From contig DVKT01000022.1 of NCBI GenBank assembly GCA_018715885.1, positions 24,119 through 88,118 of the forward strand: DNA of 64,000 nucleotides. The letters run 5' to 3'. Every line of letters begins with the position of its first letter. Positions within the stretch are counted from its first letter, which is position 1. The position numbers and the translations under genes were made by a program. Positions 1 through 64,000 of this stretch are shown piece by piece. Under the pieces are notes generated by a model. It made no database searches and had not been told where the DNA came from. It saw nothing but the letters and a program-made list of their open reading frames with translations. Source of the DNA: Candidatus Caccoplasma intestinavium. Its GTDB lineage: Bacteria > Bacteroidota > Bacteroidia > Bacteroidales > UBA11471.

Positions 1-661
1 CGGTAGGAAAGTCGGGGGCTTTGATATACTGCATCAATTCTTCGATCGTAATTTCACGGTTATCTATATAAGCGATGATACCGTTTATCGTCTCCGTCAG
101 ATTATGTGGTGGCATATTGGTCGCCATACCCACGGCAATACCCGAAGCCCCGTTTACCAATAAATTGGGAATACGGGTTGGCAATACAACCGGCTCATCG
201 AGGGTATCGTCGAAATTCTTTTGAAAATCGACCGTTTCTTTATCGATGTCGCGCAACATCTCTTCGGTAATACGGGAAAGGCGAGCTTCGGTATAACGCA
301 TGGCTGCCGGGCTGTCCCCGTCGATAGAACCGTAGTTACCTTGCCCGTCAACGAGAGGATAACGCAACGACCAGTCCTGCCCCATACGCACCATGGCAAA
401 ATAGACCGATGAGTCTCCGTGAGGGTGATATTTACCTAAAACCTCACCTACAATTCTCGCCGATTTTTTATATGGTTTATTTGAGGTATTGCCAAGTTCA
501 TTCATACCGAAAAGCACCCGACGATGCACTGGTTTGAAACCGTCTCTGACATCGGGTAATGCCCTCGCTACAATCACCGACATCGAATAATCGATGTATG
601 ATTGCTTCATCTCTTTTTCGATATCGATTTTAAGAATTCTATCTTCTTGTTCTGTCGCCAT
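1..661 (-). CDS. gyrA: DNA gyrase subunit A, N-terminal ~220 codons (gene runs off the window start)
   Basis: Absent from the ORF track because it is open at the edge. Manual minus-strand translation from ATG 661..659 gives [51 protein letters not shown]...[12 protein letters not shown]...[12 protein letters not shown], the canonical GyrA N-terminus including the AAMRYTE catalytic-Tyr region. Confidence 0.95.
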
Positions 662-959
662 GTATTAGAATTTTTATCTTTTTAAGTGATGTAAAAAACA
701 GCACTAAGATACGGCTTTCTTCCCGATTAGAAAAATTTTTCACTCATAAAAACTTTTTCCACCCCTTTGCCAGTTTTTCGTTAACAAGATTTTTCAAATA
801 AGGCATATTTTACGGCTCATGCCTCTGTCAAAACGTCAGAAAAGGACGAGCTGAAATATGTAAAACGCATCTCGGCATACAATTTGCAGGGATAATAATG
901 ATATACGCCATACGAAAGTCGTATATTTGCAAAAGTAATATATAAAGAGAACCTATTTT

Positions 960-3509
960 ATGGAAAGAAATTTTTCACAACGAGTGCGTAATGTATTGGG
1001 ATATAGCCGGGAAGAGGCAGCGCGTTTGCAAACCCCTTATATCGGCCCCGAACATTTGTTGTTAGGAATTCTAAGAGACGGTTCGGGTAAAGCCGTAGAG
1101 GCCTTGCAATACTTAGGAATAAAATCCGATCAACTGAAACATAGTGTAGAAGAAAAACTACGCATGTCCCATGATATTTCCACAATCGATAACCATCACG
1201 ACATCGTGATCAATAAAAGCACAGACAAAGTATTGAAGACCAGCCTACTTGAAGCACGTCTATTGAAAAGCGAAGTAACTGATGCCGAACATTTATTGCT
1301 AGCGATTTTGCGGGACTCCACTACATTGGCGACACAAACACTCAATGCGTTTGACGTAACATACCAGAACGTCAGCGACTATGTGCGCAAAGGGTTGTCA
1401 TACAAGCCATTCGAAGAAGATACCCATGTCTCCCCTTCTATGGGGCCTGAATTTGCAGAAGAAGATGATGACGAAATAGAAAACGGCGGGCCGTTTTCTA
1501 AGAAAAAAGAGAACAAGACGTCGACTATGCAAGCCAAAGAAAACGGCAGTAACACACCGGTGCTGGATAACTTCGGAACCGATATGACCAAAGCTGCCGA
1601 AGAAAACCGGCTCGACCCTGTTGTCGGAAGAGAGAAAGAAATCGAGCGGCTTGCTCAAATATTGAGTCGTCGTAAAAAAAACAATCCGGTTCTTATCGGA
1701 GATCCCGGTGTCGGGAAATCGGCCATTGTAGAAGGTTTGGCATTGCGTATCGTTCAAAGAAAGGTTTCAAGAGTGTTGTTCGACAAACGAGTAATATCGC
1801 TTGATATGGCTTCTATCGTTGCTGGGACAAAATATCGGGGACAATTCGAAGAACGTATCAAGGCCATACTCAACGAACTGTCGAAGAATCCGAACATCAT
1901 TCTGTTCATTGACGAAATACACACCATTGTTGGTGCCGGCGGAGCAACCGGGACTCTCGATGCCGCCAATATGCTCAAACCGGCATTAGCCCGAGGTGAA
2001 ATACAATGCGTCGGAGCAACAACTCTCGATGAGTATAGAAAAAGTATAGAAAAAGACGGGGCCCTCGAACGTCGTTTCCAGAAAATCATGGTCGAACCGA
2101 CTTCGCCCGAAGAGACCTTGCAGATATTGAAAAATATCAAGGATCGTTATGAAGATCATCACAACGTAACCTATACCCCCGAAGCTCTGGAAGCGTGTGT
2201 ATCACTAACCGAACGCTATATAAGCGACCGTAACTTCCCCGATAAAGCCATCGATGCTCTCGATGAAGCCGGATCGCGGGTGCACATCGCCCATATCGTC
2301 GTACCTCGACATATCGAAGAACTTGAAGAGCAAATCGAGGCAACAAGAAAAGAAAAAATCGAAGCCGTCAAATCTCAGAATTTCGAGCTGGCAGCCAATT
2401 TCAGAGACAAGGAGAAATCCCTGATGAACGACCTTGAAGACGAAAAGCGTCGCTGGGAAGAATCTACACAAGAACAACGGGAAGTCGTCGATGCAGAAGA
2501 AATAGCAGCGACAGTAGCCTTGATGTCGGGTGTTCCTGTGCAGCGTGTTGCAGAATCGGAGAGCAAAAAGCTCTTGGATATGGGGAATGAACTCAAAAGA
2601 GCCGTCATCGGTCAAGATACGGCAGTGGATAAAATTGTCAAAGCTATACGCCGGAACAGAGTCGGTCTGAAAGACCCCAACAGACCTATCGGTACGTTCA
2701 TGTTTTTAGGTCCTACCGGTGTAGGGAAAACCCATTTGGCGAAAAAGTTGGCCGAATACCTTTTCGACTCATCCGATGCCTTGATACGGGTAGATATGAG
2801 TGAATACATGGAAAAATTTACCGTATCGAGATTGGTCGGTGCACCTCCGGGATATGTCGGCTATGAGGAAGGCGGGCAACTTACAGAAAAAGTTCGCCGC
2901 AAACCCTATTCGGTTGTTTTGCTCGACGAGCTGGAAAAAGCCCACCCCGATGTATTCAACCTTCTTCTACAAGTTATGGACGAAGGTCATATTACCGACA
3001 GTTTAGGGCGTAAAGTCGATTTTAAAAATACGATTATCATTATGACCTCCAATATCGGAACGCGCCAGCTCAAAGATTTCGGTCGAGGTGTCGGATTCGA
3101 TACAGGCACAGTGAGTGAAAAAGATGTTTCTCGTTCGGTTATACAAAAATCGCTGAACAAAGCATTCTCTCCTGAATTTTTGAACCGTATCGACGACATC
3201 ATCACATTCGACCAATTGGATAAAGAATCGATATTCAAAATCATCGATATTGAGTTGAAAGGATTTTTCGACCGTATTTCGGCGCTCGGTTATCGTGTAG
3301 AACTCACCGACGAAGCCAAAAATTTCGTAGCAGAAAAAGGATACGATATACAATTCGGGGCACGGCCGTTGAAGAGAGCCATACAAAATTACCTCGAAGA
3401 CGAAGTTGCCGAAATAATACTCCGCACCGAAAACAAAAAAGGCGGCACAATCCGGCTCGATTATGATTCCGTGCAAAAAAAGATCATTGCCTCTTTACAA
3501 GAAGAATAA
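960..3509 (+). CDS. clpC: ATP-dependent Clp protease ATP-binding subunit ClpC-type (two AAA+ modules)
   Basis: 849 aa. Duplicated Clp_N repeat at the N-terminus ([12 protein letters not shown] / [11 protein letters not shown]). Two Walker A loops ([18 protein letters not shown]). UVR-like linker ([16 protein letters not shown]). Confidence 0.9.
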
Positions 3510-3549
3510 ATAAAAAACAACTGACAATATGCTCGGAAAACAAGTCAAA

Positions 3550-3581
3550 ATGTCAGACCCACAAGGTCTGGCATTTTTTTT
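3550..3581 (+). terminator. Rho-independent terminator after clpC
   Basis: atgtcagacc-cacaa-ggtctggcat forms a 10-bp stem with one G-T pair, followed by a T8 run. Confidence 0.7.
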
Positions 3582-3622
3582 GCCTCTTATCCGACAGAAT
3601 TTAACAACAAAAATATAAAACC

Positions 3623-5674
3623 ATGCAAAAAGGATCTATTGGGGTAACTACCGATAATATATTCCCCGTCATCAAAAAGTTCTTATACAGCGACCATGAA
3701 ATCTTTTTGAGAGAGTTGGTATCAAATGCCGTCGATGCGACACAAAAGTTGAAAACACTCGCTGCCGTCGGAGATTTCAAAGGCGAACTTGGAAACTTAA
3801 ACGTCGAAGTATCTATCGATAAAGAAGCCGGTACACTGACCGTATCGGACCACGGTATAGGCATGACAGCCGAAGAAATAGAGAAATATATCAATCAGAT
3901 TGCCTTTTCGGGTGCGGAAGAATTCCTCGAAAAATACAAAAACGACGCCAACGCCATCATCGGACACTTCGGATTGGGATTCTATTCTTCGTTCATGGTT
4001 TCAAAAAAGGTCGAAATACGTACCCGTTCTTATCGGGAAGGTGCACAGGCCGTCATGTGGAGTTGCGACGGATCTCCCGAGTATACAATGGAAAATATCG
4101 ATAAAACCGATCGGGGAACCGATATCGTATTATTCATCGATGATGAAAACAAAAACTTTCTCGAGACCTCGGAAATAGAGACTTTACTCAAAAAATATTG
4201 CAGATTCCTGCCTATTCCTGTCGTATTCGGCAAAGAACAAGAGTGGAAAGACGGCAAATACGTCGATACCGATAAAGAAAAAGTCATCAATGATACGACA
4301 CCGGCATGGACCAAGAAACCGACCGAACTCAACGATGAGGATTATCGCAAATTTTATCACGAGCTATATCCGACAATGGACGAGCCATTATTTTGGATAC
4401 ATCTCAATGTCGATTATCCGTTTAAACTGACCGGTATTCTTTATTTCCCTAAAATAAGGAGTAATTTCGATGTCAATAAAAACCGTATACAACTTTATTG
4501 CAACCAAGTATTTGTAACCGATTCGGTCGAAGGTATCGTACCCGATTTCCTCATGTTGCTGCAAGGTGTCATAGATTCACCCGACATTCCCTTGAACGTA
4601 TCCCGTTCATACTTGCAGAGCGACTCCAACGTGAAAAAAATATCGACCTATATCACCAAAAAAGTTGCCGATCGCTTGCAGGAAATATTCAATAACGATC
4701 GCAAACAATTTGAGGAAAAATGGGACGACATAAAATTATTCATCGAATACGGTATGCTCTCCGACGAGAAATTTTATGAGAAAGCTCAAAAGTTTGCGTT
4801 GTTGAAAGATACCGAAGATAAGTACTACACATTTGATGAATATAAGACGCTTATCGAAGCCGAACAAACCGATAAAGACAAAAATCTGATATATATTTAC
4901 GCTACCGACCGCATCGCTCAGTACAATTATATCGAAGCGGCTAGAAACAAAGGATATAGCATATTATTGATGGACGGACAACTCGATGTACACTTCATCG
5001 GTATGCTCGAACAGAAATTCGAGAAAAGCCGTTTTGTCCGTGTCGACAGCGATATTGTAGAAAATTTGGTACGTAAAGAAGATAAAACCGACGTCTCGCT
5101 TACACCCGCACAACGAGACATGATGACAACAATCTTTAAATCGCAAATACCAAGTGTAGAAAAAGCGGAGTTTATGGTCATGTTCGAAGCAATAGGCGAA
5201 ACGGCCCAACCCATTGTCATCACGCAAAATGAGTTTATGCGTCGTATGAAAGACATGTCGGCCATGCAGCCGGGCATGAGTTTCTACGGAGAAATGCCCG
5301 ATAGTTACAACCTTATCGTAAATACACAGCATCCGTTGGCCCAACGGGTATTATCAGAGGCAGAGACAGCTTGCAATGCCGAGATAGACCCGCTGCGTAC
5401 TCAAATAAATGCGCTGAATGACGAAATAACCAAATTGCAAGAGGCTTCCAAAGACAAAAAAAGCGATGAAATACCGGTCGAAGAGAAAGATCGTCTCAAA
5501 AATAAAGAAAACGAGGTCGCCGCTTTGCGTCAAAAAGAAAATAACATACTCAGCGACTATGCCGCCGGGAATAAGTTGGTGCGTCAATTGGTTGATTTAG
5601 CTCTTCTCTCAAACAACATGCTGAAAGGAGAAGCTCTGAGCCGTTTTGTAAAACGCTCGGTCGATTTATTATAA
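3623..5674 (+). CDS. htpG: Molecular chaperone HtpG (Hsp90 family)
   Basis: 683 aa. N-terminal GHKL ATPase signature (FLRELVSNAVDATQKL, DHGIGMT, GHFGLGFYS). Confidence 0.95.
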   Translation: MQKGSIGVTTDNIFPVIKKFLYSDHEIFLRELVSNAVDATQKLKTLAAVGDFKGELGNLNVEVSIDKEAGTLTVSDHGIGMTAEEIEKYINQIAFSGAEEFLEKYKNDANAIIGHFGLGFYSSFMVSKKVEIRTRSYREGAQAVMWSCDGSPEYTMENIDKTDRGTDIVLFIDDENKNFLETSEIETLLKKYCRFLPIPVVFGKEQEWKDGKYVDTDKEKVINDTTPAWTKKPTELNDEDYRKFYHELYPTMDEPLFWIHLNVDYPFKLTGILYFPKIRSNFDVNKNRIQLYCNQVFVTDSVEGIVPDFLMLLQGVIDSPDIPLNVSRSYLQSDSNVKKISTYITKKVADRLQEIFNNDRKQFEEKWDDIKLFIEYGMLSDEKFYEKAQKFALLKDTEDKYYTFDEYKTLIEAEQTDKDKNLIYIYATDRIAQYNYIEAARNKGYSILLMDGQLDVHFIGMLEQKFEKSRFVRVDSDIVENLVRKEDKTDVSLTPAQRDMMTTIFKSQIPSVEKAEFMVMFEAIGETAQPIVITQNEFMRRMKDMSAMQPGMSFYGEMPDSYNLIVNTQHPLAQRVLSEAETACNAEIDPLRTQINALNDEITKLQEASKDKKSDEIPVEEKDRLKNKENEVAALRQKENNILSDYAAGNKLVRQLVDLALLSNNMLKGEALSRFVKRSVDLL

Positions 5675-5693
5675 AGCTTCTACACTGTATAAG

Positions 5694-5728
5694 AAAGTCC
5701 GTTTAATACCCAATTAGGCGGACTTTTT
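5694..5728 (+). terminator. Possible terminator after htpG
   Basis: aaagtccg ... cggacttt forms an 8-bp stem with a ~17-nt loop, followed by ttttgt. The long loop lowers confidence. Confidence 0.4.
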
Positions 5729-5782
5729 GTCGTAAATAATCGAAGCGAATTATTATATTTGTAAAATCAAGAAAAGTACAAT

Positions 5783-6781
5783 ATGATAGAAGAAAGATAC
5801 AAAGCCGATACTCATCGGTACGACACGATGATTTATCGCCGTTGCGGGCACAGCGGCTTGTTGCTTCCCTCTTTGTCATTGGGACTATGGCATAACTTCG
5901 GCAGTATCGACGATTACGATACATACAGCCGCATTGCTTTGGCAGCATTCGACAACGGTATTACCCACTTCGATCTGGCCAATAATTACGGCCCTGTATA
6001 CGGATCGGCAGAAGAAAATTTCGGACGTATTTTAAAACGATCATTAGGCCGTTACCGCGATGAACTGGTTATATCTACCAAAGCCGGTTACGACATGTGG
6101 CCGGGACCATACGGAAATTGGGGAAGCCGCAAATACCTCATGGCAAGTCTTGACCAAAGCCTAAAACGCATGGGAATCGAGTATGTAGATATTTTTTACT
6201 CGCATCGACCCGACCCCGATACACCGATAGAAGAGACGATGGGTGCACTGGCCGATATGGTACGCATGGGTAAAGCCCTCTATGTCGGCATATCAAGATA
6301 TAGCCCTGAACAAACAATTAAAGCCGTCGCAGCTCTGAATGAATATAAGATACCCTGCCTCATACATCAGGTTCGTTACTCTATGTTCGACCGCACCGTA
6401 GAATCCGAGCTATTAGGCTTATTAAAAGATATGGGTATCGGCATGATTGTCTTTTCTCCTTTGGCAGAAGGATTACTCACCGATCGCTACCTGAACGGTA
6501 TTCCCGCCGATTCAAGGGCAGCCCGAGCAACCGGACATCTGAAAAAAGACTCCATCACCCCCGAAAAACTCTCTCAAATACAACAGTTGAACGATATTGC
6601 TCGGCAACGCAACCAAACTCTCGCCCAAATGTCTATTTCTTGGTTGTTACGTAACGAAACCGTTACCTCGGTTCTGATTGGAGCCAGCTCGCCCCAACAG
6701 CTCAAAGATAATCTCAAAGCCCAGGAAAACATCGGTTTTTCTGATGAAGAACTTTCTGCCATCGACAAAATTTTGAAGTAA
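5783..6781 (+). CDS. Aldo/keto reductase (YghZ / L-glyceraldehyde-3-phosphate reductase-like)
   Basis: 332 aa. AKR motifs include GITHFDLANNYG, STKAGY and YVDIFYSHRPD. A TATATTTG box lies at 5754..5761 upstream. Confidence 0.85.
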   Translation: MIEERYKADTHRYDTMIYRRCGHSGLLLPSLSLGLWHNFGSIDDYDTYSRIALAAFDNGITHFDLANNYGPVYGSAEENFGRILKRSLGRYRDELVISTKAGYDMWPGPYGNWGSRKYLMASLDQSLKRMGIEYVDIFYSHRPDPDTPIEETMGALADMVRMGKALYVGISRYSPEQTIKAVAALNEYKIPCLIHQVRYSMFDRTVESELLGLLKDMGIGMIVFSPLAEGLLTDRYLNGIPADSRAARATGHLKKDSITPEKLSQIQQLNDIARQRNQTLAQMSISWLLRNETVTSVLIGASSPQQLKDNLKAQENIGFSDEELSAIDKILK

Positions 6782-6817
6782 AAATCGAAATGAAATTGCT
6801 AATTCGATTTTCGCCAC

Positions 6818-7720
6818 ATGACAAAAAATAAATTCAATCCGATGCAATGGTTGGCTTGGATATTGCTATCCATATCATTTACGGCCAGAGCACAGACTGA
6901 AAGCGATATACAGCTGGCCATACATTCTGTCATAAATGATAAAAGAGCAACCGTTGGTATTGCCATTCTATGCGATGACGGCAATATGGTTGTCATGAAC
7001 GATGATGAACGTTATCCTGTAATGAGTGTATTCAAATTCCATGTGGTCGTAACCGCTCTAAAAAAAATGGAACAACATGGCATTCCGTTGGATAGTATGA
7101 CTCTTATCCCCCAAGAACAAATGTTATCCGACACATACAGTCCGTTAAGAGAGAAATACCCCAACCGGGATATTCCCATATCATACCGGAATATCATAAG
7201 GTACACAATGGCACATAGCGATAATAATACGTGCGATTTTTTGATAGATTTTGTAGGAGGTATAAGTGTTGTCGACTCTCTTATAAGACAGTTGGGCATA
7301 AATAAGTTTGCCTTCTCCGAAACAGAAAAAACAATGCATGAAAATATACTTAACTGTTATAATAATTGGTGTACGCCATCGTCTATGGTATTGTTTCTGA
7401 AAAAGATATATACCGAACCTATCCTAAACAATGATCATTTTCTTTTTTTAGAGCAGGTAATGATCGAAACATCTACGGGAACGAATAAAATAAAAGCCGG
7501 ATTACCGGCCGACGTTATACTGGGACATAAAACCGGTAGCTCCGATAGAACAAAATCCGGTATAAAAATAGGAGATAATGATGCCGGTATCATTTACCTG
7601 CCTCATAATAAACGATGTTATATCGCAATCTTTATAAAAGACTCGAAAGAAAACGATACCGCAAACGCAAAAATTATAGCGGATATTACCGAAAAAATAT
7701 ATGAGATGATTATTCGGTAA
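6818..7720 (+). CDS. Class A (serine) beta-lactamase, Bacteroidales CepA/CblA/CfxA-like
   Basis: 300 aa with a signal peptide. S-x-x-K (SVFK), S-D-N (HSDNN) and K-T-G (HKTGSS) motifs occur in the correct order and spacing. Confidence 0.85.
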   Translation: MTKNKFNPMQWLAWILLSISFTARAQTESDIQLAIHSVINDKRATVGIAILCDDGNMVVMNDDERYPVMSVFKFHVVVTALKKMEQHGIPLDSMTLIPQEQMLSDTYSPLREKYPNRDIPISYRNIIRYTMAHSDNNTCDFLIDFVGGISVVDSLIRQLGINKFAFSETEKTMHENILNCYNNWCTPSSMVLFLKKIYTEPILNNDHFLFLEQVMIETSTGTNKIKAGLPADVILGHKTGSSDRTKSGIKIGDNDAGIIYLPHNKRCYIAIFIKDSKENDTANAKIIADITEKIYEMIIR

Positions 7721-7754
7721 CCATCTCATATACAAAACTTCAAAAATCAAAGGA

Positions 7755-8069
7755 TTATCGCCACTCTTCGTCTATGTCCCAACGACTCTTTTTCAAATCG
7801 ACACAACCGTTTTTCTTGAAAGATACGCCTTCCGCTTCCAATAAAGAACGCTGTTCGAACCACGTCGGGACCAACCGTCCACAACTGTTTACAACCCGAT
7901 GACAAGGCAACGACAAATCTTCCGGAACATGGAACAAGGCTTGTCCCACCATGCGAGAACACAAAGGCTTCCCCATAAGATATGCAATTTGCCCGTATGT
8001 AACGACCCGTCCCTCTGGAATTTCTTTTACAATGTCATATACCTCCCGATAAAAAAGGTATCTCTCCAT
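7755..8069 (-). CDS. MGMT-family protein (methylated-DNA-protein-cysteine methyltransferase DNA-binding domain only)
   Basis: The track ORF 7755..8336 overlaps pyrD. The sensible start is the internal M (MERYLFYREVY...). PCHRVV active-site motif is present. 104 aa. Confidence 0.75.
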   Translation of the reverse strand: MERYLFYREVYDIVKEIPEGRVVTYGQIAYLMGKPLCSRMVGQALFHVPEDLSLPCHRVVNSCGRLVPTWFEQRSLLEAEGVSFKKNGCVDLKKSRWDIDEEWR

Positions 8070-8077
8070 CGATAAAT

Positions 8078-8989
8078 TCAGACCTTTAACGCGCCGATGA
8101 TTTCTTCTACTGACCGACAACCGTGTCTGTCGAGGTAATCTTCTATACCATCGACAATTTTCACCGTTATTTGCGGATCGATAAAGTTGGCGGTTCCGAC
8201 CTGAATGGCACGAGCTCCGGCCAAAAGGAATTCTATGGCATCGGTCGCATTCATAATTCCCCCTAATCCTATAATGGGGATTTTTACCGCATGAAAGACT
8301 TGCCAAACCATACGCAACGCAATCGGTTTGACGCAAGGCCCCGATAAACCTCCGGTAACAGTCGAAACGACAGGGCGTTGACTTTCGGCATCAATAGCCA
8401 TACCCAACAATGTATTGATAAGAGAGACAGAGTCAGCACCTTCGGCTTCCACGGCACGAGCGATCTCGGTTATATCGGTTACGTTGGGCGACAATTTCAC
8501 AATGAGTGTACCGGGATAAGCAGCACGTACAGCTTTTACCACCGATGCCGCACTTTTGCATGACGTACCGAAAGCCATACCGCCCTCTTTCACATTCGGG
8601 CACGAAATATTCAATTCTATCGCCGGGATCTTATCCAAAGAGGCCAAACGGCCCGCAGTCTCGGCATAATCATCGATAGTAGAACCCGAGACATTCACCA
8701 AAATCCGAGTATCAAGATCTTTTATTTGGGGATATATATGCTCTACGAAATAATCGACTCCTTTGTTCTGCAATCCTACGGCATTGATCATACCCGAAGG
8801 CGTTTCGGCCATTCGGGGATAAGGATTGCCTTCTCGGGCTTTCAACGTCGTTCCTTTGACGATAATACCGCCCAATCGGGACAGATCGATAAAATCGGCA
8901 AACTCCAAACCATATCCGAATGTTCCGGACGCAGTCATAACGGGATTTTTCAAAGACAACCGCCCTATATTTACTTTTAAATCTGCCAT
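8078..8989 (-). CDS. pyrD: Dihydroorotate dehydrogenase B, catalytic subunit (class 1B)
   Basis: 303 aa. Contains [22 protein letters not shown] and GLSGP motifs. Overlaps pyrK by 13 nt. Confidence 0.9.
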
Positions 8990-9756
8990 AACAAATTCTC
9001 TATATTAAAAACCGGACCTTCTTTACATACGCAAATATGACCCTCTGTCGTATTCTCTACACAACACAAACATGCACCTACACCGCATGCCATCATATTT
9101 TCGAGCGAAACTTCGCACTTTATTCCTTTTCCCTTGGCATAACGGGCAACAGCTACCATCATCGGTTTCGGGCCGCAAGTATAAATACGGTCGAAATGCT
9201 CTTTTTGCAATAACGAATGTTGGGTAACATATCCTTTTTCTCCGCATGATCCGTCTTCTGTCGTTACATCGACGATTCCCAAAGCCTCGAATTGTTCTTT
9301 TTGTAAAATATCACGAGACGAACGTGCACCCAACAAAAAATGAGGCACAAATCCGGCATTTCGCAAATAACTGCCCAAAAACAACATGGGTGCTGTACCT
9401 ACGCCACCACCGATCAAAAGTACTTTTTCATTTTTTTCGGGAAGAGAAAAACTATTACCCAAAGGCAAAACTGCATTCAAAACATCACCGGATTTCAGTG
9501 TCGACAGACGACGAGTTCCGTCTCCGACAAGCTGTATCAGAAACCATACTTCGTTACGCTTTACATCGACAAAATTGACAGATATCGGCCTCCGCAAAAA
9601 AGTGGTGGGCGAGCCGTCTACACGTAACTCGGCAAACTGACCCGGCAACATTTCGGGAAGTTTGGACCCGTCGGGAGAGGTCGCTTTTAAAAGCACATAG
9701 TGGGTATGCAGAGCGAGATTCTCAGTTACCCGCAGATCTAAAACATATTTTTTCAT
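8977..9756 (-). CDS. pyrK: Dihydroorotate dehydrogenase electron-transfer subunit (FAD/2Fe-2S)
   Basis: 259 aa. RPISV flavin motif, [12 protein letters not shown]-binding-type loop, and a C-terminal Cys cluster ([11 protein letters not shown]). Confidence 0.85.
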
Positions 9757-9890
9757 CGTATTTTCTATTTAACGGCAAAGATAGTGTATGTCGGAAGCCT
9801 AAAAAAGAAAAAAGCCCTTTTATTTCGTCCGATGTACACCTTATTCTGTCGGCTGTTTTGATATGTAAGAAAATAGAAACAGTTTCTGCA

Positions 9891-10397
9891 TCACGTTTTA
9901 TCGAGGGAATATGTCTCGAAAGTATTGTCGGAATAAAATACCATGATCTTAACGATTCGACGAGACTCCGCCTCTGATTTCACCGTAGAAGGTGCCATCG
10001 GATTTCTTATTGCATTATCCTTATTTTCAGAAAATAAAGTAGGGGATTGTAATAGCTCAGTAGGTAAATCCGTGGAATATTCGGGAGGAATACCACCATC
10101 GGTTTGTTTCACGTTATTCTCGGGAGAATAAATTCGGTCTAATGCCGCTTGTTGGTTCGATTTAAACGGACTCCCTTCTCCGAACATTAGCCACTCGATG
10201 GTTACCAAAGGATAGGCATCATGTATTTTCAAAATAAGTTCTTTACTGACCCCATTAGGACCATTGAGACATTGCGACAATGTAGAGCGATTGGTCTGTA
10301 TTTTTTGAGCAAAAGCCGCGTCATTGATTCTATAATATTGAATCAGCCACTTTATTCGTTCTTTCAAATCTCTGTCTTTCTGTTCCGATTCTGCCAT
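9891..10397 (-). CDS. Helix-turn-helix (XRE/Cro-like) domain protein
   Basis: NDAAFAQKIQTNRSTLSQCLNG..VSKELILKI is an HTH pattern. Start set at MAESEQ (10397) because a good promoter sits at 10445..10475, inside the longer track ORF. Confidence 0.6.
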   Translation of the reverse strand: MAESEQKDRDLKERIKWLIQYYRINDAAFAQKIQTNRSTLSQCLNGPNGVSKELILKIHDAYPLVTIEWLMFGEGSPFKSNQQAALDRIYSPENNVKQTDGGIPPEYSTDLPTELLQSPTLFSENKDNAIRNPMAPSTVKSEAESRRIVKIMVFYSDNTFETYSLDKT

Positions 10398-10444
10398 AAT
10401 CAAACATTCATAAAAATAAACTACACGAAATTTTTCGATGTTCA

Positions 10445-10475
10445 CAAAGATAGGCAAATTAGTTCACGAAACAAA
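10445..10475 (-). promoter_or_regulatory. Bacteroides-type promoter (TTTG-N19-TATCTTTG) for the HTH gene
   Basis: On the minus strand, TTTG lies at 10475..10472, followed by a 19-nt spacer and TATCTTTG at 10452..10445. This is 48 nt upstream of ATG 10397. Confidence 0.45.
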
Positions 10476-11132
10476 ATTCACCACCTAAAACAAATGTTTG
10501 TATTTGTGTATTCATTATCATAAACATCATCAAGAATATATTATCCAAACACTTCAATATACCTAATTATATAACACATAATCAAGTAATTGATTATACA
10601 AAGATAGATATAAGAATGATGAAATAAATGATTTAAGAGTTATCGAACAGTAACACCAATACGTTTGTTGAATAATAACTTTATTATATATAAATAATTA
10701 ACTGATAATAAATAATATATTTACACAATACAGCATTAAATAGCCATGCATTCAAGATTCTTTTGGAGTTTATTTTTCTGTTCATAGAAGATGTTTGTAC
10801 TTATGTACTTTTGCGGATAACAAACAAATATGTCTTTAAATCAAGTATATTAATTCAAAATAATGTATACAAGTAAATTGATTTGTGTTCATTATTATGA
10901 ATAAAAAATCGACAACTATTCTACATTACAATATTTGCGGAGCATAAGTCAATAAAAAAGATACAGGCAAAGGATTTTGAGTCAAAACGACAGAAATATG
11001 AGTACAAACAATTATTAATCAATGCAATAAATCGATAATGATATTGATAAACCCTATTTGACAGAAAAATTTTTCGGGACTATTTCCTAAAATTTTATTT
11101 TTTCGGCATCGACCGACCCATATCATAAAAAA

Positions 11133-12158
11133 TCAATGCATAATCTTAAAAACAAGCTCTTTCAATAAATCGGCAATAGACGTGTCCGGAGCACACTCCA
11201 CTCCTTTCGAATGTGCATCATATCGCCGTATTTCAGATATAATCTCAACACATTTCCCGGCTTTATACAGTTGCAATCCCCGCACATAATCATCGGCAGC
11301 ATACCAGTTTACCCCTAACTCCGAAACAATACCATTATTGTTTTTAGGACATGAGGAATAATGTAGCAACAGAAGATTAGCAAAGAATGTAAACAATGAG
11401 CTGAACGCTATAAACGGTTGTTCCGATTTGGTATTCTGCCCGTAATATTTTATAATTCGATTGGCTTTCAACAAATCTCTCTGCGATATAGCCTTGACCA
11501 ATTCCGTATTATTGAATTCCTTGCTGATTCCGACATGCAATTCAACCGTATCTGCGGTAATTCGCTTTTCTCCGGATAAAGACAATAACACGCATAGTTT
11601 ATCGATTTCACCTGCCAGTCGGGACAAGTTTGTCCCGATCGCTTCGCACAGCATGCTCGAAGCCCTATCATCTATACCGAGATTTTTGTCATGCACATAG
11701 CTGTTGACAAATGCCGGCAATTGACTTTCGTAAGTTCTTTTCGATTCAAAAACGACTCCTTGTCTGTTTATTTCGGCAATAATCTTTTTATTCTTCAACG
11801 TACCGTTCTTGTAATTCAGTACTAAGACGGTTGTAGGTTGAGGATTTTGCAAATACAAAAGTAAATCATCTATACTCCGCATCATCTGCATTTCCTTCAC
11901 CACAACCAATTGTCGCTCCGACATCATCGGATAACGCCGAGAGGCTGTGAGGATTGTCGGCATATCGGTATCGGCTCCGTAAACGATGGTCTGATTGAAA
12001 TCCCGATCTTCATCTTTCAGAGCATGCCTGATGATCTCTTCCGTTATCAGATCGATATAATAAGGCTCCTCTCCCATAAGCAAATATACGGGTTTGAACG
12101 CTTTACGACGAATGTCTGCTATAATAGGTATATGCGCCGATGTTTCCTTTTGAGCCAT
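11133..12158 (-). CDS. holA: DNA polymerase III delta subunit
   Basis: 341 aa. The N-terminus FKPVYLLMGEEPYYID is typical of HolA. Size and helical C-terminal domains are consistent. Confidence 0.85.
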   Translation of the reverse strand: MAQKETSAHIPIIADIRRKAFKPVYLLMGEEPYYIDLITEEIIRHALKDEDRDFNQTIVYGADTDMPTILTASRRYPMMSERQLVVVKEMQMMRSIDDLLLYLQNPQPTTVLVLNYKNGTLKNKKIIAEINRQGVVFESKRTYESQLPAFVNSYVHDKNLGIDDRASSMLCEAIGTNLSRLAGEIDKLCVLLSLSGEKRITADTVELHVGISKEFNNTELVKAISQRDLLKANRIIKYYGQNTKSEQPFIAFSSLFTFFANLLLLHYSSCPKNNNGIVSELGVNWYAADDYVRGLQLYKAGKCVEIISEIRRYDAHSKGVECAPDTSIADLLKELVFKIMH

Positions 12159-12256
12159 AATCGAAAAACTATAATTTGGCAGAATATGCCATTTTGTGTA
12201 ATTTTGGAGGTAAAATTAGCGAATCTTCCCGGGACGCGCAAATGATATTGAGACGA

Positions 12257-12721
12257 ATGACCACTCTAAATCTTCCCAAATACATTTTCCGTACAAAAAC
12301 CGAAGACGGAAAACATTTCATTTACGACGACTGGCGTAAACGATACGTCTCTCTGACTCCGGAAGAATGGGTTCGACAACATTTCGCCCGCTTTCTCGTA
12401 CAGGAAAAAGGGTTTCCTGCCGGTCGTATGGGTAATGAAATATCATTGGTTCAAAACGGTCGTAAGCGACGTTGCGATACGGTGGTGTATGATAAAACAG
12501 GTCGGCCGTTCGTCATTGTTGAATATAAAGCTCCCCATGTGGAAATCACACAAACCGTATTCGATCAAATCGTACGCTACAATTCGGTATTACAAGTTCG
12601 ATACCTGATCATATCCAACGGAATCACCCACTATTGTTGCGAGGTCGACTACACAAAACACAAATGTATATTTCTCAAAGAAATTCCTTTTTATACCGAA
12701 TTGAGGCAAACACCGCCCTAA
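12257..12721 (+). CDS. Type I restriction enzyme HsdR N-terminal-domain protein (stand-alone PD-(D/E)xK-like)
   Basis: LTPEEWVRQHF...RCDTVVYD...VIVEYKAP pattern. The track ORF begins at 12176. Alternative starts are 12242 (MILRR) and 12257 (MTTLNLP), and the last is preferred by resemblance to family N-termini. Confidence 0.65.
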   Translation: MTTLNLPKYIFRTKTEDGKHFIYDDWRKRYVSLTPEEWVRQHFARFLVQEKGFPAGRMGNEISLVQNGRKRRCDTVVYDKTGRPFVIVEYKAPHVEITQTVFDQIVRYNSVLQVRYLIISNGITHYCCEVDYTKHKCIFLKEIPFYTELRQTPP

Positions 12722-12848
12722 AAATCTCAGGAAAATATTTCATTACAGAATATTCTCGTTAAAAAAAATCAAATAGATATTATTCAAGAAACTTTCTTCT
12801 TTTTCGTGTGTCTTTATGAATAAAAGTTTCATTTATAAATTTACCGTC

Positions 12849-13388
12849 ATGAAAAAGATTCTATTTTCCTTATTCATGTTGAGTCTACTCTCAACGTCTG
12901 TTATCGCTCAGCAACCTATACAGAAATCCGGAGACAACAATCGAAATAAAGAAATGCACAATACCCCAAAACCGGACATGAAAAAGGACAATAAAAAATG
13001 TTGCATGTCGGTAGCGGAAACGACAAAATTACAGACGGAACAATTGAAAACTCTTTTACAACTCTCCGATGAACAAACCCGGAAAGTCCATGCGATCTTA
13101 TTGCGAGGAAATCAAAACGACAGTATTATGAACATACAAGTCGAAAAAATGAGTAAAGACCAAATGGCACAGCATACAGCACAAGCCGAAGCCATAAAAA
13201 AACTTCTCACCCCTCAACAACAAGCTGCTATGGCTGCCATGCCGGCCTTTGCTTCGGGAAAAGAAATATCATGCCATACGATTTCTCAATGTGCTCCAAG
13301 TCAAAAAAAGCAAATGATGACAGATAAGAACCATCATAAAAAAAACGATAGTAAATCTTCTTCGGGAAAAATCCAAAATAAAAAATAA
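12849..13388 (+). CDS. Secreted low-complexity protein with LTxxQ-type (Spy/CpxP-like) repeats
   Basis: Signal peptide MKKILFSLFMLSLLSTSVIAQQ. LSDEQTRKV and LTPQQQAAM motifs. K-rich tail. Confidence 0.55.
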   Translation: MKKILFSLFMLSLLSTSVIAQQPIQKSGDNNRNKEMHNTPKPDMKKDNKKCCMSVAETTKLQTEQLKTLLQLSDEQTRKVHAILLRGNQNDSIMNIQVEKMSKDQMAQHTAQAEAIKKLLTPQQQAAMAAMPAFASGKEISCHTISQCAPSQKKQMMTDKNHHKKNDSKSSSGKIQNKK

Positions 13389-13421
13389 CTTCTCATTCAT
13401 TATTTCGCATGTAATTTTTCA

Positions 13422-13453
13422 AAAAGCAGCTCGGTGTTCCGAGCTGCTTTTTT
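13422..13453 (+). terminator. Rho-independent terminator
   Basis: aaaagcagctcgg-tgtt-ccgagctgctttt is a perfect 13-bp stem followed by a T-run. Confidence 0.8.
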
Positions 13454-13539
13454 ATAATATCAAATAATCTATCCCTTCATTTCGAATAAATTTTACAGAA
13501 AACCATATCTTTGCAATAGCTTTATAGATTTGTAAAAAT

Positions 13540-14910
13540 ATGGCTAAACTCAAAACTGTATATGTGTGTACCCAATGCGGTGCAGAGTCCCCTAAATGGA
13601 TCGGGAAATGCCCCTCATGTGGAGAATGGAACAGTTATGTCGAAGAAGTGATCAGTTCAAAATCTTCTACGACACAAAGCCCGTCGTATAGCACCGACTC
13701 CCCTCGTTCAAAACCTCAAAAACTCGAAGAAATCTCCATTTCGCAAGAAGAAAGAATCGACTTGCACGACACGGAATTGAACAGAGTTTTAGGGGGGGGG
13801 CTCGTTCCGGGGTCGATGGTATTGATCGGTGGAGAGCCCGGTATCGGAAAATCTACTCTCGTTTTACAGACCGTACTGGGTCTGACAGGGAAAAAAGTCC
13901 TTTATGTATCGGGAGAAGAAAGTGCCCGCCAACTGAAAATGAGAGCAGACAGACTACACCGCAACAATCCCGATTGTTATATCGTATGTGAAACTTCCCT
14001 CGAAGAAATATTTGTGCACATACGTAATGTACAACCCGACATCGTTATTATCGACTCGATACAGACTATCTCGACGCAGTCTATTGAATCTTCTCCCGGT
14101 AGTATTTCACAAGTACGAGAATGTGCTGCATCTATATTGAAATTTGCCAAAGAAACCCATACGCCGGTACTGGTCATCGGGCACATCAATAAAGAGGGAA
14201 GCATCGCAGGGCCCAAAGTATTGGAACATATTGTCGATGCGGTCTTGCAATTCGAAGGAGACCGGCATTACATGTACCGGATTTTACGTTCTATAAAGAA
14301 CCGATTCGGTAGCACAGCCGAATTAGGAATTTATGAAATGTTGCAAAACGGGCTTCGGGAAGTAAGCAATCCTTCGGAATTATTGCTTACGCAAGATCGT
14401 GAGGGGCTGAGCGGTGTAGCCATATCCGCCGCCATAGAAGGGATACGTCCCTTTCTTATCGAAGTACAATCTCTTGTAAGTACGGCGGCCTACGGAACGC
14501 CGCAAAGATCGGCAACAGGGTTCGATCTGCGACGCATGAACATGTTGCTTGCCGTATTGGAAAAAAGAGTCGGTTTCAAACTCGCTCAAAAAGATGTCTT
14601 TCTCAATATTGCCGGAGGATTGAAAGTCAATGATCCGGCAATGGACTTGGGCGTAATCAGTGCCGTCTTGTCTTCTAATATGGACATGGCGATAGAACGG
14701 GACATTGCCATGACCGGAGAAGTCGGCTTATCAGGTGAAATACGCCCTGTTACTCGGGTCGAACAGCGTATCCTTGAAGCCGAGAAACTTGGCTTCAAGC
14801 GTATACTCGTTCCGATCCTTAACTTAAAAGGTTTCGACTCAAAGCGACTGCAAATAGAAATCACACCGGTACGGAAAGTCGATGAAGCCTTCCGTCAATT
14901 ATTCGGATAA
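13540..14910 (+). CDS. radA: DNA repair protein RadA
   Basis: 456 aa. N-terminal zinc ribbon (CTQCGAESPKWIGKCPSCGEWNS), Walker A (GEPGIGKST), KNRFG motif and a Lon-like C-terminus. Confidence 0.95.
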   Translation: MAKLKTVYVCTQCGAESPKWIGKCPSCGEWNSYVEEVISSKSSTTQSPSYSTDSPRSKPQKLEEISISQEERIDLHDTELNRVLGGGLVPGSMVLIGGEPGIGKSTLVLQTVLGLTGKKVLYVSGEESARQLKMRADRLHRNNPDCYIVCETSLEEIFVHIRNVQPDIVIIDSIQTISTQSIESSPGSISQVRECAASILKFAKETHTPVLVIGHINKEGSIAGPKVLEHIVDAVLQFEGDRHYMYRILRSIKNRFGSTAELGIYEMLQNGLREVSNPSELLLTQDREGLSGVAISAAIEGIRPFLIEVQSLVSTAAYGTPQRSATGFDLRRMNMLLAVLEKRVGFKLAQKDVFLNIAGGLKVNDPAMDLGVISAVLSSNMDMAIERDIAMTGEVGLSGEIRPVTRVEQRILEAEKLGFKRILVPILNLKGFDSKRLQIEITPVRKVDEAFRQLFG

Positions 14911-14911
14911 T

Positions 14912-16477
14912 ATGATAAAAGAAATTTCCATACGAGTATTACCACAACAAGCGGCTTCCGAAACAGCTCTCAAAGGATTTCTTGCCCGGGAATTTGCACT
15001 AAATCCCAAAGATATACAAGCGGTAAGAATACTGAAACGCTCCATAGACGCACGAAAGAGACAAGTCATAATAAATCTTACGGTACGCATCTACCTGAAC
15101 GAGCTACCGCCAAACGATATGTTCTCTCCGATTATTTACGGAGATGTTTCGGACAAGCAGCAAGCAATTGTCGTCGGAGCAGGTCCGGCCGGACTTTTCG
15201 CTGCATTGAGGCTCATCGAGTTGGGTATGCGTCCCATCGTATTGGAACGTGGTAAGGATGTACATCAACGGCGTAAAGATATTGCCCGCATCAGCCGAGA
15301 ACATAAGGTAGACAGCGAATCGAATTATTGCTTCGGAGAAGGTGGTGCGGGAGCATTCTCCGACGGTAAACTCTATACCCGTAGTAAAAAACGCGGATCG
15401 GTCGATCGTATTTTATCTATTCTTTGTCAACACGGAGCCTCACTCGACATACTGGCCGATGCCCACCCTCATATCGGAACAGATAAGCTGCCTCGCGTTA
15501 TCGAAAATATCCGTCATACGATTTTGGAATCCGGCGGAGAAGTAAAATTTGGGACACGAATAGACGAACTTATATTTGATAGACAAGAAGTTATCGGCGC
15601 AAAATCTCATACCGGAAATGTTTTTCCCGGACCAGTGATTCTCGCAACCGGTCATTCCGCCAGAGATGTTTATTATTATCTACATCGAAATAATATCGAA
15701 TTGGAGGCAAAAGGTTTTGCCGTCGGTGTGCGGCTCGAACACCCCCAAGAACTCATCGATCGCATACAATACCATAATTCCGAGGGACGAGGTAAATATT
15801 TACCGGCAGCCGAATACAGTTTCGTAACCCAAATCAACGGTCGAGGTGTTTACTCGTTTTGCATGTGTCCCGGAGGTTTTATCGTCCCGGCAGCAAGCGG
15901 TCCCAATCAATTGGTTGTTAACGGAATGTCCCCATCAAACAGGGGCTCTCGATGGGCAAACTCGGGAATGGTCGTAGAAATACGCCCCGAAGATATTCCC
16001 GGATATGAAGTTCACGATGTTTTGGCTGGCATAAAATTTCAAGAAGAAATTGAGTATCAGTGTTTCATCAACGGAAATTGCCGCCAAACAGCTCCGGCCC
16101 AACGCATGACAGATTTCATCAACGGCAAAATATCGCCAGACCTCCCCGCCACATCGTATACACCCGGAGTAATATCTTCTCCTTTACACTTTTGGATGCC
16201 CTCACTTATTACCGAGCGGCTTCGACAAGGATTTCGCCATTTCGGGAAAATATCTCATGGCTTTCTTACTCGAGAAGCCCTCATGATAGGTGTAGAAACC
16301 CGCACCTCTTCTCCCATACGTATACCCAGAGACAGTGAGCAATTACACCATATCCGTTTCGATGGATTATATCCATGCGGCGAAGGTGCCGGATATGCAG
16401 GCGGTATCGTATCGGCGGCTATTGATGGTGAAAGATGCGCAGAAGCTCTCGCTTACAAGTACCTAAAACTTCAATAA
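14912..16477 (+). CDS. NAD(P)/FAD-dependent oxidoreductase (COG2509-type FAD-dependent protein)
   Basis: VVGAGPAGLFAALRL dinucleotide-binding motif. Start moved to MIKEIS (14912), immediately after the radA stop. Confidence 0.8.
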   Translation: MIKEISIRVLPQQAASETALKGFLAREFALNPKDIQAVRILKRSIDARKRQVIINLTVRIYLNELPPNDMFSPIIYGDVSDKQQAIVVGAGPAGLFAALRLIELGMRPIVLERGKDVHQRRKDIARISREHKVDSESNYCFGEGGAGAFSDGKLYTRSKKRGSVDRILSILCQHGASLDILADAHPHIGTDKLPRVIENIRHTILESGGEVKFGTRIDELIFDRQEVIGAKSHTGNVFPGPVILATGHSARDVYYYLHRNNIELEAKGFAVGVRLEHPQELIDRIQYHNSEGRGKYLPAAEYSFVTQINGRGVYSFCMCPGGFIVPAASGPNQLVVNGMSPSNRGSRWANSGMVVEIRPEDIPGYEVHDVLAGIKFQEEIEYQCFINGNCRQTAPAQRMTDFINGKISPDLPATSYTPGVISSPLHFWMPSLITERLRQGFRHFGKISHGFLTREALMIGVETRTSSPIRIPRDSEQLHHIRFDGLYPCGEGAGYAGGIVSAAIDGERCAEALAYKYLKLQ

Positions 16478-16484
16478 TATAACC

Positions 16485-17936
16485 ATGATCTCTTTTTGTA
16501 TTGCATTGGCGGCCTTAATCATAGGCTTTTTCACTTATGGGAAATTTGTAGAGCGGGTATTCGGAATAGACCCGGATAGAAAAACTCCGGCGATAGCCAA
16601 TCCCGACGGAGTCGATTTCGTTCCTTTGTCTGGTTGGAAAATTTTTATGATTCAATTTCTGAATATAGCAGGACTGGGTCCTATATTCGGGGCCATAATG
16701 GGGGCTAAATTCGGAACATCTTCGTTCCTTTGGATTGTTTTCGGCACGATTTTCGCCGGAGCTGTTCACGACTTTATGGCCGGAATGATTTCTTTACGCC
16801 ATAATGGAGAGAGTCTCCCCGAAACAATAGGTCGCTATCTGGGTGTTACAGCCAAGCAGATCATGCGCTTCTTCACCGTTATACTTATGATTCTTGTTGG
16901 CGTCGTATTTGTTGCTGGACCGGCCGACCTACTTGCCATGCTGACTCCCCAAAATTTAGATTCTACATTTTGGATTTTCGTCATATTCGCCTATTACATC
17001 TTGGCAACCATGTTTCCTATCGATAAAATCATAGGTCGAATCTATCCAGCTTTCGCAGTCGCCCTCATTTTCATGGCAATCGGCATTCTTTTCATGCTGT
17101 TCATTTCATTTCCCGATATTCCGGAAATTACGGACGGACTTTCCAATAAATCCGAGGATCCCGAAAACAATCCCATATTCCCCATGCTGTTCATCAGCAT
17201 TGCTTGTGGAGCCATATCGGGATTCCATGCTACACAATCACCATTGATGGCACGTTGTATGACCAATGAACGTCAAGGCCGTTATATCTTTTACGGGGCG
17301 ATGGTTACCGAAGGTATCGTGGCCTTGATATGGGCAGCGGCGGCAACCTATTTTTTCAGTCCCGAAGGTCAAGCATTTTTCCATATCACCGAGCCCGAAA
17401 AAGTCAATGGAAATTCCGCTGTTATCGTCAATATCATATCCAATGGCTGGTTGGGCATGGTCGGTGGTGCTTTGGCAATTCTCGGCGTCGTTGCCGCTCC
17501 TATTACATCGGGAGATACGGCATTCCGTTCCGCACGTCTTATTGTGGCCGATTTCCTACACATGGAACAGCGGAGCATTTCCAAAAGGCTTCTTATATGC
17601 ATACCGCTTTTTCTTGTGGCCATACTCATTCTCATATATAATCTTTCCGACCCGGCCGGATTTGAAAAAATTTGGAGATATTTTGCGTGGAGTAATCAAA
17701 CACTGGCTGTATTCACCCTTTGGGCTATTACCATATATTTATCCCGAAAAGGGAAACCTTATTGGATAACACTTATACCGGCGCTTTTTATGATGGCAGT
17801 CGTAATTACATATATTCTTTTCGATCGTTCGGGCATAGCGCTTCCCTATACGACATCTGTCATTATATCTGCAATCGCAGTCGTTATATCCGCTATATAT
17901 TTCTTCTTATATCGATATAAGGAAAAACACTCGTAA
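16485..17936 (+). CDS. cstA: Carbon starvation protein A (peptide/pyruvate transporter family)
   Basis: 483 aa polytopic membrane protein. The N-terminal FLNIAGLGPIFGAIMGAKFG is typical of CstA. Confidence 0.9.
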   Translation: MISFCIALAALIIGFFTYGKFVERVFGIDPDRKTPAIANPDGVDFVPLSGWKIFMIQFLNIAGLGPIFGAIMGAKFGTSSFLWIVFGTIFAGAVHDFMAGMISLRHNGESLPETIGRYLGVTAKQIMRFFTVILMILVGVVFVAGPADLLAMLTPQNLDSTFWIFVIFAYYILATMFPIDKIIGRIYPAFAVALIFMAIGILFMLFISFPDIPEITDGLSNKSEDPENNPIFPMLFISIACGAISGFHATQSPLMARCMTNERQGRYIFYGAMVTEGIVALIWAAAATYFFSPEGQAFFHITEPEKVNGNSAVIVNIISNGWLGMVGGALAILGVVAAPITSGDTAFRSARLIVADFLHMEQRSISKRLLICIPLFLVAILILIYNLSDPAGFEKIWRYFAWSNQTLAVFTLWAITIYLSRKGKPYWITLIPALFMMAVVITYILFDRSGIALPYTTSVIISAIAVVISAIYFFLYRYKEKHS

Positions 17937-17966
17937 TACTTTTGATATGGTTTGTATCGATAAATT

Positions 17967-17997
17967 TTTGGCAAACAAAAAAATTACATTACCTTTG
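17967..17997 (+). promoter_or_regulatory. Bacteroides-type promoter (TTTG-N19-TACCTTTG) for tRNA-Pro
   Basis: TTTG at 17967..17970, a 19-nt spacer, then TACCTTTG at 17990..17997, 12 nt before the tRNA 5' end. Confidence 0.5.
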
Positions 17998-18009
17998 TCG
18001 CCTGAAAAA

Positions 18010-18084
18010 CGGGGCGTAGCGCAGTCCGGTTAGCGCACCTGCTTTGGGAGCAGGGGGTCGCGAGTTCGAATCTCGCCACCCCGA
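18010..18084 (+). tRNA. tRNA-Pro (anticodon TGG)
   Basis: Manual cloverleaf: acceptor cggggcg/caccccg (one C-A mismatch), D stem gcgc/gcgc, anticodon stem cctgc/gcagg with loop tTTGGGa, and T arm gcgag-ttcgaat-ctcgc. Confidence 0.9.
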
Positions 18085-18091
18085 CTATCGG

Positions 18092-18140
18092 AAATAGGTT
18101 GATAATCAAATATATAACGCGATTATCAACCTATTTTTTA
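18092..18140 (+). terminator. Rho-independent terminator after tRNA-Pro
   Basis: aaataggttgataatc ... gattatcaacctattt is a 16-bp perfect stem followed by a T-run. Confidence 0.75.
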
Positions 18141-18237
18141 TTCTTTCATTTGTTAAAAATAGGACAAAAACATACCTTATTTTGTCTCTTTTATCTTATT
18201 GTGTTTTGTGTATCGTGCGTGCAAATAAATACACTGG

Positions 18238-19167
18238 TCAAATAGAAGAACCCTCCGTACCAACACAAAAGTATGTCCGTTTCAAATCCTTAATCACTGC
18301 AAGGGTATATTTTGCTGCTCCTTCGCTATTGAGATGAGCACTGTCTATGAAATACTCTCTTTTGTTATTAAAGGTTGTATCTGTGTAGTGGTTAATAAAC
18401 GGCACATGATAGCGCTGACATAGTTCCATTAAGGGTTTGAATGCCGACGCATCTGTATTTTTATATTGTGGAGATGCCATAAATACAAGGGAAATACGGG
18501 AATCTCGACAATCTTTTATCAACCGTTCCAAATAATACAGTTTCAGAGGGTCTATCTCACAAGCGGACGTCGTTCCTGTTTCTTGCAAGACAGGCTCATA
18601 CGTCATTTGTCCTTCTAAGGGAACGTAACCATTTATATTTTTTCGCAAAGGCTTTATATTATCCATCATGATTTGAAGGAATTGGGAATTAAAGCGATAG
18701 GATTGTACCATCATCTTGAACCTTTCATTCTTATCCACCGACCAAAAGATAGAATCGACAGCTGGTTCACCGTAATAATATCTCAACCCCGGCAAATAAG
18801 CCATGTTATCGCCTTTCCACAGATCAAAGTTCGGCATGACATCATAGACAATCATTTGTGGGTGATACCTCTGCTGTATCATCTTGAACCAACCATACAG
18901 CAAGATTATTCCATTCCCGTCTTTACCACAATTGTAACAAGACATTTGCAACGAATCTTCCAATAACAACGGATCATAATGGTGGAGCGCTCGCGAAGAG
19001 CCGAAAATCAGCAGGTCTTCCGAAGTCTGTTTACAAATGTAATTAACCCTTCTAGTTTCACCACCTTTTGCACTGTCCACTAACGTTTGGAAACATATAC
19101 CTAAAGCGGTATCGACAAGAAATAGAATGACTAAAAACAAGATAATCTTAGCTACAAGCTGTCTCAT
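18238..19167 (-). CDS. SGNH/DltD-like membrane-anchored protein (partner of the MBOAT acyltransferase)
   Basis: 309 aa with an N-terminal TM anchor. Block I-like IFGSSRA and block V-like DSAHLN are present. Lies 10 nt downstream of the MBOAT gene. Confidence 0.55.
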   Translation of the reverse strand: MRQLVAKIILFLVILFLVDTALGICFQTLVDSAKGGETRRVNYICKQTSEDLLIFGSSRALHHYDPLLLEDSLQMSCYNCGKDGNGIILLYGWFKMIQQRYHPQMIVYDVMPNFDLWKGDNMAYLPGLRYYYGEPAVDSIFWSVDKNERFKMMVQSYRFNSQFLQIMMDNIKPLRKNINGYVPLEGQMTYEPVLQETGTTSACEIDPLKLYYLERLIKDCRDSRISLVFMASPQYKNTDASAFKPLMELCQRYHVPFINHYTDTTFNNKREYFIDSAHLNSEGAAKYTLAVIKDLKRTYFCVGTEGSSI

Positions 19168-19177
19168 ATATATAGGA

Positions 19178-20608
19178 TCAAAAACTTACATAAATAAATT
19201 GTCCTGCATCGAATACACCGCAAAGCAATATGGCACACAACAAAAAAATGTAAACAGACCATCGAACAGCCGCATGCCTACTAACTATCTGTAATCGGTT
19301 TTGTGGAACAAACTCGGTTACACAATCCACAAGGATAACCATGAGTATGGAAGAAAACGATAGCAACATGTCTGTTTTTGATGAGAGAGACAATGGTGAA
19401 ATCAAATCGGTAAATATTTTCGCCGTTACATTCCATCCGTCTGCTATGCTCGGCATCCTGAAAATAATCCACGCGAAATTCACCAATAAAAAAGTAATCG
19501 TCATGCGTCCGACACGTACGATCCCCTTAACCTGAGAATATTGTAGCCCCAAAGCTTTTTCTATGATTTGGAATACACCATGTAAGATACCCCATACTAC
19601 AAATGTCCAATTTGCACCATGCCAGATGCCGCTAATCAGGAAAGTAACAAAAATATTCCAATAGTTGCGCATTTTGCTACAACGGTTTCCTCCTAATGGA
19701 ATATATACATAATCTTTTAACCATATTGAAAGAGAGATATGCCACCTGTGCCAAAAGTCTGTAATAGAGACAGCCAAGTAGGGACGGCGGAAATTATTGA
19801 TCAAGTTGAAGCCCATCAACCGCCCCACACCTATGGCTATCAACGAATAACCAGCAAAGTCGCCATAAATTTGAAAAGTATAGAATATGCTGGCTAACAA
19901 GCAGCTTGCCCCCGAATTATATATGTAGTTATCAAAAATACTATCTACATACAGTCCCACTCTGTCGGCCATTACCACTTTAAGAAACAGCCCCCATAAT
20001 ATTTGTTTCAGTCCTTGCACTGTTTCGACCGGATCGAATGTTCTTTCTCCTTTGATTTGAGGAAGCAGAGAAGAGGCCTTGCTGATGGGGCCAGACAGAA
20101 TCTGAGGGAAAAAAGATACAAACAGCATATAGTCCCACCAATTGTATTCGGGTCGGATACGCTGGAAATACACATCGAACAAATACCCTACAGCCTGAAA
20201 AGTAAAAAAAGATATGCCGACAGGTATGGCCCAATTCAGTCCGGGAAGTTCGCCCCATCCAAAAAGGCTGGCAAAAGAACTCGTAATAAAATTATAGTAC
20301 TTGAACACTAACAGCGGAAGAAGTGCCAGAGCTATTCCGCAACTTATCAGTAAAAATTTCCTTCGCCATTGCCCAACTGCATTTCCAATCCACAAAGCAA
20401 ACAGGTATGTTTCGGCAGTTATACCCAATAAAATCAGTGCATAAGCAGGATTCCACTGCATATAGAGGGCATAAGACACGATCAGCAGCAATCTATTTGC
20501 AACAATTGTCTTACTGATTTTTAAAGGCACAAACAAAATTGGCAAGAAATAATAAGCAACTAAAATTAGCGGCAACAACCATAAAAATTGGAAGGAGTTG
20601 TATAACAT
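19178..20608 (-). CDS. MBOAT-family O-acyltransferase (AlgI/DltB-like)
   Basis: 476 aa polytopic protein. Signature FWHRWHISLSIWLKDYVYIPLGGNR with the conserved His. Confidence 0.9.
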   Translation of the reverse strand: MLYNSFQFLWLLPLILVAYYFLPILFVPLKISKTIVANRLLLIVSYALYMQWNPAYALILLGITAETYLFALWIGNAVGQWRRKFLLISCGIALALLPLLVFKYYNFITSSFASLFGWGELPGLNWAIPVGISFFTFQAVGYLFDVYFQRIRPEYNWWDYMLFVSFFPQILSGPISKASSLLPQIKGERTFDPVETVQGLKQILWGLFLKVVMADRVGLYVDSIFDNYIYNSGASCLLASIFYTFQIYGDFAGYSLIAIGVGRLMGFNLINNFRRPYLAVSITDFWHRWHISLSIWLKDYVYIPLGGNRCSKMRNYWNIFVTFLISGIWHGANWTFVVWGILHGVFQIIEKALGLQYSQVKGIVRVGRMTITFLLVNFAWIIFRMPSIADGWNVTAKIFTDLISPLSLSSKTDMLLSFSSILMVILVDCVTEFVPQNRLQIVSRHAAVRWSVYIFLLCAILLCGVFDAGQFIYVSF

Positions 20609-20921
20609 AAAAAGTCTGTTGGGAAGGGAATTTATATAATAATCAAAGTTACTGACACTTGGTTTTCTATCACATCATGAATCAAAAATTACCCATGTAC
20701 CAAGTATCCATCCACTTCAGTATTCAAAACTCATAAATAAATTCGTATTCTTGTCTTGATAGACAAATAACTATTCTACATTCCATAAGGTGGGTCAAGC
20801 ACATTTCCGTAATAACAAATTTTATTTATGTTGCAAAGATATAAATACAGATAATACAATAATCAAAAGAATACTATAATTTTAAGGAAAAAGTCATCAA
20901 ACCATTACCCATTTCTATACT

Positions 20922-20955
20922 TTTAAAGGGCAGACCAAATAGTCTCCCCTTTAAA
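20922..20955 (-). terminator. Hairpin downstream of the small ORF (possible terminator)
   Basis: tttaaagggcagac-caaata-gtctcccctttaaa forms a 14-bp stem with one mismatch. No clean distal T-tract. Confidence 0.35.
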
Positions 20956-20976
20956 TAAAAATCGCATCAAAAATTT

Positions 20977-21249
20977 TTACTCCCTAGCGGTATCAACACA
21001 AAGAAGGCAAGGTTTTCGTCCCATCTTTTTTGCCGATTCCAATGAATATATTTTTACTTTCCCCTGACATTGCTTCAATGCCGGACAATCCTTATCGGCA
21101 TGATAAGTCGCCGCATATGCCCCCATGCACAAGAACGTTATTTTCAATCGTGCCGGAGGTTTTACGGCCGGCAAATTTTGCCCGCAAAAAAGTAAAATGA
21201 CGATGCTCAATACAAAAAATAATATATGACGACTCCGTAACACGCTCAT
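20977..21249 (-). CDS. Small secreted/membrane protein with an Ada-type Cys motif
   Basis: 90 aa with an N-terminal hydrophobic segment. The C-terminal YHADKDCPALK...GRKPCLLC pattern resembles an Ada-like Zn-binding motif. Confidence 0.4.
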   Translation of the reverse strand: MSVLRSRHILFFVLSIVILLFCGQNLPAVKPPARLKITFLCMGAYAATYHADKDCPALKQCQGKVKIYSLESAKKMGRKPCLLCVDTARE

Positions 21250-21256
21250 ACACCAT

Positions 21257-21889
21257 TTAATCGATAAATTTCACTTTCCCCATATCCCGAGGTTTGGCAG
21301 TCGGAGACTCATCGGGATAACCGACCCCTATCGCATAAAGTAACTCATAATCGTCGGGAAGTTGCAACTTTTCCACATATTCGGCCGCTTCGGGATTTTG
21401 CTTCATAAACGCTACCGGCCCGCCGAGACAACAAGTTCCAAGCCCCAAAGACTGCGCCGCCAAAATAATATTCTCTCCCATCAGGCCGCAATCGACTTGT
21501 GCTGCCCCATTTTTAGGAGACGCAATAAATATAACGGCAGGAGCATTACGGAACATGTTTTTGAAATCGGCATCTTGTTCGACCTTAGGGTTAGCAGCTT
21601 TGTATACAGCCGAAATGCCATCGATGTAAGAAGCATTATCGACAACACGTACCTGCCACTGTTGACGATTCACGGCATTGGGAGCATTAACTCCGCATTC
21701 GACCAACGTTTGCAAGATATCACGGGAAACCGGTTTATCTTGGTATTTCCTGATACTTCGTCGCTCCATAATCGTCTTTATTACGTCATTTTCATAACCA
21801 TTGTTTTCCTTTTTTTCATCGGAAGAAACCGCACAGGAAGACATAATAGCTGCGATACACACAAGCCCAAACCATTTATTTACTTTCAT
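21257..21889 (-). CDS. Nitroreductase-family lipoprotein
   Basis: 210 aa. Lipobox (IMSSC). RRSIRKY...APNAVNRQQW is a nitroreductase signature. Confidence 0.85.
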   Translation of the reverse strand: MKVNKWFGLVCIAAIMSSCAVSSDEKKENNGYENDVIKTIMERRSIRKYQDKPVSRDILQTLVECGVNAPNAVNRQQWQVRVVDNASYIDGISAVYKAANPKVEQDADFKNMFRNAPAVIFIASPKNGAAQVDCGLMGENIILAAQSLGLGTCCLGGPVAFMKQNPEAAEYVEKLQLPDDYELLYAIGVGYPDESPTAKPRDMGKVKFID

Positions 21890-21895
21890 ATCGTA

Positions 21896-22312
21896 TTATT
21901 TATGTTGTAAAACAAGTCCCATTACTTCGTCTTTTTTATCATTATAAAAAAAGAGTCGAGTCTTATCCGCCTCCTTTTTAATCGAGTATGTCGCAGTTTC
22001 ATTAAATGCTCTCATAATATCGGTCTCCGATGGAGAGTCGGGACATGCCATCATGGTTGTAGCCAGATTTTTCAATGCGACAGACTTCCCTTCTGAGACG
22101 GAATAAGGTCCGAAAAAACGATTGCAGCCGTTGCAACCTGCCACTCTCATCTCTTTCGTGTCGAATGTTATCATCGCCGTATCAGCCACAATTACAGGTT
22201 GACCATATGCCGTTTCTATAATCCAAGAACCCTCCAATGAAACAGATTCTGTGTTACACGCCGTGAATAACATAAAAAAAGCCCCAACGGCAAAGAATAA
22301 AAGTTTTTTCAT
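21896..22312 (-). CDS. META-domain (HslJ-like) lipoprotein
   Basis: 138 aa. Lipobox LFTAC. GCNGCNRFFGPY is a META motif. Confidence 0.75.
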   Translation of the reverse strand: MKKLLFFAVGAFFMLFTACNTESVSLEGSWIIETAYGQPVIVADTAMITFDTKEMRVAGCNGCNRFFGPYSVSEGKSVALKNLATTMMACPDSPSETDIMRAFNETATYSIKKEADKTRLFFYNDKKDEVMGLVLQHK

Positions 22313-22500
22313 AATTTCTCTTTTTTAATTGTATACCTCCATTTCAACAAATATACGTAAAAAAACAAATACCCCAAGCGACAGAACGTCAATTATTGCA
22401 TAAAATCCATAACCGAATACCGATCAAACATTCTTTTTGTCTCATTTTTAATTATTTATTTATCAATATTTATTCTTTCTCCGTAAAATAGAAAGAATAT

Positions 22501-22532
22501 TTTGAGTATGACAAACGATTTTTCTACCTTTG
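22501..22532 (+). promoter_or_regulatory. Bacteroides-type promoter (TTTG-N20-TACCTTTG) for tsaC
   Basis: TTTG at 22501..22504, a 20-nt spacer, then TACCTTTG at 22525..22532, 25 nt before ATG 22557. Confidence 0.5.
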
Positions 22533-22556
22533 TTTTCTCTAAAAAAGCAACAGAAT

Positions 22557-23120
22557 ATGGAAGATGATATAAAGAAAGCCTGCGAAATAATGGAGAAGGG
22601 AGGTATTATTTTATATCCAACCGATACCATTTGGGGCATCGGGTGCGATGCAACAAATGAAGATGCAGTAAAACGTGTCTACGAAATAAAAAAACGTATC
22701 GATAGCAAGGCTTTGATCGTCTTGGTCGACAAGCCGGTAAAAGTCGAATTTTATGTACGGGAAGTACCCGAAATTGCGTGGAATCTCATCGATGTTGCCG
22801 ATAAACCGTTGACTATCGTATATCCCAACGCCCGAAATCTGGCAACAAATGTTTTGGCCGATGACGGCAGCGTCGGCATACGCATTACACAAGAGACTTT
22901 CTCCCGTAAATTGTGTGAACGTTTCCGCAAGGCTATTGTCTCAACTTCGGCCAATATCAGCGGCCAACCTGCCCCTACCAACTTCAATGAAATAAGCGAT
23001 GAAATAAAACAAGCCGTCGACTATGTGGTAACCTACCGGCAAGACGACCCTTATCAACCATCGCCATCAAGTGTCATATGGATCGGGGAAGGCGGAGTCA
23101 TAAAAATATTGAGACCTTGA
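22557..23120 (+). CDS. tsaC: L-threonylcarbamoyladenylate synthase (YrdC/TsaC type)
   Basis: GGIILYPTDTIWGIGCDA and STSANISG motifs. Start set at MEDDIKK, downstream of the promoter. Confidence 0.85.
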   Translation: MEDDIKKACEIMEKGGIILYPTDTIWGIGCDATNEDAVKRVYEIKKRIDSKALIVLVDKPVKVEFYVREVPEIAWNLIDVADKPLTIVYPNARNLATNVLADDGSVGIRITQETFSRKLCERFRKAIVSTSANISGQPAPTNFNEISDEIKQAVDYVVTYRQDDPYQPSPSSVIWIGEGGVIKILRP

Positions 23121-23121
23121 T

Positions 23122-24534
23122 ATGAATGCCAAGCGACAAGTAGCCCAATATATCATTAGCGATCTGGTATCGACCAATATAGGTTGGCTTCTGTTCAACA
23201 TATTTCGATACTATCTGTTACCGATAAATAAAGAAATAGCATCTTTATCGGTCTACTTGTCTTATCATAAAATTATCGAAGGACAAATACTGTTCCCCGT
23301 TTTATTTTTGTGTATATTTTATTTATCGGGGTATTATAACCAGCCGTTTCTGAAATCGCGCCTCGAAGAGTTTTTCACCACTCTGTATTCTTTGCTGATC
23401 GGTACATTGATTATTTTCTTCATAGCCATTATCAACGACCTTTCTTATGGTGATTACGGATATAGCGCATTTATAGGGATCTTTGTAATACTATTTGCCT
23501 GTGTGTATCCTTGTCGCGCAATCATTACCGGATATGCTACCCGACAAATACACTCGGGAAAATGGGGATATAATACACTTATCATCGGTGCGGGTAAAAA
23601 TGCACATGCTTTGGCTCGCGAAATAAATCGACAAAATCAGTCTCCGGGTTTCCGTTTAATCGGATATATAAAAAATGAAAGCGATACGACACAAAATCCG
23701 TCGGACGACCTACCCCAATTCCAACCGGAATATTTATCCGATATTATTCGGAATAAACGCATAAAACGGCTGATCGTAGCTCTCGATAAAAACGATTGGC
23801 GTTCAATACAAAAAGAGACGAATATTTTATACGGATATGACTTGCCCATATTGGTCTCGACCGATAATTATGAGACACTTTTCTCTCGCGTAAAAATGAC
23901 GAATATTCTCGGGACTCCACTTATCGATATTACGACGTGCGCACTATCGGAAAGCCAGAAAAATATCAAGAGACTATGCGATATTTTATTCTCTGCCATA
24001 GCACTTGTTTTGCTTTTGCCGATATTCCTTTTTATAGCCACAGCCATAAAACTCACATCAGCAGGAAATGTTTTCTATAAACAAAAACGGGTAGGTCTGC
24101 GGAGAAAAGATTTTACATTATACAAATTCAGAAGCATGATTTCCGATGCCGAAAACGGGACTCCGACGCTATCGAGCGAAAATGATCCCCGCATCACTCC
24201 TTTCGGAAAATTTCTGAGGAAATACCGTCTTGACGAGTTGCCCCAATTTTGGAATATTCTTAAAGGGGATATGTCTCTGGTCGGTCCCCGTCCCGAAAGA
24301 CGTTATTACGTCGAACAACTTTTGCTACAAGTTCCCCATTACAGTCTCATACATCAGCTACGACCGGGACTTACGTCTTGGGGAATGGTGAAATACGGAT
24401 ATGCCCGTAATGTCGAAGAGATGGCCGAAAGACTCAAATACGAGATGCTTTATCTCGAAAATATTTCATTGATTCTCGATTTGAAAATTATAATTTACAC
24501 GATAAAAACGGTTTTTACCGGGAAAGGTATTTAA
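23122..24534 (+). CDS. Polyprenyl-phosphate hexose-1-phosphate transferase (WbaP/WcaJ-like sugar transferase)
   Basis: 470 aa with N-terminal TMs. C-terminal bacterial sugar transferase domain (KRLCDILFS..., YKFRSM, DELPQFWNILKGDMSLVGPRP). Confidence 0.85.
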   Translation: MNAKRQVAQYIISDLVSTNIGWLLFNIFRYYLLPINKEIASLSVYLSYHKIIEGQILFPVLFLCIFYLSGYYNQPFLKSRLEEFFTTLYSLLIGTLIIFFIAIINDLSYGDYGYSAFIGIFVILFACVYPCRAIITGYATRQIHSGKWGYNTLIIGAGKNAHALAREINRQNQSPGFRLIGYIKNESDTTQNPSDDLPQFQPEYLSDIIRNKRIKRLIVALDKNDWRSIQKETNILYGYDLPILVSTDNYETLFSRVKMTNILGTPLIDITTCALSESQKNIKRLCDILFSAIALVLLLPIFLFIATAIKLTSAGNVFYKQKRVGLRRKDFTLYKFRSMISDAENGTPTLSSENDPRITPFGKFLRKYRLDELPQFWNILKGDMSLVGPRPERRYYVEQLLLQVPHYSLIHQLRPGLTSWGMVKYGYARNVEEMAERLKYEMLYLENISLILDLKIIIYTIKTVFTGKGI

Positions 24535-24538
24535 ATAA

Positions 24539-26320
24539 ATGAAACAGGATTTGTTTCTGAAAATTCTTGTATGGCGAGAAAAACATATCAAGGAAAAAGA
24601 TTTTATCTTGATATTAAGCTTTTTCATCGGACTTTTGGGTGCGGTAGCTGCCCTTATGTTGAAAGAAGCCATACATTTGATACAAAAAATCCTCACCAAC
24701 CATTTCTCGATAGACGGGGCAAACTACTTGTACCTCCTATACCCGATTATCGGTATAGGACTATCTTGGCTTTATGTGCACTATATCGTAAAAGATGATA
24801 TAAGCCACGGTGTTACAAGAGTTTTATATGCTATATCACAGCGCAAAAGCCGATTGAAGCCCCATAATATGTATAGTTCCGTGGTCGCCAGTTCCATTAC
24901 CATAGGCTTCGGCGGATCGGTAGGAGCCGAAGCTCCTATCGTGTACACGGGTGCAGCTATCGGGTCGAACTTGGGGAAACTTTTCCGGCTCGACCCGCGT
25001 ACCCTCATGCTACTGGTCGGGTGCGGTGCGGCAGCCGGAATCGCAGGAATCTTCAAAGCCCCGTTCGCAGGCCTGCTTTTCACAATAGAAGTTTTGATGA
25101 TAGACCTTACGGCAACTTCCATCATGCCTCTTATCGTTGCTTCGGCCACAGCTGCTACGGTTACTTATATTGTCTCGGGGGGCGACGCGCAATTTGCGAT
25201 CGACCACACCGAAGCATTCTCATATAACCGTCTTCCTTATGTCTTTTTATTAGGCATCTGTTGCGGATTTGTCTCTCTCTATTTCACACGAATGATATAT
25301 TTCCTCGAAGGCATATTTAAAAAAATGAAAAAGCCTATTTGGAAATTTCTTTTAGGCTCTATTATACTCAGCACGACCATATTCGTTTTTCCCCCATTAT
25401 ACGGTGAAGGGTATGATTCCATTATAAAACTATTGGGAGGGCATGCCGATACCATTACCGACGAAAGTTTTTTCTATGCTTGGAAAGACAATTTCGGCGT
25501 ATTGGCTCTATTTCTCGCTCTTATCGTCCTTTTCAAGGTATTCGCCACGGCCGCGACCAATGGAGGCGGAGGTGTAGGCGGAACATTTGCCCCCAGTTTG
25601 TATGTAGGTTGTATATTCGGCTTTCTGTTCGCATTTTTGGTCAACCATTTCAATCCTTTTGCCATTTCGCTATCCACTACTAATTTTGCTCTTATGGGTA
25701 TGGCAGGGGTCATGTCGGGGGTCATGCACGCCCCATTGATGGCTCTATTCCTTACGGCTGAACTGACCGGTAGTTATGACTTATTTTTACCTTTAATGAT
25801 AACTTCGGCCGTTGCATTTTGGACCATCAGAATGTTCGAATCCCACAGTATCTACACATTGCGTCTGGCTCAAAAAGGAGAATTGATTACTCATCATAAA
25901 GACAAGGCTGTACTCACATTATTAAAAATAGACAGTGTCATAGAAACCGATTTCTTACCGGTTCAACCCGAAATGACTCTTGGAGATATGGTAAAAGTCA
26001 TCTCCAAATCTCATCGAAACATCTTTCCTGTGCTGGATCAAAACGGAATCATGCTCGGAATCGTATTGCTCGATGATATACGGAACATTATGTTCCGCAC
26101 AGAATTATACGACCGTTTCAAAGTAAGAACATTTATGACTATTCCTCCCGGAAAAATAGAAATAGGAATGCCGATGGAGCAGGTTATGAAAATCTTTGAC
26201 GAAACAAATGCATGGAATTTACCCGTCGTCGATGAGCAAGGAAAATATATAGGCTTTGTATCGAAATCAAAAATATTCAACTCTTACCGTCGTGTTTTGG
26301 TACATTTCTCTCAAGACTAA
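24539..26320 (+). CDS. ClC-family chloride channel/antiporter with a C-terminal CBS pair
   Basis: 593 aa. GSVGAEAP and GIFKAPFAG selectivity motifs. The C-terminal region is CBS-like. Confidence 0.9.
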   Translation: MKQDLFLKILVWREKHIKEKDFILILSFFIGLLGAVAALMLKEAIHLIQKILTNHFSIDGANYLYLLYPIIGIGLSWLYVHYIVKDDISHGVTRVLYAISQRKSRLKPHNMYSSVVASSITIGFGGSVGAEAPIVYTGAAIGSNLGKLFRLDPRTLMLLVGCGAAAGIAGIFKAPFAGLLFTIEVLMIDLTATSIMPLIVASATAATVTYIVSGGDAQFAIDHTEAFSYNRLPYVFLLGICCGFVSLYFTRMIYFLEGIFKKMKKPIWKFLLGSIILSTTIFVFPPLYGEGYDSIIKLLGGHADTITDESFFYAWKDNFGVLALFLALIVLFKVFATAATNGGGGVGGTFAPSLYVGCIFGFLFAFLVNHFNPFAISLSTTNFALMGMAGVMSGVMHAPLMALFLTAELTGSYDLFLPLMITSAVAFWTIRMFESHSIYTLRLAQKGELITHHKDKAVLTLLKIDSVIETDFLPVQPEMTLGDMVKVISKSHRNIFPVLDQNGIMLGIVLLDDIRNIMFRTELYDRFKVRTFMTIPPGKIEIGMPMEQVMKIFDETNAWNLPVVDEQGKYIGFVSKSKIFNSYRRVLVHFSQD

Positions 26321-26329
26321 AAAATAAGT

Positions 26330-27301
26330 ATGAAAAAAGAAAATCTGCGTATCGTATATATGGGAACCCCCGATTTTGCCGTAGAAAGCCTCAAACGATT
26401 GGTGGAAAAAGGCTATAATATCGTAGGGGTCATCACCATGCCCGACAAACCGGCCGGCAGAGGCCATAAAATACAATTCTCTCCGGTCAAACAATATGCT
26501 TTATCTCAGAATCTCCCGCTCCTCCAACCCGAAAAGCTGAAAGATGAAAACTTCTTAAAGGCTTTACGCGAATGGAATGCCGACCTTCAAATTGTCGTTG
26601 CATTCCGCATGCTTCCCGAAGTCGTATGGAACATGCCCCGATTGGGAACATTCAACTTACACGCCTCACTTCTACCGCAATATCGGGGTGCAGCACCTAT
26701 AAATTGGGCCATTATCAATGGCGATACAATGACAGGGGTAACGACTTTCTTTCTCTCCCATGCCATAGACACAGGACGCATCATCATGCAACGCACCTTG
26801 CCTATCACTTCCGAAGACAATGCAGGAACGATACATGATAAGCTGATGTTTTTGGGTGCTGACATGGTTACAGATACAGTCGATGAAATCTTGGAGGGGA
26901 ATATATCCTGCATCGAACAAGACAGCATCGAACCAAAAGAACTGCTGCGACAGGCTCCTAAAATTTTCAAAGAAGATTGCCGTATCGATTGGAACCGACC
27001 GGCCCGATATATACACGATTTCGTTCGAGGCCTTTCTCCTTATCCCGCCGCTTGGTGCGAATGGAAAGACGACACGAATATCTACTCTCCCATAAAAATA
27101 TTCCAAACGGAAATATCGGAAGAGATGACGAATAATCTTCCTGCCGGAACAATCCGTACTGATGGAAAAACGTATATCGAGATCAAATGCGGACAAGATG
27201 CTCTCCGTATATTATCCTTGCAACTTCCCGGGAAAAAGAGATTGACCGTAGAAGAATTACTTCGCGGATTTCCCTTGAACAATTCGTTCATAAGCAGATA
27301 A
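26330..27301 (+). CDS. fmt: Methionyl-tRNA formyltransferase
   Basis: 323 aa. MGTPDFAV, PDKPAGRG and NLHASLLPQYRGAAPI motifs. Confidence 0.95.
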   Translation: MKKENLRIVYMGTPDFAVESLKRLVEKGYNIVGVITMPDKPAGRGHKIQFSPVKQYALSQNLPLLQPEKLKDENFLKALREWNADLQIVVAFRMLPEVVWNMPRLGTFNLHASLLPQYRGAAPINWAIINGDTMTGVTTFFLSHAIDTGRIIMQRTLPITSEDNAGTIHDKLMFLGADMVTDTVDEILEGNISCIEQDSIEPKELLRQAPKIFKEDCRIDWNRPARYIHDFVRGLSPYPAAWCEWKDDTNIYSPIKIFQTEISEEMTNNLPAGTIRTDGKTYIEIKCGQDALRILSLQLPGKKRLTVEELLRGFPLNNSFISR

Positions 27302-27360
27302 AAATAAAGACAGGGTATCTTTTAAAGGATACCCTTGTCTTTATTTTGGGAAATATCGAA

Positions 27361-28041
27361 TTACCACTTATATCGATCCCAATCTATTCCTTCTTTTAAT
27401 GGTTTTGCCGGTAGTCCTCCATATATTGTATTGGATTTCTCCAAAATACCCGAAACGACAGCACTGTTAGCAATAATGCAAGAATGAGCAATTCGACTAC
27501 CTTTTAAAACTCTCGTATGGGCAGTCAACCATACGTGATTTCCAATGACAACAGGTTGTGCATAATTTGTTCGCCTCTGTTCAGTTATATCAATGATTGT
27601 ATGGCTATCTCCATTCCTGATCTCTATGTCATTGGAAAACATACAATCATTTCCTATCACTATTTTCTCGCCCTCGGTAGATGCTATATGACCACCTTCC
27701 ATCGTAAAATCTTTCCCCACAACAATAGTACTGTTATCATCTTGTAACCAAAATTGTGTGTTCGAAACGATAGTATTTCCTCCACCGATCTCCAATACAC
27801 AATTATTTCCCAAAAGGACTATATAACAATTATTCAACCGGGTTTTTCTTCCCAAAACGATGGTATTATTTATCCCCTTGATCTCAAACTTAACCCGATT
27901 TAAAAAAGCTCCTTTCTTCCTGATTTTGATTTTATTCCGTCCCAAACAATATCTCCAACTATTATTACGATGCACCATATTATACATATACGCCGCAATA
28001 TCCATCATTCTTGGATTTTTCTTTATTATATCTTTTAGCAT
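27361..28041 (-). CDS. Hexapeptide-repeat (left-handed beta-helix) acyl/acetyltransferase
   Basis: 226 aa. Repeats such as IGNHVWLTAHTRVLKGSRIAHSCIIANSAVV. Confidence 0.75.
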   Translation of the reverse strand: MLKDIIKKNPRMMDIAAYMYNMVHRNNSWRYCLGRNKIKIRKKGAFLNRVKFEIKGINNTIVLGRKTRLNNCYIVLLGNNCVLEIGGGNTIVSNTQFWLQDDNSTIVVGKDFTMEGGHIASTEGEKIVIGNDCMFSNDIEIRNGDSHTIIDITEQRRTNYAQPVVIGNHVWLTAHTRVLKGSRIAHSCIIANSAVVSGILEKSNTIYGGLPAKPLKEGIDWDRYKW

Positions 28042-28160
28042 AAAAACAATTTTTACACATAATTATTTCTATGCAAAGCCATAAATAGTGTATGGCTAAG
28101 AGACTTGTTTTTAAGAAAAATTTATTTTTTGTTTTTTAGGAGCAGAAACCTATAATATCC

Positions 28161-29474
28161 TTATCTCCCAATAGAAAGATACGCAAACCCGAGTTTCTTC
28201 AACTCTTCCGCATCATAAATATTACGCCCATCTATGACGAGCGGTGTTTTCATCGCTTTTTTTATAACGCCCCAACTCGGCATACGGAATTGTTTCCATT
28301 CCGTATGCAACAGTAATGCGTCCGCCTCCAAAACAGCTTCATACATATCTGCTGCATACTCTACACTATTTCCTATCCGACGGCGGCATTCTTTCATTGA
28401 TACCGGATCATAGACTTTCACTCGACAACCCGAATCCTGTAACAACCGTATTGTAACCAACGATGTCGCTTCTCGCATATCATCGGTCTCCGGCTTGAAC
28501 GATAATCCCCAGAGTGCAACCGTCTTGCCTGCCAAATCACCGTTGTAGTATTTCTCCAATTTCCGATAAAGGACTTGCTTTTGGGCCTCATTTACCTCTT
28601 CTACGGCATGCAATACTTTCATCGTATATCCGGCCTTTTCGGCTGTTCTAATCAACGCCTTGACATCTTTGGGAAAACAACTTCCTCCGTATCCGCACCC
28701 GGGATAGAGAAACTTCGAGCCGATACGGCTGTCGCTCCCTATACCTTTGCGAACCATGTTCACGTCGGCTCCTACCAATTCGCATAGATTGGCAATGTCG
28801 TTCATGAACGAGATACGAGTGGCCAGCATCGAATTGGCTGCATACTTGATCATCTCTGCCGAGGGTATATCGGTAAAAATAACCCGGAAATTATTCAACA
28901 GGAAAGGACGATACAGGCGACTCATCTTCTCTCGTGCTTGTTCGCTTTCCACTCCTACCACCACCCGATCGGGAGACATGAAGTCTTTTATGGCGGCTCC
29001 TTCTTTGAGAAACTCTGGATTGGAGGCAACATCAAAAGGGGTATTCTCGCCTCGCTTCTTCAATTCTTCTTCTATGACTTTCTTTACTTTCCGAGCCGTT
29101 CCCACAGGGACGGTACTCTTGGTAACCAATATGGTATATTTCTTGATATGACGACCGAATGTGCGGGCTACCGACAATACATATTGAAGGTCGGCACTGC
29201 CGTCTTCGTCGGGAGGTGTGCCTACCGCAGAGAAAACTATTTCTACGTCATCGATGCACTGGGACAAATCGGTCGTGAAATGTAACCGACCTTCCCGGGT
29301 GTTGCGTAAAACCAGTTCGTCAAGCCCCGGTTCATAAATAGGAATTTTTCCTTGCAACAGCCCTTCTATCTTATTCGCATCTACATCTACACAGGTTACA
29401 TCTATACCCATCTCGGCAAAGCATGTCCCCGAGACCAACCCTACATATCCTGTCCCTACTATCGCTATCTTCAT
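28161..29474 (-). CDS. ugd: UDP-glucose 6-dehydrogenase
   Basis: 437 aa. MKIAIVGTGYVGLV Rossmann start. Catalytic GYGGSCFPKD motif. Confidence 0.9.
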   Translation of the reverse strand: MKIAIVGTGYVGLVSGTCFAEMGIDVTCVDVDANKIEGLLQGKIPIYEPGLDELVLRNTREGRLHFTTDLSQCIDDVEIVFSAVGTPPDEDGSADLQYVLSVARTFGRHIKKYTILVTKSTVPVGTARKVKKVIEEELKKRGENTPFDVASNPEFLKEGAAIKDFMSPDRVVVGVESEQAREKMSRLYRPFLLNNFRVIFTDIPSAEMIKYAANSMLATRISFMNDIANLCELVGADVNMVRKGIGSDSRIGSKFLYPGCGYGGSCFPKDVKALIRTAEKAGYTMKVLHAVEEVNEAQKQVLYRKLEKYYNGDLAGKTVALWGLSFKPETDDMREATSLVTIRLLQDSGCRVKVYDPVSMKECRRRIGNSVEYAADMYEAVLEADALLLHTEWKQFRMPSWGVIKKAMKTPLVIDGRNIYDAEELKKLGFAYLSIGR

Positions 29475-29488
29475 ATCGTTACCGCGGT

Positions 29489-30871
29489 TTATACGGCGTT
29501 CTCATCGCCTTTCAATAAGAGAACAAAGGTGAGAAATATTATTTTCAAATCCAATAAGATGTTCCAGTTTTCGATATACCAAATGTCGTATTCGACCCTT
29601 TTTTCCATCTGCCACAATTCCCGGGTTTCTCCCCTGTAACCGTTGATCTGCGCCCAACCGGTAAGACCGGGTTTCACGAAATGGCGTACCATATATTTTT
29701 CTATAATGGCAGAATAATCTCGGGTATGCTTCAACATGTGAGGGCGCGGCCCGACAAAAGACATATCTCCCTTTAAAATATTAAAAATTTGCGGCAGTTC
29801 GTCGAGGCTTGTTTTACGTAAAAAATGTCCGATTCGCGTAATACGCGGATCGTTGGCTGTTGCTTGTAATTTATCGGCATCTACATTAATACGCATTGTC
29901 CTAAACTTTAAGCAATTAAACTCTTTTCCCATATATCCGGTACGTTTCTGCCGAAAAAGAACTGGGCCAGGAGAAGAGAGCTTTACCATGAATGCAATCG
30001 GCAAATACCATATAGGGGCCAACAAAGTAATGATCAAAGACAAAAGGAAGTCAAAAAATCGTTTCGCACATCGCCCTGTCCACCTTTGCAACGGTTCTTT
30101 GCAAATCGAAAGTAATGGTATATTCCCCATTATCTGATAATGCAGCCGTCGAGGTATATACTGTGATATTTCCGGCAAAATAAAGAAACGGATTCCATTT
30201 TGTTCCGAGAAATACAACAAATCTATAATCTTCCTATTCTCTTTATCGGGTAATGCGCAATATATTTCATCGACTTGATTATCGAGACAAAACGTCCCGA
30301 CCGCTCCTATATCTCCCCTAAACTGCGGAACGAATTTCTCAAAAGACATATCATTATCGAAAAAGCCCAAGAAGCGGAAACCATATCCTGCATCGGATTG
30401 CAACTCATTATACAAAGAAATCCCCGCCGGACCTGCACCGACGATAACGACACGTTTGAAATTATATCCGCGACTGCGAATATATCGAAGTATCCGGTTC
30501 GATAACAACCACCAAAGATTCAAGATACAGAAGAAAAAGGCAAAAAGCAGTAACAATCTCGTCGAATCGATATAGACTTTCACACATGCCATACATGCCG
30601 AAAATACCAAAAAAGAGAAAAAAACCGATTCCGATGCTATCAGCAGCAATCGGTCGATGCACACGATACGCATATTATGTACATACCTGAAAAAAAAGGC
30701 TATGGGCAAATACGACAAATTCAATAAAAGGCAAACGATTCTTCTCGAAAGGGCATCGGTAAAGGTATCGGGATAAAAATATAATAAAAGCAAAAAGGCG
30801 ACATTGAGACACACAAAGTCGCCTAAGGTTATTAGTTTACTAATTAAATGACCGAAACCTTTCCTTATCAT
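29489..30871 (-). CDS. Undecaprenyl-phosphate glucose/galactose phosphotransferase (WcaJ-like sugar transferase), second copy in the window
   Basis: 460 aa. TMs plus KRFFDFLLS..., LKFRTM and DELPQIFNILKGDMSFVGPRP. Confidence 0.85.
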   Translation of the reverse strand: MIRKGFGHLISKLITLGDFVCLNVAFLLLLYFYPDTFTDALSRRIVCLLLNLSYLPIAFFFRYVHNMRIVCIDRLLLIASESVFFSFLVFSACMACVKVYIDSTRLLLLFAFFFCILNLWWLLSNRILRYIRSRGYNFKRVVIVGAGPAGISLYNELQSDAGYGFRFLGFFDNDMSFEKFVPQFRGDIGAVGTFCLDNQVDEIYCALPDKENRKIIDLLYFSEQNGIRFFILPEISQYIPRRLHYQIMGNIPLLSICKEPLQRWTGRCAKRFFDFLLSLIITLLAPIWYLPIAFMVKLSSPGPVLFRQKRTGYMGKEFNCLKFRTMRINVDADKLQATANDPRITRIGHFLRKTSLDELPQIFNILKGDMSFVGPRPHMLKHTRDYSAIIEKYMVRHFVKPGLTGWAQINGYRGETRELWQMEKRVEYDIWYIENWNILLDLKIIFLTFVLLLKGDENAV

Positions 30872-30925
30872 AATAATAGGTTTATGATATGATAACGAAA
30901 AATTCGATACGGATATTATACCGTA

Positions 30926-32824
30926 TTACTGTAATTTTTCATCGATCAGCCCTATTTTTTGGACGATCAACTGCATATCATCTTTTAATTTTTCAATCTT
31001 CCGTTCCAAATCTTCTATCATTTTATTTCCCGACTTGGAAGAAACATTGAGAAAACCCATATTATTTTGATAGGTTTGCAAATTATTTTTCAGACCCTCA
31101 TAGGCCCGCATCAAACGTTCTCGTTCGCGATAAAGTTTGTTTTGGGCTTGATCGGAAGAGGCTAACTCCTCAACTGTATTACTAAACGCATCCAATCGAT
31201 TCCGAGTCTCTTTCATGTTCCAGCGTTTGAAATGTGAATCAAGAGCCGTTTGATATTGTTTACGTAACTTATCTTTTTCTTTAAAGGGAACATGACCTAT
31301 CGCAGCCCATTCGGCCATCAATGCTCTGACCTGTACCAATCCTTCATTTTTATCCAACGTCTCATCTATGGCATTCAATTTTTCGATGACAGCTTGTTTG
31401 GCCGAGAGATTGTTCTGCTCTTCGCTTCTCTTTGAGGCAAATTCCTGCTTCTTCCGTTCAAAAAAGTAATCGCATGCCTCTGTAAATCGTTTCCATACGG
31501 TATCGGAATACTTGCGAGGAACAGCCCCTATCGTGCGCCACTCTTTTTGGAGTTGTGTCAACTTATCCGAAACAGCACGCCAATCTGTACTCTCTTTCAA
31601 GGCCTCTGCTTGTTCACATAAGGCTCTTTTCTTTTCGAGATTGACAGACATTGTATCTTTAACCGATTTATAATAATCGGCTTTACGGGAGAAAAACAAA
31701 TCGCAGGATTTCCTGAATCGTTCGAACAGCTGTGCATTTACCTTTCGAGATGCAAACCCGACAGCTTTCCAACGTTCTTGCATATCCAAGACTTTTTTGG
31801 TCATTTCATCCCATGCGGAAAATGATTGCAAAGAAGACAAATCAATAGCTTCTATCTCTTCGCATAAAGCAATCTTCGACTGCTCATTGGCTTGTTCCGT
31901 AGCTTTTATCGTTTCGAAATATTGTTGGTGGCGTTTGTTAATCACAGTCGATGCCTCTTTGAAACGATTCCATATTTCTTCACGCATTTCTTTCGCAACC
32001 GGTCCTATGCCACGCCATTCCTCATGAAGACTCTGCAATGTTTTAAACGCATCTAATATATCGGTATTCTCAGCAAGAGCTTCCGCTTGTTCGCAAAGAG
32101 AAATTTTTTGTTCAAGATTTTTCTTGAAATCATAATCTCTCAACTCTTTGTGTATCTTCAACAAATCATAGAAGTTCTCGCTGTATGTCTGAAAATTTTT
32201 CCACAATTCGCTGACTGCTGATGCCGGGACATTTACAATTTCTTTAAACGCCTGTTGCCGCTCCTTGAAATCATTATAATATTTACCGATATTATCCGGA
32301 TCTTGAAGATAGCCCTTAATCTCATCGAGAATAGCGTGTTTACGTGCCAAATTTTCTTCTTTTTCCTTTTCTATGGCCTCTATATATGCAGCCTTTTTCT
32401 CTTTGAATACATTCAAAAGGCCTTTTAAAGTATCTTCCAAAGAATCAAACGGAATCTGGAACTCTCCTTTTTCTCCATCTGTTTTTTCATCATATTTCCG
32501 ATGAGCCTCTTCTATTTCATTTTTCCGTTGCTTATAATACAACTGCTTCAATGCATCTATCTCATCTTTTACTTCTTCGACAGGCATTTCCAAAAGAGCC
32601 TTGATACGTTCTATAATCTGCTCCCGTGAATAAATACCCGAAACAGAATCTGCACGTACTACCTCCGAATCGGATGGTGCTGCTTCACATACCACCTCCG
32701 GAGAATCCACAGAAGAGGAAACAGCATTCATTTCCGAATCTGTTACCACATTATTATCAGCTGTATTTGACATATTTTTTCCCAGTACGCTATCTTCCGA
32801 AGAAAGAATATCTTGAGGTTCCAT
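30926..32824 (-). CDS. DUF349 repeat protein
   Basis: 632 aa, acidic and helical. At least four repeats of the W(R/K)xIGxVP...W.RF type (EWRGIGPVAKE, RWKAVGFASRK, EWRTIGAVPRK, EWAAIGHVPFK). Confidence 0.75.
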   Translation of the reverse strand: MEPQDILSSEDSVLGKNMSNTADNNVVTDSEMNAVSSSVDSPEVVCEAAPSDSEVVRADSVSGIYSREQIIERIKALLEMPVEEVKDEIDALKQLYYKQRKNEIEEAHRKYDEKTDGEKGEFQIPFDSLEDTLKGLLNVFKEKKAAYIEAIEKEKEENLARKHAILDEIKGYLQDPDNIGKYYNDFKERQQAFKEIVNVPASAVSELWKNFQTYSENFYDLLKIHKELRDYDFKKNLEQKISLCEQAEALAENTDILDAFKTLQSLHEEWRGIGPVAKEMREEIWNRFKEASTVINKRHQQYFETIKATEQANEQSKIALCEEIEAIDLSSLQSFSAWDEMTKKVLDMQERWKAVGFASRKVNAQLFERFRKSCDLFFSRKADYYKSVKDTMSVNLEKKRALCEQAEALKESTDWRAVSDKLTQLQKEWRTIGAVPRKYSDTVWKRFTEACDYFFERKKQEFASKRSEEQNNLSAKQAVIEKLNAIDETLDKNEGLVQVRALMAEWAAIGHVPFKEKDKLRKQYQTALDSHFKRWNMKETRNRLDAFSNTVEELASSDQAQNKLYRERERLMRAYEGLKNNLQTYQNNMGFLNVSSKSGNKMIEDLERKIEKLKDDMQLIVQKIGLIDEKLQ

Positions 32825-32951
32825 TATACAAAAGTTTAAATAAGATGTATTTTTGTCTTACAAAAGAAAGAAAAATTTTCGGTTATTCATAACAAATCCC
32901 GGCATTTTTTCGCTTGAAAAGATATTTTACGCTTTTTTCTGACGTTTTCGC

Positions 32952-33725
32952 CTATTCATAGATTTCAATGCAACCGAAACCAAGACTTATCTTATCGCCC
33001 AGCCCCGTGTTGTGTATGAGCTGTTGCAAAACCGGATGCAACGTAAGTCTGAACTTGCACATATAACCTATGACCTTAGATTCTTCTCTCGTAAACCGCT
33101 TTATAAATATACCTTTACGCTTAGGCGGGGCTATCAGTTCAAATTTAAAATTGCTTTCATACGGAAAATCTTTTCCATAAAAATAGCTGTATTTTTCCAA
33201 TATCGTATGCAGCAACAGTTCTTCATAGTCGGGTGATTCAGGACCGATATATTCGAAACTGCGATTTGTTCTCATACAGGAAACGACAATAGGCGAAAGC
33301 GATAAATAAGTCATCGTTTCGGTATATTCCACCGGCTCGCTTTTATAGATTTCATCTATTTTGAAAGCAACCTGAGACTTCCTGTCTCCGACCAATATAT
33401 CTCTGCCCTGAAAGGCTCTTCTTATAAATTCTTCGCTTCCCCGCTCAGGCAAGGTCGAAATCCATAACTGTACCCTTTTGGCCAAAACATACAGACGGTC
33501 TTCTTCCACCTTTATCTTGGGTATATAAAAATTCGATACCGACAACAGTTTATACCGGGTATTCATTTCCGGCAAAAAACCATTCATACCCAACCATTGC
33601 TCATAAGCCCCTCTATCTTCTGTCAAGATTCTGTGTACACACGACGATAATTCATACTGATAACTTACCGGCAAAATATTTCCCGACAGCTCCGTCTGTA
33701 CAGATAGCACTAATTTAAATCGCAT
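32952..33725 (-). CDS. cas6: Cas6-like RAMP endoribonuclease (orphan, no CRISPR array or other cas genes in the window)
   Basis: 257 aa. N-terminus MRFKLVLSV...ILPVSYQYELSSCVHRIL is typical of Cas6. The C-terminal glycine-rich loop GLGDKISLGFG fits G-h-G-x5-G-h-G. Confidence 0.65.
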   Translation of the reverse strand: MRFKLVLSVQTELSGNILPVSYQYELSSCVHRILTEDRGAYEQWLGMNGFLPEMNTRYKLLSVSNFYIPKIKVEEDRLYVLAKRVQLWISTLPERGSEEFIRRAFQGRDILVGDRKSQVAFKIDEIYKSEPVEYTETMTYLSLSPIVVSCMRTNRSFEYIGPESPDYEELLLHTILEKYSYFYGKDFPYESNFKFELIAPPKRKGIFIKRFTREESKVIGYMCKFRLTLHPVLQQLIHNTGLGDKISLGFGCIEIYE

Positions 33726-33789
33726 AATTTTTATCCTCCTTACATGTAAGTTTTATCTTACTTTTTCATCAAATCATATTGTGCTGTAT

Positions 33790-35034
33790 TCAACAGCTAT
33801 CCTGAGCTTTGTAATACAACGTAGACATATTATTGGCTCTAAATACCGCTTGTGCCGTCTTTTGCAACGATTCCGGCGTGATACGATAATATTTCTCGAC
33901 TTCCCTGTCTATCGATTCGGCAGCATCTATCAACTCAAAATAAGATAAATTCGCAGCCTTGTCGACATAACTCAAATTTGAAAAAAGATATCCCGTCTCG
34001 AACTTATGCACCATTTTACTGATTTCCTGTTCCGAGGCTGATTCCCTGCAAAGTCTCCCCAACTCCTCCTCTATGGCCTCGTCGGCCTGTTGTAACGAGA
34101 CACCTTGATTCAATCGGCCATTTATCAAAAAAAGACCCGCGTCAATATCACCCGTAATGCTTGCATCTATACTGGTAAAAAGCGACTTTTCCATAACCAA
34201 ACGGCGAAATAAGCGGGAAGAACGACCGTTTGACAGTATGTCCGACATCAAATCACAGGTCTGATAATCGGCATCGCATCGTCGGCCCATATGATAAGCT
34301 TTCACGATGGCATCAGAAGGGATGTCTCTGACAACCTCTTTATAGCGAGGCGCTTCCTGCTCCGGCTCGGGCAAGATACAACGTGGTGCTATATTTCTTT
34401 TCTCAATAGGAGAAAACCACTTTTCGGATAAGCGCAAAGCCTCTTCAAAAGAAATATCGCCGACCACTGCCAAAATTGCATTATTGGGAGCATAATGGTT
34501 ATAAAAAAAAGATCTTACATCTTCGAGCGTAGCTTTCTCTATATGAGATATATCCCGGCCTATCACCGGCCAGCGGTAAGGATGCTCCCGATAAGCCAAT
34601 TCCCGTATAATGGCAGGAATATCCCCATAAGGTTGATTCAATGTCCGTTGCTTGAACTCTTCCATAACAACGGCCTTTTGCACATCAAGGCTATGTTGGG
34701 AAAAATCCAACCCCAACATTCGGTCGGATTCCAACCAAAAGGCAGTCTCTACATTTTGCCGGGGAACTATCGTATAATAATTTGTAATGTCATTACTCGT
34801 CCATGCATTGTTTTCACCTCCGGCCTTTTGCAACGCCGTATCGAAATCGGGGATATGAAGCGACCCGCCAAACATAAGATGCTCAAAAAGATGCGCAAAA
34901 CCCGTACAATCCGGAGACTCGTCCCGAGCCCCCACATCATACAACAGATTTATAGCGACCATTCGCGTATTGCTATCGGCATGATGCAACAGTCTCAATC
35001 CATTGAGAAATTGATATTTATTTACGGTTATCAC
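33790..35034 (-). CDS. M16-family (pitrilysin/insulinase) zinc peptidase
   Basis: 414 aa. Inverted zinc motif HLFEHLMFGG (HxxEH). Confidence 0.85.
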   Translation of the reverse strand: MITVNKYQFLNGLRLLHHADSNTRMVAINLLYDVGARDESPDCTGFAHLFEHLMFGGSLHIPDFDTALQKAGGENNAWTSNDITNYYTIVPRQNVETAFWLESDRMLGLDFSQHSLDVQKAVVMEEFKQRTLNQPYGDIPAIIRELAYREHPYRWPVIGRDISHIEKATLEDVRSFFYNHYAPNNAILAVVGDISFEEALRLSEKWFSPIEKRNIAPRCILPEPEQEAPRYKEVVRDIPSDAIVKAYHMGRRCDADYQTCDLMSDILSNGRSSRLFRRLVMEKSLFTSIDASITGDIDAGLFLINGRLNQGVSLQQADEAIEEELGRLCRESASEQEISKMVHKFETGYLFSNLSYVDKAANLSYFELIDAAESIDREVEKYYRITPESLQKTAQAVFRANNMSTLYYKAQDSC

Positions 35035-35040
35035 TTATCT

Positions 35041-35868
35041 TCAATCCAAAACTTTCATGCTCATTTTTATATCATGTTCCGGCCGGTCTCCATTACGAGT
35101 CGGGACAGATTGTATTCGATCCAAGACATCAAAACCTTCGACCACCTCTCCGAAAACCGTATAATCACCGTCCAAATGCGGAGATCCTCCGATTGTCGTA
35201 TAGGCCTGCTTCTGATCGGGAGAAAAACGTACAGCTCCATCTTTCTTCATAATCTCTTTCGTTTCTTTTATGAGATTATCCTGTAATTCCGATAATGCAG
35301 TCTGATTTCTTTCCAAACGATATTGCATAATCTCTTTGCGACGCTTCGATAACAACGATTGGAATACCATTTCCTCTTTTCGCCGGGTCAATTGCTGTTC
35401 CATCGAAGCCAACTGACCATCGGTAAAAATAGTTCCGGTAACAATATAAAACTGCGACCCCGAAGATTCTTTTCTTGGATTTACATTATCTCCTTGACGA
35501 GCTGCCGCCAACGCACCTTTTTTATGGAAATGAGACGGTGTGAATTCTGCCGGAATCGTATACCCTGGCCCACCTGTACCCAAAGATTGCTCGGACCCGG
35601 CCTGCCGGGAATCGGGATCGCCGCCTTGTATCATAAAGTCTTTTATCACTCTATGAAATAATAAATCCTCATAAAAACCACTATTCACCAACTTAATAAA
35701 ATTATCTCTATGTCCCGGTGTGTCATTATACAACTTCACAATAATTTCTCCAAGATCGGTTTTTATCGATACATATGTATGGGTTTTATCACGCATGGTA
35801 CAAGACGACATAAATAAGATTATAGAAACTATAAGTACGAATTTATTACACATTCCAAACCTCCTCAT
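35041..35868 (-). CDS. Cyclophilin-type peptidyl-prolyl isomerase lipoprotein with an internal helical insertion
   Basis: FHRVIKDFMIQGGDP, SQFYIV and TVFGEVVEG motifs. Start ambiguous between 35898, 35868 and 35853. MRRFGMCNKFVLIVSIILFMSSC reads as a lipoprotein signal. Confidence 0.85.
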   Translation of the reverse strand: MRRFGMCNKFVLIVSIILFMSSCTMRDKTHTYVSIKTDLGEIIVKLYNDTPGHRDNFIKLVNSGFYEDLLFHRVIKDFMIQGGDPDSRQAGSEQSLGTGGPGYTIPAEFTPSHFHKKGALAAARQGDNVNPRKESSGSQFYIVTGTIFTDGQLASMEQQLTRRKEEMVFQSLLSKRRKEIMQYRLERNQTALSELQDNLIKETKEIMKKDGAVRFSPDQKQAYTTIGGSPHLDGDYTVFGEVVEGFDVLDRIQSVPTRNGDRPEHDIKMSMKVLD

Positions 35869-36033
35869 TTTTACATCGAAGGCATTAAACATCTGCACTA
35901 TTTTACTTTTGAAAGAAAAATATACTTTTTGTTTGGTAGCAAATTTACACCTTTACACAATACCCTGCAAGGCTTTTCTGTAAAAAAATTTTCCCTGTTA
36001 TGCATAAATTCCCCTATTTCCATAAATTATTCG

Positions 36034-36041
36034 TATATTTG
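36034..36041 (+). promoter_or_regulatory. -7 box TATATTTG upstream of cysQ
   Basis: Matches TAnnTTTG, 27 nt before ATG 36069. It lies inside the longer track ORF (36000), supporting the shorter start. No clear -33 TTTG. Confidence 0.35.
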
Positions 36042-36068
36042 CAAATCAGTAGATGTATTTTTCTTATC

Positions 36069-36878
36069 ATGACTACCGAAAATTTATTATTGCTTGCTAT
36101 ACGCGCTGCATTAGAGGCCGGGGCGGACATTCGTCGTATCTACAACAATCCGGGAAACGACTTCGATATCGAATACAAGGCCGATAATTCACCATTGACA
36201 ATCGCCGACAAAACATCTGATGCCACGATCGAAAAGCACCTCAAATCTACCCCCTATCCTATCCTCACCGAAGAAAAAAAGGCTTTACCTTTCGAGGAAC
36301 GGAAAAAATGGGAGAAATTATGGATTGTAGATCCGCTCGACGGAACAAAAGAATTTATAAAACGAAACGGTGAATTTACCGTAAACATTGCGTTGGTCGA
36401 AAACGGTTTGCCGACTTTGGGCGTTATTTACGTACCGATAAAAAAAAGTCTTTATTTCGGAGAGATCAATTCAGGTGGTTACCGGGTAGACGACATTACC
36501 GATTTACAAGAAAGCGGTTCTTTTCAAAACTTGATTTCATTGTCCTGTCCACTACCGCAATCCGATCCGCAACGTCCTTATACAGTTGTTGCATCACGCT
36601 CCCACCTTTCACCCGAAACAGAAGTATTTATAAACGACCTGCGTAAAAAACACCATGAAATCGAAATCGTATCGATAGGCAGTTCCTTGAAAATATGTTT
36701 AGTATGTGAGGGTGCTGCGGATATATACCCTAGATTTGCACCTACAATGGAATGGGATACGGCCGCCGGTCATGCCATAGCTCGTGCTACAGGTAAAAAT
36801 ATTTTTCACACCGATAGAAAAACCCCTATCAGTTACAACAAAGAAGATCTTCACAACCCCTGGTTCATAGTGGAATAA
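36069..36878 (+). CDS. cysQ: 3'(2'),5'-bisphosphate nucleotidase (PAP phosphatase)
   Basis: Inositol-monophosphatase fold motifs (WIVDPLDGTKEF, WDTAAGHAI). Confidence 0.85.
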   Translation: MTTENLLLLAIRAALEAGADIRRIYNNPGNDFDIEYKADNSPLTIADKTSDATIEKHLKSTPYPILTEEKKALPFEERKKWEKLWIVDPLDGTKEFIKRNGEFTVNIALVENGLPTLGVIYVPIKKSLYFGEINSGGYRVDDITDLQESGSFQNLISLSCPLPQSDPQRPYTVVASRSHLSPETEVFINDLRKKHHEIEIVSIGSSLKICLVCEGAADIYPRFAPTMEWDTAAGHAIARATGKNIFHTDRKTPISYNKEDLHNPWFIVE

Positions 36879-36898
36879 ATAAACATTTCAGAAAAAAG

Positions 36899-37498
36899 AT
36901 GGAAAAACATATATACCCGATATTCGATCGCATGCTGCAACGCAACGATCGGGAAAAACTACTTGGGCAAAAAGGTATCATGTTATGGTTCACCGGTCTT
37001 TCCGGATCGGGCAAAAGCACTTTGGCCATAGCACTCGAACGCGAGTTATACAATAGCGGTATATTATGCCGTATCCTCGACGGCGACAATATCCGTACCG
37101 GCATCAACAACAACTTGGGATTTACCGAAGCCGATCGGGTAGAAAACATACGTCGCATAGCAGAAGTTGCCAAACTATTTGTCGATTGCGGAGTCGTAAC
37201 AATCGCTGCATTCATCAGCCCGACAGAACAAATACGACAAATGGCCGCCGATATAATCGGGAAAGACGATTTTTTCGAAATTTATGTAAATACACCTCTG
37301 GAAGTTTGCGAAGAAAGAGATGTCAAAGGGTTATACAAGAAAGCCCGACAAGGAGAAATAAAAAACTTTACGGGCATATCCGCTCCGTTCGAAGCGCCAC
37401 TCAATCCTGCCATAACCATTGATACTTCGGCCTGCTCACTGGAAGAAAGCGTAAATTTACTCAAAAAAATCATTATTCCTCAAATAAAGCCCATATAG
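36899..37498 (+). CDS. cysC: Adenylyl-sulfate (APS) kinase
   Basis: 199 aa. [10 protein letters not shown]-loop, LDGDNIR, and the FISP motif. Confidence 0.95.
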
Positions 37499-37572
37499 GA
37501 TTTCTTTGCTTTCAGAGAAATAGCTACATTTGCGGCATTGAAATAACGAGACAATCAGAAAAACAAATAATA

Positions 37573-38481
37573 ATGTCAGAATACAAACTGAGCCACTTGA
37601 AAGAATTGGAATCGGAATCGATTCATATCATACGGGAAGTGGCTGCCGAATTTGAAAATCCGGTTATGTTATATTCCATAGGCAAAGACTCGTCGGTCAT
37701 GGTACGGCTGGCCGAAAAGGCTTTTGCTCCCGGAAAAGTACCTTTCCCCCTAATGCACATCGACTCGAAATGGAAATTCAAAGAAATGATAGAATTTCGA
37801 GACAAGTACGCCCAAGAACACAACTGGAACCTAATCGTAGAATACAATAAAGAAGCATACGAAGCCGGTGTAGGGCCGTTTACGCATGGCAGTAAAGTTC
37901 ATACCGACCTGATGAAGACCCAGGCTTTGCTCCACGCTTTGGACAAATACAAATTCGACGCCGCTTTCGGAGGTGCCCGTCGCGACGAAGAGAAATCCAG
38001 AGCCAAAGAACGAATTTTCTCTTTCAGAGATCGTTTCCATCAATGGGATCCCAAGAATCAAAGACCCGAATTATGGGATATCTATAATACCCGCGTACAC
38101 AAAGGCGAGTCGATACGTGTATTCCCGCTCTCGAACTGGACCGAATTAGACATTTGGCAATATATCCGTCTCGAAAATATTCCTATCGTTCCCCTATATT
38201 TTGCCAAAGAACGACCCATCGTCAATATCGACGGGAATCTCATCATGGTCGACGACGACCGTATGCCCGAAGCATATCGCAAACAAGCACAAATGATGAA
38301 AGTCCGTTTCCGTACCCTCGGTTGTTATCCGCTCACAGGCGCTATCGAATCGGAAGCCGATACAATAGAAAAAATCGTCGAAGAAATGATGACGACAACA
38401 AAAAGTGAACGAACTACACGAGTTATCGACTTTGACCAAGAAGCCAGTATGGAACAAAAAAAACGTGAAGGATATTTCTAA
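37573..38481 (+). CDS. cysD: Sulfate adenylyltransferase subunit 2
   Basis: 302 aa. PAPS-reductase-fold SIGKDS motif. C-terminal [10 protein letters not shown] is typical of CysD. Confidence 0.95.
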
Positions 38482-38495
38482 GCCATTGAGAAAAC

Positions 38496-40259
38496 ATGAA
38501 CGAAACAAATATAAATAAGCTGGATATAAAAGAGTTTCTCGACCAAGATGAGAAAAAAGACCAGTTACGGTTATTGACGGCAGGATCGGTCGACGATGGA
38601 AAATCGACCCTTATAGGCCGACTTCTCTTCGATAGCAAAAAATTGTATGAAGATCAGCTCGATGCCCTTCAACGAGACAGCAAACGAGTAGGTAATGCAG
38701 GAGGAAATATTGATTACGCTCTCCTTCTTGATGGATTGAAAGCTGAACGCGAACAAGGGATTACTATCGATGTTGCCTACCGCTATTTTTCTACAAATAA
38801 ACGGAAATTCATCATCGCAGATACTCCGGGACACGAACAATATACGCGCAACATGATTACCGGCGGATCGACGGCCAATCTGGCAATTATATTGGTCGAC
38901 GCACGTACAGGAGTCATCACCCAAACCCGTCGGCACACTTACCTCGTGTCGCTGCTGGGAATCAAACATATCGTCCTGGCAGTAAATAAAATGGACTTGG
39001 TACAATACAACCAAAAGACGTTTGACGAAATCGTAGATACGTACAAGAAGTTTGTTGCCCCGTTAGCCATACCCGATATTACATGTATTCCCCTCTCCGC
39101 CCTCAATGGAGACAATGTTGTCGAGAAATCTGAGAATATGCCGTGGTATAAAGGTACATCACTATTGGATTTTCTCGAAACCGTACACATCGCAAACGAC
39201 CACAATCTGAAAGATTTCCGTTACCCCATACAATACGTGTTACGTCCCAATCTCAATTTCAGGGGATTCTCCGGCCGTATCGCTTCGGGCATCGTACGCA
39301 AAGGCGATGAAGTAATGGCAATCCCGTCAGGTAAAAAATCTCATGTCAAATCGATCGTAACATACGATGGTGAACTCGATGAAGCATTTTCGCCTCAATC
39401 CATCACCATAACACTCGAAGACGAGATAGACCTATCCCGCGGGGAAATGCTCGTACACCCCGACAATATTCCCCACATCAGCCGAAACTTCGAAGCCATG
39501 CTCGTATGGATGGACGAAAAACCCATGCAGCGAGACCAACAATATTTTATCAAGCAGACGACAAATACCACTCGCGTTCACATCGACCAAATCAAATACA
39601 AAGTCGATGTCAACACCATGGAGCAATCTATGGCCGAAACAATGAGTCTGAATGAAATAGCCCGCGCCGTATTCGTCTCGAACAAACCCCTGTTTTTCGA
39701 TTCTTACAAGCAAAACAAAAACTGCGGCTCCTTCATACTCATCGACCCAATTACCAACAATACAAGTGCCGTGGGTATGATCATAGACGAAGTGAACAGT
39801 TCCGATCTTTCCTCGGCTGTAACCGAAGAAGACCGTAAAAAAACACGCGACGGTATTTCTTTGGTATCGGACAGTGAACGGGAAAGACTTATCGGTCAAG
39901 CAGGCAAACTCTTTATCATCGCCGGCAACAACCTCTCTGTGCAACGGGAATGTGCCTATCTCTTGGAGCGCAGACTCTTCGATACCGGACACTTTGCCAT
40001 TGTACTCGACGCTCAAAAATTAGGTATCGACGGGAAATCCCAAACCGCAGCATTTGCTGCCATTGCAACCGAACTTACCCGGAAAGGTATTATTACGATA
40101 TGTATCGATCTGTATGGCGAAATAACAGTCGACAATGCCTTTACCATAGCCATTGCCGAAGATTCGATCCAACCTGTCGATAAAAACAAAGACTACTGCA
40201 CAGTGTGCCAGCAACATTTGGCCGCCACGATCGAAGATATTATCAATATAAAACTTTGA
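38496..40259 (+). CDS. cysN: Sulfate adenylyltransferase subunit 1 (GTPase) with a ~155-aa C-terminal degenerate APS-kinase-like domain
   Basis: 587 aa. G1 [17 protein letters not shown] and NKMD motifs. Residues ~433-587 align by eye to the neighbouring CysC but lack the P-loop. Confidence 0.9.
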
Positions 40260-40261
40260 AC

Positions 40262-41365
40262 ATGGGATTCAATTTTCAAAAGTTACCGGTAAATACCTTG
40301 ATTGGGGCAGACTGGAAAACATTTCACGAAGTAACAGCCGGTCGCAAAATCGACAAGGGATATAAAACCAAATATCACCTCACCAAGGCCCTTTGTCGTA
40401 TATTAAGTCTAACGAACGGAATCGAAAACCGTCGTTACAATAAGAGACTAGCCGATAAATCCATTGAAAATGCCCCGGTATTCATTCTCGGTCATTGGCG
40501 CAGTGGGACAACTTTTGTCCACAACGTACTTTCACAAGATAAGCAATTCGGATACAATACCACCTACCAGACGGTATTTCCCCACATGATGCTTTTCGGA
40601 CAACCGGTATTCAAGAAAATGGCTGCTATGGCTATTCCTAAGAAACGGCCTACCGACAATATGGAATTGAAAGCCGATCAACCGCAAGAAGAAGAATTTG
40701 CGCTCGTAAACATGAGCCCCTATACGTTCTACAACTTTTGGTTCTATCCACATTATACGCAAGAGTATAGTAAAAAATATCTCCTTTTCGAAGATGCGAC
40801 GAGAGATGAAATCGAGAAGTTCAAAAAAACATTCGAACGGCTCATCAAAATCTCTCTATGGAATACACGAGGAGAACGTTTTCTCTCAAAAAATCCCCCC
40901 CATACAGGACGGATTAAAACGTTACTCGAAATGTTTCCCGATGCCAAATTCATTTACTTGATGCGAAACCCGTATACCGTTTTCGAATCGACACGCAATT
41001 TCTTTACCAACACCATACAACCCTTGAAACTCCAAGATATCTCCGAAAAAGAAATTGTCGACAATATCATCAAGGTATATACCGACCTTTATTTCCGTTA
41101 TCAAGAAGATAAGAAACTTATACCCGAAGGAAATCTCATCGAAATAAAGTTTGAAGATTTCGAGCAAAACTCGCTCGAAATGACACAAAAAATTTATGAG
41201 ACACTTTCTTTACCGGGATTTGAAAAAGCCCGTCCCCAAATCGAAGCTTATATCAACGGGAAAAAGGGTTACAAAAAAAATAAATATAACTATGACCCGG
41301 AAACAGTGCATATCGTCGAGGAAAATTGGGATTTCGCACTGAAAGATTGGGGATATAAACTATAA
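40262..41365 (+). CDS. PAPS-dependent sulfotransferase family protein
   Basis: Start at MGFNFQ, 3 nt after the cysN stop. 5'-PSB-like loop HWRSGTTF and 3'-PB-like YLMRNPYTVFES. Confidence 0.8.
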   Translation: MGFNFQKLPVNTLIGADWKTFHEVTAGRKIDKGYKTKYHLTKALCRILSLTNGIENRRYNKRLADKSIENAPVFILGHWRSGTTFVHNVLSQDKQFGYNTTYQTVFPHMMLFGQPVFKKMAAMAIPKKRPTDNMELKADQPQEEEFALVNMSPYTFYNFWFYPHYTQEYSKKYLLFEDATRDEIEKFKKTFERLIKISLWNTRGERFLSKNPPHTGRIKTLLEMFPDAKFIYLMRNPYTVFESTRNFFTNTIQPLKLQDISEKEIVDNIIKVYTDLYFRYQEDKKLIPEGNLIEIKFEDFEQNSLEMTQKIYETLSLPGFEKARPQIEAYINGKKGYKKNKYNYDPETVHIVEENWDFALKDWGYKL

Positions 41366-41386
41366 TCATCAAAAAAACCAAACATA

Positions 41387-41414
41387 AAAGGCCGGTAAAT
41401 ATTACTGGCCTTTT
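41387..41414 (+). terminator. Terminator after the sulfotransferase gene
   Basis: aaaggccggt-aaatatt-actggccttt forms a 10-bp stem with one G-T pair, followed by a T-containing tail. Confidence 0.6.
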
Positions 41415-41563
41415 ATGTTAATCACCCTCAAAGATTCTCAAATATAAGTATTCCGACATCACAAAGCGCCGCCTTTTGCTTGGATATGTTGAGAAATATT
41501 TCTTTCTTTGTTTGTGAAAATATTTGATCGAAAAATTTCGATACTTTAAATCTGAAAAACTAT

Positions 41564-43336
41564 ATGAAAAACTATCCAAAAATCGGTATTCGTCCGACTA
41601 TTGACGGACGTCAGGGTGGCGTGAGAGAAAGCCTCGAAGAAAAAACGATGAACCTTGCAAAAGCAGTTGCAGAGCTTATTTCAAGTAATGTAAAGTATAG
41701 CGACGGTACACCGGTGCAATGCGTTATTGCCGACGGCACAATAGGCCGTGTCGGTGAAACGGCGGCCTGCCAGGCCAAATTCGAACGCGAAGGCGTCGGT
41801 GCGACCATTTCGGTTACCTCCTGTTGGTGTTACGGTTCCGAAACCATGGATATGCACCCGTATTGGCCGAAAGCTGTTTGGGGATTCAACGGTACAGAAC
41901 GCCCCGGTGCCGTATATTTGGCAGCCGTATTGGCAGCTCACGCTCAAAAAGGATTACCCGCATTCGGAATCTACGGGCACGATGTGCAAGATCTTGACGA
42001 CAACACTATCCCCGAAGACGTAGCCGAAAAGATTCTCCGCTGGGCTCGCTCCGCCATTGCCGTCGCACAAATGCGCGGTGAAAGTTACTTGTCGATAGGC
42101 AGCCAGTGCATGGGTATAGCAGGCAGCATCATCGATCAGGACTTTTTCCAAGAATACCTCGGTATGCGCAATGAAAGCGTGGACGAAGTGGAAATACTCC
42201 GCCGTATGGACGAAGGTATTTATGATAAAGAAGAATATGCAAAAGCAATGGCATGGGTAGAAAAATATTGTAAACCCAATGAAGGATGGGACAAAAATCG
42301 TCCTGAAAAACAAAAAGACCGCCCCGCCAAAGACGCCGACTGGGAATTTGTTGTAAAAATGACGCTCATAATACGCGACTTGATGATCGGGAACCCCAGA
42401 TTGAAAGAACTCGGATTCAAAGAAGAGGCTATCGGGCACAATGCTATTGCCGCCGGTTTTCAAGGCCAACGCCAATGGACAGACTGGAAACCCAACGGCG
42501 ATTTCAGTGAAGCTCTTATGTGTAGTACTTTCGATTGGAACGGCATTCGTGAATCATATGTATTGGCAACCGAAAACGATGCTTGTAACGGCGTTGCCAT
42601 GCTATTCGGTAAGCTCTTGACCGGCTGCGGACAAATGTTCTCCGATGTACGTACCTATTGGAGTCCCGAAGCCGTAAAACGTGTTACGGGCAAAGAACTT
42701 ACCGGTCTTGCCGCCAACGGTATCATACACCTCATCAACTCGGGTGCCACGACCCTCGACGCAACCGGAGCCAGTATCAATGCAGCAGGGGAAGCTTGTA
42801 TGAAACCTTGCTGGGAAATGACCGATGCCGACGCCGAGGCCTGTTTGAAAAATACCAGTTGGTTACCAGCCGATCGGGATTATTTCCGTGGTGGAGGTTA
42901 TTCTTCTCATTTCTTGTCGAAAGGAGGTATGCCGGTTACCATGTCCCGCCTCAATCTTGTAAAAGGCCTCGGCCCTGTATTGCAAATTGCCGAAGGTTGG
43001 ACTGTCGATGTAGCTCCCGAAATTTTCGAGGTCATCAACAAACGCACCGATCCTACTTGGCCTACCACATGGTTCGCTCCCCGCTTGTGCGATAAACCGG
43101 CATTTAAAGATGTATATTCGGTAATGAATAACTGGGGAGCCAACCACGGCGCGATTTCTTATGGTCATATCGGAGCCGATCTCATCACATTGGCATCAAT
43201 GCTTCGCATACCTGTATGCATGCACAATGTCGAGGAAGACAAGATTTTCCGTCCCTCGGCATGGAATGCATTTGGTATGGACAAAGAAGGTGCCGACTAT
43301 CGCGCTTGTGCCGCTTACGGACCTATCTACAAATAA
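41564..43336 (+). CDS. fucI: L-fucose isomerase
   Basis: 590 aa. The N-terminal [21 protein letters not shown] and the overall length are typical of FucI. Confidence 0.95.
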
Positions 43337-43367
43337 TATTTAACCCCAAAACCATTATTAAAAAACT

Positions 43368-44522
43368 ATGATCAACAGATTTGTTCTCAACGAAGTTTCA
43401 TACTTCGGCCCCGGTGCCCGAGAAGTATTGCCCAAAGAAGTAAAACGATTGGGACTGCACAAAGCATTTGTCGCCACAGACAAGGATCTCATTAAATTCG
43501 GAGTGGCCGATAAAGTTCTCAACGTACTGAAAGAAGCCGGTATTCCTTATGAAATATTCAGTGATATAAAACCGAATCCGACCGTAGCAAACGTAAAAGC
43601 CGGAGTAAAAGCATTTGCCGAATCGGGTGCAGATTTTATTCTAGCTATCGGTGGAGGTTCGTCCATCGACACATCGAAAGCGATCGGAATTATTACCAAC
43701 AACCCCGAATTCAGCGATGTCGTTTCTCTCGAAGGCGTAGCTGATACAAAAAAGAAATCGGTACCTATCATCGCCCTGCCCACCACCGCCGGTACAGCAG
43801 CAGAGGTAACCATCAACTATGTGATTACCGACGAGAAAAACGAAAAGAAAATGGTATGTGTCGATCCTAACGACATACCCGCAATCGCCATTATCGATGC
43901 CGAACTCATGTACACTCTTCCCAAAAGCCTTACAGCGGCAACCGGTCTCGATGCATTAACTCACGCTATCGAAGGGTTGATTACCAAAGGGGCTTGGGAA
44001 ATGAGCGACATGTTCGAAATAAAAGCCATCGAAATGATCAACCGTTATCTGGAAACAGCCGTCAACGAACCTCAAAATCCGGAAGCTCGCAACGGTATGG
44101 CCGTAGCTCAATATATCGCAGGTATGGCATTCTCAAATGTCGGCCTCGGTGTCGTACACGGTATGGCCCACCCGCTCGGAGCAATATTCGACATTCCTCA
44201 CGGCGTTGCCAATGCTTTGTTACTGCCTACCATCATGGAGTTCAATGCCCCAGCAGCTCTCGACAAATATGTAACCATTGCAAAAGCTATGAATGTTTAC
44301 AAAGACGGTATGAGCAAAGAAGAAGCTGCTCAAGCAGCCGTAGACGCAGTCAAATCCTTAGCTGTACGGGTAGGAATACCCCAGCATTTGAGTAAACTGG
44401 GAATCAAAGAGAGCGATCTGCCAAAGTTGGCCGATTCGGCTATTGCCGACGTTTGCACTCCCGGTAATCCGCGCGAAGTAACCCGGGATATTATCCTTGA
44501 TCTCTATCGCAAGGTTCTCTAA
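43368..44522 (+). CDS. fucO: Lactaldehyde reductase (Fe-dependent 1,2-propanediol oxidoreductase)
   Basis: 384 aa. Iron-ADH motifs (GGGSSIDTSK, His cluster HGMAHPLG...HG). Confidence 0.9.
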   Translation: MINRFVLNEVSYFGPGAREVLPKEVKRLGLHKAFVATDKDLIKFGVADKVLNVLKEAGIPYEIFSDIKPNPTVANVKAGVKAFAESGADFILAIGGGSSIDTSKAIGIITNNPEFSDVVSLEGVADTKKKSVPIIALPTTAGTAAEVTINYVITDEKNEKKMVCVDPNDIPAIAIIDAELMYTLPKSLTAATGLDALTHAIEGLITKGAWEMSDMFEIKAIEMINRYLETAVNEPQNPEARNGMAVAQYIAGMAFSNVGLGVVHGMAHPLGAIFDIPHGVANALLLPTIMEFNAPAALDKYVTIAKAMNVYKDGMSKEEAAQAAVDAVKSLAVRVGIPQHLSKLGIKESDLPKLADSAIADVCTPGNPREVTRDIILDLYRKVL

Positions 44523-44532
44523 TAGAATCCAC

Positions 44533-44569
44533 AGATTGTTAAGGCCTAAGGCCTTAACAATCTTTTTTT
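44533..44569 (+). terminator. Strong Rho-independent terminator between fucO and the mutarotase gene
   Basis: agattgttaaggcc-taa-ggccttaacaatct is a 14-bp perfect stem followed by a T7 run. Confidence 0.8.
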
Positions 44570-44590
44570 CTCTTAAATCTTAAAACACAC

Positions 44591-44977
44591 ATGGAAACAC
44601 CGCACACAGGATATAGGGTACAGTCATATAGCCAACCCGTTAAAAGATATTGTCAGACCCTCAATCTTAAAGAAAATCCCGAACTGATTGCTGAATATCG
44701 CAAACGGCACCTTAAAGAAAACGCCTGGCCCGAAATATTGGAGGGTATCAGAGAAGTAGGAATACTCGAAATGGAAATCTATATTTTAGGAAGCCGTCTA
44801 TTCATGATTGTAGAAACGCCTCTCGATTTCGACTGGGACGAGGCCATGCAACGCTTAAACACGCTGCCCCGCCAGCAAGAATGGGAAGATTATATGTCTA
44901 TTTTCCAACAAGCCAAACCGGGAGCATCATCGTCAGAGAAATGGCAGCAAATGGAGCGTATGTTTAAGCTCTACTAG
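44591..44977 (+). CDS. L-rhamnose mutarotase-family (RhaM/DUF718) protein, likely a deoxy-hexose mutarotase for the fucose locus
   Basis: 128 aa. KRYCQTLNLKENPELIAEYRKRH...WPEILEGIREVGILEMEIY matches the RhaM-family pattern. Confidence 0.8.
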   Translation: METPHTGYRVQSYSQPVKRYCQTLNLKENPELIAEYRKRHLKENAWPEILEGIREVGILEMEIYILGSRLFMIVETPLDFDWDEAMQRLNTLPRQQEWEDYMSIFQQAKPGASSSEKWQQMERMFKLY

Positions 44978-45138
44978 CATATCCAGACGAAAAACTATCA
45001 ACACACGAAAAAGAGGCTGCAAAGAAATTATCGGCCAACACATAGAACTCGTGTCATGAAAGAAATTTTCGTAGCAAAAAATAAATTCCTGAATGACGGG
45101 GATTTCTTTAATGTTAAATCTTTTCAAAAAACAAATGA

Positions 45139-46365
45139 ATGAAACAAAAAACAAGTTTGGTACGAATGGCAGACGGGAGAAATTTGCTAGTACCTTTTCT
45201 ATTGATAACAACACTCTTCTTTCTATGGGGATTTGCTCATAGCATTTTAGATGTCTTGAACAAACACTTTCAAGATGCATTGGGCATCAATAAAACAAAA
45301 TCGGCTCTGGTGCAAGCGGTCGTATATAGCGGATATTTTCTAATGGCTCTACCGGCAGGAGAAATCATACGGCGATTCGGATATAGAGTTGGAGTACTGA
45401 CGGGTTTACTTCTTTATGGGTGCGGAGCATTGTTATTCATTCCGGGCGGAGAAATAAAATCATTCGAATTTTTCTTATTTTCACTCTTCGTCATCGGCTG
45501 TGGATTGACCTGTCTGGAAACGGCAGCAAATCCATACGTAACGGTTTTGGGAGAAAAAAATTCTGCCGAACGTAGAATCAACTTAGCTCAATCTTTCAAC
45601 GGATTAGGCTGGATATGCGGTCCTCTGGTCGGAGGCTATTTCCTCTTCGGAAACGGTACCGGAGGAAACATTTCGATGCCGTATGCCATTATCGGAGGAG
45701 TAGCGTTACTAGTAGCCCTCCTATTTTCGCGGGTAAAGTTGCCCGAAATCACACCTGAGGTCGATTCTACGGAAAAGAACGCAGACGGGGAAACTACCAT
45801 ACATAAAAGTTTATGGAAACATAAAAACTTCACATACGGGCTTTTAGCATTATTTTTATATATAGCAGCTCAAACCGGTATCAATAGTTTTTTCATCAAT
45901 TATGCTACGGAAAATGCCAGCATATCGGCCCAAGAGGCATCTCTTTGGCTTTCGTTCGTCGGTATGGGGTTATTTACGGTAGGGCGTATGGGAGGTAGCT
46001 GGATCATGAGCAAAATACGTGCAGAAAAAGTATTGATCGTATGTGCTCTCGGTGCTACATTGGCTATGATACTGGCAATCTTTACATCGGGAATGGCTGG
46101 TGTAAGCAGCTTTTTCTTATGTTTCTTGTGCGAATCGATCATGTTCCCGACTATTTTTGCTTTATCCATTAGAGGATTGGGCGAACAGACCAAAAGAGCC
46201 TCTTCATTCTTGATCATGTCGATTGTCGGCGGTGCTATTGCACCTGTTCTAATGGGGTATATTGCCGATACCGTATCTATGTCTTGGGCTTTTCTCATTC
46301 CATTGGGCTGTTTCTTATTTATCTTAGGATTTGCATTAAGTTTCAAAAAACTTTTACAAGCATAA
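45139..46365 (+). CDS. fucP: L-fucose:H+ symporter permease (MFS)
   Basis: 408 aa with 12 predicted TMs. FFLWGFAHSILDVLNKHFQ is typical of FucP. Confidence 0.9.
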   Translation: MKQKTSLVRMADGRNLLVPFLLITTLFFLWGFAHSILDVLNKHFQDALGINKTKSALVQAVVYSGYFLMALPAGEIIRRFGYRVGVLTGLLLYGCGALLFIPGGEIKSFEFFLFSLFVIGCGLTCLETAANPYVTVLGEKNSAERRINLAQSFNGLGWICGPLVGGYFLFGNGTGGNISMPYAIIGGVALLVALLFSRVKLPEITPEVDSTEKNADGETTIHKSLWKHKNFTYGLLALFLYIAAQTGINSFFINYATENASISAQEASLWLSFVGMGLFTVGRMGGSWIMSKIRAEKVLIVCALGATLAMILAIFTSGMAGVSSFFLCFLCESIMFPTIFALSIRGLGEQTKRASSFLIMSIVGGAIAPVLMGYIADTVSMSWAFLIPLGCFLFILGFALSFKKLLQA

Positions 46366-46405
46366 AAGAAAGAGGGGTATCAAAAATGATACCCCTCTTT
46401 CTTTT
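46364..46405. terminator. Bidirectional terminator between the convergent fucP and M13 peptidase genes
   Basis: aaaagaaagaggggtatc-aaaaat-gatacccctctttctttt is an 18-bp perfect stem with A/T runs on both sides. Confidence 0.75.
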
Positions 46406-46420
46406 ATGCTAATTACTAAA

Positions 46421-48448
46421 TTACCAAATCACAACCCGATCTTCGGGAGCCATATACATAGGCTGTTCGGGTGTAATTCCGAATGCCTGATAGAAAGTTT
46501 CGATATTCCGAAGTGCGGCATTCACACGCCATTTTCCCAATGAATGCGGATCTGTTTTTGTACGACGTAGTATTTCCTCATCTCGAATGTTTGACGCCCA
46601 TAAGTTTGCGTATGCCAAGTAAAAACGCTGCTCGGGAGTAAATCCGTCAATAATAGGCAACTTCTCTCCTTCCGTGGCATTTTCAAAAGCTGTGTATGCG
46701 ACACGTAAACCTCCCTGATCGGCAATATTCTCTCCCAAAGTGAAACGTCCGTCGGCATGTACTGTATCAATAACAATAATGCTACTATACTGATCGGCCA
46801 AAATATCGGCACGGAGATTGAACTGACGCGTATCTTCGGAAGTCCACCAATCACTAAGGTTGCCATCTTTATCGAATTGACGTCCCATATCATCGAAACC
46901 ATGCGTCATTTCATGTCCGATAACAACACCGATAGCTCCGTAATTGACGGCATCATCGGCATCGGCATAAAAGAATGGTGGCTGCAAAATACCTGCTGGA
47001 AAACAGATTTCATTGGTAGTCGGGTTATAATAAGCGTTCACGGTCTGCGGGCTCATATACCATATCGACTTATCGACCTCCTTGCCTACTTTTTCGAGCA
47101 TATAAGCCGTCTCGAATTTAGAGGCGTTTTTAAGATTTTCCCAGTAACTTTTCTCGGGAGATATTTCAAGGGCCGTATAATCGCGCCATTTGTCGGGATA
47201 CCCTATTTTGACCGTTATCGCCGCCAATTTTTCAAGAGCACGAGCTTTGGTTTCTTCGCTCATCCAATCGAGATGTTCGATGTGTTGTTGTAGCGCCTTC
47301 TGCAAATTCGCGACTAATTTCAACATACGATTTTTCGACTCCTGCGGAAAATATTTTTTTACATATATCTCACCCAATGCCTCACTCAAAACAGCATCGG
47401 TTGTTGCAAGCGAACGTTTCCATCGTAACCGGGGTTCTTGTTGACCGGATAAAGTCCGTCCGTAAAAATCGAATTTGGCCTCATAAAACTCATCGCTCAA
47501 ATACGACGCGGCACTATTCAATACCGTAAACGCCATATAGTCTTTTACTTCCTGTAATGAAAGCCGGTTATATAACTTGTCTACTCCATCGATAAATGCC
47601 AATTGTCCGGCATCGATGTATTGTAAGCTATCCACTCCCAACGATGTAAAAAAGCCATTCCAGTCAAAATCTTTTTCTCGCCTCAGAAAATCGGTATACG
47701 ACATTCTATTGTAATTTTTCTGCGGATCCCGTAATTCCACCCGGGTATAAGAAAGGCGAGCCAATTCGGTTTCTATTTTCATAACCGATTGAGCCGCTTT
47801 TCGGGCCGATTCGGGAGAATACCCTGCTAATGTAAACAAGCGCTCTATATATTTTATATAAGATTCCCTCAAAGCGATATTCGTACTATCTGCCGACAAA
47901 TAATAATCACGGTCTCCCATAGCAATACCGCCTTGATTAAGGCTCAACAAATTCACGCTGCTATTCTTGCTATCCGGCCCGACATATACAAAAAAGAACG
48001 GATATACCCCTTCGGCATGAAGCCGACCAATAACAGACGACATATTTTTCATATCCGTAATCCCATTTATCTCTTCCAAATCGGCAACCACGGGTGCAAA
48101 TCCTTCGGCATTGAGGCGTACACTGTCAAGCCCCAAATTGTACAAATCACTTACTTTGGCGGCAATACTTCCATCAATTTGTTTCTTCTCTGATAATTCT
48201 GTAACCAAAGTGTGCATTTGCTCCTCGCACAAATCAGCCAATCGATCGAATGAACCATAACGGCTATATTCGGGTTTCAACGGATTATTGGCAATCCAAC
48301 CACCACAAGCATACTGATAAAAATCGACTCCGGGCGCTACACTCAAATCAAAATTAGACTGGGATAGCGGTTTCTCTTTCTCTTGTTTTCCCGAGCAAGC
48401 CGAAAAAGTCAGTGCTGCCATTAACGATAACATCATTGTTTTTTTCAT
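46421..48448 (-). CDS. M13-family zinc metallopeptidase (PepO/endothelin-converting-enzyme-like) lipoprotein
   Basis: 675 aa. Lipobox LTFSAC, HExxH (VIGHEMTHGFD) and downstream ENIAD. Confidence 0.9.
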   Translation of the reverse strand: MKKTMMLSLMAALTFSACSGKQEKEKPLSQSNFDLSVAPGVDFYQYACGGWIANNPLKPEYSRYGSFDRLADLCEEQMHTLVTELSEKKQIDGSIAAKVSDLYNLGLDSVRLNAEGFAPVVADLEEINGITDMKNMSSVIGRLHAEGVYPFFFVYVGPDSKNSSVNLLSLNQGGIAMGDRDYYLSADSTNIALRESYIKYIERLFTLAGYSPESARKAAQSVMKIETELARLSYTRVELRDPQKNYNRMSYTDFLRREKDFDWNGFFTSLGVDSLQYIDAGQLAFIDGVDKLYNRLSLQEVKDYMAFTVLNSAASYLSDEFYEAKFDFYGRTLSGQQEPRLRWKRSLATTDAVLSEALGEIYVKKYFPQESKNRMLKLVANLQKALQQHIEHLDWMSEETKARALEKLAAITVKIGYPDKWRDYTALEISPEKSYWENLKNASKFETAYMLEKVGKEVDKSIWYMSPQTVNAYYNPTTNEICFPAGILQPPFFYADADDAVNYGAIGVVIGHEMTHGFDDMGRQFDKDGNLSDWWTSEDTRQFNLRADILADQYSSIIVIDTVHADGRFTLGENIADQGGLRVAYTAFENATEGEKLPIIDGFTPEQRFYLAYANLWASNIRDEEILRRTKTDPHSLGKWRVNAALRNIETFYQAFGITPEQPMYMAPEDRVVIW

Positions 48449-48478
48449 AACATCGGTATTTAGTTATTTTGCTTATAT

Positions 48479-50446
48479 TTATTTCTCACTTACAGATACT
48501 TCTTTTCGCATTTTTTCCAGTATATCTGTCTGCTCGACCCATAATTCCGTTAAAGCTTCGGCATCTTTCTTCAAAGTTCCGTGTTTCATACATAAATCTA
48601 TATCGGCCATACCCTCTGGGGTAGCCAGACGAGCTTCGATAGCAGAGATTTCTGTATCAAGTTTTGCCAAACGCTGTTCGGTATCGGCAACAGCACGTTC
48701 CTGACGTTTCAATTTTCTCTGCCACTCTTTACGGGCTTCAAACGACAACTTATTTTCTACGGTAGAAGTCGATGTCTTTTCAGCCGGAATTTGAGATCGA
48801 TCCTGTGATCTCGATTTTACTTCCAACTCTTTTAACGAAGCCATTTTTTTCGCCTCCAAAAAATCATATATCCCGCCTAAATGTTCTCGAACTTTCTGCT
48901 GCCCGAACTCGTACACTTTCGATACCAATCCATCGAGAAATTCCCTATCGTGCGATACGACGATAAGAGTCCCGTCAAAATCTTTCAGAGCCTGTTTCAG
49001 AACATCTTTTGTACGCATATCGAGATGGTTGGTTGGTTCGTCGAGAATCAACAGATTGACAGGTTCGAGCAACAAACGAATCATGGCAAGCCGCGTCTTT
49101 TCTCCTCCTGACAAAACTTTCACCTTTTTTTCCGAAGCCTCTCCACCAAACATAAACGCCCCCAATATATCTCGTATTTTGGTACGAATATCACCGACAG
49201 CCACTCTATCTATCGTATCGAATACCGTTACAGATTCGTCAAGAAGCTGAGCTTGATTCTGCGCAAAATATCCGATTTTCACATTGTGTCCTATTTTCAA
49301 CTCTCCATCATAAGGAATCTCTCCCATGATACATTTTACAAGTGTAGATTTTCCCTCGCCGTTCTTCCCGACAAAAGCGACTTTTTCTCCTCGCTTGATT
49401 GTAAAATCGGCATGTGCAAAAACAACATGGTCGCCATAACTTTTCCCCATATTCTTTGCAATAACAGGGTAATCACCCGACCGAGGAGCCGGAGGAAATC
49501 GTAAACGCAATCGGGAATTGTCTACTTCGTCGACCTCTATGCGTTCTATTTTTTCCAGTTGTTTGATACGCGACTGTACTTGCACCGACTTTGTGGCTTT
49601 ATAACGGAAACGTTCGATAAATGCCTCGGTATCCTGTATCTGCTTCTGCTGATTCTCAAAGGCCCGCTGCTGCTGTTCAAGACGCTCGGCCCGTAACTGC
49701 ACATATTTAGAATAATTCACCCGATAATCGTAAATATGCCCAAGAGAAATTTCGATCGTACGATTGGTTACATTATCGATAAACGCCCGGTCGTGTGAAA
49801 CCAATACAACGGCATTGGCCCTTGTGGAAAGAAACATTTCAAGCCACTGTATCGATTCTATGTCCAAATGGTTAGTAGGCTCGTCGAGCAACAATACATC
49901 GGGGCGTTGCAAAAGCAATTTGGCCAATTCGATACGCATACGCCAGCCGCCACTGAACTCGGAAGTCGATCGGTTAAAATCACTCCGCAAAAAACCAAGT
50001 CCCAATAGCGTTTTTTCTATTTCGGCCTGATAATTACCGTTGCCCGACAGTGCAAGTTGTTCGCTTACCTGAGAAATACGGTCGATCAATTCCTGATACG
50101 AATCACTTTCATAATCGGTACGTTCGGCCAATTCTGTATTCATTTGATCAAGACGTTCCTGCATCTCCTGAATATGAGAAAACGCCAATGCCGCCTCCTC
50201 GGTAACCGTACGGCTATCAGAAAGTTGCATTTGCTGCGGCAAATACCCAATGGTTATATCTTTGGGCATATTTACCGATCCTGCCGACGGTTGTTGAAGC
50301 CCCGCTATGATTTTGAGCATAGTAGACTTGCCGGCACCGTTTTTACCGACCAATGCTATACGGTCTTTTTTATTAATGACATACGTTATCTTATCGAGCA
50401 ATGTAAACCCACCGAATTCTACGGTCAGACCCTCTATTGAAATCAT
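48479..50446 (-). CDS. ABC-F family ATPase (two ABC domains, no TM domain)
   Basis: Two Walker A loops (GKNGAGKST, GKNGEGKST) and two LSGG signatures (FSGGWRMR, LSGGEKTR). Coiled-coil C-terminus. Start taken at MISIEG; 50482 is an alternative. Confidence 0.9.
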   Translation of the reverse strand: MISIEGLTVEFGGFTLLDKITYVINKKDRIALVGKNGAGKSTMLKIIAGLQQPSAGSVNMPKDITIGYLPQQMQLSDSRTVTEEAALAFSHIQEMQERLDQMNTELAERTDYESDSYQELIDRISQVSEQLALSGNGNYQAEIEKTLLGLGFLRSDFNRSTSEFSGGWRMRIELAKLLLQRPDVLLLDEPTNHLDIESIQWLEMFLSTRANAVVLVSHDRAFIDNVTNRTIEISLGHIYDYRVNYSKYVQLRAERLEQQQRAFENQQKQIQDTEAFIERFRYKATKSVQVQSRIKQLEKIERIEVDEVDNSRLRLRFPPAPRSGDYPVIAKNMGKSYGDHVVFAHADFTIKRGEKVAFVGKNGEGKSTLVKCIMGEIPYDGELKIGHNVKIGYFAQNQAQLLDESVTVFDTIDRVAVGDIRTKIRDILGAFMFGGEASEKKVKVLSGGEKTRLAMIRLLLEPVNLLILDEPTNHLDMRTKDVLKQALKDFDGTLIVVSHDREFLDGLVSKVYEFGQQKVREHLGGIYDFLEAKKMASLKELEVKSRSQDRSQIPAEKTSTSTVENKLSFEARKEWQRKLKRQERAVADTEQRLAKLDTEISAIEARLATPEGMADIDLCMKHGTLKKDAEALTELWVEQTDILEKMRKEVSVSEK

Positions 50447-50739
50447 AATAGTCGTGTTCTTAAATTTTGCCTGTTTCCACAATAGGCATTCTCAAAACAC
50501 GGCAAAGGTACACATTTTTACCCGAAGAGCATATATCCGTTTTCGTATTAAAAAAATCAGGGAAGAATCCTTACCAATTTTATGCAAAGTTACAAAAGAC
50601 CTCCGGAGAAAAGCTGCCTCATTCAGCCATTCCTCATACAATACCTTGCACACCATCTGTAAGGCAAAGTTGTAGCGCCATCTCCTCATGCGTCGCCAAC
50701 CCGTACTTTAAGGACACTCTCCCCATATTTAAAAGAGAT

Positions 50740-52683
50740 TTACCACCACTGTTGTATACCGTTTTTATAAATAAAGATCCGTTCTTCTGCCCCTCCGCTC
50801 AAATTATGTAATATATACAATTTTCCTGCCGGAACTTTTTGAAAATCGAGATAATAATCGGTAGCGGTCTTTTCTCCCACACATTGCCAAGAAAAACCGT
50901 CCCAATACTCCAAACGATAATGATTCCCCGGAATAATAAAGTTTGTATCGCTTCGGGGTACATAGCGTATCCGCGTCAATGTGTGATCATTTCTTTCACC
51001 CAAATCAAGTGCTACATACCCTTCTACTTTCTTATCTTTTCTAAAATAGGTACTATAATCACCATCGACAGCTTGTTCCCAACCTGTTTCTATTTCATTC
51101 TCCGGGACGCCAAATGCAAATCCGTTCAAAACCTGTTCTTCTTCCGTACCTTGTTTCCGACCATAAAAAACTATTTCTGCCAAATTACCCTCACGATTAT
51201 CATCAAATTTCATTCGAACATATCTATATGGACGAGTAACATTTAAGATAGAATCGACTATATCTTGTGCATCTCTATCCAAAACAGTCATTACAATTTC
51301 CGAGTCTGAAAAATCTGGATTGTCCGAGACCTCCACTGTTGCTCCTAAAAGAGCCTTCGAAAACGAGGTAATACGTGTAAATTTCGGATATTTACGAGTC
51401 AGATGCATATCGACAAAACCGGACGTATCGGATCGGATATATTCTATTCTGCCTTCCTTGTCGAGAATAAAGGGCGGTGTCGCTGGGACAAAGGTACTCT
51501 CATCGTAATAACCAGCCATATAGCAAACATCGCCTATCATATTTTTGAAATAGAACTTGCCCTCGGACACCTGCCCGTAATCGACCGGCTGCCACTCCTT
51601 GTTATCGAACACGCAGATTACGCCATACGGGAACGATCTATATCTATCAGTAACCTCAGGATCACCGGCAACATCTACATCGAATGTCGGAAAATAAAGA
51701 TGCGATACATCGATCCTATCCGACGCCAATAAATACCCGGGAACATACTCGGCAGCATTTTCATTCACATCTTGTATCTCAAAAGTCTGGCGAAATATTT
51801 TAGCCGGTTTATAGGTAAAAAAATACCGTTTTCTATCCAAGGCATCGAAAGGAAGAAACTGGCCGCTATCTTTCAAAACGACCACCCACTCGTGCCCCTG
51901 ACTACGGTTTCCCCAATGATTGACATAATCTATCGTTGCCGGAATCCCACATGCTCTCAAAGTAAGTACATAATATTCGCTCATGTGCCGGCACGATCCA
52001 CGTCGAGCCTGTTCCACCTTACTCCTCGGCAAAGAGATGGGATATCCCCACATCAATCGGCTATTTTTATACTTACGTACTCTATCGAACTCATGATACA
52101 ACTCCTTGATAAGACGGTCATCGTTGATAATAAGCGAATCTCGGATTCTCCGGAATTGCTCGAAATGCCTTTTACGATACGGTTCCAAAGGTTCATTTCC
52201 TATACGGTACGGCAACACGTACCGGCAAAAAAGGTCGAAATCTCGGGATATGAAATCCGGAACTGTCTGCCACGCCTCAAAAGCCGTCTCTATCTCCTCT
52301 ATCAAAAACTCTGCCGAAACGGTTTCCGTATCATACTGTCGTCCTAAATACAAAGGTTGCAGTCGTCCGTATTTGTGCAACAGATTCCACCAACATTGCT
52401 CGACAAGAGCAGGATCGGATTCGGAATTACCACTCCTATATAATCTTTCATATAGCGAAAATATTGTATCATAGCGTTCTATCTGTTTATCCCTATACCC
52501 AAATTTCCCGGGCATATTTTCTATTAAAAATTCCGCAGCCACCCTCTTCAAAGAATCATTGGCGTAAAAATCCAACACTTTTTCCACCTCATCATTTGGT
52601 AAAACCGGAGCTTCCAATACATTACAGCTCCATAAAATTTGCATCAAAAGCAAAATCGAAAAAATACATCTTGATATACTCAT
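50740..52683 (-). CDS. Transglutaminase-like cysteine-protease-fold lipoprotein with C-terminal discoidin (F5/8 type C)-like domains
   Basis: Signal MSISRCIFSILLLMQILWSC. Cys-His-Asp core (RGSCRHMSEY, GHEWVVV, FDALD). The C-terminal ...NLAEIVFYG is discoidin-like. Start moved from 52743 to 52683. Confidence 0.75.
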   Translation of the reverse strand: MSISRCIFSILLLMQILWSCNVLEAPVLPNDEVEKVLDFYANDSLKRVAAEFLIENMPGKFGYRDKQIERYDTIFSLYERLYRSGNSESDPALVEQCWWNLLHKYGRLQPLYLGRQYDTETVSAEFLIEEIETAFEAWQTVPDFISRDFDLFCRYVLPYRIGNEPLEPYRKRHFEQFRRIRDSLIINDDRLIKELYHEFDRVRKYKNSRLMWGYPISLPRSKVEQARRGSCRHMSEYYVLTLRACGIPATIDYVNHWGNRSQGHEWVVVLKDSGQFLPFDALDRKRYFFTYKPAKIFRQTFEIQDVNENAAEYVPGYLLASDRIDVSHLYFPTFDVDVAGDPEVTDRYRSFPYGVICVFDNKEWQPVDYGQVSEGKFYFKNMIGDVCYMAGYYDESTFVPATPPFILDKEGRIEYIRSDTSGFVDMHLTRKYPKFTRITSFSKALLGATVEVSDNPDFSDSEIVMTVLDRDAQDIVDSILNVTRPYRYVRMKFDDNREGNLAEIVFYGRKQGTEEEQVLNGFAFGVPENEIETGWEQAVDGDYSTYFRKDKKVEGYVALDLGERNDHTLTRIRYVPRSDTNFIIPGNHYRLEYWDGFSWQCVGEKTATDYYLDFQKVPAGKLYILHNLSGGAEERIFIYKNGIQQWW

Positions 52684-52708
52684 ATTCAATTCTCCTTTAA
52701 ACGTACGA

Positions 52709-54715
52709 TCAAATCGCCAATGACTTTTTATACCAAACTTCAAATAAAAAACGATATTGCTTCCATATCAAATCCTCTATATTTTTCTCCTCTGCCGGCT
52801 TATAATCATTTCCTGTAAAAATTCCCTGTGCCGTTACTCTTCCCATACGATTATATTGGTACGCCTTATCTACTAGACCTTTTCTCTCATATATACACGC
52901 CAAGTTAAACCACACTCTCGACAGATTTGGCAATTGTTCATTCGAGCTAAACAAATAAAATTCGGCCGTTTCAAAATCGCCAAGCTGCATAGCAATACTT
53001 CCATATTTAGCCAAATCAATAGGATTAGAAGGCTTCTGCGAAATATGTATCAACAAAAAATTTACAACTCGTTCAGTAAATTCTTTGTCGTAAAACCGAA
53101 GTTTTTCCCAATAGGTCGTTTTTAAAATATTCGGTTCTTGCAATACGACAGAAACAAACATTTCTATTGCTTTATCTACAAATCCTTTCTGCCGATATAT
53201 TTTATATAATTCCCATTTGAAAATAAGTTTATCAGGATAAACTGATATCCATTTTTCCAGTTCTTTTAAAAACGTATTTTCCGCTTCCTTAATGGAATAT
53301 AAGCGCACATAAAATGATAAGTGAATATCCAATGGGCTTTTCTTTAAGGCTTTTTCAAAATAACAAAGAGATCTTTCAACATTTTTATCCCGCAAAAAAA
53401 TTGCTCTGTTGACCATAAAAGAAAAACATTCCTTACTATTCCAGTTATAAAGAACCAGTCCAACCACATATGTCATCACTATACAAGGCAAGAAACAAAG
53501 TATGACTGGAAAATTCTTCTTCTCTCTTTCACATTCTACCCTTTTACTTTGTAAAAAAGCTACAAGGAAAAGGGTTGATAATTGTATAACCTTCGAATCG
53601 AACATTGTCGAAAAGGTCTGCTCCCTAACAAAAAAAGCCATTAAAAACAACGATATTATCCATAATTTCCGTTCTTTTCTCTTTATCAATAAAAAAACAA
53701 TAGACCAACAAAGTATCAAATATATACACACACCACAATAACCATACTCAATAAAAAGTTTTGAAATTGTATTGGGTGCATATGTAGTGTAAGAATCAAC
53801 CCTTTTATCACCAACCTGATAATAATCTTTCGCCAAAGTATAGTTATTCAGACCTACACCCCAAGGATATTTTTTCAAGATATCGGAGGTAATTGACATG
53901 GCCTTTACTCTCCCATCTATACTTCTTTGTTGAGAAACAGTCTTATTTATTTCAAAAACTTTTTTCGTTTCATGAGGAAATAAGAAAAAAATTCCTATTA
54001 TAAAAATAGCACAACTACCCAACAGAAATTTTTCCCGATCTACAAATAATCTCTTTCTTTCCAGTATAAACAAAACAATGGCAAACACCAGTGCCGATAA
54101 ATATATTCCTCTCGAAAATGACAATAACAATTGACACAATACCATACAGCCAGTTATAGCAGCAAGAGCCTTGACTTTTCGATTCTCAACATAAAAATAT
54201 GCGATTGCCAATATGCCCCCGAATAACCATTGTAAACTACTCCATACATTATTGGAAATTCCCAATGGAGCATACAAAAACCTGAAATCATACAACGAAG
54301 AAGAACCCGCATTATGGACAGTCTCGGAAAACAGATAATATATATAGAAAGATATAGTTAACAAAACAAAAATGCATACGGTAAATATAGAAAGAAGGTA
54401 ACCCGCAAATTTTCCATAATAGGTAAAAACATACCTCAAAATAAAGTAAGCAAATATATTTGTTATCAAATAAACGAGCATCACATTAGTATTTATCGTA
54501 TTAACTGATGGTAAAAAAAGCCCGTACGCTCCTAACAAAATAATACAAATATCACAAACACCCACTTTCAAAGGCCGTATAAATATGAATATCATTAAGC
54601 TAAAAACCAATAACAACAATTGTACAAAATACGTATCCTTGATATAAAAAAAATCAGCAAGGAACACAAATGTCAATAAACAGCAACTCGATATGCAAAC
54701 CAACTGTTTCATCAT
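52709..54715 (-). CDS. Polytopic Wzy_C (O-antigen ligase/polymerase-like) membrane protein with a C-terminal TPR-like domain
   Basis: 668 aa with more than 10 hydrophobic segments. Wzy_C-type loop LSFSRGIYLSALVF. The C-terminal ~250 aa are TPR-like helical repeats. ATGA overlap with the upstream gene. Confidence 0.6.
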   Translation of the reverse strand: MMKQLVCISSCCLLTFVFLADFFYIKDTYFVQLLLLVFSLMIFIFIRPLKVGVCDICIILLGAYGLFLPSVNTINTNVMLVYLITNIFAYFILRYVFTYYGKFAGYLLSIFTVCIFVLLTISFYIYYLFSETVHNAGSSSLYDFRFLYAPLGISNNVWSSLQWLFGGILAIAYFYVENRKVKALAAITGCMVLCQLLLSFSRGIYLSALVFAIVLFILERKRLFVDREKFLLGSCAIFIIGIFFLFPHETKKVFEINKTVSQQRSIDGRVKAMSITSDILKKYPWGVGLNNYTLAKDYYQVGDKRVDSYTTYAPNTISKLFIEYGYCGVCIYLILCWSIVFLLIKRKERKLWIISLFLMAFFVREQTFSTMFDSKVIQLSTLFLVAFLQSKRVECEREKKNFPVILCFLPCIVMTYVVGLVLYNWNSKECFSFMVNRAIFLRDKNVERSLCYFEKALKKSPLDIHLSFYVRLYSIKEAENTFLKELEKWISVYPDKLIFKWELYKIYRQKGFVDKAIEMFVSVVLQEPNILKTTYWEKLRFYDKEFTERVVNFLLIHISQKPSNPIDLAKYGSIAMQLGDFETAEFYLFSSNEQLPNLSRVWFNLACIYERKGLVDKAYQYNRMGRVTAQGIFTGNDYKPAEEKNIEDLIWKQYRFLFEVWYKKSLAI

Positions 54716-55920
54716 GATTCTTTATATACACGTATCTTCTTGTAAAATGGATATATGATCCGGTACAACATATAAAATGCCAATACCAAGAATAATAATT
54801 GAAGAACAATTTGTTGTACATTCGACCAGTCCGGAGTTTGGCGATATGACAATTCTCTTATCAATAGACTGAAACGATCAGGAAAAGTTTCATAAAACCG
54901 TACGAAAAACAAAGGTAAAACATAGAAAAAGTAAAATCCAAAAAACAAATTGACTACAACCGTATAAACTACTAATCCAGATTTTGCTCCCCGGGATAAC
55001 GCAAATAAATAGGGTCGATGCTCTACTTTTTTATTCTTTATTTTACTCAAAACATATCCAACCCATTCTGTCCCCTTTTTTCGTAAATTGGCAACCCCCA
55101 AAACATCTGACAAAATCCAATATCCGTCAAATTTGAAAAATGGATTCAATGTAATAACAAAATTCATATTCATCACCACAATTATATATTTGAAAAATGG
55201 GTAATGAAAGAAAAAATAAGCTATAAGAAACGGTATTAATAAAACCATCTGAAAATACACACCACCTATATTGATCAGAAAACGCTCCCTTCGAGTAAGT
55301 TTCCATGCCTGAGAAACATCGGTATAGAAAACAGGAATATTAAGATATAATCCGAAGCCAATATTTCCATGAGGAATCTGAAAATAATGACAAGCTGATG
55401 CATGCCCCAATTCATGTATCAACGACGAAAAAATAAAAAACAGGAATAATCCTATTACTGTATAGATACTCAGATCAACGTGTATAGTTTCAGTATAAAA
55501 TTCTGTAAAATGAATAAAATCCAGAATAATAAATATACCGACAATCGCCATCATCACACGGCTATCGAAAAGTATTTTCAGAGAAGAAGCGCACTTTCTT
55601 ACTTTCTCGGACGAAATCAAATCGTGCCGATAAAGAAATACTCCCTTTTTAGTCGAGGATACCTTTCCCTCCGCAATTTTCGACGACAGCATTTCCAAAA
55701 ATTCGATGACATCGTCTTTCGACGGATGTCCATCATGACTTTCTACATAAGTATCCACTGCCACTTCATCGCAACCATTTTCTTTGAGGTAATTCAGCAA
55801 CTCCGCCGCATCTTTTCCTATTTCAAAGAAATGATTATTAAATTCCATCAAAAAAGTTGTATGCAACGACGAAGTAGAAAAAGGTCCCACTGTTATACGC
55901 ATCAAATCAAAATTATCCAT
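54712..55920 (-). CDS. PqqD-like (RRE-like) N-terminal domain fused to an M50/site-2-protease-like intramembrane metalloprotease
   Basis: 402 aa. HELGH at residues 169-173 within a TM segment and NPFFKFDG at 259-266 (M50 NPxxxxDG). The N-terminal ~85 aa (FFEIGKDAAELLNYLKENG...DDVIEFLEMLSSK) resemble PqqD. Confidence 0.7.
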   Translation of the reverse strand: MDNFDLMRITVGPFSTSSLHTTFLMEFNNHFFEIGKDAAELLNYLKENGCDEVAVDTYVESHDGHPSKDDVIEFLEMLSSKIAEGKVSSTKKGVFLYRHDLISSEKVRKCASSLKILFDSRVMMAIVGIFIILDFIHFTEFYTETIHVDLSIYTVIGLFLFFIFSSLIHELGHASACHYFQIPHGNIGFGLYLNIPVFYTDVSQAWKLTRRERFLINIGGVYFQMVLLIPFLIAYFFFHYPFFKYIIVVMNMNFVITLNPFFKFDGYWILSDVLGVANLRKKGTEWVGYVLSKIKNKKVEHRPYLFALSRGAKSGLVVYTVVVNLFFGFYFFYVLPLFFVRFYETFPDRFSLLIRELSYRQTPDWSNVQQIVLQLLFLVLAFYMLYRIIYPFYKKIRVYKES

Positions 55921-55926
55921 AACCGA

Positions 55927-58239
55927 CTATTCTAGAATTGTTGACTGATTAATATCTTTTATTTCTGTACTATGGAATTTGTGTTTTTTCTTACCAAACG
56001 TAAAACGATAGTTGACCGTCAACTGGAACATATTGTCATAGGTGCGTTCATAACGCATCGCATTGATTTTTGAATATGACAATCTTTCATACCAACCTTT
56101 AAACGTTGTTTTCATAAAAGGACTCAATGTCCTGAATTGGATATTCCAACCTTTTATGGAGTAACCGACATTCAAATCAAAACCTCCCGACGATTGAATT
56201 TTCGTCCCAGATTTTTCTATATAAGAACGTTTAGGGGCATACCCTGCCGAAACCGACCAGCCTTTATGAAAAAAATAACAATCGATTGACACATTATACG
56301 AATCACCATATATCGTTTTCCAATATGCTAACTTTTCATGCTTATAGTTTCCATATACCTCAACCATCAATTTTTGGGGTATAATACTATATTGCAACTG
56401 TAATTCATAACTTTGCGATATAGAATTACCACTACTTCGCTGCTGACAGACAAACATATCTCTGTCAGCAGCGTATTCGATATTGGTATAAGGTGAACGG
56501 TAATCTCCTCCGAATATAAAACCCGCACCCACAAAGAATCGATCTACTACCCAAGTATAAATAGCTCCGGCTTGATATTTTCGCCAATCTTTCAACCCGG
56601 GATTTCCTACGGAAATTTCATAAATATTACGACGGTACTCCGTAGCCGTGAGGTTGGTAATACTGGGCGAAGAACCTGATGTTTCGGCAACTATCTGTAA
56701 CATATGTGTTTTATACATATATGTCATTTGCAATGATGGTACAAACATATGATCGAAATAGGTATCAGCACCTGTTTGGCTGAATGATAAACGTTCTGCT
56801 AATCGCAAACGCAAATTCAAACGATTTTTTACCTTGTAATTATAGGTAAGATATAATTGTGTGTTGCCTCGGTTCAAATATACGTCGGATACCACACCTT
56901 CACGCGCGTTGCGATCGTCGGTGCGGGTAAAGTCCTGATTGGCTTCTACATTAAATGACGAACGATTCTTGAATGTTTTGGTATAATTGATTTTAAACCG
57001 TCCATACCAACTCGATTCGTCGGTTGCATTATCATAGGCCGAAGTTATTACATCATCGATTCGATAAACATACCAACGTTTGTAGTCGTTATTACCATAA
57101 CTGCCATACCAATCCATACGCAAACGCTGGTCGTTTTTCAACGCACATTCATACCAAAACGACAATGCCGGAGACAAACCGGTCGAATGCCGGTTTTCTT
57201 GCATAGTATAGGTTTCGGGGGTATTGCTGAATGTCTGACTATTCCATACATCATTCTCTCTCAAGTTTTGATTCAAACGAAAAGAAGAATAGACACTCTG
57301 TTTTTTATCTTTATATATGTAATTGAAATAAGAACGCAAATTATTACTGTTTTTTTGTGAAGGTAGTTCTTGGGTCGTATTCACATTCGTTCCATCAGGA
57401 AAACCGTAAGCCGTTTCTGTATAATTTTCGCTATTGTAGTTACTAAAACAATCATAGCTGTCGGCCACAGAAAGGGCAAATTCCGACTTCCCTTGAAAAT
57501 ATTGAGCCGTCCCCCGAGCACTACCTGTAGGTTTATTTAAGTTATGCTGACCATTGACTGCAACCGTACCGGCATAGTCCCGCTCTTTCAGTACATAGTC
57601 AAACACAACATCAGCTTTGGGATAGTCGGTATTACCATTGGTATAGAAATCGATTCGCTTGATATCTCGCGGATTCAAATTGTTTACCTCGTCTTCGGTG
57701 GCTTCCCGTCCGTCAATGCAGAACAATATCTCTCGTCCCATATAAGTCGGTTTCTGGTCATATATGCCGATGCTCACACCGGGTATGGTCATTGTTCTCA
57801 ACAAGCTGTTTCGGTCATACACATGACGTAACTGTTCACGAGTAGGGTATATCATCGTTTTTTCAGCAGTGTGCACCGTATGATTACCCGTAACAATAAC
57901 CTCCTGTATGAGTGCAGAACTCCGGCTCAAAGTAATATCGCCAAGCCGCACCAACTTTTCTTCGGTAGGATTCAATATAAGGGTCATCTCTTTATAACCG
58001 AGATAGCCTATTTGCAGACGAAACGCCTGTTTCCCCCCCGATAGTTTCAATCTAAAATCTCCTTTACTGTCAGTTATCATACTAGCAACAAGAAGAGTAT
58101 CGGAAGTAAAACAACATACCGTTGCCCCTATCAGGTCATTCCGCTCACTATCCCGCACATGACCTTCCACCTCGATGGTCTGTGCCATAACAGATGGAAT
58201 AGTTGTAAATATGACGATAAAAAAAACGATATATTTCAT
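55927..58239 (-). CDS. TonB-dependent-receptor-like outer membrane beta-barrel (CarboxypepD_reg + plug-like + barrel)
   Basis: Signal MKYIVFFIVIFTTIPSVMAQ. VEGHVRDSERNDLIGATV...DSKGDFRL is carboxypeptidase-regulatory-like. A plug-like segment is present (LLRTMTIPGVSI...CIDGRE...IKRIDFY). The barrel is aromatic-rich and alternating. The track start at 58263 is an alternative. Confidence 0.8.
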   Translation of the reverse strand: MKYIVFFIVIFTTIPSVMAQTIEVEGHVRDSERNDLIGATVCCFTSDTLLVASMITDSKGDFRLKLSGGKQAFRLQIGYLGYKEMTLILNPTEEKLVRLGDITLSRSSALIQEVIVTGNHTVHTAEKTMIYPTREQLRHVYDRNSLLRTMTIPGVSIGIYDQKPTYMGREILFCIDGREATEDEVNNLNPRDIKRIDFYTNGNTDYPKADVVFDYVLKERDYAGTVAVNGQHNLNKPTGSARGTAQYFQGKSEFALSVADSYDCFSNYNSENYTETAYGFPDGTNVNTTQELPSQKNSNNLRSYFNYIYKDKKQSVYSSFRLNQNLRENDVWNSQTFSNTPETYTMQENRHSTGLSPALSFWYECALKNDQRLRMDWYGSYGNNDYKRWYVYRIDDVITSAYDNATDESSWYGRFKINYTKTFKNRSSFNVEANQDFTRTDDRNAREGVVSDVYLNRGNTQLYLTYNYKVKNRLNLRLRLAERLSFSQTGADTYFDHMFVPSLQMTYMYKTHMLQIVAETSGSSPSITNLTATEYRRNIYEISVGNPGLKDWRKYQAGAIYTWVVDRFFVGAGFIFGGDYRSPYTNIEYAADRDMFVCQQRSSGNSISQSYELQLQYSIIPQKLMVEVYGNYKHEKLAYWKTIYGDSYNVSIDCYFFHKGWSVSAGYAPKRSYIEKSGTKIQSSGGFDLNVGYSIKGWNIQFRTLSPFMKTTFKGWYERLSYSKINAMRYERTYDNMFQLTVNYRFTFGKKKHKFHSTEIKDINQSTILE

Positions 58240-58347
58240 TATATTATCATATAATGTATACAAAAATTGAGGGTAATCAAGATTTATACTGAATATAATA
58301 CCATATATAATTTAAAAATATAGATCTCTCACACCCTCAACTTTTAT

Positions 58348-58569
58348 TTATAAATCAAATTCTTGGCAATATTCTGAACAGTATTGCTTACATTTTCCAT
58401 TACATATACAAATGCATTCATCCGAAGAATCAGAACTATCCATATTCAACAACGCCGCTATTGCTAACGGGTCTGTTTCCAATCGTTGTTCCAGCTCATC
58501 TAAATAAAAAGCTGGCAACTCTTCGTTCAGAGAACGAAGTTCATTTTTCTTCTCTTTCATAATTTTCAT
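58348..58569 (-). CDS. Candidate RiPP precursor peptide: acidic helical leader plus Cys-rich CXXX-repeat core
   Basis: 73 aa. All 6 Cys lie at residues 52, 54, 56, 60, 64 and 68 (CICICNGKCKQYCSEYCQEFDL). The leader is ...PAFYLDELEQRLETDPLAIAALLNMDSSDSSDE. Starts 15 nt after the radical SAM gene stop. Confidence 0.75.
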   Translation of the reverse strand: MKIMKEKKNELRSLNEELPAFYLDELEQRLETDPLAIAALLNMDSSDSSDECICICNGKCKQYCSEYCQEFDL

Positions 58570-58584
58570 TTTTAAGTTAATAAA

Positions 58585-59925
58585 TCAGTTATTTAATTGC
58601 AGATCTGCATACGCTTTATTGACAGCATAACGCACAATATCTTCCATACGAAGACAATGATGTCGTTTCAGATTATGAGCCGGACATCCGCATCCGCATA
58701 ACAAAGCATATTTGCACACGGTACAAGCCTGAATCTCTGATATATGCGCCTTATGCCAATTGTCGAGAGGTTCCTGACTCCAAGAAACACCGCCAGCACT
58801 CGCATAATGACCTATGCAGTGTTCGGGCCGGCCTACGACTTCCCAGCAAGGATAGATATTACCATATGGATCAAAAACAAAGCTTCCAGTCTGCGCTCTA
58901 CAAAAAATAGGATGAAAAGACAGAGGTTTTTTCCTCATAATGGCTTGATAAAGTTTATCAAACACGCCATAATCCTGATATTCAAATTGAGATTTAGAAA
59001 CACTATGCTTTTGAATAAATTCTCGTTGCGTCAAGTAATGATAAGTATTGTCCGTTTCGGATTCAGAATAATCAACCAACAATGCCGAATTCATTGAAAA
59101 AAGCGGATTTTCGACATACTGTAAACGCTCGAAAATCGCTTGTAACTCTTTCAAATCTTCGATATTCTCCCTATCTGTATTAACCCGTACAGAAACCCGA
59201 ACACCTCTCTTCAAAGCCAAACCGATATTATCCAAAATACGGTCGAATGTAGGGAAACCCTGGCAATGTATGCGACGACTATTATGGTGGTCACGAACAC
59301 CATCTACCGTGATTTGCAAAAAAGCGATGCCGTCGGGTGAAAGTAAGTCTTCATAAGCAACCAAATCATAACCATTTGTAATAGCAGAAAATGTAAAACC
59401 TAACCTTTTGCCTCTATCAATAATATAAGATATGATTTTTCTGTTTTGTACTAAAAGAGGTTCCCCTCCATATAATGTAATATTTTTAAAAAAATACTTT
59501 TCGTTAGGTTCTATATAAAAAATTGCTTCAAAAGCTTTATCTACCATCTCAGGAGTAAATACCATTTTATCCCTTCCTACTCCTTTCTCAAAACAATATG
59601 GGCAACGGAAATTACAATCGTAAGTAATGACAAATGTAAAACCTTTTTTCAACAACATATCTCTACGGAATAAAATATCGGCCATGTATGCAACATAATC
59701 ATACTCTTCTTGCTCCGCTTTTTCAGTAATATATCCGCGTTGTATCAATGCAGACCATGTTTTTGCAGAATAAGGAAATTCACTCTCTGTAAACGTATCG
59801 TGACTATTGATAAAAGAAACGATTTTATCATTCACTAAATCAATAGCTCCTGTATAACCGTGAATCAACATATGATCATTACTACCATCGACCTTTACAT
59901 CGGTCATATAAGAAGACTTTCTCAT
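58585..59925 (-). CDS. Radical SAM/SPASM-domain peptide-modifying enzyme (putative maturase of the adjacent peptide)
   Basis: 446 aa. CX3CX2C at C104/C108/C111 (YDCNFRCPYCF). C-terminal auxiliary-cluster Cys pattern (CRAQTGSFVFDPYGNIYPC...C...CTVCKYALLCGCGC). ~95-aa N-terminal extension. Confidence 0.9.
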   Translation of the reverse strand: MRKSSYMTDVKVDGSNDHMLIHGYTGAIDLVNDKIVSFINSHDTFTESEFPYSAKTWSALIQRGYITEKAEQEEYDYVAYMADILFRRDMLLKKGFTFVITYDCNFRCPYCFEKGVGRDKMVFTPEMVDKAFEAIFYIEPNEKYFFKNITLYGGEPLLVQNRKIISYIIDRGKRLGFTFSAITNGYDLVAYEDLLSPDGIAFLQITVDGVRDHHNSRRIHCQGFPTFDRILDNIGLALKRGVRVSVRVNTDRENIEDLKELQAIFERLQYVENPLFSMNSALLVDYSESETDNTYHYLTQREFIQKHSVSKSQFEYQDYGVFDKLYQAIMRKKPLSFHPIFCRAQTGSFVFDPYGNIYPCWEVVGRPEHCIGHYASAGGVSWSQEPLDNWHKAHISEIQACTVCKYALLCGCGCPAHNLKRHHCLRMEDIVRYAVNKAYADLQLNN

Positions 59926-59962
59926 GATATTAAATTTTTACATTAATCAATAATATTTTTTG

Positions 59963-59993
59963 CAAATATAGAAAATTTATTTTATAAAACAAA
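59963..59993 (-). promoter_or_regulatory. Bacteroides-type promoter (TTTG-N19-TATATTTG) for the radical SAM/peptide operon
   Basis: On the minus strand, TTTG lies at 59993..59990, followed by a 19-nt spacer and TATATTTG at 59970..59963. This is 38 nt upstream of ATG 59925. Confidence 0.45.
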
Positions 59994-60280
59994 TAATTTA
60001 TCATCAATTATCTTTCAAATATAAAAAACAAGCATAAATAAATTTCAGAATATTTATACACACAAAATAATACATTTATTATTGTTGTATATAAACTATT
60101 GCATTTCCAATAAGCATACAACTGATGTTATTCGATTTTCTATAATCTACTCGATAAAGGCTTCTCATTCTTTGAAAAATTTATCACCCGTTTTCCGCAA
60201 CGATAAAAAATATACAGAAATATTTTCTTCCACACTTCCCCTCGTGCTATCTTTGTCGTAATCTTATAAAATTATCTGTC

Positions 60281-61468
60281 ATGGAGAAGACATGGAGATG
60301 GTTTGGTCCCAACGATCCGATTACGCTCGACATGTTACGGCAAATCGGTGTGGAAGGTATCGTTACCGCCCTGCACGATGTTCCTAACGGAGATGTCTGG
60401 GAAATCGAGAATATATCCCGCAGGAAAGCCTATATCGAATCGCACGGCCTGCGATGGTCGGTCGTAGAAAGCCTGCCCGTATGCGAAGCCGTCAAATATG
60501 GCGGAGCAGAAAGAGACCGGCTCATCGAGAACTATAAAAACAGTCTGGCCAATTTGGGTCGATGCGGTATAAAAACCGTATGCTACAACTTTATGCCCGT
60601 CATCGACTGGATACGCACCGACCTGCAACACCCGTGGGCCGACGGTACCACATCGCTCTACTTCGACCGGGCGCGTTTCGCCTACTTCGACCTTCACATT
60701 CTCGAACGCCCCGGAGCAGAAAAAGATTATCCCGATCCGCTCCTCGCGAAAGTCGAAGAGATGGGTAAAGTCATCAGCGAGAAAGAGAAAAACGACCTCA
60801 TCGAGACAATCATCGTAAAGACACAAGGATTTGTCAACGGGAATATCAAAGAGGGAGATGAAAATCCGGTAAAAATATTCAAAAAACTATTGTCGCACTA
60901 CGAGGGCATTGACCGTGCAGCCCTCCGCGAAAACATGCGGTACTTCTTGTCGGCCATCATGCCCGTGTGCGAAACATTCGGCATAAATATGTGCGTGCAC
61001 CCCGACGACCCGCCTTTCCAAGTACTGGGTCTTCCCCGCATCGTAACCGACGAAGCAGACATCGCATGGATACTCCATGCCGTCGACAACCCGCACAACG
61101 GACTCACTTTTTGCGCCGGGTCGCTCAGTGCCGGATCGCAAAACGACACACGGGAACTGGCCCGGAAATTTGCCAAACGAACACACTTCGTGCACCTGCG
61201 GAGTACAGATGTATTGCCTAACGGAAACTTCATCGAAAGCTCCCACCTATCGGGGCGCGGACATCTCATCGACTTGATACGTGTTTTTGAAAAAGAGAAT
61301 CCGCACCTTCCTATGCGCGTCGATCATGGACGCACCATGTTGGGGGACGAAAATCAGAACTACAATCCCGGATATTCTTTTCACGGTCGCATGCTGGCAC
61401 TGGCGCAAGTCGAAGGTATGATGGCCGTTGTGAAAGACGAACTACAAAAACAAATTTACATACCATGA
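60281..61468 (+). CDS. uxuA: Mannonate dehydratase
   Basis: 395 aa. MEKTWRWFGPNDPITL is a hallmark UxuA N-terminus. A TATCTTTG box at 60248..60255 lies 25 nt upstream. Confidence 0.95.
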   Translation: MEKTWRWFGPNDPITLDMLRQIGVEGIVTALHDVPNGDVWEIENISRRKAYIESHGLRWSVVESLPVCEAVKYGGAERDRLIENYKNSLANLGRCGIKTVCYNFMPVIDWIRTDLQHPWADGTTSLYFDRARFAYFDLHILERPGAEKDYPDPLLAKVEEMGKVISEKEKNDLIETIIVKTQGFVNGNIKEGDENPVKIFKKLLSHYEGIDRAALRENMRYFLSAIMPVCETFGINMCVHPDDPPFQVLGLPRIVTDEADIAWILHAVDNPHNGLTFCAGSLSAGSQNDTRELARKFAKRTHFVHLRSTDVLPNGNFIESSHLSGRGHLIDLIRVFEKENPHLPMRVDHGRTMLGDENQNYNPGYSFHGRMLALAQVEGMMAVVKDELQKQIYIP

Positions 61469-64000
61469 AACGTACTTATCTTTTTTACCCATTATTCGTT
61501 ATTCTCTGCCTGTCTCTCTCCCTGCCGGTGAGTGGCAGTGTGCGGGAAAAGTATAACTTCAATCCGCAATGGCTTTTGCATGTAGGCGATATGCACGGAG
61601 CCGAAAAAGTAAAATTTCCCGATAAGGATTGGAAAAAAATCACCCTTCCGCGAGCCTTCAACGAAGACGAAGCATTCAAAGTTCCCATAAAGGAAATGAC
61701 CGACACTGTCGCGTGGTACCGGAAACACTTCAAACTGCCGAAATCGGCCAAAGGGAAGAAGGTATTCATCGAGTTCGAGGGTGTGCGGCAAGGCGCCGAT
61801 TTCTACCTCAACGGCAAACACATAGGACTGCACGAGAATGGTGTCATGGCCGTAGGCTTCGACCTCACCCCTTACCTCAACTTCAACGGGGAAAACGTGA
61901 TCGCCGTGCGGGTCGACAACGACTGGCAATACCGAGAGAGAGCAACCGGCAGCCGGTTCCAATGGAACGACCAGAACTTCAATGCCAACTACGGTGGGAT
62001 AACCAAAAACGTGTGGCTGCACATCACCGATAAATTATATCAGACATTACCGCTATACAGCAACCTGCAAACTACCGGAGTCTATGTATATGCCTCCGAT
62101 ATAAAAGTAAAAAGCCGGAAAGCGATGATACACGCCGAATCCCAAATCCGTAATGAGCACGACAAACCGATGACCGTCGGCTATGAAGTAGACTTATATG
62201 ACTACGAAGGCAAGCGGGTAAGCTCTTTCTCGGGTACGCCCATAACCGTAAATCCGCAAGAAACCGCAATGCTGGAAGCCTATGCCCCATTGGAGAATAT
62301 CCATTTTTGGAGCTGGGGATACGGCTATCTCTATCATGTCGTAACCCGTCTCATCGTCGACAATAAATCCATCGACGAAGTCGTTACGACGACCGGATTC
62401 CGCAAGACCCGATTTGGAAGCGGGAAAGTATGGCTCAATGACCGTGTCATACAACTCAAAGGCTATGCGCAACGCTCGAGCAACGAATGGCCGGGCGTGG
62501 GCATATCGGTTCCGCCCTGGCTGAGCGACTATTCCAACGGATTGATGATCGAACACAATGCCAACCTTTTCCGCTGGATGCACATCACCCCGCAAAAACA
62601 GGATATCGAGTCCTGCGACAGGGTCGGTGTCATACAGATGCTTCCGGCCGGAGATGCCGAAAAAGATGTGGAGGGACGGCGTTGGGAACAACGTAAAGAA
62701 CTGATGCGCGACGTCATCATCTATACACGCAACAACCCGAGTATCCTCTTTTACGAATGCGGGAACGAATCCATCAGCCGGGAGCACATGATAGAGATGA
62801 TCGCGATACGCGACCAGTACGACCCGCATGGAGGTCGGGCTATCGGTTCACGCGAAATGCTCGACATCAGAGAGGCTGAATACGGAGGAGAAATGCTTTA
62901 CATCAACAAAAGCGAACACCACCCGATGATACAGACCGAATACTGCCGGGACGAAGGTCTGCGCAAATATTGGGACGAGTACAGTTATCCCTATCACAAA
63001 CAGGGAGACGGACCGCTGTATAAAGGGCAAGATGCCTCGGCCTATAATCAGAATCAGGATATGCTTGCCATAGAATTTGTCCGCCGCTGGTACGATATGT
63101 GGCGCGAACGTCCCGGTACAGGACGCAGGGTGAATTCAGGCGGCGCGAAAATCATCTTTTCCGATACGCAAACTCACGGGCGCAGCGAGATGAACTACCG
63201 TGTGAGCGGTGTCGTCGATGCGTTCAGAATACCCAAAGACGGATATTTCGCACACAAAGTCATGTGGGACAGCTGGGTCGACATCGAAAACCACCATACG
63301 CATATCATCGGGCACTGGAACTACACCCCCGACACCCGAAAGCCCGTATATGTTGTATCGTCGGGCGATAAGGTGGAATTATTCGTCAATGGAAAATCAA
63401 AAGGATTCGGCCGGCAGGAATACCGTTTTCTCTTCACGTTCGACTCCATACAATGGGAAAAAGGCTGCATCGAAGCTGTCTCTTACCTCGAAGATGGCAC
63501 AGAAGTAAGCCGGAGCTCCATAAAAACCATCGGAGACCCGAAAGAATTAAAATTGTCGTTGATACAAGGGCCTAACGGAACTTATGCTGACGGAGCGGAC
63601 TTGGCCCTCGTACAAATCGAAGTTGTCGATGAGAACGGCGACCGCTGCCCGTTGGCCAACAATATGGTAAAATTCGATTTGCAAGGTCCGGCCGAATGGC
63701 GCGGCGGTATAGCTCAGGGAAAAGACAATTATGTCCTATCGAAAGAGCTTCCCGTCGAATGCGGCATTACACGTGTCATGATACGGACAACCGATAAATC
63801 GGGAAAAATAACCCTGAAAGCCGAAGCCGAAGGATTGCCTTCGAATGAAATAACTTTTGAAACAAAACCCGTCAAAGTCAGAAACGGACTCTCCTCGTAC
63901 TTCCCGGCACAAAATCTCCCCAGCCGTTTTGACCGTGGAGAGACTCCCGCCACCCCGTCTTACAGAGACTCCAAAGTCGATGTCAAAGTAGACAGTATCA
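61465..64000 (+). CDS. Glycoside hydrolase family 2 protein, secreted (3' end beyond the window)
   Basis: Not in the track because it is open-ended. Manual translation in frame from ATG 61465 is open to 64000. It has a signal peptide, a GH2 sugar-binding-type N-terminus (WYRKHFKLP..., GVRQGADFYLNGKHIG), YECGNES (acid/base region) and IQTEYC (nucleophile region). ATGA overlap with the uxuA stop. Confidence 0.85.
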   Translation, partial: MKRTYLFYPLFVILCLSLSLPVSGSVREKYNFNPQWLLHVGDMHGAEKVKFPDKDWKKITLPRAFNEDEAFKVPIKEMTDTVAWYRKHFKLPKSAKGKKVFIEFEGVRQGADFYLNGKHIGLHENGVMAVGFDLTPYLNFNGENVIAVRVDNDWQYRERATGSRFQWNDQNFNANYGGITKNVWLHITDKLYQTLPLYSNLQTTGVYVYASDIKVKSRKAMIHAESQIRNEHDKPMTVGYEVDLYDYEGKRVSSFSGTPITVNPQETAMLEAYAPLENIHFWSWGYGYLYHVVTRLIVDNKSIDEVVTTTGFRKTRFGSGKVWLNDRVIQLKGYAQRSSNEWPGVGISVPPWLSDYSNGLMIEHNANLFRWMHITPQKQDIESCDRVGVIQMLPAGDAEKDVEGRRWEQRKELMRDVIIYTRNNPSILFYECGNESISREHMIEMIAIRDQYDPHGGRAIGSREMLDIREAEYGGEMLYINKSEHHPMIQTEYCRDEGLRKYWDEYSYPYHKQGDGPLYKGQDASAYNQNQDMLAIEFVRRWYDMWRERPGTGRRVNSGGAKIIFSDTQTHGRSEMNYRVSGVVDAFRIPKDGYFAHKVMWDSWVDIENHHTHIIGHWNYTPDTRKPVYVVSSGDKVELFVNGKSKGFGRQEYRFLFTFDSIQWEKGCIEAVSYLEDGTEVSRSSIKTIGDPKELKLSLIQGPNGTYADGADLALVQIEVVDENGDRCPLANNMVKFDLQGPAEWRGGIAQGKDNYVLSKELPVECGITRVMIRTTDKSGKITLKAEAEGLPSNEITFETKPVKVRNGLSSYFPAQNLPSRFDRGETPATPSYRDSKVDVKVDSI

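Follow-up and report, generated by a model that had tools for sequence, protein, structure and literature searches.

How modified peptides pass the outer membrane of Gram-negative gut bacteria is largely unknown, and the locus studied here raises this question for a single gene. In the window, the stretch of 64,000 nucleotides from Candidatus Caccoplasma intestinavium that was analysed, an outer-membrane protein (OMP) is encoded between the precursor of a Cys-rich modified peptide and a peptidase. Does it export the mature peptide, does it serve as its receptor, or is it the uptake gate of a metallophore?

Gene, domains and predicted fold of the outer-membrane protein

The open reading frame comprises 778 codons on the minus strand, from a TTG at 58263 to the stop at 55927, and its true start is most likely the ATG at 58239 (Table 1). 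The identical 770-residue sequence forms a database cluster (P0001) with 226 member sequences, and dN/dS values of 0.08-0.12 indicate purifying selection; this is clearly not a chance frame. With the precursor gene upstream and the gene for the HExxH peptidase beginning 6 nt past the stop codon, the first-pass annotation of a 770-aa OMP between precursor and protease agrees with the frame, the ATG start and both flanking genes.

Table 1. Features of the OMP gene and of the surrounding cassette in the window.
Feature	Position	Strand	Basis or remark
OMP gene	55927..58239	-	770 aa from ATG 58239; predicted TonB-dependent-transporter fold, divergent PF14905 relative
Putative signal peptide, aa 1-20, MKYIVFFIVIFTTIPSVMAQ	58180..58239	-	read from sequence; model helix 2-12; cleavage site inferred
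N-terminal extension, aa 21-104, CarboxypepD_reg-type beta-sandwich	57928..58179	-	Pfam PF13620/PF13715, family profile, model
TonB-box-like motif QEVIVTG, aa 112-118, in disordered linker	57886..57906	-	conservation and SusC-homolog alignment
Compact plug domain, aa 121-217	57589..57879	-	AF2 secondary structure, Foldseek TBDT matches
Beta-barrel, aa 222-750	55990..57576	-	AF2 model, Foldseek
Conserved basic C-terminal tail after last strand	55930..55989	-	conservation; pLDDT <50
Precursor peptide: conserved leader (..ELRSLNEELPAFYLDELEQRLETDPLAIAALL) and Cys-rich core (CICICNGKCKQYCSEYCQEFDL)	58348..58569	-	
Radical SAM/SPASM peptide maturase	58585..59925	-	Pfam, NCBIfam
Polytopic HExxH peptidase, daptide/YydH-type relative	54712..55920	-	NCBIfam NF041824, 85 bits, below cut-off
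Wzy_C (O-antigen-ligase-like) membrane protein with C-terminal TPR region	52709..54715	-	Pfam
Transglutaminase-like putative lipoprotein	50740..52743	-	Pfam

Judged by its sequence, the N-terminus looks like a signal peptide. In the AlphaFold2 model (pLDDT 85.2, pTM 0.74) it is followed by a beta-sandwich (residues 21-104), a disordered linker (105-120), an alpha/beta plug-like segment (121-217) and a large barrel (222-750); DSSP assigns 26-28 strand segments to the model, which are segments and not an exact strand count. As evidenced by a Foldseek search against the PDB, the top 50 matches are all TonB-dependent transporters (TBDTs) such as ChuA, Cir, PhuR and BtuB, with E ~1e-18, a probability of 1.0 and TM scores of ~0.5-0.6; OprC and ZnuD are also found, not as specific matches. 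Model and fold search are in line with the carboxypeptidase-regulatory-like domain, plug-like segment and large barrel that the first-pass annotation had read from the sequence.

The only Pfam match of the window OMP is to the CarboxypepD_reg domains (PF13620/PF13715) at residues 24-116, at 29 bits just under the gathering cut-off of 32 bits. PF13620 is matched by all 50 aligned relatives and PF13715 by 47 of them (E<=0.01), the family profile matches the SusC N-terminal domains of PDB entries 8aa4, 9hfj and 6ytc, and an N-terminal extension of this type is shared with SusC and the Oar-class transporters. Plug (PF07715) and TonB_dep_Rec (PF00593) were not matched by the window OMP in Pfam at E<=10, nor by any of the 50 relatives at E<=0.01, and searches of Pfam (E<=10), NCBIfam and PDB sequences returned nothing for plug or barrel. 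Fold search and profile-profile comparison are therefore the basis for membership in the TBDTs.

The linker carries the motif QEVIVTG, in which E113 and V116 are invariant and V114 is conserved in at least 90% of 50 relatives; an x(E/D)VxVxG motif is found at the equivalent place in 26 diverse cassette OMPs. The family profile puts QEVIVTG opposite DEVVVVGYG of the solved SusC homolog 8aa4 (E 9e-12), a stretch that we take to be the SusC TonB box, and transport would depend on TonB. A check for TonB box and plug by HMM or structure prediction, as proposed in the first-pass annotation, thus yielded the motif, a plug and the TBDT fold (AF2, Foldseek), but no match to the Plug HMM.

Likewise, PF14905 (OMP_b-brl_3) is not matched by the window OMP, but is matched by 17 of 50 close relatives with a best E of 4.9e-14. 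The OMP of cassette L038 matches PF14905 with 295 bits, together with CarbopepD_reg_2 and Plug (PF07715, 25.7 bits), the latter in the region homologous to the window plug, and hhalign aligns the window family with it over the full length (probability 98.7%, 703 columns). We read the window OMP as a divergent subfamily of the PF14905 superfamily, homologous over its full length to Bacteroidota proteins of CarboxypepD_reg-Plug-barrel architecture, although the PF14905, Plug and TonB_dep_Rec models all miss it. To our knowledge, no member of the PF14905 family has a demonstrated substrate. By its modelled fold the protein is a TBDT-like OMP with N-terminal extension, TonB box, plug and barrel. 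Its extension and TonB box align with SusC/RagA (PDB 8aa4), with only the N-terminal ~120 residues matching SusC by sequence. SusC/RagA proteins, however, have ~1000 residues and always an adjacent SusD/RagB lipoprotein gene, whereas the window OMP has 770 and no SusD-like gene occurs at the cassette, its neighbours being precursor and HExxH peptidase. RagAB imports oligopeptides.

The motif GKKKHKF of the C-terminal tail begins within the final codons of the barrel part, and the protein terminates in ...STILE; in relatives G749 and K751 are invariant and K752, H753 and F755 are conserved in at least 90%. The tail is presumably periplasmic. Docking of the tail onto the TPR domain of the neighbouring protein was considered and is weakened, because solo copies of the OMP that lack this neighbour share the tail with the cassette copies.

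The cassette and its exchangeable part

The OMP belongs to a widespread, hitherto undescribed rSAM/SPASM RiPP cassette of gut Bacteroidales; full-text literature searches found no description of it, just a passing link of PF14905-type OMPs to other Bacteroidetes RiPP loci. The six-gene order is kept in genomes of Bacteroides, Prevotella and Xylanibacter, cultivable carriers being Xylanibacter rodentium PROD and a Bacteroides caecimuris isolate (loci L020 and L009), while the transglutaminase-like gene varies among cassettes between a position before the rSAM gene and one after Wzy. The cassette is rare, with a patchy occurrence in 6/401 genomes of the order. Neither Pfam nor NCBIfam gives any match to the precursor, and HExxH is invariant in the peptidase alignment. 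In all 60 metagenome loci with more than 2.6 kb of upstream DNA, a gene of the OMP family immediately precedes the HExxH gene, in two gene orders and with identities to the window OMP of 22-51% (bar the near-identical L045-L047); a 33%-identical family member likewise has the peptidase gene next. No recognisable exporter was found in any of 80 cassette loci, and the cassette contains no periplasmic binding protein, inner-membrane importer, metal or other regulator, STN domain or sigma pair. The single OMP-less cassette found, L039, bears a MacAB-TolC-type pump behind a gap of 393 nt, and its rSAM gene is broken; as this is one case, we give little weight to a functional substitution of the OMP by MacAB-TolC. 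From the side of the cassette, the OMP is near-obligatory.

Comparisons within one species set the OMP apart from the rest of the locus. While the genes for peptidase, Wzy_C-TPR and transglutaminase-like protein are 96-100% identical, the OMPs share only 41-85%, and precursor core and OMP, often together with the rSAM, are exchanged as a block. Between L053 and L056, rSAM (99%), HExxH peptidase (99%) and transglutaminase (100%) are virtually the same, the OMP is 81% identical, the cores differ, and the DNA diverges from the precursor core to the OMP stop codon. In L082, L086 and L089 (HExxH 98-99%, Wzy 99-100%) the OMP drops to 42-46% and the rSAM to 58-60% identity within flanks that are 97% identical, with a breakpoint ~100 nt before the OMP stop. 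L070/L078 and L090/L093 follow the same pattern. Across the swaps of the OMP, the Wzy_C-TPR protein shows 97-100% conservation. In L084/L118 the OMP alone differs, and no precursor was recovered there. Among alleles with a recovered precursor, exactly one core sequence goes with each OMP allele. Note that block replacement might partly stem from physical linkage to the precursor.

The link is visible solely as block replacement. Graded co-variation of core and OMP was dropped after a global partial Mantel test with the HExxH peptidase controlled (r 0.087, p ~0.1, not significant). In favour of a specificity module, L075 and L078 have similar cores (77%) and OMPs of 87% identity, with the HExxH peptidase lower at 72%. 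Nor is diversification focused on the loops: on a topology map derived by hand from the DSSP string, same-species alleles differ by 0.22-0.27 in the periplasmic half of the barrel, in its outer half and in the loops alike, and by less in plug and N-terminal domain. Residues 520-700 of the barrel are the most variable region between such alleles. As there is no excess in the extracellular loops, the comparison does not point to an external binding site.

We see the cassette as composed of a constant, leader-directed part, consisting of the RRE-HExxH peptidase, the Wzy_C-TPR protein and the transglutaminase-like lipoprotein, and of a swappable specificity part formed by precursor core, OMP and often rSAM. 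Since every change of core comes with a change of OMP, direct binding of the mature, cross-linked core by the OMP is the most likely relationship that we infer from the alleles. The functional tie between OMP and modified peptide that the first-pass annotation had considered is borne out by the adjacency to the peptidase (60/60) and by joint replacement with the core.

Orphan and solo copies

Copies of the OMP also persist outside complete cassettes. The gene is intact in spite of a deletion of rSAM and precursor in six loci (L004, L047, L085, L101, L076 and L081), and L089 carries an intact extra OMP that is 99% identical to the cognate allele of L086. Tandem OMP arrays occur, and same-genus genomes contain an 82%-identical ortholog without the cassette, with a dN/dS of 0.08. 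In about half of the genome loci centred on the OMP, the gene is a solo copy without RiPP genes, arranged as Lon-OMP-prfA or ECF sigma/anti-sigma/redoxin-OMP; the window genome itself has a 54%-identical paralog between lon and prfA, and the solo copies of Prevotella lie behind the ECF sigma/anti-sigma pair. The anti-sigma of these loci has no Pfam match of any kind, hence no FecR domain, and the STN signalling domain is absent from the OMP; the ECF-linked loci look more like envelope-stress defence than FecIRA-type control of uptake. NTE-less relatives of the OMP are located in ABC-exporter/GntR operons. On the OMP tree, cassette and solo labels are interleaved and their 7 changes do not improve on shuffled labels, which rules out a single clade of cassette OMPs, and the OMP genes of L012 (cassette) and L013 (solo) are 97.6% identical amid unrelated flanks.

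A wide occurrence without RiPP neighbours had been named beforehand as an argument against a role in the peptide pathway. It is found for about half of the genome loci, yet nearly every cassette has the OMP, and the data narrow its role to one that is peptide-specific and also useful in non-producers. Block replacement and orphan copies together tie the OMP to the identity of the mature peptide, and we consider it likely that it acts as a core-specific, TonB-coupled gate, whichever the direction.

Direction of transport

Our preferred direction is inward, tentatively and at less than an even chance: the secreted peptide, be it the cell's own product or that of neighbours, would be bound and taken up by the OMP as its cognate receptor, and orphan copies would let non-producers use or sense it. 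Such a system would parallel the FpvA/pyoverdine types, MbnT/methanobactin and the transporters of lasso-peptide isopeptidase clusters. FpvA of Pseudomonas aeruginosa is a dedicated TBDT for a secreted, peptide-derived product, and pyoverdine loci, otherwise conserved, are hypervariable at the receptor gene and the genes that determine the peptide, which diversify together much as the exchangeable part of the cassette does; MbnT likewise is a dedicated TBDT paired with a peptide-derived product, as we propose for the window OMP. RiPP clusters with TBDTs are known from the lasso-isopeptidase clusters of Proteobacteria, which like the cassette combine a TBDT and a dedicated hydrolase and have no ABC exporter, but belong to another RiPP class and phylum and encode a GntR regulator and a sigma/anti-sigma pair (PMC9266682), whereas the cassette has no regulator. 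The invariance of the TonB box was counted for import, all characterised TBDTs but one import their substrate (PMC6434023), and phosphate starvation raises the expression of a TBDT of the PF14905 type ~250-fold in Flavobacterium johnsoniae (PMC8115612). Since the cassette provides no inner-membrane importer, binding protein or regulator, an imported peptide would have no obvious onward route, and as no exporter occurs in the 80 loci, an OMP that only imports leaves secretion unexplained. The invariant adjacency of OMP and peptidase is not explained by import either, and a producer would be harmed by its own importer if the peptide were a bacteriocin.

An outward gate is a real possibility that we would nevertheless not expect to prove correct. 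The OMP would secrete the mature peptide and expel incoming cognate peptide for self-protection, and orphans would represent acquired immunity. It is the sole outer-membrane component of a cassette devoid of other exporters, stands where an operon usually has its RiPP transporter and shows a tight coupling with the leader peptidase; moreover, the immunity determinant of a bacteriocin should co-vary with the core, as only rSAM and OMP do. The pump of L039, the NTE-less relatives in ABC-exporter/GntR operons and the solo loci with ECF sigma/anti-sigma and redoxin, which fit a stress-induced defence, count for export and against import alike. Precedent comes from Oar of Myxococcus xanthus, a TBDT required for secretion of the periplasmic protein PopC in which the TonB box is important; with CarboxypepD_reg extension, TonB box, plug and barrel it resembles the window OMP in domain architecture, but it is larger, matches the canonical Plug and TonB_dep_Rec models and has a 50-kDa protease rather than a RiPP as cargo (PMC6434023). 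Furthermore, pfam14905/SusC-type OMPs have been listed in association with ATP-grasp (graspetide) loci, and such PF14905/TonB-related OMPs of Bacteroidetes were predicted to mediate export (Makarova et al. 2022, PMC8939145), although the RiPP class here is rSAM/SPASM, not ATP-grasp. Experimental precedent for export by a TBDT is, however, limited to Oar, a peptide leaving down its concentration gradient requires neither TonB energy nor high specificity, and the substitution in L039 is a single case with a gap and a broken rSAM. For the numerous haplotypes without production and for the solo copies, an OMP limited to export would be of no use, so that export needs the additional assumption of immunity.

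As a special case of uptake, the first-pass annotation had suggested a secreted RiPP that picks up Zn, Cu or Fe and returns into the cell through the OMP. The cores abound in Cys, His, Asp and Glu (e.g. CDVHCDDHCSEHCGRFHC) with recurrent C(D/E)H motifs, peptide and receptor diversify together much as pyoverdine and FpvA do, and metal chelates are classic TBDT substrates, OprC and ZnuD being among the unspecific fold matches. We do not favour this idea because the cores are hypervariable, with 2-10 Cys, variable length and no conserved ligand motif, and consider it improbable; the SPASM maturase, to judge from NCBIfam relatives, probably turns thiols into thioethers, and a rare, patchy cassette is unlike a core metal-acquisition trait. 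Pyoverdine and methanobactin have conserved chelating groups, FpvI/R and MbnI/R regulators and periplasmic or inner-membrane partners, and the MbnT operon combines MbnA/MbnBC with an MbnE-type binding protein and copper-responsive regulation, whereas the cassette has only rSAM/SPASM, HExxH, Wzy_C-TPR and transglutaminase-like genes, without an MbnE-like protein, importer, metal regulator, STN domain or sigma pair. We find it more improbable still that the peptide would attack or enter competitors through their family OMP and that the cassette allele would be a resistant replacement or decoy, as modelled on the BSAP toxins of Bacteroidales. Paralogous solo OMPs in the same genomes, such as that of the window genome, deep allelic polymorphism within species and the tandem arrays would fit, but producers keep both copies and do not replace the sensitive paralog, nothing links the peptide to killing, and neither the invariant TonB box nor the coupling to the peptidase gene is accounted for. 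Hardly credible, finally, is a general nutrient transporter that is a mere recombination landmark beside the precursor: the many solo loci, the interleaved tree and the L012/L013 pair speak for it, but adjacency is kept in 60/60 loci across OMPs of such low identity and two gene orders, and replacement of the whole OMP gene coincides with that of the core amid flanks of 97-100% identity.

The exchange of the OMP together with the core in an otherwise constant locus leads to the hypothesis that the peptide has its specificity partner in the barrel. In its widest form, which we think rather unlikely to hold, gut Bacteroidales would possess a polymorphic lock-and-key system, in which each strain-level cassette allele stands for a distinct cross-linked peptide with its matching TonB-dependent gate and non-producers collect orphan gates. 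If true, pyoverdine/FpvA siderotypes or pherotype loci would have a RiPP equivalent here that governs private uptake or immunity among co-resident strains; should the gate prove to export, it would join Oar as only the second TBDT with demonstrated outward transport. The natural sets of cognate, non-cognate and orphan alleles are usable for studying the direction of transport, competition and cooperation between strains, and the recognition of peptides by TBDTs.

Fold of the OMP and organization of its gene cluster

The predicted outer-membrane protein (OMP) belongs to a cluster of six co-directional genes, in which it lies between the precursor and the protease genes, as the first-pass annotation had stated. 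Its most likely start is the ATG at 58239, giving 770 residues, and the identical protein corresponds to database cluster P0001 with 226 member sequences. Over the segment from the radical SAM (rSAM) gene to the Wzy gene (approximately 52.5-60 kb) the G+C content is 31-40%, with 42-51% in the flanks. The cassette occurs rarely and patchily: of 401 genomes sampled throughout the order, 6 carry the peptidase marker, and three congeners lack it. Together with the G+C contrast, this distribution suggests horizontal acquisition. The element TATATTTG (59963-59970), which we take to fit the Bacteroides -7 promoter motif TAnnTTTG, precedes the rSAM start by about 38 nt and is itself preceded, at a distance of about 20 nt, by a TTTG; it is likely the operon promoter. 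By hand topology, the Wzy_C-TPR protein has nine TM helices, the Wzy_C loop and four further TM helices, with the stretches KRKERK and SKRVECEREKK facing the cytoplasm and a TPR region of about 240 residues in the periplasm. TPR scaffolds bridge to the outer membrane in polysaccharide export, and this region could form such a bridge.

Genes of the cluster (window positions) and segments of the OMP (residues)
Feature	Position	Strand	Remark
Radical SAM/SPASM maturase	58585-59925	-	
Precursor	58348-58569	-	73 aa
OMP ORF	55927-58263	-	
Polytopic HExxH peptidase	54712-55920	-	start 6 nt past OMP stop
Wzy_C membrane protein with TPR repeats	52709-54715	-	
Transglutaminase-like putative lipoprotein	50740-52743	-	
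Beta-sandwich	aa 21-104		AlphaFold2 model
Disordered linker	aa 105-120		AlphaFold2 model
Compact alpha/beta plug	aa 121-217		AlphaFold2 model
Large barrel	aa 222-750		AlphaFold2 model
Disordered tail, 20 residues	C-terminus		AlphaFold2 model

The only Pfam signal in the OMP was the CarboxypepD_reg N-terminal domain at 29 bits, just below the cut-off; Plug and TonB_dep_Rec did not match the protein even at E<=10, and NCBIfam yielded no match for it. An AlphaFold2 model built from a 50-sequence alignment (mean pLDDT 85.2) retrieved exclusively TonB-dependent transporters (TBDTs) as top Foldseek matches in the PDB, including ChuA, Cir, PhuR, BtuB, FepA and OprC, with E-values down to 1e-18 and a probability of 1.0. 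When the family profile is aligned with the SusC homolog 8aa4, the N-terminal domain pairs with the N-terminal extension (E 9e-12) and the linker motif QEVIVTG with the stretch DEVVVVGYG, presumably the TonB box. E113 and V116 of this motif are invariant in the 50-sequence alignment, and x(E/D)VxVxG is found at the equivalent position in 26 diverse cassette OMPs. Both a TonB-box-like motif and a modelled plug are thus present, although the latter escapes the Pfam profile. The OMP of the distant cassette L038 matches PF14905 at 295 bits, in addition to Plug and CarbopepD_reg_2, and its alignment with the window family spans 703 columns (hhalign probability 98.7%); among 50 close relatives, 17 match PF14905 directly. 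Because of the fold matches, the motif and the hhalign link, the earlier description as a TonB-dependent-receptor-like protein is correct, and we read the OMP as a divergent relative within the PF14905 group of TBDT-like proteins, a kind already known. An exhaustive search of 50% identity clusters returned 1080 representatives at E<=1e-3, of which 68 reach E<=1e-30.

TBDTs normally end at a terminal aromatic residue, and the conserved basic tail beyond the last barrel strand of the OMP (FGKKKHKF...NQSTI.., aa 749-770, window 55930-55995), also present in solo copies, is unusual; deep alleles end in ..INSAILKV(N/E). Members of a subfamily lacking the N-terminal CarboxypepD_reg domain (about 687 residues; L126, 2984-7929, and L127) are encoded last in an operon that also holds genes for an ABC ATPase, a GntR regulator and proteins of 265 and 278 aa.

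Occurrence within and outside the cassette

The HExxH-peptidase alignment was scanned against metagenome contigs and the best 80 of 294 hits were kept. Upstream sequence exceeds 2.6 kb in 60 of these loci, and in every one of the 60 a family OMP ends less than 400 nt before the peptidase start, the actual distance being a few tens of nt; these OMPs are 22-51% identical to the window OMP save for the near-identical L045-L047. The place of the OMP in this rSAM-RiPP cassette is near-obligatory. Two gene orders occur, T-R-p-O-H-W and R-p-O-H-W-T (T, transglutaminase (TGase)-like; R, rSAM; p, precursor; O, OMP; H, HExxH peptidase; W, Wzy), and ABC, FtsX, TolC and HlyD components are absent from all of the best 80 of 294 loci. 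The OMP-less cassette L039 (G304:C1:2950000-2969900, 5580-18609) comprises TGase, an rSAM split into 139 and 328 aa, precursor, HExxH and Wzy, followed by a MacB-type ABC ATPase, two MacB_PCD/FtsX permeases, a TolC-like OEP and an HlyD-like protein.

Most loci of this study come from metagenome contigs or MAGs, in which shared OMP genes may be sites of chimeric joins (e.g. L012/L013). An OMP-centred survey of 27 genome loci found the conserved cassette in six (Bacteroides caecimuris, other Bacteroides, Prevotella and Xylanibacter rodentium), degraded cassettes in three and solo copies in at least 11. Five of the six show the full order rSAM-precursor-OMP-HExxH-Wzy, four of these with the TGase-like gene; the sixth, L012, holds the downstream part only, its contig beginning at the OMP. 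Wide occurrence without RiPP neighbours, which the first-pass annotation had named as evidence against its proposal, thus holds for the solo copies but not from the side of the cassette, with an OMP upstream of the peptidase in 60 of 60. In the OMP tree, cassette and solo copies are interleaved with seven label changes, as in shuffles, which rules out a single clade of cassette OMPs.

A recurring solo context is Lon-OMP-prfA-pyrF-pgk (L001, L006-L008; Pfam-annotated in L001), and judged by ORF sizes this order also surrounds a 54% identical paralog in the window genome (L032, on another contig, C41:11566-13875), in which one TAA is flagged within the 783-codon frame and a 763-aa ORF is intact. 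In Prevotella (L015, 6765-12265; L024, L016, L013, L026) an ECF sigma factor, an anti-sigma factor and a redoxin-domain protein of about 660 aa, with a C-terminal AhpC/TSA-thioredoxin domain, precede the OMP; L013 has a second OMP of 936 aa inserted. This operon may be a stress-induced system for Cys-rich peptides. In the type-strain genome of Bacteroides finegoldii JCM 13345 (L025, AP027244.1, 8113-12311) a TGase-like gene is followed by a family OMP split into 453 and 231 aa, a decayed remnant.

Co-replacement of the OMP and the peptide core

Twenty-eight distinct precursors have in common the strongly conserved leader SLNxELxEFxxxELExRLETDPLAxGGLLD; the cores are hypervariable, contain 2-10 Cys and are rich in Asp, Glu, His and Asn. 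Loci with peptidase genes at least 96% identical were compared as representing the same species and locus. Between L053 and L056 the rSAM, HExxH and TGase are 99, 99 and 100% identical, the OMPs 81%, and the cores differ; for L051 and L053 the values are 97, 99 and (Wzy) 98%, with 85% for the OMP. The cores of L053 and L059 are one residue apart, and here the OMPs are 95% identical, like the other genes. Replacement goes further in L082/L086/L089, where HExxH (98-99%) and Wzy (99-100%) accompany OMPs of 42-46%, rSAMs of 58-60% and three unrelated cores. L070/L078 (OMP 56%) and L090/L093 (41%) show the same pattern with differing cores, and in L084/L118, from which no precursor was recovered, the OMP alone differs (51%).

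The DNA of L053 and L056 diverges from inside the precursor core to the OMP stop codon. Identity of 97-99% returns on the right flank about 100 nt short of the OMP stop in L082/L086, L086/L089 and L072/L076, 350-470 nt short of it in L070/L078 and L085/L119, and in the OMP-peptidase spacer in L090/L093; the left breakpoint falls inside the core, inside rSAM or upstream of it. According to a hand-derived mapping of barrel sides and strands, same-species allele differences spread over the whole barrel rather than concentrating in loops. Each OMP allele (95% clusters) with a recovered precursor goes with exactly one core, and in L075/L078 cores (77%) and OMPs (87%) are more alike than the peptidases (72%). 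By these comparisons, the cassette consists of a constant module (peptidase, Wzy_C-TPR, TGase-like) and a variable one (core, OMP, often rSAM), and the OMP belongs to the swappable specificity module. The constant module would plausibly deal with the conserved leader and the variable module with the core. Precursor and OMP are neighbours, so that linkage contributes to the pattern, and in a global partial Mantel test the OMP-core link was not significant (p about 0.1). We consider it probable that, whatever the direction, the OMP acts as a TonB-coupled gate with specificity for the mature core peptide; that it is an unrelated passenger is highly improbable.

Retention in non-producers and direction of transport

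Two degraded haplotypes of the window's own species retain the OMP. In L004 (a UMGS999 contig from a 97%-related genome) two clean deletions, window 53118-55728 and 58248-59894, remove precursor, rSAM and most of peptidase and Wzy, leave OMP and TGase-like gene intact and put the OMP directly behind the rSAM promoter region; this OMP is 97% identical, its DNA segment 97.3% against 89-92% in the flanks. In the second, independent case, L047, the precursor and most of rSAM are missing and the peptidase and Wzy genes carry frameshifts, yet the OMP is 99% identical. Among the 46 loci whose upstream sequence exceeds 5 kb, 11 lack the rSAM. Secondary deletions stop just before the OMP in L085, where its ORF opens with rSAM-like N-terminal codons, and in L101 and L076, where it follows a truncated TGase gene. 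An extra intact OMP precedes the complete cassette in L089 (99% identical to the cognate allele of L086) and L121, and L072, L076 and L081 carry two intact OMPs in tandem. At least two congeneric genomes, a lower bound with two candidates scored per genome, encode an ortholog of 81-82% identity that has no cassette genes around it; dN/dS is 0.08 against the congener ortholog and 0.12 against L004. Given these orphan, tandem and solo copies and the low dN/dS, the OMP is worth keeping without local peptide production, which fits uptake of a neighbour's peptide or protection against it, and not an exporter without another role. Many of the deletions must have occurred very recently, as the genes next to them are 100% identical, so that retention alone is weak evidence.

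That the gate opens inward is a reading we favour only tentatively. Orphan and solo copies are in line with it, as are the invariance of the TonB box and the logic by which TonB energy serves high-affinity capture of scarce ligands. It also agrees with the prior from characterised TBDTs, with the phosphate-starvation regulon of Flavobacterium, which includes a PF14905-type transporter (PMC8115612), and with RiPP/TBDT precedents (PMC9266682). Metallophore uptake, as proposed in the first-pass annotation and counted here as a form of inward transport, is unlikely: the Cys/His/Asp-rich cores are suggestive, but they have no conserved ligand pattern, their Cys are probably converted to thioethers, the cassette encodes no binding protein, importer or regulator, and its distribution is patchy. 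Secretion or expulsion through the OMP is possible, if slightly less so than import. The cassette encodes no other outer-membrane route, OMP and peptidase are in fixed coupling, the single OMP-less L039 carries MacB-type ABC, OEP and HlyD genes instead, and relatives without the N-terminal extension sit in ABC/GntR operons. Oar, with the same extension, is needed for PopC secretion, for which its TonB box is important (PMC6434023), and related OMPs of graspetide loci have been predicted to act in export (PMC8939145). Were the product a bacteriocin, rSAM and OMP alone would qualify as co-varying immunity candidates. Immunity by receptor swap is improbable.

An association of PF14905-type OMPs with Bacteroidetes RiPP loci has been mentioned in passing (PMC8939145). 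TonB-type OMPs and transglutaminase-like genes go unmentioned in a study that mined Bacteroidales for RiPP clusters (PMC10352776), and our literature search found no description of the cassette. What is new is the near-obligatory presence of an OMP in an rSAM-RiPP cassette, and the place of this OMP, of which orphan and tandem copies also exist, in the specificity module that is swapped.

Follow-up and report, generated by a model that had tools for sequence, protein, structure and literature searches.

The window, by which we mean the whole 64,000-nucleotide stretch of DNA analysed here, carries on its minus strand a cassette built around a small peptide ORF and the radical-SAM (rSAM) gene next to it (Table 1). 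The host, Candidatus Caccoplasma intestinavium, is a gut member of the Bacteroidaceae. A sequence-only reading of this DNA had proposed a 73-aa precursor-like peptide on the minus strand at 58348..58569, and we could reproduce its translation, Cys count and Cys spacing from the sequence and the ORF list. The 15-nt gap to the maturase was likewise as described, with the peptide ATG (58569) lying 15 nt past the stop of the rSAM ORF (58585..59925) on the same strand. A second in-frame ATG at 58560 gives a 70-aa form that corresponds to the NCBI annotation, and the ORF list of the window contains no overlapping ORF of 40 aa or more on the opposite strand.

Table 1. Features of the peptide cassette in the window, with the basis of each assignment
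Feature	Positions	Strand	Basis
Candidate Bacteroides-type promoter -7 element (TATATTTG)	59963..59970	-	Consensus match only
Radical-SAM/SPASM peptide maturase, 446 aa	58585..59925	-	Domain models, homologues, structure match
Precursor peptide ORF, 73 aa	58348..58569	-	Sequence and ORF list, homologues, NCBI gene call
Conserved leader block, residues 10-41 (ELRSLNEELPAFYLDELEQRLETDPLAIAALL)	58447..58542	-	124 family members compared
Acidic Ser/Asp-rich spacer, residues 42-51 (NMDSSDSSDE)	58417..58446	-	Family spacers
Cys core, residues 52-73 (CICICNGKCKQYCSEYCQEFDL)	58351..58416	-	Six Cys
Long hairpin with A-tract and U-tract, directly 3' of the precursor stop	58260..58347	-	Folding
Outer-membrane protein (OMP), 770 aa from ATG	55927..58239	-	Profile and domain searches
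Polytopic HExxH (HELGH) intramembrane metalloprotease	54712..55920	-	NCBIfam matches under cut-off
Wzy_C/WaaL-like (O-antigen-ligase) membrane protein with C-terminal TPR	52709..54715	-	Wzy_C E=1.4e-12
Transglutaminase-core protein with CBM6/CBM32-like domains	50740..52743	-	Domain and profile searches

All six Cys of the peptide fall within residues 52-68, inside the last 22 residues (nt 58416..58351), with the spacing C-x-C-x-C-x3-C-x3-C-x3-C. When the peptide was shuffled 10^6 times, six Cys came to lie inside 17 residues in 0.15 % of the shuffles and three consecutive CX3 gaps arose in 0.06 %; elsewhere in the window, only one CX3CX3CX3C string is found among 1185 stop-to-stop segments in six frames. 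Conservation across homologues is a stronger test of the reality of the ORF than these chance statistics. Searching with the precursor alone gave 25 matches, and a family-profile search gave at least 792 related small proteins (sequence clusters). The family is found in Bacteroides, Parabacteroides, Prevotella, Butyricimonas and Palleniella, gene calls for it are present in NCBI, JGI and ENA records, and every member with a name is called "hypothetical protein". Pfam and NCBIfam scans of the precursor and 38 family members returned nothing significant, leaving the family without a covering model. A full-text literature search with strings of the leader sequence found no relevant paper, and we found no published description of this gut Bacteroidales peptide gene cluster family.

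The family leader is nearly invariant, with the consensus ELxSLNxELPxFxLEELEQRLETDPLAVGGLL. Across 124 members N15, L26, E27, R29, L30, E31, T32, D33, P34 and L35 are invariant or nearly so, and 120 of these leaders contain no Cys. Behind it come spacers of varying length composed of 21 % Ser, 13.5 % Asp and 8 % Thr, and then hypervariable C-terminal cores with 2-10 Cys, the last of them 3-5 residues from the C-terminus. The boundary between leader and core had originally been drawn at E51|C52; this is arbitrary, a Ser/Asp-rich spacer following the conserved block. Compared to the closest divergent copy (locus L084), the leader (residues 7-51) shows five synonymous and no non-synonymous changes, and the core four non-synonymous and one synonymous change, none affecting a Cys. 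The leader is under purifying selection and the Cys core diversifies while its Cys positions stay fixed. A near-invariant, Cys-free leader joined to a core that is hypervariable except for its Cys places the family among precursor-type peptides.

Could the ORF nevertheless be a chance reading frame in an intergenic spacer that is never translated? Its small size alone would favour this, and translation is unreadable from the sequence because Bacteroidota lack strong Shine-Dalgarno signals. Yet the 792 homologues, the purifying selection on leader codons, the conserved position and the independent gene calls make a chance ORF extremely improbable. We conclude, in agreement with the initial view that the ORF was unlikely to be noise, that it is a genuine RiPP precursor.

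The rSAM gene lies directly upstream of the peptide in 41 of 50 related metagenome loci. An unbiased search seeded with the rSAM enzyme recovered leader-bearing, Cys-rich ORFs directly downstream in at least four loci (L001, L002, L003 and L007, the last from Melioribacteraceae). A contig scan with the rSAM alignment gave at least six close loci, its 74 other listed matches being distant rSAM enzymes that share the generic CNFRCPYC pattern. Exceptions exist in which the peptide has no adjoining rSAM gene (L116, L117) or a decayed one (L106, L107). Downstream of the peptide, the OMP gene is present in 38 of 40 loci, the protease gene in 28 of 31 and the Wzy/TPR gene in 22 of 25; the transglutaminase-like gene, found in 11 of 12 loci with long flanks, either precedes the rSAM gene or closes the cassette. 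An rSAM/SPASM gene whose product has an RRE-like domain is almost always transcriptionally coupled to the precursor, and four further conserved genes accompany the pair. The sequence-only reading of a leader-plus-core precursor tied to this enzyme is borne out by the conserved leader, the hypervariable Cys core and the synteny. In the comparison that it proposed as a check, small leader-bearing ORFs follow homologous rSAM genes; their Cys spacing differs among subfamilies. The peptide is very probably the true substrate of the adjoining enzyme.

That enzyme, one of roughly 1000 homologues, has an RRE-like N-terminal domain (residues ~7-90), a TIM barrel with C104x3C108x2C111 (CX3CX2C) and a 7-Cys SPASM domain (C342...G355x4C360, C401x2C404x5C410x3C414, C424). 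C104, C108 and C111 are invariant in 17 homologues (PF04055 E=8e-16), as are C342, G355, C360, C401, C404, C410, C414 and C424; with TIGR04085, the SPASM model, the score is 52.7 bits (cut-off 27), and the sequence fits the CX9-15GX4C...CX2CX5CX3C...C motif. The AF2 model predicts strands E7-11, E17-22 and E28-32 and helices H33-41, H54-63 and H71-90 with a pLDDT of ~90 or higher, which is the beta3-alpha3 order of an RRE for residues 7-90. The conserved leader block (residues 10-41) is presumed to be the sequence recognised by this domain.

Among PDB entries the best match is the thioether synthase CteB (5wgg; phmmer E=3.7e-11), and Foldseek aligns the two over the full length including the RRE-like domain (E=1e-15, TM 0.67). 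TigE is the fourth-best fold match, anSME comes next, and SuiB and ChlB are matched as well. The nearest curated families are CefB, TIGR04463, PapB, Clo7bot and SCIFF, all of which mature Cys-rich peptides. Because the enzyme scores far under the cut-off of every curated maturase family (the best, CefB, at ~129 bits versus 600), its reaction is not transferable from a characterised enzyme.

Comparison with known systems places the pair close to several of them and inside none. CteB and its peptide CteA (thermocellin, SCIFF-type, from Clostridium thermocellum; 5wgg/5why) have in common with our pair the layout of RRE, rSAM barrel and 7-Cys SPASM domain as well as a small precursor with a Cys-rich C-terminal core, and seven rather than eight SPASM Cys would fit a substrate-thiolate site as in CteB. 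However, identity is only 18 % in the fold alignment, the leader is unrelated, and here the host is a Gram-negative Bacteroidales with envelope accessory genes. We know of no SCIFF locus with such genes. Membership of SCIFF (TIGR03974) was rejected, the maturase reaching 69.9 bits against a cut-off of 425 and the peptide matching no NCBIfam model. CteB makes Cys-Thr gamma-thioethers (PMC10352776).

PapB and PapA (freyrasin) also show repeated, evenly spaced Cys, each thought to be paired with a residue at a fixed short offset. PapB links Cys to Asp/Glu (PMC9413430). The pairing Asp of PapA is at +4, whereas the favoured offset in our family is +3 with Y/H/K/Q/F/N/D. Assignment to the PapB-type ranthipeptides (NF047865) was rejected at 110.6 bits versus a cut-off of 340. 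PapB-type CX3D/E repeats were rejected too, since the peptide has a single CX3D (C68-D72) that is lost in its closest relative (P0002).

The same Cys-every-fourth core beside an rSAM enzyme is seen in the only curated families named for a CXXX pattern (rSAM TIGR04115; TIGR04117, Syntroph_Cxxx; TIGR04118, AC3_0185), and the CNGK-CKQY-CSEY-C of the peptide fits that pattern. Membership was rejected here as well: the enzyme scores 56.7 bits against the TIGR04115 cut-off of 350 and the peptide gives no match, with one family member each reaching E ~0.07 against TIGR04117 and TIGR04118 (best 0.065). To our knowledge these systems are chemically uncharacterised. The 'Cys-every-fifth' pair CefB/CefA (NF038107) is the top-scoring curated family, with a nearly full-length alignment and likewise a periodic-Cys substrate. 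It was rejected at 129.3 bits versus 600 and by a Cys period of four here, not five; unlike CefA, sister subfamilies of our peptide have a period of six or seven. A literature search on CefB, the CXXX-repeat systems and their TIGR models gave nothing relevant. Sactipeptides typically have a hairpin layout with the acceptors in a long C-terminal half; this layout is absent here because the last Cys lies so close to the end.

The FYLD of the leader had been likened to the FNLD-type box. In the family this box reads F-x-[LV]-[EQ] (F/L-x-L/V-E/Q with L at the first position included), position 22 (Y here) is variable and position 24 (D here) carries E or Q in 105 of 124 members. As the positions vary and the window cassette has no LanB/LanC, the likeness amounts to a generic hydrophobic-x-hydrophobic-acidic pattern, and the class I lanthipeptide FNLD box was rejected.

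The CXXX periodicity that first drew attention to the peptide recurs in close relatives and is extended there to x7 and x8 (up to eight Cys at CX3 spacing). It is the mark of the window's subfamily and not a rule of the family: other subfamilies have CX5 or CX6 spacing, and cores of the CX5, CX6, CxxCx5C and two-Cys types share its leader and are paired with an enzyme of the same kind. The residue at Cys+3 is biased across the whole family. In 62 dereplicated cores, counts from which stay non-independent because family members are related, the Cys+3 bias amounts to a KL of 0.57 bits compared to at most 0.23 at other offsets and at most 0.175 in 500 shuffles, and Y/F/H/W/K/Q/N/D/R/L/M fill the position in 86 % of cases versus a 52 % background. 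Y/H/K/Q/F/N/D are favoured and G/A/S/V/P almost never found. In our precursor, the +3 residues for five of the six Cys are N/K/Y/Y/F, and C52 has Ile. This bias lends support to fixed-offset partners and suggests that each unit forms a single ring between Cys(i) and residue(i+3).

It is the similarity of the enzyme alone that suggests thioether chemistry, and we lean slightly towards a Cys thioether as the modification. Residue i+3 as the acceptor is a tentative assignment, and we would put its odds below even. Against the ring model, the Cys+3 bias could reflect folding or metal binding (C-x-x-H/D/C), C52 is followed by Ile at +3, and overlapping i/i+3 rings at C52/C54/C56 would be crowded by the C-x-C spacing.

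C-C and C-O links, epimerised residues and cyclopropylglycine are further products of SPASM enzymes. The peptide may be a true rSAM substrate that undergoes other chemistry, for instance C-C/C-O links to the +3 residue (aromatic, His or Lys), epimerisation or an anSME-like Cys oxidation, with the Cys serving as cluster-binding handles or forming disulfides later. This would agree with an enzyme that belongs to no curated maturase family, with the different chemistry performed by its fold matches TigE, anSME, SuiB and ChlB, and with the enrichment at +3 of Y/H/K/F, the residues classically joined when rSAM enzymes form C-C cross-links. We nevertheless consider it unlikely, given that the Cys are the sole invariant feature of the core in 2-10 copies, that by sequence family and by structure alike the nearest matches are maturases of Cys-thioether or Cys-rich peptides, and that a SPASM domain with seven Cys instead of eight would suit the CteB-like site.

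The accessory genes point to the envelope. The OMP has a signal peptide, a SusC/RagA-like CarboxypepD_reg N-terminal extension and an OMP_b-brl_3/TonB-dependent-receptor-type beta-barrel; neither a Plug domain nor a TonB box was confidently detected, with one weak Plug match among 16 homologues. The HExxH protease scores 85 bits with daptide_HExxH (cut-off 300) and 46.5 bits with YydH/LiaK (cut-off 225). Such a metalloprotease beside a RiPP precursor is likewise a feature of the epipeptide (YydF/EpeX) and daptide pathways, the chemistry of which (epimerisation; C-terminal amine formation) has no evident tie to Cys-rich cores. The protein is a candidate leader peptidase and possibly an exporter too. 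EpeP, the precedent, is thought to both cleave and export (PMC10885120). Single-sequence PDB searches with four accessory proteins were weak or empty and profile searches with three did better, the Wzy/TPR protein matching WaaL (7tpg, E=3e-6) as well as OGT-like TPR repeats. The transglutaminase-core protein has a papain-like Cys protease fold; with its probable start, the ATG at 52683, it carries a lipoprotein signal (..LLMQILWSC).

It is conceivable that a Cys/His/Asp-rich peptide, modified or not, is a metal binder or signal that is re-imported through the barrel of the cluster and is not an antibiotic, methanobactin and its receptor MbnT being the model for a metal binder that is released and then re-imported. 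Apart from the rSAM gene, no neighbour is as constant as the TonB-receptor-like barrel with its SusC-type extension (38/40 loci), CX3-subfamily cores abound in His, Asp and Cys (e.g. CDVHCDDHCSEHCGRFHC), and C-x-x-H/D/C are common chelating pairs. On the other hand, metals are poorly bound by most of the residues seen at +3 (Y, K, Q, N, F), many members have two Cys only and no His, the cassette has no metal-related gene, and the barrel shows no confidently detected Plug domain or TonB box. We regard this explanation as quite unlikely.

Double-glycine leaders carry a hydrophobic pattern upstream of the GG. In 108 of 124 relatives the conserved block is followed by GG at positions 38-39, raising the question whether the product is an unmodified, bacteroidetocin-like bacteriocin stabilised by disulfides, with the rSAM enzyme acting elsewhere. 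GG leaders are commonly paired with peptide export in Bacteroidales, and of nine RiPP clusters surveyed there, seven encode a peptidase-containing ABC transporter (PMC10352776). None of these nine surveyed clusters matches the window cassette. Such a bacteriocin is very improbable here: positions -4, -7 and -12 from the GG are A, D and Q, a misfit to the hydrophobic pattern, Cys counts are often odd (3 Cys in 48/124 members), and the adjacency of rSAM gene and peptide is kept from Bacteroidaceae to Melioribacteraceae. Export through a double-glycine site and a C39-peptidase transporter was rejected, the window peptide having AA in place of GG and the cassette lacking a peptidase-containing ABC transporter of this kind.

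At the level of transcription, the candidate -7 element lies ~38 nt before the rSAM start codon with a TTTG ~21 nt upstream of it, and neither gap flanking the peptide gene (rSAM to peptide, peptide to OMP) contains such an element. The hairpin after the precursor stop has an MFE of -34 kcal/mol (z = -5.5), and in ~18 of 23 related loci a strong hairpin of unrelated sequence likewise comes after the precursor stop. The hairpin in the window is probably a partial terminator or an mRNA-stabilising element that sets the ratio of precursor to downstream products. A scan for sigma-70 promoters and terminators gave chance-level counts from models that describe neither Bacteroides promoters nor long-loop hairpins.

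Taken together, we favour, with a probability of roughly 0.7, a RiPP precursor with an RRE-guided rSAM enzyme that works along the core, thioether C-x-x-Z rings and handling in the envelope. One promoter upstream of the rSAM gene would drive co-transcription of enzyme and precursor, and the hairpin would attenuate read-through into the downstream genes. The leader block (residues ~10-41) would be bound by the RRE-like domain while the enzyme moves along the core Cys by Cys, the Cys thiolate sitting at the coordination site that a 7-Cys SPASM domain would leave free. The 5'-deoxyadenosyl radical would then take an H atom from the +3 residue, leading to a thioether. The product would be a string of C-x-x-Z rings (C54-N57, C56-K59, C60-Y63, C64-Y67 and C68-F71). 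Its leader would be removed by the HExxH intramembrane protease, which may aid export as proposed for EpeP, and the TonB-receptor-like barrel, the WaaL-like/TPR protein and the transglutaminase-like lipoprotein would act on the product or move it in the envelope. TonB-dependent-receptor-like barrels normally import and do not export, so that a simple secreted bacteriocin is a poor fit.

We speculate further that the cassette represents a new gut Bacteroidales RiPP class defined jointly by Cys-to-+3 stitching into four-residue rings and by a distinct envelope machine, a combined reading that we consider improbable as a whole. Ring number and spacing would vary freely in such a class (CX3, CX5 or CX6 repeats), and the M50-like protease, barrel, WaaL-like/TPR ligase and surface transglutaminase/CBM lipoprotein would form a machine unseen with other RiPPs. 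Given the WaaL-like protein and the Ser/Thr/Asp-rich spacer, the peptide may be joined to a glycan or the cell surface; the receptor-like barrel may re-import it as a metal carrier or signal.

Bacteroidales dominate the human gut. A 2023 survey (PMC10352776) describes the class I bacteriocins (RiPPs) of this order as still elusive, both in their identification and in their characterisation. The family described here is a natural library of cores built under a simple rule, Cys plus a large +3 residue, that would be of use in enzyme engineering if the chemistry is confirmed, and cultured strains exist among its carriers for testing (Bacteroides caecimuris, Parabacteroides timonensis and Butyricimonas virosa). 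From the conserved envelope genes one could learn by what routes modified peptides are processed and moved in Gram-negative anaerobes. Should the product serve as antibiotic, signal or metal carrier, it would matter for competition within the gut and for its colonisation.

The window peptide is conserved, has a leader and a core, and is coupled to a radical-SAM/SPASM (rSAM) enzyme that bears an RRE-like domain and to four envelope genes. Re-translation of its ORF gives MKIMKEKKNELRSLNEELPAFYLDELEQRLETDPLAIAALLNMDSSDSSDECICICNGKCKQYCSEYCQEFDL, identical to the sequence-only reading, and the ORF position and Cys spacing were likewise confirmed. All six Cys lie within residues 52-68, with 1, 1, 3, 3 and 3 residues between successive Cys. 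Among 10^6 shuffled versions of the peptide, 0.15 % showed this clustering and 0.06 % had three CX3 gaps in a row. When the whole window is translated in six frames, only one other CX3CX3CX3C string appears, CTPQCRRICTRGC, at 48122 (-) near an ABC-F gene (48479..50482), which is probably a chance match. The exact peptide is recorded on 368 contigs and the 70-aa form on at least 1000 (HIT39024.1, Candidatus Caccoplasma intestinavium; CDA22089.1, Bacteroides sp. CAG:144). CDA22089.1 is labelled '2-hydroxy-3-keto-5-methylthiopentenyl-1-phosphate phosphatase', an evident annotation error. The rSAM protein of the window is 100 % identical to a protein of Ca. Caccoplasma intestinavium, an organism in Bacteroidaceae.

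A single-sequence search with the peptide matched 25 small proteins; when aligned, they hardly differ in an N-terminal block, whereas their Cys-rich tails vary. A profile from 38 members retrieved 792 proteins (E <= 0.01) with no Pfam domain; the named ones are all "hypothetical protein" (Bacteroides caecimuris, Parabacteroides timonensis, Prevotella, Palleniella muris, Butyricimonas). Anchoring 124 members on LExRLE gave the leader consensus (E)L-x-S-L-N-x-E-L-[PST]-x-[FL]-x-[LV]-[EQ]-E-L-E-Q-R-L-E-T-D-P-L-A-[VI]-G-G-L-L, in which T32, D33, P34 and L35 are each kept in 121-124 members; 120 of the 124 leaders are Cys-free. The consensus shows [FL]-x-[LV]-[EQ], and the earlier analogy to an FNLD-type recognition box therefore fails as a shared motif. 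Ser (21 %), Asp (13.5 %) and Thr (8 %) are abundant in the spacer after the leader, and the cores carry 2-10 Cys, the final one usually 3-5 residues before the C-terminus. Compared codon by codon with the closest divergent copy (locus L084), the window differs by five synonymous and no non-synonymous changes over residues 7-51, and by four non-synonymous and one synonymous change over residues 52-73, none at a Cys. This is the selection pattern expected for a leader and a diversifying core, between which the sequence-only reading put a tentative boundary at E51|C52.

A leader-seeded search found 67 metagenome loci, most of those with a stated source coming from human gut. The synteny counts, restricted to loci whose flanks reach far enough, are given with the window features in the table.

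Features of the window and recurrence of the cassette genes around the peptide in related loci
Feature	Coordinates	Strand	Position and remarks	Loci
Candidate Bacteroides-type -7 element TATATTTG	59963..59970		before rSAM gene; TTTG ~21 nt upstream	
rSAM gene (446 aa)	58585..59925	-	directly upstream of peptide	41/50
Peptide ORF (73 aa)	58348..58569	-	starts 15 nt past rSAM stop	
Alternative ATG	58560		gives 70-aa form, as in NCBI records	
Long hairpin	58260..58347	-	directly after precursor stop; -34 kcal/mol, z = -5.5	
770-aa outer-membrane (barrel) protein			downstream of peptide	38/40
HExxH membrane protease			downstream of peptide	28/31
Wzy_C/TPR protein			downstream of peptide	22/25
Transglutaminase-like protein			before rSAM gene or at far end	11/12

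An enzyme-seeded search that made no use of the peptide gave, among the matches listed, Cys-rich ORFs with a leader directly 3' of the rSAM gene in L001 (a Prevotella MAG), L002, L003 and L007 (a Melioribacteraceae MAG; leader EELEERLEL, core CVGYVDCIGKCDSIC). Together with the rSAM count, this supports the proposed coupling of enzyme and peptide. Among the exceptions to this synteny, some copies are partial or decayed (L087, L102, L106/L107). L106 and L107 retain only short remnants of the rSAM, protease and transglutaminase genes, and the L106 precursor (2535..2678) has a premature stop past the spacer; several Bacteroides-type precursors (P0020, P0022, P0023, P0025) have frameshifted cores with the tail ..LLVTFIAMTIVQS.. 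Such disrupted copies may reflect cassettes in decay or faults of assembly. In other exceptions the precursor lies between two barrel genes (L141, 168..5205), or an orphan precursor (7959..8213) and barrel (8234..10546) are surrounded by SusC-like and pectin-degrading genes and lack a neighbouring rSAM, protease, Wzy or transglutaminase gene (L116, L117). Tandem pairs of different precursors sharing a leader (L145, 495..1174; P0146 and P0172, whose contigs are both 8763 nt long) resemble multi-precursor RiPP clusters. In the cassette (52000..60000), the rSAM, protease and Wzy genes have a GC content of 31-38 %, compared to 41.7 % for the whole window and about 50 % on the uxuA side (60300..64000), which hints that the AT-rich cassette is an accessory or horizontally acquired island.

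We found no Bacteroides-type -7 element before the peptide gene or the barrel gene. Across the window the Bacteroides -7 consensus TAnnTTTG occurs 84 times versus 60.6 expected, a number no shuffle reached, and this excess fits a Bacteroidota origin. Strong hairpins follow the precursor stop in about 18 of 23 related loci (including L084, L086, L088, L094, L105, L122 and L144); their sequences are mutually unrelated, so the structure is conserved and the sequence is not. The hairpin likely attenuates or stabilises, and would thereby fix how much precursor is made relative to the downstream gene products; it resembles the leaky terminators found 3' of structural genes in many bacteriocin operons.

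The rSAM enzyme has the radical-SAM motif C104x3C108x2C111 and seven invariant Cys in the canonical SPASM arrangement, and scores 52.7 bits with the SPASM model, above the cut-off of 27. Its best curated matches, CefB (129 bits), TIGR04463 (117.5), PapB (110.6), Clo7bot (102.5) and the SCIFF maturase (69.9), all act on Cys-rich peptides; these scores are far under the cut-offs (340-600), which places the enzyme in none of those families. Among solved structures, the thioether synthase CteB is the closest in sequence (E=3.7e-11) as well as in fold (E=1e-15, TM 0.67, full length). Next in the fold ranking come TigE, anSME, SuiB, ChlB and SkfB, and the chemistry is thus not fixed by fold alone. 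In the AF2 model (mean pLDDT 83.9), residues 7-90 are predicted to form three strands followed by three helices, as a RiPP recognition element does, with the barrel and SPASM domain next. Selenomonadaceae relatives at 30 % identity (L006, 6198..6449; L005, 5782..5970) adjoin peptides whose leader is of another, Nif11-like type that ends in AGG and whose Cys core is short, e.g. ..AVAGGWDCGCDNDCNCYNDF. The enzyme clade appears to be paired with unrelated leaders too.

The CXXX periodicity noted in the sequence-only reading is real and conserved in close relatives, but the family as a whole uses several spacings: besides the CX3 repeats with 6-10 Cys of the window peptide's group (e.g. CDHYCDIHCGDDCSDYCGEYCQHYC), we found subfamilies with CX5 three times, CxxCx5C, CX3C, WCLWDNxC and, in Prevotella, CX6 repeats. 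In 62 dereplicated cores (pairwise identity <50 %, sequences related), the Cys+3 position has a KL divergence of 0.57 bits, compared to at most 0.23 at other offsets and at most 0.175 in 500 within-core shuffles. It is Y/F/H/W/K/Q/N/D/R/L/M in 86 % (background 52 %) and G/A/S/P/V/T/I in 11 % (background 41 %). The bias also holds in CX5, CX6 and terminal units and is therefore not merely that of the residue before the next Cys. Five of the six Cys in the window peptide follow the rule (N57, K59, Y63, Y67, F71), C52 having Ile. This statistical signal, from related sequences, supports the suggested fixed-offset partners and points to a core that would be built of C-x-x-Z units.

The barrel protein has a SusC/RagA-type N-terminal extension and homologues matching the OMP_b-brl_3 and TonB_dep_Rec barrel models, making it TonB-receptor-like. 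The HExxH protein carries HELGH and matches daptide and YydH/LiaK intramembrane proteases below cut-off; EpeP, a protease of this kind, is thought to cleave and export the epipeptide (PMC10885120). A profile of the Wzy_C/TPR protein matches WaaL, an O-antigen ligase (7tpg, E=3e-6), as well as OGT-like TPR repeats, and the transglutaminase-like protein combines a lipoprotein signal with a papain-like core and CBM6/CBM32-like domains.

Thioether formation is the most economical reading of how the core Cys would be modified, since nothing but Cys is constant among the cores and Cys-rich peptides are the substrates of the nearest enzymes. We propose that the RRE of the enzyme would bind the leader block and that the enzyme would work through the core one Cys per step, placing the Cys thiolate at the open site that an auxiliary cluster offers, taking an H atom from the +3 residue and closing a four-residue ring by a thioether. 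The HExxH protease would then cut off the leader, and the envelope proteins may move or further process the product.

The kind is already known, an rSAM/SPASM-modified Cys-rich RiPP. Curated precedents with similarly periodic Cys cores are the CXXX-repeat targets, the Cys-every-fifth peptides and PapA; membership in these systems was rejected, all tests failing on score. We found no description of the leader family in Pfam, NCBIfam or the searchable literature. The Bacteroidales clusters covered by the survey PMC10352776 have a different set of accessory genes, and most of those clusters include a peptidase-containing ABC transporter. The peptide family, conceptually not unexpected, is real, widespread and experimentally tractable.

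Follow-up and report, generated by a model that had tools for sequence, protein, structure and literature searches.

A radical SAM/SPASM enzyme with a predicted RRE-like N-terminal domain beside a Cys-rich precursor peptide in a putative RiPP cassette of gut Bacteroidales

Within the window, the whole stretch of 64,000 nucleotides, an open reading frame encodes a radical SAM/SPASM enzyme of 446 amino acids, whose N-terminal domain is predicted to fold like a leader-recognition (RRE) domain and whose neighbor is a short peptide with a conserved leader and a Cys-rich core (Table 1). It is very probable that the enzyme is an RRE-guided maturase of this adjacent peptide, and the chances are about even that its chemistry is Cys thioether formation of the sactipeptide or ranthipeptide type. 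The explanation as a whole, in which the enzyme modifies the peptide of a RiPP cassette in gut Bacteroidales and acts as a leader-guided thioether maturase, is the one that we moderately favor. Maturases of the RRE-rSAM-SPASM type are well known, and the architecture is therefore unsurprising by itself; the type is familiar, but this particular family is without prior study. Searches of the literature returned no biochemical data on any member of the clade, no paper on the cassette and, for OhkG, FlmE and CefB, unrelated acronyms only, and neither Pfam nor NCBIfam gives the clade a name. Mining of Bacteroidales for RiPPs in 2023 described GG-leader/PCAT clusters, an architecture unlike that of the cassette (PMC10352776).

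Table 1. Features of the enzyme gene and its surroundings (positions in the window).
Feature	Position	Strand	Evidence
Putative radical SAM/SPASM peptide maturase, three domains	58585..59925	-	ORF, PF04055, TIGR04085, AF2, CteB match
N-terminal RRE-like winged-helix domain (predicted), residues 1-92, βββ-ααα	59650..59925	-	AF2, Foldseek, N-terminal placement, leader co-occurrence
CX3CX2C (C104, C108, C111), SAM-binding [4Fe-4S] cluster motif	59593..59616	-	Invariance in alignment
SPASM domain, 7 invariant Cys, predicted two auxiliary [4Fe-4S] clusters	58654..58902	-	TIGR04085, invariance, CteB-like spacing
Precursor peptide, 73 aa	58348..58569	-	ORF, 15 nt past the end of the rSAM gene
Outer-membrane β-barrel protein, N-terminal CarboxypepD_reg-like domain	55927..58263	-	Pfam sub-threshold; SusC-homolog N-domain PDB match
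Polytopic membrane HExxH metalloprotease (HELGH)	54712..55920	-	NCBIfam sub-cut-off matches
Wzy_C (O-antigen-ligase-like) membrane domain with C-terminal TPR repeats	52709..54715	-	Pfam
Transglutaminase-core (Cys-protease-like) protein, lipoprotein-type signal	50740..52743	-	Pfam Transglut_core
Promoter-like motif, Bacteroidetes-type, TTTG-N19-TATATTTG	59963..59993	-	Pattern search; consensus match only
Strong RNA hairpin then U-run, between precursor and barrel gene	58262..58352	-	Folding vs shuffles

In the proposed pathway, the RRE-like domain (residues 1-92) would recognize the conserved leader of the precursor, and the [4Fe-4S] cluster of the CX3CX2C motif would cleave SAM to a 5'-deoxyadenosyl radical that takes hydrogen atoms from residues of the Cys-rich core. 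Core Cys residues would trap the carbon radicals, so that several thioether rings (sactionine or ranthionine) close within the peptide; as in CteB, these Cys would probably be bound to the first auxiliary cluster of the SPASM domain, at an iron with an open site. The membrane HExxH protease would then cut off the leader, and the product would exit via the outer-membrane module of the cassette. The order of these steps and the regiochemistry of the rings are likewise putative.

The start of the enzyme is placed at M1 (MRKSSY...) because R2, S4 and Y6 are kept in homologs. The Cys numbering of the earlier note fits this start, but the N-terminus that it quoted, MTDVKVDG, begins at M7. With this numbering, Cys residues lie at positions 104, 108, 111, 221, 342, 360, 370, 401, 404, 410, 412, 414 and 424. 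The enzyme belongs to the radical SAM superfamily by its match to the Pfam profile Radical_SAM (PF04055; 59 bits, cut-off 29.5) and to the SPASM subfamily by its match to the NCBIfam profile TIGR04085 (52.7 bits, cut-off 27). An identical protein is annotated in a MAG of Candidatus Caccoplasma intestinavium. More than 1000 full-length homologs were found, and the AF2 model of the whole enzyme has a pLDDT of 89.7. In an alignment of 38 homologs at 43-73% identity, CX3CX2C is unchanged, and the N-terminal extension that the earlier note placed before it is real and conserved, at about 92 residues. The SPASM-like pattern of at least seven Cys noticed at that stage was also found, with the spacing C342-x17-C360-x9-C370, then C401-xx-C404-x5-C410-x-C412-x-C414, then C424. 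Seven of these residues (C342, C360, C401, C404, C410, C414 and C424) are invariant in the same alignment and correspond to the canonical set, and C370 and C412 vary. The profile match and the invariant Cys support a SPASM domain with putative auxiliary clusters.

The leader of the precursor (residues ~1-45) contains SLN...ELEQRLETDPL, and the core (...DECICICNGKCKQYCSEYCQEFDL) has the pattern CxCxCx3Cx3Cx3C, with its six Cys at 52, 54, 56, 60, 64 and 68. The leader recurs in more than 1000 homologs, with the consensus '..SLN..L....ELExRLETDPL..', and one Segatella precursor by itself is found on 867 contigs. Their cores are hypervariable, with 2-9 Cys, and cysteine is their sole constant feature. 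Across the loci compared, this peptide family is strictly linked to the rSAM enzyme clade. The precursor and its homologs match no family in Pfam or NCBIfam, and none of them is named. Relatives of the enzyme at 27-36% identity are accompanied by unrelated (Nif11/GG) leaders, and the cores are Cys-rich nonetheless.

The closest NCBIfam profiles are all peptide maturases, most of them with Cys-rich substrates. The enzyme scores below the cut-off with CefB (NF038107; 129.3 bits, cut-off 600), TIGR04463 (117.5 bits, cut-off 525), PapB (NF047865; 110.6 bits, cut-off 340), Clo7bot (TIGR04334; 102.5 bits, cut-off 600) and the SCIFF maturase (TIGR03974; 69.9 bits, cut-off 425), to whose SCIFF substrate the precursor is unrelated, and the FlmE/OhkG profile gives 108.7 bits. 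Six more distant members of the clade likewise fall under the CefB, TIGR04463 and Clo7bot cut-offs. Since the enzyme lies under every named maturase (equivalog) cut-off of NCBIfam, membership in a family gives no basis for assigning its function. The CefB profile aligns from residue 3, and the CefB N-domain is therefore homologous in position. CefB (Cys-every-fifth), TIGR04463 and Clo7bot are bioinformatically defined families with periodic Cys in their substrates, and we know of no biochemical characterization of any of the three. PapB, the maturase of the ranthipeptide freyrasin, is an rSAM/SPASM enzyme too, and Cys recur at regular intervals in the core that it modifies; its profile aligns from residue 95 only, so that the N-domain of the enzyme is not covered. 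The C-x3-D (CQEFD) at the end of the precursor core resembles the repeated CX3D of PapA, but unlike in PapA, CX3D is not general in the cores of the precursor family.

Among solved structures, the best relative by sequence is CteB (E 3.7e-11), the SCIFF/thermocellin ranthipeptide synthase (PDB 5WGG/5WHY), which has the same layout of N-terminal RRE, rSAM TIM barrel and 7-Cys SPASM domain. The full-length model matches CteB over its whole length, including the N-domain (E 3e-16, TM 0.68). The spacings C-x17-C and CxxCx5CxxxC are identical in the HMMER alignment, and the substrate of CteB is Cys-rich too. The two differ in that identity in the structural alignment is just 16-18%, neither the leader families nor the core families are related, and CteB is clostridial with a different set of accessory genes, whereas the enzyme comes from Bacteroidales. 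In CteB, a substrate Cys touches the free iron of an auxiliary cluster with open coordination (PMC8326336). The presence of seven, rather than eight, invariant SPASM Cys in the enzyme is consistent with an open-coordination cluster of the CteB type.

The Cys-rich cores and the nearest relatives suggest that the enzyme may cross-link Cys sulfur to the α, β or γ carbon of core residues. Alternatively, it could mature the adjacent peptide by other radical chemistry, such as epimerization, a C-C or C-O cross-link, or Cys/Ser oxidation, with the Cys ending up, after export, in disulfides or as metal ligands; we consider this less likely, though a real prospect. The same three-domain RRE-rSAM-SPASM fold carries out other chemistry in TigE (cyclopropylglycine) and SuiB (Lys-Trp C-C), and some cores hold only two Cys. 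In addition, an enrichment analysis of 110 cores revealed no acceptor residue at a fixed position relative to Cys, and a 'last Cys-x-Glu' motif occurs in only 23 of them. The HExxH protease of the cassette is also similar to its counterparts in epipeptide (YydH/LiaK) and daptide systems. As in the cassette, a polytopic HExxH membrane protease accompanies the peptide-modifying enzyme in epipeptide (YydFGHIJ) and daptide clusters, but their cores are not Cys-rich, and they are without the Wzy_C/TPR protein, the transglutaminase-like protein and the outer-membrane barrel that the cassette has; YydG, to our knowledge, falls short of a full SPASM/RRE enzyme. Against these points, Cys alone stays constant in the hypervariable cores, including those of distant homologs with unrelated leaders, the top-scoring named families are maturases of Cys-rich substrates or of thioethers, and the 7-Cys SPASM domain resembles that of CteB.

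The AF2 model of residues 1-92 alone (pLDDT 96.5) has strands at 7-11, 17-22 and 28-32 and helices at 33-41, 54-63 and 71-91, the three β-strands and three helices of the winged helix in RREs. In a Foldseek search of the PDB, the best nine matches are all RRE domains (TigE, TbiB1, CteB), with TM scores of 0.36-0.57 and weak E-values (0.01-0.3); beyond them, probabilities are at most 0.38, and LynD ranks 29th. The N-domain matches that of TigE with a TMq of 0.57, the leader-bound lasso-peptide RRE TbiB1 with a TM of 0.53/0.57 (probability 1.0), and that of CteB with a TMq of 0.46. The structure prediction and comparison with PqqD/RRE folds that the earlier note proposed therefore bear out its suggestion that the extension could be RRE-like. 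In sequence, the domain shows no such relationship: none of 26 N-domains matches PqqD (PF05402) at E<=10 in Pfam, an NCBIfam search of the N-domain returned no match, and searching the PDB with a profile brought up no RRE, the sole match being NisC, by chance. The RRE assignment accordingly rests on predicted fold and context, because the sequence searches gave no PqqD/RRE match. The domain thus has the predicted βββ-ααα winged helix in common with known RREs (PqqD, TbiB1, LynD, TigE), but no detectable sequence similarity to PF05402 or any RRE in the PDB, and differs from them in its long third helix, which continues into the rSAM core. The model supports an RRE-like fold for the N-terminal ~90 residues.

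Homologs of the N-domain form 504 clusters at 50% identity, and the domain is at the extreme N-terminus in all 150 listed of the 504. Residues H22, G23, Y24, G26, A27, D29, R63, Y65, T67 and E74 are invariant in homologs, and in the model they gather on the β2-β3 hairpin and around α2/α3, beside the canonical RRE groove. Of 16 loci, which span several phyla, 14 combine the signature HGY[TSN]GAxD with a single leader family; the ELExRLE leader accompanies the signature in Bacteroidales, Balneola, Melioribacteraceae and a Clostridia MAG. Relatives of the enzyme with an altered signature have Nif11-type leaders instead. We infer, with this co-occurrence as indirect support, that the N-domain binds the leader of the adjacent precursor. 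It is improbable that the domain is RRE-like in fold and serves as a lid, dimerization module or structural cap, with the leader read elsewhere, even though the PqqD sequence signal is absent from it. In CteB, the leader sits between β3 and α3 of the RRE, but in SuiB it lies in the catalytic barrel, outside the RRE, and a leader is dispensable for several rSAM RiPP enzymes (PMC8326336). An RRE fold is therefore no proof of leader binding, as SuiB illustrates. On the other side, the N-domain motif varies together with the leader family from phylum to phylum, the motif shifts with leader type, and the invariant residues adjoin the groove.

A role as sulfatase maturase (anSME, Cys/Ser to formylglycine), or as another protein-modifying SPASM enzyme to which the neighboring small ORF is irrelevant, is effectively refuted: though Bacteroidales genomes encode many sulfatases and anSME occurs among the fold and sequence matches, TIGR03942 gives 58.9 bits against a cut-off of 349.45, anSME aligns to the core and SPASM domain only (~390 aligned columns, versus 491 for CteB), and the small ORF belongs to a family of more than 1000 members strictly linked to the enzyme. 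The rSAM core and SPASM fold are shared with anSMEcpe (PDB 4K36-4K39), which is without the N-terminal domain that the enzyme has, and both auxiliary clusters of anSME are fully Cys-ligated, against seven invariant SPASM Cys here. The earlier note had argued against this role from the lack of a nearby sulfatase gene, and Pfam and NCBIfam searches likewise revealed no sulfatase-family gene among the seven genes at 50740-61468.

The cassette, which is kept in Prevotella, Segatella copri, Paraprevotella and Butyricimonas, begins with the rSAM gene and continues with the precursor, outer-membrane barrel, intramembrane HExxH protease, Wzy_C/TPR protein and transglutaminase-like lipoprotein. Orthologs of the barrel protein occur in loci L001, L006 and L083, the one in L083 having PF14905 (OMP_b-brl_3), and the protein likely serves export across the outer membrane. 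The HExxH protease (daptide_HExxH 85 bits, cut-off 300; YydH/LiaK 46.5 bits, cut-off 225 in NCBIfam) is the most constant neighbor of the rSAM clade, outside Bacteroidota too, and is a candidate leader peptidase. Its N-terminus looks βββ-ααα and PqqD-like by eye, but a second RRE there is unsupported by Pfam, NCBIfam and PDB profile searches, and against the rSAM N-domain profile it reaches an hhalign probability of 0.5%. The Wzy_C domain (48 bits, cut-off 31.7 in Pfam) is accompanied by TPR matches, and the protein is kept in L001, L002, L006, L081 and L083. The transglutaminase-like protein (Transglut_core 28.7 bits, cut-off 23 in Pfam) likely starts at an internal ATG (MSISRC...LWSC), and its orthologs flank the rSAM gene, upstream or downstream, in L002, L006, L010, L081 and L083. 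Two ORFs further downstream (48479-50482 and 46421-48448, ~670 aa each) were considered as transglutaminase-like paralogs; comparison rejected this, and they probably lie outside the cassette.

What the protease, the Wzy_C/TPR protein and the transglutaminase-like lipoprotein do is putative, and a more far-reaching proposal for them is improbable. Here, gut Bacteroidales would have in the cassette a new class of RiPP, whose cross-linked Cys-rich peptide is not just secreted but processed further in the periplasm to give a cell-envelope-attached or glyco-conjugated RiPP. The Wzy_C-like enzyme (O-antigen-ligase/oligosaccharyltransferase-like) would glycosylate the peptide or join it to a glycan, lipid or cell-surface carrier, and the transglutaminase-like protein would be a protease or transpeptidase. 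If true, the class would be defined by the rSAM enzyme, the ELExRLETDPL-leader precursor, the HExxH protease, the Wzy_C-TPR protein and the transglutaminase-like lipoprotein.

Interest in the family is moderate and comes mainly from its size, gut prevalence, lack of a name and unusual accessory genes. Carriers of the clade include genera that abound in the guts of humans and animals (Segatella copri, Prevotella, Paraprevotella, Bacteroides and Butyricimonas). The hypervariable Cys-rich cores and the periplasmic and outer-membrane accessory genes offer a tractable way into unexplored Bacteroidales peptide products, which could be antagonistic, signaling or envelope-associated molecules. Additionally, the enzyme provides a clean system in which to study leader recognition by a divergent RRE.

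Scans for sigma-70 promoters and terminators remained at chance level in the window, and a search for Bacteroidetes-type motifs told more, with 11 matches against 3.3 expected. One such promoter-like motif ends 37 nt before the ATG of the rSAM gene. The hairpin downstream of the precursor (MFE -24.9 kcal/mol, z = -4.47), which none of 200 shuffles equaled in folding, is possibly a partial terminator.

The best-supported model for the radical SAM (rSAM)/SPASM enzyme is that of a leader-guided maturase, which very probably uses a RiPP recognition element (RRE) to act on the adjacent peptide. The leader would be docked by the RRE-like domain, the SAM cluster would give rise to a 5'-dA radical, an H atom would be abstracted in the precursor core, and a Cys sulfur would capture the core radical as a thioether, several times per peptide. 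Exactly one minus-strand ORF fits the span that the earlier note assigned to the enzyme, with its start placed at MRKSSY because homologs conserve these residues. A protein of identical sequence is annotated from Candidatus Caccoplasma intestinavium, which belongs to the Bacteroidaceae. The MTDVKVDG quoted earlier is the sequence from residue 7 on, while the extension itself is confirmed, with about 92 strongly conserved residues ahead of the rSAM core (invariant: H22, G23, Y24, G26, A27, D29, R63, Y65, T67 and E74). Cysteines are found at positions 104, 108, 111, 221, 342, 360, 370, 401, 404, 410, 412, 414 and 424. In an alignment of 38 homologs (43-73% identity), the proposed CX3CX2C motif (C104/C108/C111) shows no variation, and C342, C360, C401, C404, C410, C414 and C424 are also invariant, forming the canonical seven-Cys SPASM set; the C-terminal pattern claimed earlier holds for these seven, but its C370 and C412 are not conserved. 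Pfam Radical_SAM reaches 59 bits, where 29.5 suffices, and the NCBIfam SPASM domain TIGR04085 likewise exceeds its threshold (52.7 bits over 27), in line with a SPASM domain for which auxiliary clusters are predicted.

From sequence, the N-domain is not recognizable as an RRE: none of 26 N-domains matched Pfam PqqD even at E<=10, an NCBIfam search returned no match, and a profile search against all PDB sequences retrieved no RRE. By predicted structure, the domain is RRE-like, as the earlier note had suspected. The AF2 model of the N-domain alone (pLDDT 96.5) has strands at residues 7-11, 17-22 and 28-32 and helices at 33-41, 54-63 and 71-91, and the fold comparison that had been suggested yielded RRE domains, without exception, as its nine best Foldseek matches in the PDB. 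They are the leader-bound lasso-peptide RRE TbiB1 (TM 0.53/0.57, probability 1.0) and the N-domains of TigE (TMq 0.57) and the ranthipeptide synthase CteB (TMq 0.46), with E-values that are modest (0.01-0.3), as is usual for a 90-residue domain. Subsequent matches are unrelated (probability <=0.38), with the LynD RRE at rank 29. The full-length model (pLDDT 89.7) finds its best match in CteB, aligned from end to end (491 columns, E 3e-16, TM 0.68), followed by TigE. Among 1.84 billion representative proteins, the N-domain profile retrieved 504 clusters; in all 150 of those listed, the domain lies at residues ~1-95, either of enzymes of ~440-580 aa or of short proteins, which may be fragments from short contigs.

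The pairing of N-domains with leaders suggests that this domain reads the leader, and is the best available indirect support for such a role. In 14 of 16 loci, including those of Balneola, Melioribacteraceae and one Clostridia MAG, an HGY[TSN]GAxD signature in the N-domain accompanies the ELExRLETDPL leader family; the other two are truncated contigs. Relatives in Selenomonadaceae instead have an NGLYGAxD signature, and their leaders are of the Nif11 type with a terminal GG; their cores, too, are rich in Cys. The clade has switched leader type and kept Cys-rich substrates, leaving Cys as the constant element. These loci (L012-L014 and L019-L021, Selenomonadaceae and relatives) encode longer homologs (535-551 aa, 29-30% identity) with a C-terminal extension.

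Whether the chemistry is thioether formation is an even call. The closest named profiles are CefB (129 bits), TIGR04463 (117), PapB (110.6), Clo7bot (102.5) and SCIFF (69.9), all maturases for Cys-rich substrates or thioethers, and the nearest solved structure is CteB, in which an open iron on one auxiliary cluster touches a substrate Cys and the leader sits in the RRE between beta3 and alpha3 (PMC8326336). Having seven invariant cysteines in the SPASM domain fits such an open-iron cluster. By analogy, the enzyme would work like the CteB/PapB class, though no named equivalog family takes it in: all named-family scores are far under their cut-offs, both here and in six of the clade's more distant enzymes. 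The same fold could serve other chemistry, as TigE and SuiB share it and form C-C bonds, and no consistently placed acceptor residue was found in the cores. Likewise, an RRE-like domain need not hold the leader, as in SuiB (PMC8326336), to be set against the co-variation of signature and leader. For these reasons, confidence is high rather than complete for the leader-guided maturase and evenly poised for thioethers. An anaerobic sulfatase-maturating enzyme, already disfavored in the earlier note, is rejected, scoring 58.9 bits, below the peptide-maturase profiles, and aligning with the model over ~390 columns only (core and SPASM).

Precursors that pair a conserved leader with a hypervariable core are the hallmark of RiPPs. 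One or two precursor-like ORFs occupy the same position in Prevotella, Paraprevotella clara, Segatella copri and other Bacteroidales loci, and a profile built from eight peptides retrieved >1000 homologs, among which there is no Pfam domain and no functional name, those named all being "hypothetical protein". The common leader reads ..SLN..L.D.F...ELExRLETDPL..GL.D, and the hypervariable cores contain 2-9 Cys (mode 4; commonest spacings CxC, Cx3C, Cx5C and Cx4C) and end 3-9 residues beyond the last Cys. Several related loci carry two precursors with a common leader and differing cores (L002, 7449-7995; L004, 43 and 6376; L011, 3757-4160), one of those in L004 lying several kb upstream of the enzyme. 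In the 88-aa homolog P0121, the whole leader is tandemly duplicated (MTKNVIKSVNNDLFDQAYMEDLEERIETAPVATSQT twice) before a single core, which may reflect misassembly or a peptide that naturally has two leaders.

Features of the cassette and its surroundings
Feature	Position	Strand	Remarks
Radical SAM/SPASM maturase	58585..59925	-	single ORF, 446 aa
Precursor peptide, 73 aa	58348..58569	-	ORF; MKIMKEKKNELRSLNEELPAFYLDELEQRLETDPLAIAALLNMDSSDSSDECICICNGKCKQYCSEYCQEFDL; starts 15 nt downstream of rSAM gene
Outer-membrane barrel	55927-58263	-	CarboxypepD_reg-like N-domain
Polytopic HExxH metalloprotease	54712-55920	-	sub-threshold for daptide_HExxH (85 bits) and for YydH/LiaK (46.5 bits)
Wzy_C O-antigen-ligase-like domain fused to TPR repeats	52709-54715	-	
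Transglutaminase-core protein	50740-52743	-	lipoprotein-type signal
uxuA	60281-61468	+	flank on one side
Two ~670-aa ORFs	48479-50482 and 46421-48448		other flank; ABC-ATPase-like, M13-type-peptidase-like by sequence
Bacteroidetes-type promoter motif	59963-59993	-	TTTG-N19-TATATTTG; ends 37 nt before rSAM ATG
Strong RNA hairpin, then U-run	58262-58352	-	precursor/barrel intergenic; dG -24.9 kcal/mol, z -4.47

The four accessory genes all lie downstream of the rSAM and precursor genes on the same strand. The set of rSAM, precursor, HExxH, Wzy_C/TPR and transglutaminase-like genes recurs four times, in Paraprevotella (L002), Segatella copri (L006), Butyricimonas virosa (L081) and a 3.6-Mb contig (L083), with the location of the transglutaminase-like gene differing among loci; in Prevotella L001 the first four are present and no transglutaminase-like match was found in the stretch examined. 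The transglutaminase-like ORF as listed has a TTG start overlapping the upstream gene, and an ATG 20 codons in, giving MSISRCIFSILLLMQILWSC with its lipoprotein-type signal, is the more likely start. The outer-membrane module is exchangeable: Butyricimonas has a MacB/ABC/TolC-type exporter in place of the barrel. In L081 (14161-19407), this comprises two MacB/FtsX permeases, an ABC ATPase, a TolC-like OEP and a membrane-fusion protein; most loci have a CarboxypepD_reg + OMP_b-brl_3 barrel (e.g., L083, 10805-13093). Judging by family names, the HExxH protease, the neighbor retained in the most distant clade members, would remove the leader, and the barrel or MacAB-TolC module would mediate export; any roles of the Wzy_C/TPR and transglutaminase-like proteins, these above all, would likewise be read from their names. 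The cytoplasmic N-terminal ~90 aa of the protease (55650-55920, minus strand) have a strand-strand-strand-helix-helix-helix pattern of PqqD/RRE-like appearance in ten orthologs (e.g., ..LIDGTRTVDEIAE.. in L016), a resemblance that found no support in Pfam, NCBIfam, hhalign or a profile search of the PDB.

The architecture of the enzyme is textbook for RiPP rSAM enzymes, and the accessory genes could set the cassette apart from the known kind. No description of the leader family or cassette was found in the literature searched, and earlier mention may exist elsewhere, such as in rSAM-RiPP atlases or under generic antiSMASH "ranthipeptide" calls. RiPP mining in Bacteroidales described GG-leader/PCAT clusters, which differ in architecture (PMC10352776). 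The enzyme family is large, unnamed and prevalent in dominant gut Bacteroidales, and is linked to unusual envelope-associated genes.

The cassette region (~52000-60000) has a GC content of 0.33-0.35 vs 0.42-0.50 in its flanks, which hints at horizontal acquisition. The promoter motif occurs 11 times in the window, more often than the 3.3 matches expected, and the hairpin might act as a partial terminator, setting how much rSAM/precursor transcript is made relative to the downstream genes.
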